Assembly (NCBI RefSeq): GCF_000014265.1
Contig: NC_008312.1
Span: 210,001 to 242,000 of the forward strand
Direction of reading: 5' to 3'
DNA: 32,000 nt
DNA from: Trichodesmium erythraeum IMS101
Lineage (GTDB): Bacteria > Cyanobacteriota > Cyanobacteriia > Cyanobacteriales > Microcoleaceae
Positions 1 through 32,000 of the stretch are shown here, piece after piece (within the stretch, counting starts at the first letter, position 1; each line of letters begins with the position of its first letter). The notes below the pieces were generated by a model, which saw only the letters and a program-made list of their open reading frames with translations, searched no databases and was not told where the DNA came from. The position numbers and the translations under genes were made by a program.

Positions 1-21
1 AATAAAAATAGTATTAATTCG

Positions 22-882
22 ATGAAAGTAATCGCTGTTTATCATAATAAAGGTGGAGTTGGAAAAACGACAACAGTAGTTAATTTAGCTGCTGCATTGA
101 GTAAAAAAGGTTATCGAGTTTTGGTTATAGACTTAGATAGTCAGGCGAATACAACTTTTGCAACCGGTCTAATTAAATTTAGTGATGAGCAATTTGATGA
201 TATAAAAGACTCCTATATTTATCATGTTTTGAGGTATGATGAATATTCTAGTATTTCGGAAGTATCTAGAGTTTCTAGGTTTAATGATCCAGAAATTGAT
301 GTAGTTCCTTCTCATATAAATTTAATGGATGTTGAAGGTGAGTTGAACGGTCTAAGAAGTACTCAAACTGCACTAATAAAAAAATTAAAACTCGTAGAAG
401 AAAAATATGATGTTGTTCTAATAGATACCCCACCTTCTTTGAATTTATATGCCTTTGTTCCTTTAGTCAGTGCTAACTATTTAATTATTCCTTCAGACTT
501 AAAACCATTTGCTAATCAAGGTTTATTTAATGTTAAAAATTATCTTCAGCGGGATGTTAACCCCTTTCGGCAAATGATGAATAAACCAGATATAGAAATA
601 TTAGGTGTACTGCCTTGTAAAATTAACCCTAATCATAGATTTGTACAACATACATTACCAAAACAGATTCAAGCAGTTTCTAAGCGTTACGATCTTAATA
701 TTATGGAAACGGTTATATTTCAAAGAGAAGAACTTGCTAGGTGTGTTGATAAAACTCGTGAAGTTGGAAATTTGTTGATACCTGAACCTAGCTCTATATT
801 TGACTATGCACTAGATTCTTCTTCTTCCCAAGAGTTTGAGTCATTAGCAAAAGAAGTATTAAACAAAATTGGACTACAATAA
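22..882 (+). CDS. parA: ParA/Soj-family partition ATPase
   Basis: 286-aa ORF. It has an N-terminal deviant Walker A with signature lysine (NKGGVGKTT), LVIDLDSQAN and VLIDTPPS motifs. Its stop shares one nucleotide with the next start (TAATG at 880-884), suggesting translational coupling. Confidence 0.9.
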   Translation: MKVIAVYHNKGGVGKTTTVVNLAAALSKKGYRVLVIDLDSQANTTFATGLIKFSDEQFDDIKDSYIYHVLRYDEYSSISEVSRVSRFNDPEIDVVPSHINLMDVEGELNGLRSTQTALIKKLKLVEEKYDVVLIDTPPSLNLYAFVPLVSANYLIIPSDLKPFANQGLFNVKNYLQRDVNPFRQMMNKPDIEILGVLPCKINPNHRFVQHTLPKQIQAVSKRYDLNIMETVIFQREELARCVDKTREVGNLLIPEPSSIFDYALDSSSSQEFESLAKEVLNKIGLQ

Positions 883-1856
883 TGTTATTATCTCCAGAAT
901 TTTTACTTGTAAAAGAAATTACTTCTAATGTATCTCGTTCCGAGTTTTCAGAGTCAGATTTAGAACAAGTTGCTCGGTTAATTTTAAAAGCTGAAGGTAC
1001 AATTAAACCTCTAGTTGTACGTACTATTGGTTGGGAATCTTACGAAGTAGTTAACGGACATTTTGAGTATTATGCTGCACTTAGAGCAAAAGAAATAAAT
1101 CCTCGTGATGGGGAAAGAATAGGAGCATTTATTATTGAAGGTCATAAAGCAGATGTGTTAGAAGAACAGGTGAAAATGCTCAGGAATATTTATCCTATAT
1201 CTGAGGACTTTATGAAAATTCCTAGAAATATTTCTCCTGTATCTGAAGCTCCTACAATTCAAGAAGAAGGTAGAATCAATTTAAGTAATTTAGATAAGCT
1301 GCTAGATCAAAAATTGCAATTAATAACAACAAAGTTAGATCGATTAAATGCATCATCTCCTATTGATTATCAATCTCAAGAAAATAAGATCATAGAGCAA
1401 AAACTGGAGAATATTGAAAGTAAAGTTAACCAGTTATTACCAAAAACAAATATCACAGAAATTGAGGAAATTCTGAATAATAAACTAGAAATTATACGTC
1501 AAAAAATTAGTAATCTATCTAAGCAGGAAGCTTTAGATATATTAGCAAAAAATAAAACAGCTTTAAATCGATATTTAGAAGCTATTGATCGTGAATCTAA
1601 TCAACTACAAAGAGTTAATTTGTTAACAGTAGAAACAGAAGAGGAAATCCAACAAGCTTTCCAGCGTAACAATATAAGAGGAGGAAATGAGGCATGGAAA
1701 GCAATTGAATATTGGCGAAAACCAGGTAAAAAGCTGACATGGGAAAATTTAGAAAAATCAGCAAAGACAGCAAGAAAAGGTCATCAAGATAAAATACAAG
1801 GATTTGCAAAAGGTACTTACAACAATTTAAAAAAGATTGGCTATATACCTGATTAA
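882..1856 (+). CDS. Atypical ParB/Srx-like partner protein: ParB N-terminal fold, coiled coil, ComEA-like helix-hairpin-helix C-terminus
   Basis: 324-aa ORF coupled to parA. The N-terminus resembles the ParB/Srx domain (IKPLVVRTIGWESYEVVNGHFEYYAALRA), but the GERRxRA arginine box is replaced by GHFEYYA. The middle is heptad-rich. The C-terminus (VNLLTVETEEEI...IRGGNEAWKAIEYWRKPGKKLTWENL...IQGFAKGTYNNLKK) resembles the ComEA HhH pattern. Confidence 0.65.
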   Translation: MLLSPEFLLVKEITSNVSRSEFSESDLEQVARLILKAEGTIKPLVVRTIGWESYEVVNGHFEYYAALRAKEINPRDGERIGAFIIEGHKADVLEEQVKMLRNIYPISEDFMKIPRNISPVSEAPTIQEEGRINLSNLDKLLDQKLQLITTKLDRLNASSPIDYQSQENKIIEQKLENIESKVNQLLPKTNITEIEEILNNKLEIIRQKISNLSKQEALDILAKNKTALNRYLEAIDRESNQLQRVNLLTVETEEEIQQAFQRNNIRGGNEAWKAIEYWRKPGKKLTWENLEKSAKTARKGHQDKIQGFAKGTYNNLKKIGYIPD

Positions 1857-1991
1857 TTGTGAAAAAATAATTACTAATTAATAAATAATCAGCTTTTCTT
1901 TTTTTTTACTTTTGGTAAAAAAAGAATGCTTAACTTGGGTGAAACTTCAATTATTAAGTAATTAAAATATGCTTAATAGCTTTTTTGATAA

Positions 1992-2114
1992 CTATAGCAA
2001 TTCTCAATTATTTTAGAGAAATTATTATATGTAGTCAAATCAGGTACCCTAAACAATTGTACTTTTCCATGATACCTCATTATTTATCTTCAAAATCATT
2101 TAGGATTAGTATAG
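1992..2114. repeat. MITE family A, copy 1 (~123 bp, TIR ctatagcaattctcaa / ttaggattagtatag)
   Basis: It shares its ends and an internal block (cttttccatgatacct...ttcaaaatcatttaggattagtata) with 6959-7086. The termini are inverted repeats. Confidence 0.6.
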
Positions 2115-2310
2115 CAGATCAAAAGAGTGTTTTTTTTCTCACAGGGTGATATGAAATCTTTTCCTATTCTAGAAGTCAAGAAACCTTGTCTTGTACTTAG
2201 AAATGGGTTTCTATAGCAAATCCAGAATAGAGAGAGCATCCTAAGTTTTTGTTAGATCGCTATACTATTCATGACTTGTAAATCATTAGACATCTCCAAT
2301 AACAAAAAAG

Positions 2311-2334
2311 ACAGGACTTACGCAAAGACAATAT
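2311..2334. repeat. Solo IS630-type terminal inverted repeat
   Basis: The reverse complement (atattgtctttgcgtaagtcctgt) matches 20 of 24 nt of the left end of the decayed IS630-like copy at 26603-26627. It is followed by a TA-rich target-like sequence. Confidence 0.35.
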
Positions 2335-2925
2335 ATATAGTTCATGACAAAAAAAGCGCGATCTTCATGCTCTGCTTTATCCGCGCTCGGTACTTTGCCA
2401 CACGGAGCAAAACCTTAACTATTTTTATTCAAAAACACTTTAGTTATTCTTAATTGAAGGATATTTCAATTCTGAGGCCAAACTCATCTGATAATAATTC
2501 GTTGCAATTCTTGGTAAATATTTTTGCCGGAATTTATGTGCAAATGTTTTTCAAAAATTTTATACGTTCCATCTCACAAGCCTAAAGATTTTTTGAATTA
2601 TCTCCAAACATCACCCTACATGCGTCTTAGACATGTTAATTGTTTAATGCTAGGGTAAAATTCTTCAATTTTCCATCTGGTTTGATATTCAAATTCATAG
2701 CTTTTAGTGATGATTGACTTAAGTCATTAGTTACAATATACTCGGCTGTTGTTGGTAGATACAGTTGCCTGTATGGAGCTTAACTTTTTGTTCCGAAAGG
2801 AATTTCTTTTATCTTAATTATTTTACCCACTATTTTCTCGGAATTATTCCAATTTCATTGGACAACTTTAACTTCCCACCTTCTGCGTTATAAATTCTGA
2901 CTTTTGAATTCTGCCGTAACAACTC

Positions 2926-4536
2926 TCATCGCTGAATTTGATTTTTGTATATATTCTCCTCTTTTACAAAAGCAGCATCTAGTTGATCCAATAATTTTTC
3001 AATCTTTTCCTTTGCCTGTTTGCTAGTAGATGGTTGTTTATTTAACCATGACATTGCCCTTTTTCGGCCTTTTTGACTTGCGACAATTAGAGTACCCCAA
3101 GCTATCGCATTCATTTCCTCTCTATTTACTTTAATAGTTGCGTCAACTCTTTTGCGGAGACGACCAGTATCATTTTGCAGTAATTTAGCAATATCATAAT
3201 TGCTGCTCAAATTATTTTCAAACACATCTAGACTTTGTTGCCAACGACCATCTATTAAACCAGCTAAAACTTTTTGACTTGGGCTTGCCCAGGAGGCGAT
3301 CGCCTGAGCTTCTGTAATATTGGCATGAAACTTAATCAAATCAAACTGAGCTTGTGCCTTTTTCGACCATTTAGATTTATTTATTAAATTCTTTCGCAAA
3401 GGTTCAATTAAAGGAAAAGCAGGAGACCATAAACCATTACGAGCTAACCCCAGAGCATCTCTATAATATGCATCCCCAATAGGAGTTTCATCAAGGGAAA
3501 TTTTCTCCAACTCAATGGGATTAAGTATAAACTTTCGCGGTTGAATCCAATAAATATCAAAATTAGGATCTAACCCCACAGTTTGCTCGATCACTAGTTC
3601 TGGATCTTCCCCACCAGTCATTTCCTGCCAGATCGGAGCTTGACCAGCAGCACTTTTCCACTCCAACATGGAACTTAAGTAATTTCTAGTGGGATTATAA
3701 TTAATAATTTGCCCATAAGGAATAGCTTTATTATTTTGTAATCTCTGACCACTGACAGTAAACCAAACTCCTGAGGCAGGAACTTTGCCTTGAAACTGAC
3801 GTACTGTTGTTATAGGTAAAGGTTGATTTGAACCTAGAAGAGCAGAAGCAGATTCAATAGTAGATTCAATTACAAAAGATTCAGCCGGACCTTCTAGTGG
3901 TAATTTATTAACTAATCGAAAATATGGTTTACTGCCTTCTCGTTGATTAACAGATAAAACTGATTGATAGACCCGCAATTCTACTACTTCCCGACAGGGA
4001 GTTTCACAGGGCAAAGATGCTCTAGATTCAATTTGCTTCATTACTGGCACTAATAGATCTGAACTAGAATCTGTTGTTTTATTAGGAAGAGAAAAAGTTT
4101 TTCCAGAGCTAAACCCTTCTTCTTTAATATTAGATTTAATTTGCTCAAGAGTTTTTAAAGATTTATTCCCAGATATGTAGAATTGAGTCCATTGTGGTAA
4201 TATTTGATTGAATAAGACCATAGCGTTTGGATCAGAAATTAACTTGACACTAAGCCATGCTCCCACTGCCATTAAACTAGAACCACCAAATAACAAAGTA
4301 ATTCCTATCCATTCAATTATCCATTTCCGCCAAGGTAAAGATAGCAATTTCAACGAAAGTTTTTGAGACTGAGATGGTCGTCTGCGACGTCTCCTAGATT
4401 TTGTAGTAGAGGTAATTTGACTAATTTGTGTAGCTTTTCTAGTTCTAGGATAATAGTTTTTCTCAACTGTTTGAAAAGCCTTAGGAGATTTCTCTTGTAT
4501 GTAACTAACTTTGGAGTTGTAAATCTTTTTTTTCAT
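2926..4536 (-). CDS. Hypothetical membrane-anchored protein (basic N-terminus, one TM helix, large extracytoplasmic domain)
   Basis: 536-aa ORF. It has an RRRRRR patch, then a hydrophobic helix (WIIEWIGITLLFGGSSLMAVGAWL). Its start shares one nucleotide with the stop of the upstream GT4 gene (TAATG on the minus strand at 4538-4534). I recognise no family motif. Confidence 0.7.
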   Translation of the reverse strand: MKKKIYNSKVSYIQEKSPKAFQTVEKNYYPRTRKATQISQITSTTKSRRRRRRPSQSQKLSLKLLSLPWRKWIIEWIGITLLFGGSSLMAVGAWLSVKLISDPNAMVLFNQILPQWTQFYISGNKSLKTLEQIKSNIKEEGFSSGKTFSLPNKTTDSSSDLLVPVMKQIESRASLPCETPCREVVELRVYQSVLSVNQREGSKPYFRLVNKLPLEGPAESFVIESTIESASALLGSNQPLPITTVRQFQGKVPASGVWFTVSGQRLQNNKAIPYGQIINYNPTRNYLSSMLEWKSAAGQAPIWQEMTGGEDPELVIEQTVGLDPNFDIYWIQPRKFILNPIELEKISLDETPIGDAYYRDALGLARNGLWSPAFPLIEPLRKNLINKSKWSKKAQAQFDLIKFHANITEAQAIASWASPSQKVLAGLIDGRWQQSLDVFENNLSSNYDIAKLLQNDTGRLRKRVDATIKVNREEMNAIAWGTLIVASQKGRKRAMSWLNKQPSTSKQAKEKIEKLLDQLDAAFVKEENIYKNQIQR

Positions 4537-5744
4537 TATCCTAGTAATACCCTTTCATACCGCTGACCTTGAATTTTCCAAGTATACTCGGTTTCTACCA
4601 GTGATCGCCCGTTTTCTGACAACGTTTGTCTTAACTGCCTATCCTCAAATAACCGACCAATGGCTTCTACATATTCTTCTACATAATTTGCCCTTAATGC
4701 TCTTAGTGGTTTACCTGCACCATCAACTGCTAATCCTTCCAAACCACGATTGCTGGCCACAACAGGTGTACCTGCTGCCATTGCCTCTAAGGTTTTATTT
4801 TTAATTCCAAAACCAGTGCGCATAGGAATTACACAAATTGTAGCCTGATGTAAATATTCTGCTATTGAAGGTACGCGGCCCGTAACTTTTACCCCTGGGC
4901 GAGTCGAATATTCCTGTACTTCTCGTACTGGTCTTGCCCCTACCAATGCTAAGGTTGTATCAGGATAACGTTCTTGTACCCTAGGCAATATCTCTAGAGT
5001 CAGAAACCGAACTGCATCAATATTAGGAAAATTATCTATAGCTCCCACAAAAATTAATTGCTTTCCTCCTGGGTCGCTACTACGACAAGGAAAATGACTA
5101 AGATCTACCCCATTCGGAATAACTGAAATTTGACTATTGGGGCTAAATTCCTTTAGTTGTTTCCCATCTTCTTCAGTTGTGGCAATTATAAAGGAAAATT
5201 TTGAGCAATAACGTTTTTCATAACGCAGGAGTAGGGGAAGATTCAGTCTATCTCGCAAAGGCTTCTCTGCTATGCCAGTTTCCAACTGTTGCCGACAAGT
5301 GCCATAAACTGAACTGTGGACATTAACTAGGGTTTTGACTTTCTCCTGCCATTGATGACGAATATAAATTTCATTAACGGAATGTTCGCAAGTAATGGCC
5401 TCACATCTACCTGCTCCCACAAACTCATCTACCCACTTTTGCATTTCTGGCGAATATATAGAGATAACGCTGGGTGGAGTACCTTCTATTATAAAATTAC
5501 TAAAACGTCTTAGTTTTGCAAAATTTCCTTTTTTAGGCTCTTGAGGGCGGGGAAATATGGCCAATTCTTCTACATAAGATCTCAATGAATCTACTTCTAA
5601 ATTATTGACATCTGGAGAGCTTTGTGTTAGCAAAGTAACAGAGTGTTTCTTGCTCAAAAATTTCAGTAGATTAAATGTTCTAACTTGTGTACCGCCTTTG
5701 CTAGGAGGATAAGGAAAAGTAGAGGAAAGCATTAAGATTTTCAT
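4536..5744 (-). CDS. GT-B fold glycosyltransferase, family 4 (RfaB/WcaL-like)
   Basis: 402-aa ORF. The N-terminus (MKILMLSSTFPYPPSKGGTQV) and the C-terminal nucleotide-sugar binding region (GFGIKNKTLEAMAAGTPVVASNRGLEGL) are typical of GT4 enzymes. Confidence 0.9.
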   Translation of the reverse strand: MKILMLSSTFPYPPSKGGTQVRTFNLLKFLSKKHSVTLLTQSSPDVNNLEVDSLRSYVEELAIFPRPQEPKKGNFAKLRRFSNFIIEGTPPSVISIYSPEMQKWVDEFVGAGRCEAITCEHSVNEIYIRHQWQEKVKTLVNVHSSVYGTCRQQLETGIAEKPLRDRLNLPLLLRYEKRYCSKFSFIIATTEEDGKQLKEFSPNSQISVIPNGVDLSHFPCRSSDPGGKQLIFVGAIDNFPNIDAVRFLTLEILPRVQERYPDTTLALVGARPVREVQEYSTRPGVKVTGRVPSIAEYLHQATICVIPMRTGFGIKNKTLEAMAAGTPVVASNRGLEGLAVDGAGKPLRALRANYVEEYVEAIGRLFEDRQLRQTLSENGRSLVETEYTWKIQGQRYERVLLG

Positions 5745-5799
5745 AAGGATTCAAAATTGTTTAACTCACATATAATGAGGACGATCAAAAGCTTGTATT

Positions 5800-6867
5800 A
5801 TGAACATTATGTTAATTGGGTATTATGGCTATCATAACATTGGAGATGATTTGTTCGTTAAGCAACTTACTAATTACTTAGCTAGCAAACAAAAAGTTAA
5901 AAATATTTTTATTTTAGGTGCAGAAAACTATTATAAATTTGAGAGTACAAAGGTTTTTTATTTTGCTAATAATCAATTATCAAAAATTAAGAGGGCTTTA
6001 ATACTATTGAAAAGTGATTATATTGCTTGGGGTGGAGGAAGTTTAGACTTAGAAAGTAAACCAGGTAACTTATTGAAGTTGCAAACATTATCAAAATTAA
6101 TGGGTAAGCGTTTTGGCTTTCTTGGAGTTGGATTGGAGTCTGTACTTAAGGAAAATAATAGCAAAAGCAAGATCGTCAATATTTTTGAAAAATCAGACTA
6201 TCTATATCTTAGAGATGACTATTCCTATGAAATGGTATTAAAGCAGCTTAAATTTAAGCAATTACCAAGTCTAGGAGGTGATTTAGCTTTCTTAGATTTG
6301 ACTATTTATGAAAAATTTTTAAAGCCATTAAACCAAGAAATTAATATTGCTAATATATCATTTTCTGGCAAAAACTGGTGGGGTGAGAGCAGAGCTAAAT
6401 TTTATTCAAAACAGTTAATGCCTCTAATTAAAAATTATAATTGTGTTATTCATTTGCTGCCTGGACATGTAGGAGAATATAGGGAAAGAAATGATAATCG
6501 TTTCCATGAATTGCTGAAAAAATATCTCCCTTCTACTAATTATAAAATTCATTCCTGGAAAGAACCAGAAGATTTTCTAGAAATTCTGAGCTTGATGAAT
6601 TTCCATATAGGAAATCGTCTCCACTCAATTATACTTGCTGATATACTAGGCATTCCAAATATTGGGATTGGTAGTTATAGATCAAAAATTTTCAATTACA
6701 TTCATAAGACAGATACTCTAGTTAAAGAAAGATTAGTAGATTTTATGAAACCAATATCTATGGAAAGGATAATGACAATTTTTCGTCAATACAAAAAACC
6801 AGAAAAGTTTATATTAAAAGAATTTTCTACCGCCAGGTATTGCCTGGAAAAAATTTTCTTTTCTTAA
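5800..6867 (+). CDS. Polysaccharide pyruvyl transferase family protein (CsaB/WcaK-like)
   Basis: 355-aa ORF. The N-terminal IGYYGYHNIGDDLF motif is characteristic of the PS_pyruv_trans family, and there is a C-terminal NRLHSIILA segment. It is divergent from the GT4 gene across only 55 bp. Confidence 0.75.
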   Translation: MNIMLIGYYGYHNIGDDLFVKQLTNYLASKQKVKNIFILGAENYYKFESTKVFYFANNQLSKIKRALILLKSDYIAWGGGSLDLESKPGNLLKLQTLSKLMGKRFGFLGVGLESVLKENNSKSKIVNIFEKSDYLYLRDDYSYEMVLKQLKFKQLPSLGGDLAFLDLTIYEKFLKPLNQEINIANISFSGKNWWGESRAKFYSKQLMPLIKNYNCVIHLLPGHVGEYRERNDNRFHELLKKYLPSTNYKIHSWKEPEDFLEILSLMNFHIGNRLHSIILADILGIPNIGIGSYRSKIFNYIHKTDTLVKERLVDFMKPISMERIMTIFRQYKKPEKFILKEFSTARYCLEKIFFS

Positions 6868-6958
6868 TTATTTCTTTATCATTTAAGGATGATTTTAGAG
6901 CTAATTTCTCAGTTCAAGCAAAGTCCTTATTTACAAAAGTTTTACCAATAAAACCTAC

Positions 6959-7086
6959 CTATAGCAATCCTAAATAATATTAGAGAAAGTCTCTATAAAA
7001 AAATTTAGTTAAAATTTGTAAAATTAACAATTGAGCTTTTCCATGATACCTGATTTATATTCAAAATCATTTAGGATTAGTATATA
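6959..7086. repeat. MITE family A, copy 2
   Basis: It has ctatagcaatcctaaat at the left end and atttaggattagtata at the right end (inverted), and shares its internal block with 1992-2114. Confidence 0.6.
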
Positions 7087-7587
7087 CTTGATCAGCATCT
7101 ATAAAGTTTGACAAAAAGATTAAAACGTGGGTTGTTGAAAAATATAGTCCGTGGGATGTGCTCGTGAAAAAGGATTGCAGATTCTCAAAAAGGATAGACC
7201 CAACATGAAATAATGCCCTATAATTATAAAAATCAAGATTACCCTTCTACGAGTTATAGAATCTGGCTTAATTGTGTTCAATAAATTGATAGATAAGCCA
7301 ATTTTAGAAAATATTTTCAATCGCCTCAGTAAAAGCTAGAGAGCTTTAACATCTATTTCACCATCACTAAAAATCTTCCCTTATCGGCAATAAATGCGCG
7401 CTATTTGAGCAAGGGTTATTGGTAGTATTGATTCAGTATAAATCTGCTTGTGTATTTTAGTTACAGTACTTTCCATTGCCGGTGAGGTCAAGTTTTGCCA
7501 AGCATATGCCTGCACTACAAAACTTTTGTTACTCAGATTTGTACCTCATTTGTCCGAAACCTGCTGTATCATTCAAAATTAGGTTAA

Positions 7588-7738
7588 TAATAGAGTTGTT
7601 GTGAATTAAGGGAAAAAAATGGCTAAAACCCAAAACAAGTCCAGGTTGAAGTGTGCTTTTGAGTCCTACAATTTTGAAAATTTTTCAGAGTAAGCTTTTG
7701 AGTATTTTCAATTTTCCCACACCAAATAACTCTAATAA
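7588..7738. repeat. MITE family B, copy 1 (~150 bp)
   Basis: It is colinear with 10113-10258 (tagagttgttg.gaattaagg.aaaaatg.ctaaaaccc ... gtaagcttttgag.atttt.aattttcccacacc.aaat..ctcta.taa). The ends are imperfect inverted repeats. A third degenerate inverted copy lies at about 10705-10830. Confidence 0.6.
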
Positions 7739-7881
7739 GTACTTTCCGCTGTTATTAAGTATACATAGCAAGTAAGATGCAAGGGCTACAAGAGTTTTAC
7801 TATTTAAGCCTTGTACCTCATGTGTCCGGAATCTGCTGTATATTAAAGTTCCCTCATAAATTCTGTAATTTTTTATGGCAA

Positions 7882-8829
7882 ATGATAAAAGTTAGTGTTT
7901 GCATCCCCACCTATAACCGAGCAAATTTGCTCCCCTATGCAGTAAATAGTGTTTTGAATCAAACTTACAATGATTTTGAATTAATTATAACTGATGATGG
8001 TTCAACAGATAATACTGCTGAAGTAGTTAGTCAGTGGAATGATTCTAGAATTCGTTATATTAGGCATCCACAAAATATTGGTAAAAGCAATAATATGCGC
8101 TCTGGTTTTAATGCTGCCACAGGTGAATACTTTATCAAATTTGATGATGATGATGGTCTGACCCCAGATTTTTTGGAAAAAACAATTTTCATTCTAGATC
8201 GAAATCCAAGTATTGATTTTGTAGGAACTGACCATTGGGTTATTGATATTAACAATCAACGAGATCAAAAAGTAACCGATAAAAATTCTCAAAAATGGGG
8301 TAGAACTCAACTTTTAGAAGGAAGAGTAAACAATTTACTAGAAATAGTATTTATTAATCAAAGTTTTCAAATTGGTGCAACATTATTCCGTAATAGAACC
8401 CTACAAGAAGTAGGATTTATGCGTCCTAATATACAAAATTGTGAAGATAACGATCTATTTGTCCGTCTAGCTCTAGCAGGAAAAACAGGTTATTATTTGC
8501 CAGAAAAATTAATGGAATATCGTTTTCATCTAGAACAGCATGGAATTAACCGGGCAATTCCTTATCTAACTGATAAGCTAAATTATTTACAACAATTTAA
8601 TTTTAAGTTGAGTAAATTAGAGTCACTTAGAAAGTCAAGACTAGCAGAAACTCAGCTAATGTTGGGACTACTACTAATTGAAACAGGTAAAACTCAAAAA
8701 GGAAGGCATATGGTTTGGGAGCAAAAATCTTTTTCTCCACTAAGAGCGTGGACTGGGCTAGCATTATCTATATTACCTATAGAAACTCGTGAGCTTGCTT
8801 TCAAATTTATACGTAGGCTACGCAGTTAA
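7882..8829 (+). CDS. Family 2 glycosyltransferase (GT-A fold)
   Basis: VSVCIPTYNRANLLPYAVNSVLNQTYNDFELIITDDGSTDNT plus a DDDD (DxD) block. I place the start at the internal ATG 7882 (MIKVSV...), because the 35-codon extension from 7777 runs through a duplicated non-coding repeat. Confidence 0.85.
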   Translation: MIKVSVCIPTYNRANLLPYAVNSVLNQTYNDFELIITDDGSTDNTAEVVSQWNDSRIRYIRHPQNIGKSNNMRSGFNAATGEYFIKFDDDDGLTPDFLEKTIFILDRNPSIDFVGTDHWVIDINNQRDQKVTDKNSQKWGRTQLLEGRVNNLLEIVFINQSFQIGATLFRNRTLQEVGFMRPNIQNCEDNDLFVRLALAGKTGYYLPEKLMEYRFHLEQHGINRAIPYLTDKLNYLQQFNFKLSKLESLRKSRLAETQLMLGLLLIETGKTQKGRHMVWEQKSFSPLRAWTGLALSILPIETRELAFKFIRRLRS

Positions 8830-8885
8830 CAGTCGACTACTGATTAGACTGATTAGGCAGGCTAAGTTGCCTGCACTATAATAAA

Positions 8886-8957
8886 TAGACTTTTCCTCCA
8901 AAAAGTTTTTCAACCCTCATTCTCCCGTTCCTAAATCAGTATTTTTGGAGAGGTCTA
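8886..8957. repeat. 72-bp inverted-repeat element / long hairpin between convergent genes
   Basis: tagacttttcctccaaaaa ... tttttggagaggtcta form arms of about 16 bp around a loop of about 38 nt. It sits between the 3' ends of the GT2 gene and the Rho_N gene. Confidence 0.4.
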
Positions 8958-9181
8958 ATACTTGGGGTTGCATACTTACGGGATGATAATTAGACATCTC
9001 TAAAAACTAAGTTTTAGCCTAGTAATTACAAAAGTTTGAGATTAATTTTCAGAAAGGTCTATTAAATTTATATAAGCTGAAACTATTGATTTTGGGACAG
9101 ACTTTTGGCATATATCAAAGTCATCCCATGATCGTACAACCCCTAATTACTTAACTTTTGATATTCAGGATTAAGCTGATC

Positions 9182-9649
9182 TTAACTAGCAGCAGCATCA
9201 GCTTCCCGAAGAGCCTTGAGAATTTCCGGGCGTTTCATTCGCGCATAACCACGTAATTTCCGCTCTTGGGCAATTTTCTTAAGTTGTCTGAGTGATTTGG
9301 TATCGTAGTCATCAACAGGAACTTCTGGTTCTACCTGAGATGCTGAGTTAGCTTTAGTCTTTCTAGTACTTGTTTTGGTGGTAGTCGCCTTAGACCTAGA
9401 GGTTGTCGAGGTTGGCTTGCTCTTGGTCGTTGTCTTAGGTGCTGTCTCAGTTTTAGCTTCTACTTCTACGGTAGAATCTAGTTCTGGTATTGCCTGCAAT
9501 TGACGTCGAACTGCTGAGACTTGAGTTTTTAAGTCATCTTCAAGATCTTTAATAGACTGGGAAAACTGATTAACTGTTTTTACCATCCCTTCAAGTTTTT
9601 TTTCTATTTGTTTGTCAAGATCATCAAGCTGTTTTGATAATAATTCCAT
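9182..9649 (-). CDS. Coiled-coil protein with C-terminal Rho_N/SAP-like domain
   Basis: The C-terminus (SLRQLKKIAQERKLRGYARMKRPEILKALREA) matches the Rho termination factor N-terminal (SAP-like) motif. There is a T/S/K-rich linker and an N-terminal coiled coil. I chose the start at the internal ATG 9649, which has GGAG 6 nt upstream; the track ORF extends to 9712. Confidence 0.7.
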   Translation of the reverse strand: MELLSKQLDDLDKQIEKKLEGMVKTVNQFSQSIKDLEDDLKTQVSAVRRQLQAIPELDSTVEVEAKTETAPKTTTKSKPTSTTSRSKATTTKTSTRKTKANSASQVEPEVPVDDYDTKSLRQLKKIAQERKLRGYARMKRPEILKALREADAAAS

Positions 9650-9741
9650 TTTCACTCCTGTAGAGCTAGATATTGTCTTTTTAGTTGTTGAATTTGTGGT
9701 TTTTCTTACCAATGTTTCTACCTTATTATAAACTTAATTTT

Positions 9742-10516
9742 CTAGGACATGTAATCATTTTTAAAATGCTCAATTTGAGCAATATCAATGCTTTGCTCCA
9801 GCAAAGATGTTAATTGATTTCTAATAACCTCCTCATTTTTATTAATTGATTGATCGATTTTTTTCTGGTGAGACAATCTACCTTTTGATCAAATGATACC
9901 TCAAGTTGTTGTAATAGATGATCAAAGTTGAGTGTTTCTACTAGCTTTTTTGCTTGAGTTAATTTCTCCATCTGTAGTCTAGCTATCTCCACTTGTTCAT
10001 CTTTCCTCTTATCAATTCAGGCCCATATTTTATTGGTTTCAACTTCTTTTACAACTTAACAGATATCAGCACCACGAATGATTTCGTATTGCTGTTCATA
10101 GTCGTAGTTATCTATTAGAGTTGTTGGGAATTAAGGATAAAAATGCCTAAAACCCTTATCAGTTGATCCTTAAGCCTGGATTCGACCTAAAATAATGAAA
10201 GTCTTATATAGTAAGCTTTTGAGCATTTTAAATTTTCCCACACCCAAATCTCTATTAATCTGACAAGTAGTGGTATCAAGCTACTATCTTGATCTATAAG
10301 ACTATTAAATAGAGCTTCATCTCTTTCTGGAGGAAGATATTTCTCCTGAGACTCTGGTAAAGTAATTTGGGATATAGAAATCAATTCCAATTCCAAATTT
10401 AATGGTTGTACCGATAACTCTTCTTGTCGATTTTTGCGCTCTCCTGAAACCATTCCCTTATAACTTTCCTTAATTCCTAAAATCAAATCAAATATAAGGT
10501 ATGATGCTGGTAACAT
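9742..10516 (-). pseudogene. ParB/Srx-like pseudogene (paralogue of 882-1856) interrupted by a MITE and carrying stops and a frameshift
   Basis: The upstream piece reads ISISQITLPESQEKYLPPERDEALFNSLIDQDSSLIPLLVR. MITE B then intervenes. The sequence resumes as DNYDYEQQYEIIRGADI, then an in-frame TAA and TGA, then a coiled-coil segment, then a frameshift before ...NEEVIRNQLTSLLEQSIDIAQIEHFKNDYMS-stop. Confidence 0.55.
10113..10258. mobile_element. MITE family B, copy 2, inserted in the ParB-like gene
   Basis: It matches 7588-7738 end to end. Deleting it (143 or 146 nt, depending on whether a TA duplication is counted) rejoins the two ParB-like reading frames in phase. Confidence 0.6.
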
Positions 10517-11199
10517 CTAGATAGAAGGAGATAAATTACATTAACCTTGTTAGTCCTTTTTGTAACTTTTGATAAATTTAGGATTTTTTACTTTTCCAGC
10601 TATTAGAAATATCCTAATTCAATCCCAGGTAAGACAAAAATAGGATTAGGTGGTCAGAGGGAGTGAACTGTCTAGTGCTGCCTAAGCGATCCTAACAGGT
10701 TTATGGTCAAATGTGTGGGAATTTTAATTCTCAGGCTAAAAGCTCATATATCACCAAGCCCAACAGTGTTTTTAGTTATTGATTTTTGCCATGTCTTTTG
10801 TGATTTTTTCTCTTACCCAGATTTAACTTTTATCAGGCTACTTTAGCATACTCTTTTTAACTACAGTTGACAAATAAATTATGATCTTAGTAGCAGTTGA
10901 CTGTATGCTATGAATTCAGTAAACACTTGTCAACATGTGTTAAGTTATTGCTCTAGTCCTAAAACTTGATTAGGTATAGCTAGGGAACAAGCCAAGAGAG
11001 GTCGCAATCATAAATTACTCTGAAAAAGATGGAGCTTACGGCATAAATTTTATGGCCATATTAGGTCGCGATCGCATAATTCTATTAAAGTGGCTGAAGT
11101 TATTTTGTAACTTTTTTGCACAAAATAGTCAAGGTTTACCTATTTGATTAATAATAGTATTAATTGGCTAATTTTTGCAAGTGGGGAGAAGATGATCGC

Positions 11200-12018
11200 A
11201 TGGATCTTAAACATCTAAAATTTATTTTAAAATTACTAGGCTACAAAAACTATCGAGTATCTATTAATAAAATTCAGCCAGAGCATGGAATGAAGGTTTC
11301 TGAGAGGGATGAAATCTGTTACCGCCTTTGCGATCAAGGTTTAGTAGAGTTTACAAGGGAGGTTACAAAAATTAATATATCAGCCCAGGGAAAATCATTT
11401 CTAGATAGTAAAAAAGATAGCAATTCACTAACCTCAGAAGAGTTAAAAGTACTCAAAGCAACTGCTCGGGGTGCTATTTCTCCGGGAGCAACTGGTATCA
11501 TGCCTAGCTATAGAGAAGCTGTCATTACAGATTTACTAGACCAGGATTTAATCAAAGTTGTTGCTCAAAAAATCAAAGAAGTTTGGCTAACAGAAAAAGG
11601 AAAGCAATTTTTGTGCCAAGAATATTCATCTCACAGTACGGCAAAAGAAATCTCATTGAAAATGTTAAGTGATTATCTCCAGTTAATGCGTACAAACTAC
11701 AATCAGGAAAAAAAACCGTTGTTTTCTGGAGATTCAAAAAAAAAACAAAAACCCAATGACGATCAAATTTTAGCAGAGATTTGGTCTTTAGACAATCGTC
11801 ATGGTACAGATAAGTACTTACCGATTTTTCATCTACGAGAAAAGCTACAACCCCGTTTATCCCGAGAAGAACTAGATCAGGCACTCTACCGTTTAGAAAG
11901 AAATCATCAAATAGAATTAAGTTCCCTACAGGAGGTAAGATCCTATACACCAGAGCAAATTGAAGCAGGTATCCCTCAAAACATTGGCGGATGTTTATTT
12001 TTTATCATTCTCGACTAA
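11200..12018 (+). CDS. Multi-winged-helix DNA-binding-like protein (hypothetical)
   Basis: 272 aa from ATG 11200; the track ORF starts at a TTG at 11164. There is an internal duplication of a recognition-helix plus wing motif (CDQGLVEFTREVTKINISAQGKSFL and LDQDLIKVVAQKIKEVWLTEKGKQFL), and a third winged-helix-like C-terminal segment (LDQALYRLERNHQIELSSLQE). Confidence 0.6.
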   Translation: MDLKHLKFILKLLGYKNYRVSINKIQPEHGMKVSERDEICYRLCDQGLVEFTREVTKINISAQGKSFLDSKKDSNSLTSEELKVLKATARGAISPGATGIMPSYREAVITDLLDQDLIKVVAQKIKEVWLTEKGKQFLCQEYSSHSTAKEISLKMLSDYLQLMRTNYNQEKKPLFSGDSKKKQKPNDDQILAEIWSLDNRHGTDKYLPIFHLREKLQPRLSREELDQALYRLERNHQIELSSLQEVRSYTPEQIEAGIPQNIGGCLFFIILD

Positions 12019-12065
12019 TACAAAATTACCAAAAAATCTTTACAGTTAAAAAAAAGAGCAGATAA

Positions 12066-12098
12066 GGACGTTCCATCGAACGTCCCTAAGTCTTAGGG
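12066..12098. repeat. Hairpin/palindrome repeat (ggacgttc-catc-gaacgtcc, then ccctaag-t-cttaggg)
   Basis: A perfect 8-bp stem with a 4-nt loop is followed by a 7-bp palindrome. It is related to the gtaggtagggacNttg hairpins at 14368-14400 and 17985-18018. Confidence 0.5.
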
Positions 12099-12269
12099 AA
12101 TAGGGAAAATCCTTGCTATCTATTTAATTTTTCTGTATGGCAAAATCCAGGTCTTCCCTAGAAATAAAAAAAAGTTAATCTAGCAGTATTTTTAGAAACT
12201 GGTATAAATCTTCTTATATCTGCTATCGTAATTCTCTAAGCATCCTTAAAAATACTAACAATTTATATT

Positions 12270-14264
12270 ATGGCATCTATAGATCAAATTATTCAAAGAG
12301 AACTTAATCCTTTCGATCCTGTAACTCTTTATACTATTAATTTTTGGCAAGAGCAACAAAATTCTAACCTGAATGTTGATTCTATCCATCAAAATATTAT
12401 CACTGATATAGAAACTGTACTAGAGCAAGTGGCTCAGGAACATCACCCCCGTACTTTGATACTTACAGGTGACTCTGGTTCTGGCAAAAGTTACCTTTTG
12501 GGGAGAATTAAAAAATTATTCAATACTAAAGCTTTTTTTGTCTATGTCGATCCTTGGCCTCATAGTGATTATATTTGGAGACATATTTTACGTCAAACTG
12601 TTGACTGCCTGATGAAAACTCCAGATGGTAAAACAGATTCTCAGCTATTACTATGCCTCAAAAGTCTATTAGCTTTCCCAAATAGTAATTTGGTCCAAAA
12701 AATTCTTGGTGAAAGAAGAGTATTCATTAGAAACCTTAAAGCAATTTACCCTTCTGGGATTTACAATCCTAATGATTTTTTCAGTGTCCTCTATCATCTA
12801 CTAGATCCCCAGTATAACGCTGTTGCCTGTGAATGGTTACGAGGGGATGATTTGGATGAAGACGATTTAAAATCTTTGGGCATTAAAAATAGTATAGATT
12901 CTGAATATTCTGCGCAAAAAATTATTACTAACTTGGGAATTATTTCCGCTGCATCTCAACCTATTGTTTTATGTTTTGATAATCTTGATAATATTCCTCG
13001 CTTGTTAAATGGAACCTTAGATTTACAAGCATTATTTAATGTTAATTCTAGTATTCATACTCACTATCCACAAAATTTTCTGATAATTATTAGTATTATT
13101 ACGAGTACCTGGAAACAAAATTCTAAATTCATTCAACCAGCAGATAAAGCCAGAGTTAATGCAGGATATTTCCATTTAAAACCAATTACTTTAGAACAGG
13201 GTGAAGCTATATTAGCAACTCGTTTAAATACTTTACATTCCCAGGCAACAACTAGGCCTAAATCAGCTACATTTCCTCTGTCAAAAGAAATATTAGAACA
13301 GCAGTTTCCCAGAGGAATAACTCTACCTCGGAATATACTAGAATTGGGACGTAAAGAATATGAGCAGTACAAATTAAAATTATTGAATCAGACACAGAAT
13401 AGTCAAGATTTAACACCAGAAACACAATTGGCGACTTTTAAGTTGATTTGGCAAGACCACTACAATAAGACTCAGAAAAAAATTAGCAAAATTACTGATT
13501 TAGCAGCACCTGAATTGATTCGGATGCTACAAGAAGTATTAAATTCTTTACAATGTCAGAAGGTAAAAACTAAATTATTAAGTGGGAAATATGCCAGCCA
13601 TTCTTTGAGTTATCAAAAACAAAACCAAGAGCAAATTATCGGTATAGTTTGGACAGAAGATCCAAATATGAATAGTTTTTACAATACAATGAAGGCTTGT
13701 CAGAAAGTAGTGAATAAAAAATTGTGTCAAACTTTATATTTACTGAGAACTTCTGAGGTAGGAAATTCTAAAAATCTTAGCAATAAAATATATAGAAAAA
13801 TTTTCCAAGGTAAGTCAAAAAATATTCATATTAAACCTAATTTAGAATCGGTGCATTTTTTAGCTACACATCATAGTTTGGTGAATGCTGTCCTCGCTAA
13901 TGAATTAGTTATTGAAGGTAAGATTATTAATTTGAAAAAGTTTGAAGAAATAATTGGTGAATCACAAATTTTCAATAACTGTAGCTTATTAAAATATTTT
14001 TCTGTAGTTGTTTCTGTAGGTACTCAAGAACAGGAAAATGATCTAGATTTAGATGAGGTCAAGGATTTTGTATTAAATTTAATTAGAAAACAAAGTTTGA
14101 TGGAACGCAACAGCATAATCGAAAATACACTAAATCAATTTGTCAAAATAGAAGGTTCAAAAATTGATATAATAATAACAGAGCTTGAGGGAGAAAATAA
14201 AATAAAAATTATTACTCCTACATTAGGATTAGATGAACAATTAGTTTGTTTTGTTCCTGGTTAA
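12270..14264 (+). CDS. P-loop AAA+ ATPase, ORC/Cdc6 / AAA_16 / STAND-like, with long C-terminal extension
   Basis: 664-aa ORF. It has Walker A GDSGSGKS (aa 67-74), a Walker B-like IVLCFDNLDN, a sensor/lid-like segment LKPITLEQGEAILATRL, about 330 further residues without a motif I recognise, and a terminal winged-helix-like segment (VKDFVLNLIRKQSLMERNSIIENTLNQFVKIEG). Confidence 0.8.
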   Translation: MASIDQIIQRELNPFDPVTLYTINFWQEQQNSNLNVDSIHQNIITDIETVLEQVAQEHHPRTLILTGDSGSGKSYLLGRIKKLFNTKAFFVYVDPWPHSDYIWRHILRQTVDCLMKTPDGKTDSQLLLCLKSLLAFPNSNLVQKILGERRVFIRNLKAIYPSGIYNPNDFFSVLYHLLDPQYNAVACEWLRGDDLDEDDLKSLGIKNSIDSEYSAQKIITNLGIISAASQPIVLCFDNLDNIPRLLNGTLDLQALFNVNSSIHTHYPQNFLIIISIITSTWKQNSKFIQPADKARVNAGYFHLKPITLEQGEAILATRLNTLHSQATTRPKSATFPLSKEILEQQFPRGITLPRNILELGRKEYEQYKLKLLNQTQNSQDLTPETQLATFKLIWQDHYNKTQKKISKITDLAAPELIRMLQEVLNSLQCQKVKTKLLSGKYASHSLSYQKQNQEQIIGIVWTEDPNMNSFYNTMKACQKVVNKKLCQTLYLLRTSEVGNSKNLSNKIYRKIFQGKSKNIHIKPNLESVHFLATHHSLVNAVLANELVIEGKIINLKKFEEIIGESQIFNNCSLLKYFSVVVSVGTQEQENDLDLDEVKDFVLNLIRKQSLMERNSIIENTLNQFVKIEGSKIDIIITELEGENKIKIITPTLGLDEQLVCFVPG

Positions 14265-14314
14265 TAAGGAATTTATAACTGATTATTAGAATGATTAACT
14301 ATTTTTAATATAAA

Positions 14315-14473
14315 CTATAGTAATTCTCATCTCTGAGTGAAGTGCAAAATTCTTTCGTTACGCGCAAGTAGGTAGGGACGTTGCATGCAATGTCTGTAGG
14401 TCATAGCAATTAGTGAAACAGGGAATAAAAAAGAAAAAACAACTGTACCTCAGTAGATTGAGAAATGTTATAG
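14315..14473. repeat. MITE family C (159 bp) with internal hairpin
   Basis: The TIRs are ctatagtaattctcatctctgag and ctcagtagattgagaaatgttatag. The core carries gtaggtagggacgttgcatgcaatgtctgtagg. Confidence 0.55.
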
Positions 14474-14550
14474 ATAAAACTGATAATTATTAAAAATTGT
14501 TAGTTACGTTAATTGCTTGAAAAAAACAGGAAAATTAAAATAGTCCGTCA

Positions 14551-15456
14551 ATGCCAATAAGTAATAAACCGCAATTACAATCTCCACCATTTAGTATTAA
14601 TAATGTTAAAGTTGCTTTTGATTGCCCGCGTTTGTTTTATTTGAAACATAGTTTTGGAGGTAATCATCCGTTTTTTCCCAAGAATTATATCCAGGAAATT
14701 GATAATGCTTTTCTTGACTTAGCTAATCAGTTAATGAATATGATTTGGCAAGAATCTAGAATTAAAGTTTTGTTTGCAGGACAATTTGAGGGGTTGGTGG
14801 TAGGGGCGATCGCTAATCAAATACAGCAATTATTTTATGGTTTGATTTTCTTTCCTTATTTACAAACAATAATTACAAAAGATGCTACTTTAACAACAGC
14901 ATTGTATCAAATTTGGCGGGTTTTAACTAAAATGATTTTTAATATATCTAAAATCATTGTTAAAAATCGGCGTTACTGTCATGAAAGTGTTGTGCTTCAT
15001 CGCACATTAATTATGGGAGAAACACTAGTAGATTATACTTTTAAAATACCAGATGGTAAGACTCAAAAGTTAACGGGAAAAGTTAATAATTTAATTTTTG
15101 ATTTTGAGTCTCGTCGCTTGTGTGTGGTTCATTTTCAAACTTATGAAACTGTGGAAGTATTGTCTCATTTAATAGGAGTTGCTCTCCATAGTTTTTTGCT
15201 TAAACAAAAGAAAAAAGTGCCTGTTGATGCTCTTGTTTATTGGGTTTTGCCTGAGTTGGGAGAGTATTATTATTCCTGGGAAAAGTTGGAGAACGTAGTG
15301 GAGAGTTTAGTTCCCAATAAGTTGGAAGAGATGCGGGAGTGGTTGAAATGGGAGGAGTTTCAACCTGGCTCACCTCCACCTACGGAGAAAGAGTATTTAT
15401 GTGATATTTGCCCTCAAAAGGAAAGGTGTCAGAGTTTTTTTGATGGGGGTGGGTAA
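14551..15456 (+). CDS. Cas4/AddB-type PD-(D/E)XK superfamily protein with 4-Cys Fe-S cluster signature
   Basis: 301-aa ORF. It has an N-terminal SINNVKVAFDCPRLFYL (Cys25 in the CPR motif) and a C-terminal CDICPQKERC (C284-x2-C287-x5-C293). This is the Cas4/DUF83 cysteine arrangement. Confidence 0.7.
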   Translation: MPISNKPQLQSPPFSINNVKVAFDCPRLFYLKHSFGGNHPFFPKNYIQEIDNAFLDLANQLMNMIWQESRIKVLFAGQFEGLVVGAIANQIQQLFYGLIFFPYLQTIITKDATLTTALYQIWRVLTKMIFNISKIIVKNRRYCHESVVLHRTLIMGETLVDYTFKIPDGKTQKLTGKVNNLIFDFESRRLCVVHFQTYETVEVLSHLIGVALHSFLLKQKKKVPVDALVYWVLPELGEYYYSWEKLENVVESLVPNKLEEMREWLKWEEFQPGSPPPTEKEYLCDICPQKERCQSFFDGGG

Positions 15457-16236
15457 AGGTGTTAACAAAGTCAGAACTTACAAATTCAGAAGTTGTTTTT
15501 GTAATGGAGATTTTGATTAACCCTCAAAAAACATTTTGCCTGGTAGTTTTAGATTCAATAATTTTGATAATTATTAGGTTACCACCGAACGAGTATGATT
15601 CGTTTGGCCTGACAAGCTCATATAAGTTAGGCCACTCCCAAATTGAGTATCACTAAGGGTAGTTATGCAGGCTAAATTCCTCCCCTGACCAGATTTAGAG
15701 TAACTTCCGTTGCTCAAGTACCCTTAGTAACAACTTGCTCTGAAGTTACATGAGCTATTAGTCGTCAAACTAGCAGGCTTGATCTGTTTATTGCAGGCCT
15801 TGGAAGTTAGATAAGGTCAATGGACAGTCAATCATGTATTACCGCTTGTTACACAAAATTGGTGAAATTAAGCCTGATAAAACAAACCCACAACGGGATG
15901 ACTCAGATGAGTGATAATGTCATTCAATGTTATCGCATCTACCTAGGGGCTAGGTGATACTAAGAGACGTATTGCAATAATAAACGATACATACATGGGA
16001 GTCGAAGCAGCCCCTTTAATACTTTCAGCTCTCGACTTTGCTCATCGGTGGTCATATGATAGTCCCACAGGGGGTGACTTCGTTCCCATAACTCATTTCT
16101 TGTGAGCTTTAGAGGTCCTAAGTCATCCTTTGATTTGCCCGCTAGCCCTTTAAGTGGTTGAAGACCTAAAGGGGCGTCATCTACACCATTTTGGTCACAG
16201 GAGATACAAGAACAATTAATGGAACTTACACAACTT

Positions 16237-17484
16237 TTAAGCCCAAATATAACCCAAACTCTCTCTGTGAGAGGCAAATACGTCACGGTTATTAGTCAAC
16301 CAATTAAAAAAACGGAAAGATATAGCTGTACGAAAAGCTTCCAAAGCATCAGTAAACGTCTTTAAAGGTTTATTTGCCCATCGCCTTTGTAATCCTCCAG
16401 TTAGTTGATGGCAAATGATAAAAGTATAAGCACAAAATACCAGGATAAAATGGCGTTCTAGACTCCATTTATCTCTTACTTGATATTCTCTTAACCATAA
16501 GCATCATGAGCACTTCTCAATAAAAAACCTCTATCCAATTTCTGGAGGGAGTAACTATTGACTATCCATTCAGATGTCACTTTTAATGGCTCAACATTGG
16601 TAATAAAATAATCAATTTATGTGGCATATTCTATAGAAATAGCATTCATAACGATAGCAAATTTTCTTTCTTTAAAAAGGCTTGAATTTGATGTTGTAAA
16701 TGTCGTTACCCAAACTTTTTTTGGTTTTTCTAAACTTAAGATAACTGGCTCAAATTTCTATGATGGCAAAATTTTAGCTAATTCTTATATTATAATTTAT
16801 ATTTCATCAAGGAATTTTAGTTTAACTATTATTTTTCGGTTTTTTGCGTTTTTCCTAAGTATTTTAATTCTCTTTCTTTGAGTTTGTTCAGGAGTGTTGT
16901 ATTCTTGCCATAACCACCATTAATTAAAACTATTCCGGGACTCATAACTCGGCTAATACTGCGGTCTATTAGCTCTATTCCTATATCTAGTTTTTTATCA
17001 AAGAATTCGTCATCTTTTCCTTTTGCTAAAGAACTTGAATGTTGATATAATTTAATATCTAAAGGGAAACTTTTTTTTCCATCATAATAATGAGTTGTTA
17101 CAGTTACTATGACCTTATCTGTTTTACCGATTTCTCCAATATATTATATTGTCGGCCTACGACCGATGTAAAATTCCCCTTTTTCGGTGTTCCGAATCAT
17201 CTAAAATTAAACTACATCCTTTCTTGAATTTAGTTTGAGAACGTTTGTTGATTATTTCTAGGCGACGTTGATTGATTTGAGTTGGCTCGATTATGAGAAT
17301 CTGCGATGAAATGATGTAGCCGATTATATACTACTCTAATAGAGTTATTGGCCATTTGGGGTATGTTTTTCCTTTTGCTTTCCCCTAGTAATCCAACCAG
17401 ATAGTGACGGAATCCTGTTTTTTGGGGTGGGTTTTTCCAACAATCATCAAACTGTTTACACTACCTTTCAAAGCAAGGGGGCAT
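16237..17484 (-). pseudogene. IS701-like (IS4 superfamily) DDE transposase, multiply frameshifted
   Basis: Minus-strand fragments read FRHYLVGLLGESKRKN, YNRLHHFIADS, GEIGKTDKVIVTVTTHYYDGKKSFPLDIKLYQ, NWIEVFY and EYQVRDKWSLERHFILVFCAYTFI, in the order expected for IS701-type transposases. They are spread over several frames with stops. The element ends are not resolved. Confidence 0.6.
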
Positions 17485-18330
17485 TGCAGTAGGGGTCGTT
17501 TATTTCATAGAAGAGCGATCGCGAAGCGGACTGGAAGTCTATCGCTTCAACGTAAAATTATTGTAGACTAAACATTATAGTCTAATTTGGCCAGTTAAGT
17601 TGTATAAGTCCCATTAATTAACCTGATAGTGGTTGATGTTTGCTTAGCATGACCTAGGAAACCTTTAACAAAATTCATCTTCTTCACTAATACTTACTTC
17701 TGTTGCAGCATCGTCCTCAGTCCTTAAGGCTTATCAGCTTTTACCCCATGCACCAAGAGTAATATTTGTTAATTCATTAAACCTGAGCTATTAAGTCACT
17801 CCCTAGCTGAGAGGGAAGGAATTAAACCTCCATGAGTCGCACTCAAACTAACAAAGCCAATATTTGGTATTTTGGGGGGTGAGAATGTGATGACGTCACG
17901 ATCTACTAATTTAATAAATGTTTGTTACACTTTACTTGGGTAGGGGAGCAGGGCACTTACCCCTGACCCCTTCTAGGAAGAGAAGTAGGTAGGGACATTG
18001 TATAAGAGCGTCCGTACCTCACCGAGTTAAAAGCCACTCAAAAGCATTGTTGGATAAGGGTTTAAAGAATATAAGTGAGGGTGAAGAATTGACTGATTTT
18101 GTGATACGGGATAATCATTCTTGTTGGTAGTGTGCTTCGCTCACCCACACCAACAATCTGCATTGATTTATTATTCAAGTATATGAATCTTAGAACATTT
18201 ATGTAAATCAATTAAAAAATTTGAGCGATCGTCGTCTTTTATCTTTTCTCTTCACCTCTCTCTGTTAATCTACAAATATAGTTTTGATACCCATGTTTTT
18301 TGATAAGTTTACCTGGAGAAAATGAAGTAG

Positions 18331-19777
18331 TATAGCACTACGCATTCAAGTTAGGAAATATAACAAGTTAGGACATATAATTAAAATGGCGATCGCTAAA
18401 TGGGAAGGGGGATAATTATTAAAATAGTCCAAATCCTTCAATGCTCCAACTATCTACTATACCTGAACTTCCCCCTAAGAAAAATAACACAATGCCCAAG
18501 CCAAAGTAGTTGAGCGCGATTTTTTCAACTACCAGTTACTGGGTAGAATAAATGGGCTTTTAAGGCCGATATAGTACATTTGTATGGAAGGAAGTTCAGC
18601 TATGGAAAAACGTTAGGACAATTCTTAAATGCTCCATCAACGCAATCTCTAATATTTTCAAATTCGTTTTTTCTTTGTTTGATCCATGTCTTCAATACTG
18701 CCCACCAATTTTCTATGTTGTTTAAATCGGATGAATAGGTTGGCAAGTACCATATTTCACATCCGTCACTTTCCACTATCTGTCTAATATTTTCACCTTT
18801 ATGAAAACTAGCATTATCTATTATTATTACATCTCCTTTTTCTAACTGTGGTATTAAGCATTATTATAATTATTTTTCAAATAAGTATCGATTATATCCA
18901 CCTTCAAAAGTTAATGGAGACAAGATTTTTTTCTCTCGTAAAGGGAAGCGTCCAACTGAATCTCTCTGCTCTTTTTCCTGATTTTAATTCATAGCATCTT
19001 TCCCCTTTTGGACTATAACCATAACCATAAACCAGTACAATTATCAAAACCTGCTTCATCTACATAAACCAGTTTTTTTTGATCTACTGTTAATAGTTTT
19101 TCCATAAATTTTTGTCTTTCCACTTCATTTCTTTCTTCATAACCGTAAGTTTTTTTTCTAGTTATACCCAATTAATTTTTGACAAGCTTTTGATACATTT
19201 TGTTGTGTCAAATTATCTCCCCATAACTCTGCTATTTGAATTTGAGTTTTGTGATTATGCCTCAAAACAAATTGTTCAAATTTATCCTAATCCTTAATTT
19301 TTAGTTGTTTGCCCTCTGATTCATTATTAATAGCCTCCAAATCTCCAGTTTCCTTTTTCCTTTTTAACCATAAATAAAGGGTATTTCTGCTAATGTGAAA
19401 AAGCCGACAAATAATACTTTTTTTTCTCTCTTCTTTCTACAGAAGCGATTGCCTTCTGTCGTAATTCATAACTATATGGTGCAGGCATGAAACAATCTTA
19501 AAATAAATTAGCTAATACCATTTTAACTTGTCCTAACCCGAATGCGTAGTGCTATATCGGCCTTAAAAGCCCATCTATTCTACCCAGTAACCGGTAGTTG
19601 AAAAATCGCGCTCAACTACTTTGGCTTGGGCATTGTGTTATTTTTATTAGGGGGAAATTCAGGCATAGTAGATAGTTGGAGCATTGAAGGATTTGGGCTA
19701 TTTTAATAATTATCCCCCTTCCCATTTAGCGATCGCCATTCTAATTATATGTCCTAACTTGAATGCGTAATGCTATA
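18331..19777. mobile_element. IS630-family element flanked by ~230-bp near-identical inverted arms (nested or fold-back structure)
   Basis: Arm 18331-18573 is the reverse complement of 19553-19777, at about 95 percent identity with one 17-bp duplication. The outer tips (tatagcactacgcattcaagttaggac) recur at the inner right end (19530-19556). The arms meet the inner element at TA dinucleotides. Confidence 0.75.
18600..19488 (-). pseudogene. IS630/Tc1-mariner family transposase, frameshifted
   Basis: The minus-strand reading gives MPAPYSYELRQKAIASVE, VYVDEAGFDN, IIDNASFHKGENI and YLPTYSSDLNNIENWWAVLK (DDE motif blocks). It is interrupted by several stops and frameshifts. Confidence 0.75.
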
Positions 19778-20296
19778 ACAACTTTGACAATTTTTTACCT
19801 CAAAAGTTCCACAGTTTATATTAGTTTTAATTCATTAATTAGGATTTGCTAAAAAAGTCTATTAATAAGGGAAATGAGTACGCAGCAATTGCATAATATT
19901 AATTTTTTTGTATTTTTCCACTCAGGTAAGGGAAAATCCTAACCTAAGTGGGAGAATATTAATTTCGTAACTTTTTTGTATGTTTTTCAAGGTAAGCTAC
20001 AACTTAAACTGATAATATATAAAGATTCTATATGGCGTTGCTCAAGTTACTAAGGTAGCGTTTTTTTCTTCTTTTCTATATCCTGTTTTCCTTGTTTACT
20101 AGTTTTAAGTAACTTTGCATTCAGCTCCCCTACTAAAACAAATAAATTTTCTACCTCAACAGTGTAGGAATTGCTATATTGGTTCAGCTAGTCATCTTGA
20201 TATAACTTCTGCTGTGCAGCCCATAAACTTATTTATTAACAAATCAAAAAAGAATCACTTTGTAATTCACCTTATTGACTTCTTTATTCCTAACTG

Positions 20297-22696
20297 TTAA
20301 TTTAATTTCCGCCTGATACTACTCTTTAAATTCCGCAGTAAACCTTTTAATCTATTCAAATTAACCTCCTTACCACCATAACGCCATTCTACATAAGCTT
20401 GCGAAATTTCTTCTATTATTTCTGCTTCATTCCTAGAGTTATATCCCTTAATAGCCTTAGTATATTCAAAAGGGGTCTGAAAACCATGTTTAACTAATCC
20501 CTTACTCGCCATCAAATTCAACATTTGTTGATAGATACTCTCCATAGGATATAACCTTCCTAACCAACGACCATAATGCCATTTTTGCCAAAAAATATAT
20601 AATAACCAACCCAAAAAACCTAAAGCAGTAAATAATATTAAACCAGTAAATATGCCTTGCCAACCTTGAGAAAATAAAGCAAAAAACCAAGCAATAACTC
20701 CCAATATCCAAAGGAATATTCCACCAATAAACCTCTCCAAAAAACCAGTTACAGGAGAAGGTAACCAACCAGCTACCCACTTCCAAAAAACCATTAACCC
20801 AGTAAAACTTTGATTTTTTTCAATGGAAGGAGGAATTAATGGCATTCCCGGAATAGGATTAAAAGCAAACCACCCATACCCCGGAAAATATACCTCCGTC
20901 ATCATATAGGCATCTGTATTTTTGACCACATATAAACCAGTAAAAGGATTAAATTCACCAGGAGCATAACCGGCAACTAATCTCGCAGGAATTCCAATAG
21001 AACGTAACATTATTGTCAAAACAGTAGAAAAATGATCGCCATAACCACCCGTAATTTTTTCCCCTTCCCGGCTATTTTGGTAACCAAATAAAAAAGCTGA
21101 GACTAAATCTTCATCTTCTGCTAAAAATGGTGGTGCTTTTTGAAGTTTATAATTTGGGTTTTGCTTAAGGTATTGAGCTAAATAAAGAGCTTTTTCGTAA
21201 GGAGAAATAATAGGTTTAATTTCTTGAGCAACTTTATTTTTATTTGCTAAAATATCTTCTGTTTTTTGTCTGACTTTTTCTAGTATTTCAGAAGGAATCT
21301 GTAAATAATATTCACTAATACTTTCTGGATAATTTGTTCCCGCTTGACTCAAAATACTACGATTTCGATAAGGAACATTAGAAATTACTGTATAGGTTAA
21401 ACCTTCTCTAAGTTCAAGAGGAGAACGTAAATTTCCATCAAGGTCAATGGCTACTTTTTTAGTAGGAAAATATACTTCTTTGGCCTGATATAAAGCTGGA
21501 ATTAAATTTGGTAGCGGAGAAACTACTGTATAATTTTGAATGACTTCTTTAGTTTCATTTTTATAATTCTTTCTCTGTAAACCCACAGAAAATTGATAAG
21601 AAAAACTGCTACGATCTAAAGTAATAGTCTTATCATTTCGAGAAATTTCCCAACCTTCACCAGTATATTTATCAAATGCTAAAACTCTCCAAAAACCTTC
21701 AGCTTGCGACCTAACTCGCATCACAACTTGAGGCACTAATTGCCCACGCAAATTTTGGTTAATTTTAGTATTAAACCCGTAATAATAAGTATCATTTAAA
21801 CTTCCAGGACCTGATTCTTGGTTAGTTCCATTACTATTTCCAGAACCATCTCTATTTCCCCTACCTTGACTAATATAACCAGGATTTGTAATTGTTCGCC
21901 CATCGAAATTTTCTAAATCAAAATTAATCGTACTGCTCACAGGAAAAGTTCGTATTTGATATCCAGGTAACCTTGGTAAAAAAGCAAAAATTGTCATGCC
22001 CAAACCAAGAATTACTAACAATAATATTGTTAATCGCTTGGGAGACAAAGTAGCATTTAACAGAGATATTTTTTTTTGCTGTTTTTGCCTTCGAAGCTCT
22101 AATTTATTACTGGACAATCTTGAGTACAAACCTAACCTAGAACGGTAATCTAAAACAAGACAAGGAATAGCAAATATAGTAAACACTATTAATACAGGTC
22201 CATAAGTTAAAGTTTGGCTAATAGTGCCTGCAACCCCCAACAAAATTAGCCCTATAACCATTGAATAACCTAAGTCTTTTCGCCTAGGTAGATCGAAGCT
22301 ATGTAAGACTTGAAGTTGAATTAATAATTCAGCCAATACCAGTCGTGTATCATTTAGCTCACCAAATAATCTACTCAAAAAAGCAGCAAAAATTAATAAC
22401 ATTCCGATCGCCAAGCAGAATTTAGCTAGCACATTTCTTTTGTAGCGATTATACCAACTCCAAATTGCTCCTATAATACTTAGTGGTCCTGCCCAAACAG
22501 TTAAAGGTAGTTCATCTGTTGCTACCCCAGCAGCCACGTCAATTGCTATAATACCTACTATTACCAATGCCTGTACCATTACTCGTAATAGAATAGAATC
22601 TTCAGCAATAGGTTTAGGTGCTGCTTGTACTTGTTTCCACAGAAGTCCTAATATAGGTAGATTTCGCACTTTCCATCCAGAAAAATAATTAGACAT
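20297..22696 (-). CDS. TgpA-like polytopic membrane protein with transglutaminase-like core domain
   Basis: 799-aa ORF. It has about 6 N-terminal TM helices (DUF3488-like), a transglutaminase-core-like segment (GGYGDHFSTVLTIMLRSIGIPARLVAGY ... DAYMMTEVYFPGYGWFAFNP) and C-terminal TM helices. Confidence 0.85.
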   Translation of the reverse strand: MSNYFSGWKVRNLPILGLLWKQVQAAPKPIAEDSILLRVMVQALVIVGIIAIDVAAGVATDELPLTVWAGPLSIIGAIWSWYNRYKRNVLAKFCLAIGMLLIFAAFLSRLFGELNDTRLVLAELLIQLQVLHSFDLPRRKDLGYSMVIGLILLGVAGTISQTLTYGPVLIVFTIFAIPCLVLDYRSRLGLYSRLSSNKLELRRQKQQKKISLLNATLSPKRLTILLLVILGLGMTIFAFLPRLPGYQIRTFPVSSTINFDLENFDGRTITNPGYISQGRGNRDGSGNSNGTNQESGPGSLNDTYYYGFNTKINQNLRGQLVPQVVMRVRSQAEGFWRVLAFDKYTGEGWEISRNDKTITLDRSSFSYQFSVGLQRKNYKNETKEVIQNYTVVSPLPNLIPALYQAKEVYFPTKKVAIDLDGNLRSPLELREGLTYTVISNVPYRNRSILSQAGTNYPESISEYYLQIPSEILEKVRQKTEDILANKNKVAQEIKPIISPYEKALYLAQYLKQNPNYKLQKAPPFLAEDEDLVSAFLFGYQNSREGEKITGGYGDHFSTVLTIMLRSIGIPARLVAGYAPGEFNPFTGLYVVKNTDAYMMTEVYFPGYGWFAFNPIPGMPLIPPSIEKNQSFTGLMVFWKWVAGWLPSPVTGFLERFIGGIFLWILGVIAWFFALFSQGWQGIFTGLILFTALGFLGWLLYIFWQKWHYGRWLGRLYPMESIYQQMLNLMASKGLVKHGFQTPFEYTKAIKGYNSRNEAEIIEEISQAYVEWRYGGKEVNLNRLKGLLRNLKSSIRRKLN

Positions 22697-23078
22697 AATT
22701 TTATTGGTAGAAACTGAGGGAATATTAGTTTTTGATTAAGATCATTCACTATTACTAAAAAATAAGAGTCTAATATACTAGAAAACTGATAATTTAACTC
22801 TAGTAAATCTCTATGAAACCCGAATTTTAGCCAATAATAAACTAGCTAAATCAATTAGTAGATAGTGATTTTATCCATTTAACCTATAGCTAGAATATAG
22901 AAGAAAATAGTATAATTTTCAACTAGCCTTAGCTTGATAATACAAAGTTTATAATCGCCTAAAATTATTTTTGGTAATGCATCAAGAAATTGTGAGAATG
23001 ATAAGATTATTATTATCCCTAAATACTCTTAATTATTCTAGAATTGCCTTCTGTGTTGCCATCAGAAAACTTATAAAC

Positions 23079-23740
23079 ATGGAAAGACTAGTAATTTTCT
23101 CAACGATATTATTGTCCTGAATGTCTACAAACTTTCACCGATACTTTAACACTCTCTATTATCGGCGAAAAATTGGTCATGAGAAAATCCCATGGTTTTA
23201 GAGGCTCATGTTGAAGGTAGTAGTTTAAGAGGAATTCGTCGAAAAGTGAATCTGGTTTATAATACAGCAGTCAGTTTAGTCAAGGCGCGCTCTAAAAAAA
23301 GACAAATGTCAAGACTGGCCATGTAAAAAATCTTAAAACCTCACAGGTTACCAGTAATGAATTGTAGTCATTTGTTCAAAAAAACAAAAACATTGTCACA
23401 TGAATAAATTGGCAGAAGATAACTGTTTGATAGTCATGCTTCAAGCTTCATCCAGCGGATTAATTTTAAGTGAAGTGAATAAATAAATATATTGACTAGT
23501 TTATTAAAATTAATTTTCATTTCAATACATAAGGAAAAACTAGCTGTAAACAATGGGATACAGGTAATTGGATAGGGTAAGACTCGTTCATACCCCCCAG
23601 AATTAAAGTACATCATTGGTCAATACCAAACCCAGCATAAAGAGCGAACTGACAAATTGTCATGCAGCTAACGTTTAGGTTGGCTCACGCTTACTTCAAT
23701 TGGATTTAGATCTATACTCGTAAAGACAATACAGCGGTAA
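23079..23740 (+). pseudogene. IS1-family transposase remnant
   Basis: Fragments read RYYCPECLQTFTDT (zinc knuckle), LEAHVEGSSLRGIRRKVNLVYNTAVSLVKA (HTH part), NEL-stop-SFVQKNKN and ERTDKLS...IGFRS (tail). They lie in different frames. A GGTAATGC IS1-like end is present at about 22984. Confidence 0.45.
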
Positions 23741-26527
23741 AAAGGATAGGATGAGCGGCACACCCTGGAGTGGGACAACTAACTAACTCATCCCAGACCT
23801 CGTGCTCTGCACTACCTTCTTTTTTGTAGTCAGGAAGTATACTTATTGCCTTGCTTAAAGCCTCTTTTTGTACAGACTTCCTTGCACCACTTAAATATAA
23901 TAGAAATTTTTTTAGAATTTTATAAATATTAATGGTTAGAAACTAAGGCTTATTATATCTACTCTAATCTCCTGGAAGCTGTGAAAAAAATTATTACCAA
24001 TTTTGAAACTGAATATACAGTTAATTTTGTTTAGGTAGTTAACATTATTAGTTAATTGAATTTTCATTGACTTTCTATATATTTTTTATGGTATGATAAA
24101 GCACTTATTTATTATTATTATTATTAATTATTCCTTATTTACAATATCTAAGGAATGTCTTTTTTTCATTATATATTGAATTGGTCTGCTATTCAGTGAA
24201 AGAGAATATTGCTAATGGAATGTTTAAATCAATTATATAAATGTATAACTATATAATTAAACATTTTGTTTTATTAATTTTTAAATTAAGGGTAATGAAT
24301 TATTCTATGGAATAGATATCTAAAAAATAAAGGTCGTGCTATGATCACAGTATAAATACAAAAAAGATTAGTTATTGAACGATTAATTCAACTACAAAGA
24401 TATCATCAAAAAAAAAGATATCATCAAAAAAAGTCGATATGATTAATTATTGATATTCATTTTTAAGGTTAGCTATATTTAGCCATACAATTTTAAAGCA
24501 GATAAGTTGATAATTTATTAATACATATCTATCAATATCTGCTGTGTTATATAATGCAAATTAGTATGGGAATTGACAATATCTTCTTACCAAGTTTTAT
24601 TTCTTGTAATTTTTTCAGCTCGTTGAGCTAATACTAAAAGTAAATACACGGTAAATATATAACCAGTTGCCAGAATAGGAATTATTACAGGAGTATGATT
24701 GTAGTTCATAGTTTTACCAAATTGTGAGGAGCGTTTTGCTTTAAATAAAGAAGTAACTAATATAACTTATGTTAGATATTAATTAAATTAATTCTAAATA
24801 CAGAAGTTATTTTTACTTAATTTTTAGAGTCAAATAAATTTGTTGATAATTTTTTTAACTCTTATGTTTTACTTACATGTTTTGTTGCTAAATATCAGTT
24901 AAAGCTTGTAGATTTTTTTTTATTTATTTCTACAATGTTATGTATTTTTTGAAGTTTTGTTGAGTTATACTCTACTTGAGTAGTCTCTGTAATTGATATA
25001 TTAAGCTATCAGCAATTACCTATTACTACTAAAAAAAATATTATTAAAGATGGAGGCATTTAAATAAATGTCGCCCTGGATTACTAGATTTTGCCCTAAT
25101 AAATATTACTTGATTTGATAAAAAATACCTGCAAAATTAAGTATTTTTTTTTAGATAGATTTATGATTCAAAGCTATTAATCAATATTAATTTAATAGTT
25201 GTTAATAGCAAATATCTTCCTGGTTTTGATTAGATATTAATCTAAATATACTAGCCTGATCAAAAGTTTTCATACTGAATATTCTCAGTGCTTGGGAAGG
25301 TAATTTAAATCTACTTCTGCTATTAAGTTGTTAATAATTTAAACGACGTATCGTATTGTAAATTTTACCAAAACTGCAAAATTATTACTGTACAAAACTT
25401 TAACTTGAACTAGTTGTTGTTAAAATAGCCAATTCAAATGGTTAATAATTTAAGTTGTCTGCATATATATCTCGTTCATATCATGCAGTATTTAACTGAT
25501 TTACTTATAATCATACAACTTAATAGCTGATTCATACGATTAAACATCAAATTTTAACAAAATCATTATCATTCCTAAATTCTATGTATTCATTTCAGAG
25601 GTTCTTAAATACTTTTCACAATAATGACTAAGTTCTCACTATTAGAGACTGAAAAACCTATTTACTTTTTTTTAATTCAAGGTTCAATCAGTATCTTTTT
25701 TCTATCTTGATTTATTAAAGCTATAACATTTTCAAATGATATATCAAATAAGAGTAAGTTATTTATTAACTGTAAGAACATGAGGCAAACCTTCTTTCCT
25801 GTTGCCTCTTCCACACATATCTTTTACCTAAAAGCAACTAAGTTTTTGACGTGAATCAAATGAAATTGCTATTTTGGATTAATTAAAATTATAGCACAGT
25901 TAATGCTATTTGTATAGATTATTTTGAGATTAGCTTAACAGTTAGATACAATTTACTACTAATAATACTAACATCAACCTATATTTTTGTTACCGCTTAA
26001 GTAAAAACTGAGTTGATCTAAATTCAGATGAGAACGAATAAAACAATAAAATAATCAAGACAATAAACCGTGTTTCCTTATAGAATGAGCAAGTCTTATT
26101 TGTTTGTTTTTTAAAAAACAATTTCATGTGACCATCAAGATTTCCAACTTTCCTATATCTAAAGATAGTTAGTTGATACCAATTTTCTCAAGTATGGCTA
26201 TACATCATACTCAACAAAAAAATCATCAGGACTTAAGCAATTAGGCTATATGTAGAGTACTCAACTGTCATTTTTCACCATGGGGATCCGCTGTGCAACA
26301 CAACCAGAAGAAAGTGTAAAATTAATTCTTAAAAAATTCTAATTTAATTATTTCTTAAATGATAATTAACTTTTTGGAAAAAGATAAAATGGATTAAATT
26401 AGGATAGAACTGAATACTGAAAAAGCTGACTTTAAAAGATCATAAAAATACTGGCTCTTGATCAAACACAAAACAGAATATTTAATTAACTTTGCTTATG
26501 GACTTAACTGGAGTTTTTTATTAATAT

Positions 26528-26561
26528 TTGGGCGATCGGAATGGAAGAGCGATCGCCCAAA
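26528..26561. repeat. Perfect 12-bp stem hairpin built on HIP1-type sequence
   Basis: tttgggcgatcg - 10-nt loop - cgatcgcccaaa. No U-tract follows on either strand, so I do not call it a terminator. Confidence 0.5.
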
Positions 26562-26602
26562 ACAGAGTTTAAATATTGTGCCTTTTTGATCATGCAATAT
26601 AC

Positions 26603-27600
26603 ATAGTGTCTTTGTGTAAGTTCTGGTAATTAAAGAAAAAATAGCTATCTAGAGCGATCACCGAACAAAAAAAATGGCCAAAACATACTCATTCTCCCAT
26701 CTATATTCGTGTGATATGAGCAAATTCAAAATTAAGAAGGTTCTCAACGTCACATAGTGCAAAGATTTCAAGTTAGTTTGGCTTTTGTCTTTGATTTATT
26801 ACGGCATTATATAACCCAATTGAACTGTGAATCCAAAGCAACATAGAGAAATACCAAAGATTCAAATGGATGGCCATGTTAATTCTTTAATTCAGCAGCA
26901 AATCGAACAAAAACCTTATATTTTACTTTGTAAATTATGTGAATCTTTATAAATTAGAACTAGAGTGAAAGTGAGTGTATCAACGATGTATCGAATCAAA
27001 AAAAGTCAATATAAGTAGAAAAAAAGTCTTTATGCTTGTTGACCAACACAAAGAAGATATTAAACATGCAATGCACTTGTGTATCGAAAATAGCTGGCTA
27101 GATTTATGTAGATATAAATAATTTGGTTTTTGTTGACGAATTAGGAGTTAAGAACGAATCACTGGTCTTTATGATCGAGGGAAGATAGAAGAGAGACTAG
27201 TTAGCAATACCCCTATAAATAAATGACAGTAATTGGTAGTACAAATAAAAATGTATTTGAAGCATATATAAAGTAGATTTTAGTAACTCTACTTAGGCCC
27301 AGGGTAATGGTACTAATAGATAATTTAAGTTTATACAAAGGTTCTATAATTCAAGGGTTAATTTCTTTAACAGGAGCCAAGTTAATGTTCACACCCTGGG
27401 TACTCACCTGATTTTTGATCCATCGAACTAAACTATGTTAGTCAAAATTCAAAGAGTTTCTCTGCCTTCATCAAGCTCTTTCTTCAGGAACAATTATATT
27501 GAATTATATAAGAAGCGATCGCTCAAATTACTAAAATCGTAGCATAAATTTTTAGAAAAATAGTTTATTCAGATAAAAACCGCTGTATAATAGGGTACAA
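26603..27600 (+). pseudogene. Second, heavily decayed IS630-family copy
   Basis: The left TIR is atagtgtctttgtgtaagttctgg. Fragments read MAKTYS..., FVDELGV, VLIDNLSLYKGSIIQGLISLTGAKLMFTPW and SKFKEFL, with many stops. The right end is not identifiable. Confidence 0.5.
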
Positions 27601-28305
27601 TGATTTAAAAAAGTTGGAAAATTATCACGAAACTCAAATAAATCGACAGAAAGACTTTGCCAATTTTTGGAAATGTCTAATGAAGTTAGCTAAAAATTCC
27701 CAATTTACTCACTCAAATCCTAATAAACTCGTTGTTTATATTTAAAATCAGTTGTTTTGTATTGATAAATTTTTGCTTACATATCTGAACTTTTTTCTTA
27801 TACTAAATTTGAGATAATTTATTAAATTTTAGATTTGAGAACTAGAGAAACGGTTAGTAAAAAGTTAAAAGTCTTGATGGGTCAACCTTTAAAGATTTTG
27901 TTACTGATTAGTTATTTCTACCATCCTGCATTAATGTTTAATTGTATAAATTAATATACTTATTGAGCCACTCAAAAAGCTTTGATCCAAAGGGAGGTCA
28001 GAAAAAAATAATATTACTAACCTTTGCAACTAAAAACTGGTTAATTTTTAACGCCATTCCCGGAAAGAGGACTAATATTAACCCAACACAATTAGTGCTA
28101 TTTGTACAGAGTATTTTGATAACTTCTTAATAATTAGATACAATCTACTACTTCTAATGGCATTGACTTATAATATGGCTTATTTTTTTGAAAATATTTT
28201 ATTTTAGAATCAAGATTTTTAACTTTCCTATATCAAGGATGCTTAGCTTAGAATAGGAATATAATTTGTAAAATTTTGTTAACTTGTAGCTTGATTGGTT
28301 AATCC

Positions 28306-29277
28306 ATGACCACTTCCACTCTCCTATTCTCTCCAGTAGAAGCAGACCTTCAACTGCTAACGAATAACTTAAAACAATTGGTAGGTGCCCGTCACCCTAT
28401 ATTGTACGCGGCGGCAGAACACCTATTCCGCGTCAAGGGAAAGCGGATAAGACCAGCTATTGTCCTATTAATTTCACGGACTACCATGCTAACGCAAGAA
28501 ATTACTCCTAAACATCGTCGTTTAGCAGAAATTACAGAAATGATCCACACTGCTAGCTTAGTTCACGATGACATAGTAGACGAATCAGAAATCCGTCGAG
28601 GCGTCCCTACCGTTCACAGTTTATTTACTAATCGTATTGCGGTACTAGCTGGAGATTTTCTATTTGCTCAATCATCTTGGTACTTGGCCAACCTGGATAA
28701 TCTAGAAGTTGTGAAACTTCTTTCAAAAGTAATTATGGATCTTGCCGAAGGAGAAATTCAGCAAGGACTACATAGATTTAATACTGATTTATCCATAGAA
28801 GCTTATCTAGAAAAGAGCTATTACAAGACATCTTCTCTAATTGCTAATAGTTCTAAAGCTGCAGCTATTATTAGTGATGTCCCACCAGAAATAGTCCAAG
28901 ATATGTACTACTATGGAAGATATATAGGTTTAGCATTCCAGATAGTGGACGATATACTAGACTTTACCAGTGCTACAGAATCTCTGGGAAAACCTGCTTG
29001 TTCAGACCTCAAAAGTGGCAACTTGACAGCACCCACATTATATGCTTTGGAAGAAAAGCCTGCATTAGAAAAACTACTGGAAAGAGAATTAGCCCAAGAT
29101 AGCGATTTAGAAGAAGCTATTCAATTGATTAAAAATAGCCGAGGTATTAAAAGGTCTCAAGAGTTGGCTACTAAATATGCCAAAATGGCTGTTGAACATT
29201 TACAATCTTTACCAGATTGTGATTCTCGTCAAGCTCTAATTAATCTTACTGACTATGTTTTAAGTCGCCTGTCTTAG
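28306..29277 (+). CDS. sds: All-trans polyprenyl (solanesyl) diphosphate synthase
   Basis: 323-aa ORF. It has the first aspartate-rich motif LVHDDIVDESEIRRG and the second FQIVDDILDF, plus GKRIRP. The length and sequence are typical of cyanobacterial solanesyl diphosphate synthase. Confidence 0.88.
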   Translation: MTTSTLLFSPVEADLQLLTNNLKQLVGARHPILYAAAEHLFRVKGKRIRPAIVLLISRTTMLTQEITPKHRRLAEITEMIHTASLVHDDIVDESEIRRGVPTVHSLFTNRIAVLAGDFLFAQSSWYLANLDNLEVVKLLSKVIMDLAEGEIQQGLHRFNTDLSIEAYLEKSYYKTSSLIANSSKAAAIISDVPPEIVQDMYYYGRYIGLAFQIVDDILDFTSATESLGKPACSDLKSGNLTAPTLYALEEKPALEKLLERELAQDSDLEEAIQLIKNSRGIKRSQELATKYAKMAVEHLQSLPDCDSRQALINLTDYVLSRLS

Positions 29278-29487
29278 CTTTTACTATTGTCCAATAATTA
29301 GTTAGTAATAATGAACGAATACTATTAATTAGTGTATGGCTAACAAACAATATTTATATTGATACTAACTAGGGTTTTTTTGAGCCGATTTTAAATTATC
29401 GTTTCCAATTATAATTTTTATATATTTGCTTGAGGTAATTGAATTTTTAATAATACAAAATCCAGAGTGGGAAAATATTTCAATATC

Positions 29488-29967
29488 TTAAGCAATGTCT
29501 GGAGGAATTTTACTAGGATTGGAACTAGAGGATGCCTGATACTGTCTGAGATATATACTTATCATTTTCTGGACATCCTCTCTTTTAACTTCCGTAGCTA
29601 CTGTTAAATCACCAGGTTTTTCAAAGAAAATAAGGCTGTCTAAAGGTTGAATTGCTATCATTTGAAAAAGTATATGAATAACTGGCATAGGTGTCGCTAC
29701 AACATTATCTTCCGAAATAGATGATGAGGCATCTTTCAGTGTAGGAAAAGCATAAATAACGCGTTTTTCTAAATCCAATTTACTGCGATGACCTAAAGTA
29801 GTTAAAACCCAATTTTGCGACAAAGTTTGCAAAATATAGTATTGCAAGTGCTGGAGTTGTTGAGCTAACAGTTTTAAAGCAGGTGTAATAGCCTCAACAA
29901 TTTGTGGTGTATTACCATCTTGGGGTGCATTTTTAATAAGTGTTTGTATTTGTTGCTCTAAGTACAT
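29488..29967 (-). CDS. Hypothetical protein
   Basis: 159-aa ORF with a clean ATG start and non-repetitive composition. It is divergent from the hetZ-like gene. I recognise no motif. Confidence 0.55.
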   Translation of the reverse strand: MYLEQQIQTLIKNAPQDGNTPQIVEAITPALKLLAQQLQHLQYYILQTLSQNWVLTTLGHRSKLDLEKRVIYAFPTLKDASSSISEDNVVATPMPVIHILFQMIAIQPLDSLIFFEKPGDLTVATEVKREDVQKMISIYLRQYQASSSSNPSKIPPDIA

Positions 29968-30061
29968 AATTTAGTGTTTTTCATATTCTCATAAATTATC
30001 TAAAAAGTTAGGTGTATTTGTGATGACTTATAAAGTTTATTAGTAGTTAATTATTAATACA

Positions 30062-31228
30062 ATGATGGGGGAAATCTGCCAAGTTGGCGAAGAAATCTTA
30101 AAGCTACTCCTAGATGAATTTCAGCAGTCTACTCGTGGGTCAAGGCAAAATTGCCGAGAGGTGGCAGAACGTATTACACACGAAGTAGATAGGATTTGCA
30201 CAGAAAGTAAAAGAATTCAAGCTTCGGGAGAAGTGGGTAAATGGGCTAAAAATTTAGCTCTACATCGCTTGAAACGATGTATACATTACTACCAGCTTCG
30301 TTCTCAAGAAGGAAGAATAGAATTACATAGCACCTTCAGCGCTATTATTTATAGATATATCACTCCTGCCCAAATACAATCAAGTTATCAGGCCAAATTA
30401 AATCTGATAGAAGATTTTTTACAACAATTTTACCTGGAAACTTTGAATGCTTTTCGGCGAGAAAGTGAACTACCAGCAACTTATCGTCCCCGTACTTTGT
30501 TAGAACTTGCAGAGTATATGGCCTTTACCGAACGTTATGGAAAGAGACGTATACCTTTATCTGGTGGTCGTAGTCAACAATTGATTATTTTACGGGCACA
30601 AACATTTTCCCAACAACAACCAAAGGAAACATTTGTAGATATTGACCAAGCAGCAGAAGGAACAACTACTGACTCAGATAAGACTTGGAACGATAGATCT
30701 ATCCAAGAAGTTCGAGAAGCAATGGTTGCACAAGACCCAGGTAATAATATTGCTTCTTTGCGTCAGGTTGTGATTGAAGAACTAATGGCCTATCTAGAGG
30801 AACGTGAACAGAAAGACTGTGCAGATTACTTTGCATTGCGTTTACAAGATTTATCAACTGGAGAAATAGAATCTATCTTAGGTCTAACTCCCCGAGAAAG
30901 GGATTATTTACAGCAACGCTTTAAATACCATTTGCTCAAATTTGCTATGGGACATCGTTGGGAACTGGTTCATCAATGGTTAGAAGCAGATTTAGAACAA
31001 AATTTAGGCTTAACTCCTACGGAGTGGGAAGCCTTGCATCACAAAATTGATTCAGAGCAAAAAAATTTGCTAAAATTAAAACAACAAGGTATTTCCGATG
31101 ATGTGATCGCGAAAACTTTAGGTCGTAAAATCAACCAGGTTAAGAAAAAGTGGTATAAATTACTCGAACTTGCCTGGGAATTACGAAATCGTTCAGGTTC
31201 CGGAGCAGGGGCATCAAGTGATGAATAA
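30062..31228 (+). CDS. hetZ: HetZ-family regulator-like protein
   Basis: 388-aa ORF. It has two sigma-70 region-4-like HTH segments (GEIESILGLTPRERDYLQQRF and GISDDVIAKTLGRKINQVKKKW). Its size, and its overlap with a downstream patU-like ORF, match the hetZ-patU arrangement of filamentous cyanobacteria. The assignment is from memory of the family, not from a search. Confidence 0.55.
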   Translation: MMGEICQVGEEILKLLLDEFQQSTRGSRQNCREVAERITHEVDRICTESKRIQASGEVGKWAKNLALHRLKRCIHYYQLRSQEGRIELHSTFSAIIYRYITPAQIQSSYQAKLNLIEDFLQQFYLETLNAFRRESELPATYRPRTLLELAEYMAFTERYGKRRIPLSGGRSQQLIILRAQTFSQQQPKETFVDIDQAAEGTTTDSDKTWNDRSIQEVREAMVAQDPGNNIASLRQVVIEELMAYLEEREQKDCADYFALRLQDLSTGEIESILGLTPRERDYLQQRFKYHLLKFAMGHRWELVHQWLEADLEQNLGLTPTEWEALHHKIDSEQKNLLKLKQQGISDDVIAKTLGRKINQVKKKWYKLLELAWELRNRSGSGAGASSDE

Positions 31229-32000
31229 CGAAACGAACAAACAGGTGGAAATTTTTGAAAAAAATTTCTTTGATTGGCTTCTATCGAAGCCAAATTCTAC
31301 AGAAATATCAACAGTAATAGATAGTCCAAAGTCCATAAATAATATGGAAGCAGAAGTCAAGGAAGAGTTGGACGAACTCTATCCAGATGATTCCGAAGAA
31401 ATTGGCTGTCTCAACTGCAACGGACGTCCACCAATGCCACTGGGAGAAGTACTAACTGTGTATAATCGTTTCGAGTCATTGTTACAAAAACGGATGAAAA
31501 CTGAGATTGAATCTAAACCACCACTGTTTCCTTGGGAAGAAGTGGGATACGATACTGACTATCCAGACGTTGAAGCTAAAGATTTAGTTTTCCCAATTCC
31601 TCCTTGGGCATCACAAATGAAAAATATCAAGTGGAGAAACTTATCTATACCTTTAACATATAGTGTATTTACTCGACTTTTGCAGTCTTGCCAAGAGATT
31701 GTGCAATCCAATTTACTACCTGGTAGTAGATTGGTTAAAGTTGTAGATAATTTGTTCCCTGGCCAATCTCAGTCCCTAAATCATTTAGCCAGCTTAGTCT
31801 TAGTGGGTCAAACCCGTGATGGAGAGTTGCCTTCCCTGGAAGTTATAACTTACAATAGTGCAACTCCAAGACAACAAATGTTGTTGTCTTTACTTGCTGC
31901 TAAAGAGATTCTATCATCTTTAACTTTGATCTGTTATTTAAACGGGTCAGTGGTAAGAAGACAGTGGGAAACTGCTGTAGGTTTGATTAATATTGAGGCT
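31221..32000 (+). CDS. patU: PatU-like protein, 5' partial (runs off the window)
   Basis: The frame is open for 260 codons from ATG 31221 to the window edge. It is absent from the ORF track because no stop is reached. The start overlaps the hetZ-like stop by 8 nt (ATGAATAA). It contains a PPLFPWEE segment. Confidence 0.45.
   Translation, partial: MNNETNKQVEIFEKNFFDWLLSKPNSTEISTVIDSPKSINNMEAEVKEELDELYPDDSEEIGCLNCNGRPPMPLGEVLTVYNRFESLLQKRMKTEIESKPPLFPWEEVGYDTDYPDVEAKDLVFPIPPWASQMKNIKWRNLSIPLTYSVFTRLLQSCQEIVQSNLLPGSRLVKVVDNLFPGQSQSLNHLASLVLVGQTRDGELPSLEVITYNSATPRQQMLLSLLAAKEILSSLTLICYLNGSVVRRQWETAVGLINIEA

Follow-up and report, generated by a model that had tools for sequence, protein, structure and literature searches.

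A reduced rcaD–rcaG operon in Trichodesmium erythraeum IMS101: most likely an effector-less DNA-binding complex, not a new mobile anti-phage system

The window analyzed here is a 32,000-nt stretch of T. erythraeum IMS101 DNA (contig NC_008312.1, positions 210,001 to 242,000). The three same-strand open reading frames (ORFs) listed by an earlier sequence-only reading are present at exactly the sizes given and correspond to Tery_0151, Tery_0152, and Tery_0153. Coordinates of the three genes and the surrounding features are provided in Table 1. The product of the first ORF is 100% identical to Tery_0151; translation from the ATG yields the 272-aa protein and from an upstream TTG a 284-aa protein. 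The three ORFs are considered real genes because their dN/dS against relatives is 0.16-0.41, and at least 10 genomes of the Trichodesmium/Okeania/Dapis clade carry all three without disruption. The trio is the Trichodesmium version of the conserved cyanobacterial rcaD–rcaG operon plus a reduced third gene. It had been labelled unclassified; that label does not hold, as genes 1 and 2 are the published rcaD–rcaG pair (PMC2799420), known as an operon from Calothrix since 2002, and a computational study of 2024 had already presented the full three-gene architecture.

Table 1. Features of the window (positions are counted from its first nucleotide)
Feature	Position	Strand	Remarks
ParA-type ATPase	22..882	+	Pfam AAA_31 2e-53, CbiA, ParA
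ParB_N-domain partner of ParA	882..1856	+	Pfam ParB_N 27.9 bits (cutoff 26.3)
Decayed ParB_N + Rho_N gene, immediately upstream of rcaD	9182..10447	-	tblastn pieces
rcaD orthologue (Tery_0151)	11200..12018	+	272 aa; three winged-helix-like units
Short palindromic hairpin, rcaD-rcaG spacer	12064..12087	.	lineage-specific
rcaG orthologue (Tery_0152)	12270..14264	+	664 aa; Orc/Cdc6-like AAA+ ATPase, extended C-terminal half
RcaG Walker A, GDSGSGKS, residues 67-74 (K73)	12468..12491	+	GxxGxGK[ST] in 105/105 family ORFs
RcaG Walker B region, IVLCFDNLDN, residues 232-241	12963..12992	+	without Glu after Asp
RcaG middle alpha/beta domain, residues ~430-545	13557..13904	+	AF2 secondary structure
RcaG C-terminal winged helix, residues 589-661	14034..14252	+	AF2 DSSP, H-E-H-H-E-E
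Hairpin related to the one at 12064..12087, rcaG-gene 3 spacer	14374..14397	.	
Tery_0153	14551..15456	+	301 aa; stand-alone, catalytically dead (as judged from its residues) Cas4-like Fe-S PD-(D/E)XK protein
Cys25 (CPR), first putative Fe-S ligand	14623..14625	+	invariant in alignment A1
Degenerate nuclease motifs of Tery_0153	15076..15189	+	N179 (D), H194 (E), Q196 (K), G209 (Q), H213 (Y); ancestral residue in brackets
C284-x2-C287-x5-C293 cluster	15400..15429	+	invariant in alignment A1
IS630-type DDE_3 carcass	18331-19777		~250-nt inverted repeats

The decayed ParB-like gene that had been reported beside the trio is real. Its fragments (9185-10447) were recovered by tblastn as out-of-frame pieces at 9185-9745, 9837-10118, and 10250-10447; the Rho_N part survives as an ORF at 9182-9712, and the intact 374-aa Okeania protein that the three pieces match carries ParB_N and Rho_N. 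The IS630 carcass was likewise found, as a DDE_3 remnant. As in the earlier reading, no CRISPR-like repeat family was found in the window, and its annotated ORFs include neither a cas nor a helicase gene.

Tery_0151 is 42-44% identical over its full length to gene 1 of Lyngbya, Scytonema, and Microcoleus, and the Scytonema PCC 7110 orthologue carries the NCBI name "transcription factor RcaD". A 272-aa T. erythraeum protein stands beside RcaD in Table 2 of the published work, where RcaG is the ATPase encoded downstream (PMC2799420). Between Lyngbya and Nostocales, RcaD is 58-66% identical, higher than RcaG. The AF2 model (pLDDT 90.4) contains winged-helix-like units at residues ~3-60, ~73-130, and ~187-271, and the duplication of units 1 and 2 is visible in the family alignment, in line with the duplicated helix-plus-wing motif and third winged helix first read from the translation. 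Comparison with DndG/SspB detected no sequence-profile link and no significant fold match.

RcaG has more than 1200 homologues, with ~50% full-length identity across cyanobacterial genera, and relatives occur in 405 GTDB species genomes. The AAA_16 profile scores 28 bits on Tery_0152 and 39.5 bits, above the cutoff, on the Lyngbya orthologue; the UniRef name is "Orc1-like AAA ATPase domain-containing protein". The Walker motifs noticed earlier are both kept family-wide, and among the 105 RcaG-family ORFs the Walker B Asp is followed by N in 63, Q in 41, and S in one, never by E. The proposed ORC/Cdc6-like AAA+ layout with a terminal winged helix agrees with the AF2 model of Tery_0152 (pLDDT 87.9, pTM 0.89), for which the top Foldseek matches in the PDB are Orc4, Orc1, and Cdc6. 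The C-terminus reads H589-608, E610-612, H613-623, H629-641, E645-648, and E658-661 by DSSP; Orc/Cdc6 proteins have a winged-helix domain at this C-terminal position. In the middle of the protein, the modelled order is a(413-426)-b(430-434)-b(445-449)-b(456-461)-a(467-482)-b(488-492), which may represent an inactive restriction-endonuclease (REase)-like domain; an inactive REase has been placed at the corresponding position (PMC10853773). Sequence support for that identity was not found using Pfam, PDB, and hhalign.

In most cyanobacteria, gene 3 encodes an ~870-aa fusion of a 3'-5' exonuclease, a Cas4-like Fe-S PD-(D/E)XK nuclease, FtsKα, and an FtsK motor (Pfam DNA_pol_A_exo1 1e-26, PDDEXK_1 7e-14, FtsK_alpha 5e-11, and FtsK_SpoIIIE 2e-42). 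Tery_0153 aligns only to residues ~182-480 of the 861-876-aa proteins of Lyngbya and Scytonema. The stand-alone ~300-aa form is common to Trichodesmium, Okeania, Dapis, and related Microcoleaceae, and in the three named genera the exonuclease and the motor have been lost. In a neighbor-joining tree (drawn without support values), an Exo-PDDEXK-FtsK locus (L026) is followed by two PDDEXK-FtsK loci (L024 and L025) and then by the Trichodesmium/Okeania/Dapis clade. The derivation of the fragment-size Tery_0153 from an Exo-REase-FtsK gene is invisible from the window alone.

The Cas4-type cysteine signature (CPR and C-x2-C-x5-C) is present and invariant as described earlier, and the assignment to a Cas4-type Fe-S PD-(D/E)XK fold holds. 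Cys25 occurs in 65 of 66 aligned sequences (L048 has a gap there), and all four cysteines are kept in 18/18 stand-alone members of the clade. Gene 3 has a dN/dS of 0.28-0.35, similar to rcaD and rcaG, and lacks in-frame stops in 10 genomes; its four cysteines and reading frame are kept under purifying selection. Each of the 47 loci whose gene 3 includes an FtsK motor keeps the catalytic D-(E/D)-K-Q-Y residues. Among the stand-alone proteins of the clade, K and Q are lost in 18/18, and D and E in most. Tery_0153 had been proposed as a nuclease-fold effector or sensor; it is a derivative of the larger Exo-REase-FtsK gene, and it is predicted to be unable to act as a nuclease effector in the window because all PD-(D/E)XK catalytic residues are substituted.

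Gene order was surveyed in the 80 best loci from the 405 species genomes with a relative plus seven fetched separately (87 loci). The co-occurrence check proposed earlier found rcaD directly upstream of RcaG in 82/84 RcaG-containing loci, window included, a near-universal adjacency, and gene 3 linked to the pair in 66/87, in most as the Exo-PDDEXK-FtsK fusion. The flanks contain the glycosyltransferases GT4 in 44 loci and GT2 in 33, and a 540-aa protein in 28; IleRS and HHL1 are also among the conserved neighbours. A ParA-like gene is found in the flanks of 52/87 loci and a ParB_N-like gene in 36/87, either as convergent pairs or with ParA following gene 3 directly in the same direction. The window ParA is 55-90% identical to ParA of Dapis, Okeania, Lyngbya, Microcoleus, and Laspinema, where the gene is convergent and just downstream of gene 3, and its partner in the window is homologous to the ParB-like gene adjoining ParA in relatives. 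The pair lies ~9 kb from rcaD in Trichodesmium, moved by an inversion, and present-day operonic coupling is therefore weakened. Okeania-type loci have a second ParB_N/Rho_N gene upstream of the operon.

The position of the operon in the chromosome is fixed in Trichodesmium, Okeania, and Dapis, and the shared neighbours (GT4, GT2, the 540-aa protein, and ParA/ParB-like genes) span several cyanobacterial orders. One RcaG match lies on a plasmid (a conjugative Pseudanabaena plasmid), and the RcaG search returned no phage match. For these reasons, the module is not regarded as borne on an island or mobile element. The supposed island has a GC content like its surroundings and ordinary chromosomal flanking genes in conserved positions; the findings agree with two of the outcomes that the sequence-only reading had itself named as refuting its proposal. 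The distribution is patchy and paralogues are frequent within genomes, which also fits a conflict system; going by the match list in PMC2799420, Anabaena PCC 7120 and N. punctiforme seem to lack the RcaD-type pair.

The full operon, with the long gene 3, matches the architecture of the Orc/CDC6–HerA/FtsK capture systems, for which a counter-invader function was predicted in 2024 (PMC10853773). Within this architecture, the complete operon forms a clade that is cyanobacterial and fixed in the chromosome, and the earlier logic of a DNA-binding adaptor, an NTPase switch, and a nuclease-fold protein is the same as that of the capture systems. The Trichodesmium trio differs from them in having no motor, exonuclease, or catalytic residues.

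The trio is best explained as a reduced rcaD–rcaG operon and not as a new mobile anti-phage system; its products most likely form an ATP-switched complex that binds DNA and lacks an effector (probability about 0.72). In its ancestral form, gene 3 would have encoded a DNA-processing motor in which FtsK-alpha and an FtsK translocase were joined to a Cas4-like Fe-S PD-(D/E)XK nuclease and a 3'-5' exonuclease. Toward Trichodesmium, Okeania, and Dapis, the exonuclease would have been lost first and the FtsK motor next, with substitution of the nuclease catalytic residues, so that DNA cutting and pumping would have been given up in T. erythraeum. RcaD may provide site recognition, and RcaG may serve as a loader or clamp that hydrolyses ATP slowly. 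Tery_0153 could be a subunit without catalysis that binds DNA or forms an Fe-S scaffold, much as a dead nuclease domain is retained in RecC. The role would be regulatory or nucleoid-associated, with a historical coupling to the neighbouring ParA/ParB_N pair.

A transcription-factor pair, in which RcaD regulates phycobiliprotein or other operons, RcaG is an ATP-dependent helper, and gene 3 is baggage, is a tentative alternative. According to PMC2799420, the native RcaD of Calothrix binds to the cpc2 promoter and has an effect on red-light operons, RcaG has been suggested to assist this binding, and an EMSA shift of jamaicamide promoter DNA was obtained with Lyngbya protein 7968; the pair also stayed under purifying selection after effector-domain loss. 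However, gene 3 is not baggage, since it is linked in most surveyed loci and conserved even when apparently dead. The operon is also widespread in taxa for which no chromatic adaptation is known, as noted for Lyngbya (PMC2799420), and a translocase-nuclease partner and ParA/ParB linkage are unexpected for an ordinary regulator. Chromosome or nucleoid maintenance with ParA/ParB_N, such as segregation or processing of multiple chromosome copies in filamentous cyanobacteria with the help of an Orc/Cdc6-like loader and, in the ancestral state, of an FtsK pump, is unlikely. The flanking ParA/ParB_N genes, the Okeania-type layout, and the fixed position argue for it, as do the listed FtsK entries of model cyanobacteria, which are YjgR/HerA-clade proteins (table in PMC7766704). 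Against it, the operon is not universal in cyanobacteria and therefore not essential, in Trichodesmium an inversion has split the ParA/ParB pair from the operon and the ParB_N/Rho_N gene upstream is decayed, and two fused nucleases would be odd for a segregation motor.

The effector-less complex is also preferred over active anti-phage or anti-plasmid defence, in which the winged-helix protein and the Orc/Cdc6 ATPase would localise on invading DNA and the nuclease-fold protein would destroy it. Such defence is plausible for the long forms of other cyanobacteria, given the capture-system architecture, the paralogues, and the plasmid copy; a non-cyanobacterial three-gene relative with an intact REase-FtsK (L087) lies ~2 kb from a methyltransferase and HNH pair, and another locus (L088) adjoins VapBC. 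For the window it is improbable, since motor and exonuclease are absent there and all the nuclease catalytic residues substituted, leaving no effector in it. Moreover, the locus is fixed among housekeeping-type genes in several orders, no recognisable defence neighbours occur in the window, PADLOC 2.0 has no model for the trio, and RcaD is not fast-evolving. A decaying, non-functional remnant in a pseudogene-rich genome, suggested by the decayed neighbours, the loss of two domains and the active site from gene 3, and the unusually long spacers (252 nt for rcaD-rcaG and 287 nt for rcaG-gene 3) with inserted hairpins, is very improbable given the intact ORFs under selection, the strictly conserved cysteines, and a 301-aa form stable across three genera. 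The hairpin in the first of these spacers is probably a small repeat element.

The three genes are a reduced variant of a known architecture and not a categorically new system. The same-strand ORFs were found where the sequence-only reading had placed them and at the lengths it gave, together with its motifs, namely GDSGSGKS (K73) and IVLCFDNLDN in ORF2, CPR near the N-terminus of ORF3, and C284-x2-C287-x5-C293 near its C-terminus. Exact look-ups identified the ORFs as Tery_0151, Tery_0152, and Tery_0153 of Trichodesmium erythraeum IMS101. About 1100 homologues of ORF1 were retrieved, several of which bear the UniRef name "Transcription factor RcaD". Tery_0151 was 42-44% identical to its orthologues over the full length, including the one from Scytonema hofmannii PCC 7110 (42%), which is named RcaD at NCBI. 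Among the best matches of Lyngbya 7968, Table 2 of Jones et al. 2009 (PMC2799420) gives RcaD CAC39267 (Tolypothrix/Calothrix PCC 7601) and, alongside it, the T. erythraeum protein of 272 aa. The gene for RcaG lies directly 3' of rcaD on the same strand in the window, and RcaD was encoded upstream of RcaG in 82 of the 84 RcaG-containing loci. Sequence homology identifies the first two genes as rcaD and rcaG. Coordinates are collected in the following table.

Features of the window, in order of position
Feature	Coordinates	Strand	Description
ParA/ParB_N pair	22-1856		about 9 kb upstream of rcaD
Direct repeats, first pair	2029-2113; 7003-7084		short, intergenic
Copy of the ~540-aa protein gene	2926-4536	-	536 aa; adjoins the GT4 glycosyltransferase gene
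Inverted block	2926-15456		536-aa gene to gene 3
Direct repeats, second pair	7665-7726; 10186-10247		short, intergenic
ParB_N + Rho_N gene	9182-10447	-	upstream of rcaD; three out-of-frame pieces
Stretch used for the dS comparison	11200-15456		compared with L029, L017, and L023
rcaD (ORF1, Tery_0151)	11200-12018	+	272 aa from ATG
Spacer hairpins	12064-12087; 14374-14397		one in each spacer of the trio
rcaG (ORF2, Tery_0152)	12270-14264	+	664 aa
Gene 3 (ORF3, Tery_0153)	14551-15456	+	301 aa
IS debris	15.5-20.3 kb		downstream of gene 3
IS630-type (DDE_3) transposase	18331-19777		broken into several frames; inverted repeats 18331-18577 and 19549-19777
ORF-poor trough	24000-26000		22-25% GC

The pair has the same order as RcaD-RcaG of Calothrix/Fremyella (Tolypothrix) PCC 7601, a DNA-binding protein of ~280 aa followed by a putative ATPase. 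As cited in PMC2799420, Noubir et al. 2002 (Mol Microbiol 43:749) reported binding of RcaD to the cpc2 promoter, changes in red-light operons caused by RcaD, and a putative ATPase, RcaG, which is encoded directly downstream and may facilitate this binding. The two pairs differ in that the link to chromatic adaptation was drawn in Calothrix and not in Trichodesmium. Genes 1 and 2 are also direct homologues of the 7968/7969 pair of Lyngbya (Moorea) majuscula, which differs in having been obtained by pull-down on a secondary-metabolite promoter; 7968 (304 aa) has Tery_0151 among its best matches and as recombinant protein shifts promoter DNA in EMSA, and 7969 is 49% identical to RcaG (PMC2799420). 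The published accounts of RcaD-RcaG that were found mention neither a third gene, nor an Orc/Cdc6 fold of RcaG, nor ParA/ParB linkage, and literature searches on Tery_0151-0153 returned nothing relevant. The AlphaFold2 model of RcaD (pLDDT 90.4) has three winged-helix-like units in a chain (residues ~3-60, 73-130, and 187-271); a Foldseek search against the PDB gave no match at E ≤ 1e-3, only generic winged helices of MarR, RPC34, and TFIIIC.

RcaG (ORF2) had more than 1200 homologues at ~50% identity over the full length in many cyanobacterial genera. Its Pfam AAA_16 score was sub-threshold (28 bits), the best NCBIfam models (DnaI and Hda) were matched through the P-loop only and far below cutoff, and no meaningful match to solved structures was obtained by sequence. 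In the AlphaFold2 model, which was confident (pLDDT 87.9, pTM 0.89), strand 2 of the AAA+ core is followed by a very large insertion of helices. Behind the core come a lid with a helical bundle, a domain of alpha/beta type (~430-545), and, at the C-terminus, a winged helix-turn-helix (wHTH; residues 589-661, H-E-H-H-E-E pattern). Foldseek returned 36 PDB matches at E ≤ 1e-3, nearly all of them ORC subunits or Cdc6/Orc1 (5zr1_D, 3e-6; 1fnn_A, 6e-5; 2qby_A, 2e-4), so the earlier "ORC/Cdc6-like" call holds at the fold level; with TM-scores as low as those obtained (~0.19-0.5), no relationship closer than the fold class is supported. The middle alpha/beta domain, with the order a-b-b-b-a-b over residues 413-492, follows the AAA+ core and precedes the C-terminal wHTH. 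It aligned with the PD-(D/E)XK segment of gene 3 in hhalign no better than control domains did, and only noise came from scanning 43 divergent copies against Pfam (E ≤ 10) and from searching the PDB with a profile. Walker A was intact across the 105 RcaG-family ORFs, and the residue after the Walker B Asp was Asn in 63, Gln in 41, Ser in 1, and Glu in none. RcaG departs in this from cellular Orc1/Cdc6 initiators, which have D-E, its Walker B being D-[N/Q] in 104/105 and never D-E. Given established AAA+ enzymology, the missing Walker B Glu suggests that RcaG would bind ATP and hydrolyze it slowly, behaving less like a motor than like a switch or clamp.

Tery_0153 derives by reduction from a gene that was far larger and, as far as its residues predict, it is catalytically dead. 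The Scytonema and Lyngbya versions of the third gene code for proteins of 861-876 aa in which DNA_pol_A_exo1, PDDEXK_1, FtsK_alpha, and FtsK_SpoIIIE domains exceed the Pfam cutoffs, and Tery_0153 aligned to residues ~182-480 only, which are the PD-(D/E)XK segment. The FtsK and exonuclease parts were sought in the 32-kb window using tblastn (E ≤ 50, word size 2), and none was found. Library scores for ORF3 were sub-threshold (PDDEXK_1, E 0.055; Cas4, E ~0.04-0.14). At the catalytic positions, Tery_0153 has N179, H194, Q196, G209, and H213 instead of D, E, K, Q, and Y. The D-(E/D)-K-Q-Y set was intact in 47/47 proteins with an FtsK motor; among the stand-alone proteins of the Trichodesmium clade, Lys and Gln were lost in 18/18, Asp and Glu also in most, and the four cysteines were kept in 18/18. 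The state of the catalytic residues follows the architecture (motor or stand-alone) exactly. Gene 3 had no stops in 10 genomes and a dN/dS of 0.28-0.35 (rcaD, 0.16-0.41; rcaG, 0.17-0.31), and dN/dS and frame conservation rule out a pseudogene. A plain housekeeping FtsK was also rejected for the long gene, because it lacks the membrane and gamma domains, carries two nucleases, and in many cyanobacteria is either missing or present in reduced form; the proteins listed as "FtsK" for model cyanobacteria are moreover of the HerA/YjgR type (PMC7766704). A literature search on FtsK, Cas4, and exonuclease in cyanobacteria found nothing relevant.

An RcaG relative was encoded in 405 GTDB species genomes, and the best 80 loci, six others, and the window were analyzed (87 in all). 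In most taxa, the operon is RcaD-RcaG followed by an exonuclease-PDDEXK-FtsK fusion, often with a co-directional ParA-like gene behind it (form A). The fusion is permuted to PDDEXK-exonuclease-FtsK in Coleofasciculus and Microcoleus metagenome-assembled genomes (MAGs) (L027, L028, L030, and L032), with catalytic residues intact in all four. It has no exonuclease (PDDEXK-FtsK) in L024 and L025 and apparently in L054, where gene 3 is ~6 kb from RcaG, and it is reduced to PDDEXK alone in the Trichodesmium/Okeania/Dapis/Microcoleaceae clade and at one further locus (L036). Overall, an FtsK domain was present in 48 of the 66 loci having gene 3. In a second form (B), found in Microcoleus, Laspinema, Oscillatoria PCC 10802, and Phormidium (L003, L033, L042, L047, L052, L053, L057, L060, L061, and L078), RcaD is followed by tandem RcaG paralogues (GETGSGK[ST] in copy 1 and GDSGSGKS in copy 2) and a convergent ParB-like/ParA pair, often with a stand-alone 3'-5' exonuclease gene ~5 kb off. 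Form B and the FtsK type are adjacent in two Laspinema loci (L052 and L061). In a neighbor-joining RcaG tree built without support values, the Trichodesmium clade is sister to L024/L025 (PDDEXK-FtsK), and these together stand next to L026 (full fusion), a placement that fits a stepwise loss of gene 3 domains. We infer that the Trichodesmium trio would be able neither to pump nor to cut DNA.

The architecture of the long forms has been catalogued by Rakesh, Aravind & Krishnan 2024 (NAR 52:1005; PMC10853773) among "HerA/FtsK capture systems", one class of which couples HerA/FtsK to a specific Orc/CDC6 ATPase. In this class, the ATPase always has an inactive restriction endonuclease (REase) domain inserted after its AAA+ core and ahead of its C-terminal wHTH, the HerA/FtsK domain (with FtsK-alpha in one set) is accompanied by an active REase, and subsets have a separate protein of 2-4 wHTHs related to DndG/SspB and a 3'-5' exonuclease fused to the motor; the predicted role is to counter invaders, and the neighborhoods are called mobile (PMC10853773). 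The long cyanobacterial operon matches domain for domain, with an Orc/CDC6 ATPase whose C-terminal wHTH is preceded by an extra domain, a separate protein of 2-4 wHTHs, an active REase, HerA/FtsK with FtsK-alpha, and a fused 3'-5' exonuclease. It differs in that members of the cyanobacterial clade keep a fixed place on the chromosome, often with ParA/ParB linkage, instead of being mobile, and the version in the window has no FtsK, no exonuclease, and no predicted nuclease activity. The trio's membership of the class is partial: it has the Orc/Cdc6 fold, the terminal wHTH, and a multi-wHTH partner (the three units of RcaD), and it has no active REase (found in 47/47 long-form orthologues), no FtsK motor within 32 kb, and no mobile neighborhood. 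For the inactive REase, the middle domain of RcaG is a possible counterpart by its place and topology, although the sequence searches gave no signal for it. No signal of a relationship between RcaD and DndG/SspB was obtained with PADLOC or Foldseek, and neither cyanobacteria nor RcaD is mentioned in the text and supplement of PMC10853773. Beyond the tight RcaG core family, an exhaustive profile search gave a second tier of 600-800-aa relatives that includes non-cyanobacteria. In a Thermodesulfobacteriota MAG (L087, 6118-10880), genes for a protein of 298 aa, an ATPase resembling RcaG, and a PDDEXK-FtsK fusion whose motifs are intact lie ~2 kb upstream of an N6/N4 methyltransferase gene and an MTaX1/HNH gene. 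A metagenomic locus (L088, 6342-9485) contains a variant of three genes without FtsK, next to VapBC; the similarity of its first gene to RcaD is weak (hhalign E 2e-4).

Other named systems were compared and rejected. The window proteins were run against Pfam, NCBIfam, and PADLOC-DB 2.0, where all matches were sub-threshold, which explains why the sequence-only reading could not place the trio; the decisive annotations came from the long-form orthologues. No PADLOC-DB 2.0 system (Gabija, Septu, Lamassu, Hachiman, Zorya, Avs, PARIS, BREX, or others) was matched significantly, the weak matches being partial or at P-loop level (MkoB, 0.004; SspF, 1e-5; DrmC, 0.003; mad8, 0.005; Cas4, 0.04). DndFGH/SspFGH are built on the same three-part plan, in which a P-loop ATPase is combined with a DNA-binding protein of several wHTHs and with a large protein that has a HerA/FtsK motor at its end, and the FtsK part of the long gene 3 matched the PADLOC SspH model at 2e-65. 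However, RcaG matched SspF (1e-5) and DndF (0.0025) over ~45 P-loop residues only, RcaD had no DndG or SspG match, and there is neither a phosphorothioate modification module nor any DndH-specific domain; an assignment to DndFGH/SspFGH was rejected on the P-loop-only matches. Tery_0153 resembles Cas4/AddB-type nucleases in its four-Cys signature (an N-terminal Cys and CX2CX5C) and PD-(D/E)XK fold, and the long forms retain D, ExK, and QxxxY. It scored, however, 12 bits against a TIGR00372 cutoff of 65 (PADLOC Cas4, E 0.037), and every catalytic residue of that type is gone from it. No CRISPR-like repeats or cas genes were found in the window, and a CRISPR-associated Cas4 was rejected, the four-Cys signature being the only feature shared.

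The locus is chromosomal and vertically inherited and is not an island, the label under which it had been described. GC content is unremarkable, and the neighbors of the operon are conserved in both Oscillatoriales and Nostocales. A search of 72,556 plasmids with RcaG gave a single match, at 41.5% identity on a Pseudanabaena plasmid of 328 kb, and no match was found in 50,697 phage records. Neighbors were counted by an unbiased clustering that took in every ORF of the 87 sources. A GT4 glycosyltransferase was found at 44 loci, of which 33 lie outside the Trichodesmium clade, GT2 at 33, isoleucyl-tRNA synthetase at 12, an HHL1-like protein at 11, a ParA-like protein at 52, and a ParB_N-like protein at 36; a ~540-aa protein without a Pfam domain lies near the operon at 28 loci from several cyanobacterial orders. 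In Dapis and Okeania, the order is glycosyltransferases, ParB_N/Rho_N gene, rcaD, rcaG, gene 3, ParB-like gene, ParA, desaturase, and PALP enzyme, with the ParA/ParB_N pair convergent just downstream of gene 3. The window has the same gene order, except that in T. erythraeum the segment that starts with the 536-aa gene and ends with gene 3 is inverted relative to Dapis (L004/L011) and Okeania (L006/L029), and the inversion accounts for the present position of the ParA/ParB_N pair upstream of rcaD. Trichodesmium MAGs L008, L014, and L022 likewise have no ParA downstream. The right breakpoint coincides with the IS debris, which includes an IS630-type carcass with flanking inverted repeats of ~250 nt (94-97% complementary). 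The ParB_N + Rho_N gene is intact in Okeania (374 aa) and is fragmented also in Dapis, beside an intact rcaD operon. What the sequence-only reading observed stands, and its interpretation does so only in part: a new anti-phage or mobile-element module in an island is mostly explained away, since the family of two of the genes was named in 2002, a 2024 catalogue already covers the full architecture, and the locus is inherited vertically on the chromosome.

The preferred model is that the trio would form an ATP-switched DNA-binding complex, in which RcaD may supply site recognition, RcaG may act as a slow-hydrolyzing loader or clamp of the Orc/Cdc6 type, and Tery_0153 would be a non-catalytic DNA-binding or Fe-S scaffold, by analogy RecC-like, in a regulatory or nucleoid-associated role. 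RecC, in the RecBCD structure, is a precedent for a dead nuclease domain kept in a complex. Our tentative account of its origin has three parts, to which we jointly give about one chance in three: RcaD and RcaG would be the targeting half (multi-wHTH protein and Orc/Cdc6 ATPase) of an FtsK-nuclease capture machine; this machine would have become chromosomally fixed and ParA/ParB-linked in cyanobacteria; and Trichodesmium, Okeania, and Dapis would show its domestication under way, having dropped the pump and both nuclease activities and kept the targeting pair and the dead Fe-S subunit under selection for some task in the host, for instance in gene regulation or nucleoid organization. Among the alternatives, a ParAB-coupled chromosome-maintenance module fits the ParA/ParB linkage, but such a module sits badly with the patchy distribution. 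RcaD and RcaG could also be a plain transcription-factor pair, but this leaves the conserved third gene unexplained. Active defense is plausible for the long forms elsewhere and poorly supported here, and a decaying trio is contradicted by the selection data (dN/dS).

If the capture-machine origin is correct, it joins two separate literatures and provides a natural case in which a conflict-type system has been exapted for the DNA biology of its host. The link of RcaD/RcaG to the Orc/CDC6-FtsK-nuclease architecture is new as far as the literature found shows; it alters the reading of the old chromatic-adaptation data and gives the capture class, otherwise known by prediction, experimentally handled proteins in Calothrix RcaD and Lyngbya 7968. 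The 87-locus comparison is a clean natural series from a full motor-nuclease to a dead stand-alone Fe-S domain under purifying selection, in which the targeting half outlives the effector, and is a ready-made test of which parts of the system serve the host. The recurrent ParA/ParB_N linkage, which is outside the published description, hints at a role in DNA organization in polyploid filamentous cyanobacteria.

Relative to Okeania L029, dS falls along the operon (rcaD, 0.99; rcaG, 0.57; gene 3, 0.32) with similar dN/dS; recombination at the 3' end or nucleotide-level constraint is possible. A promoter and terminator scan gave no signal above the shuffle expectation. Both spacers of the trio contain a hairpin with the core AGGGACGTT...AACGTCCCT, and the exact core occurs at only those two sites in 32 kb. 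The hairpin recurs in the same spacers of the closest Trichodesmium MAGs and also elsewhere in one of them (L014), and is probably a small lineage-specific palindromic element; a conserved operator was ruled out because it is confined to the closest relatives and present elsewhere as well. Other genes of the window are ordinary (pyruvyl transferase, TgpA-like transglutaminase, and polyprenyl synthase). Two pairs of short intergenic direct repeats (with one 32-nt stretch 97% identical) and an ORF-poor, low-GC trough at 24-26 kb were also observed.
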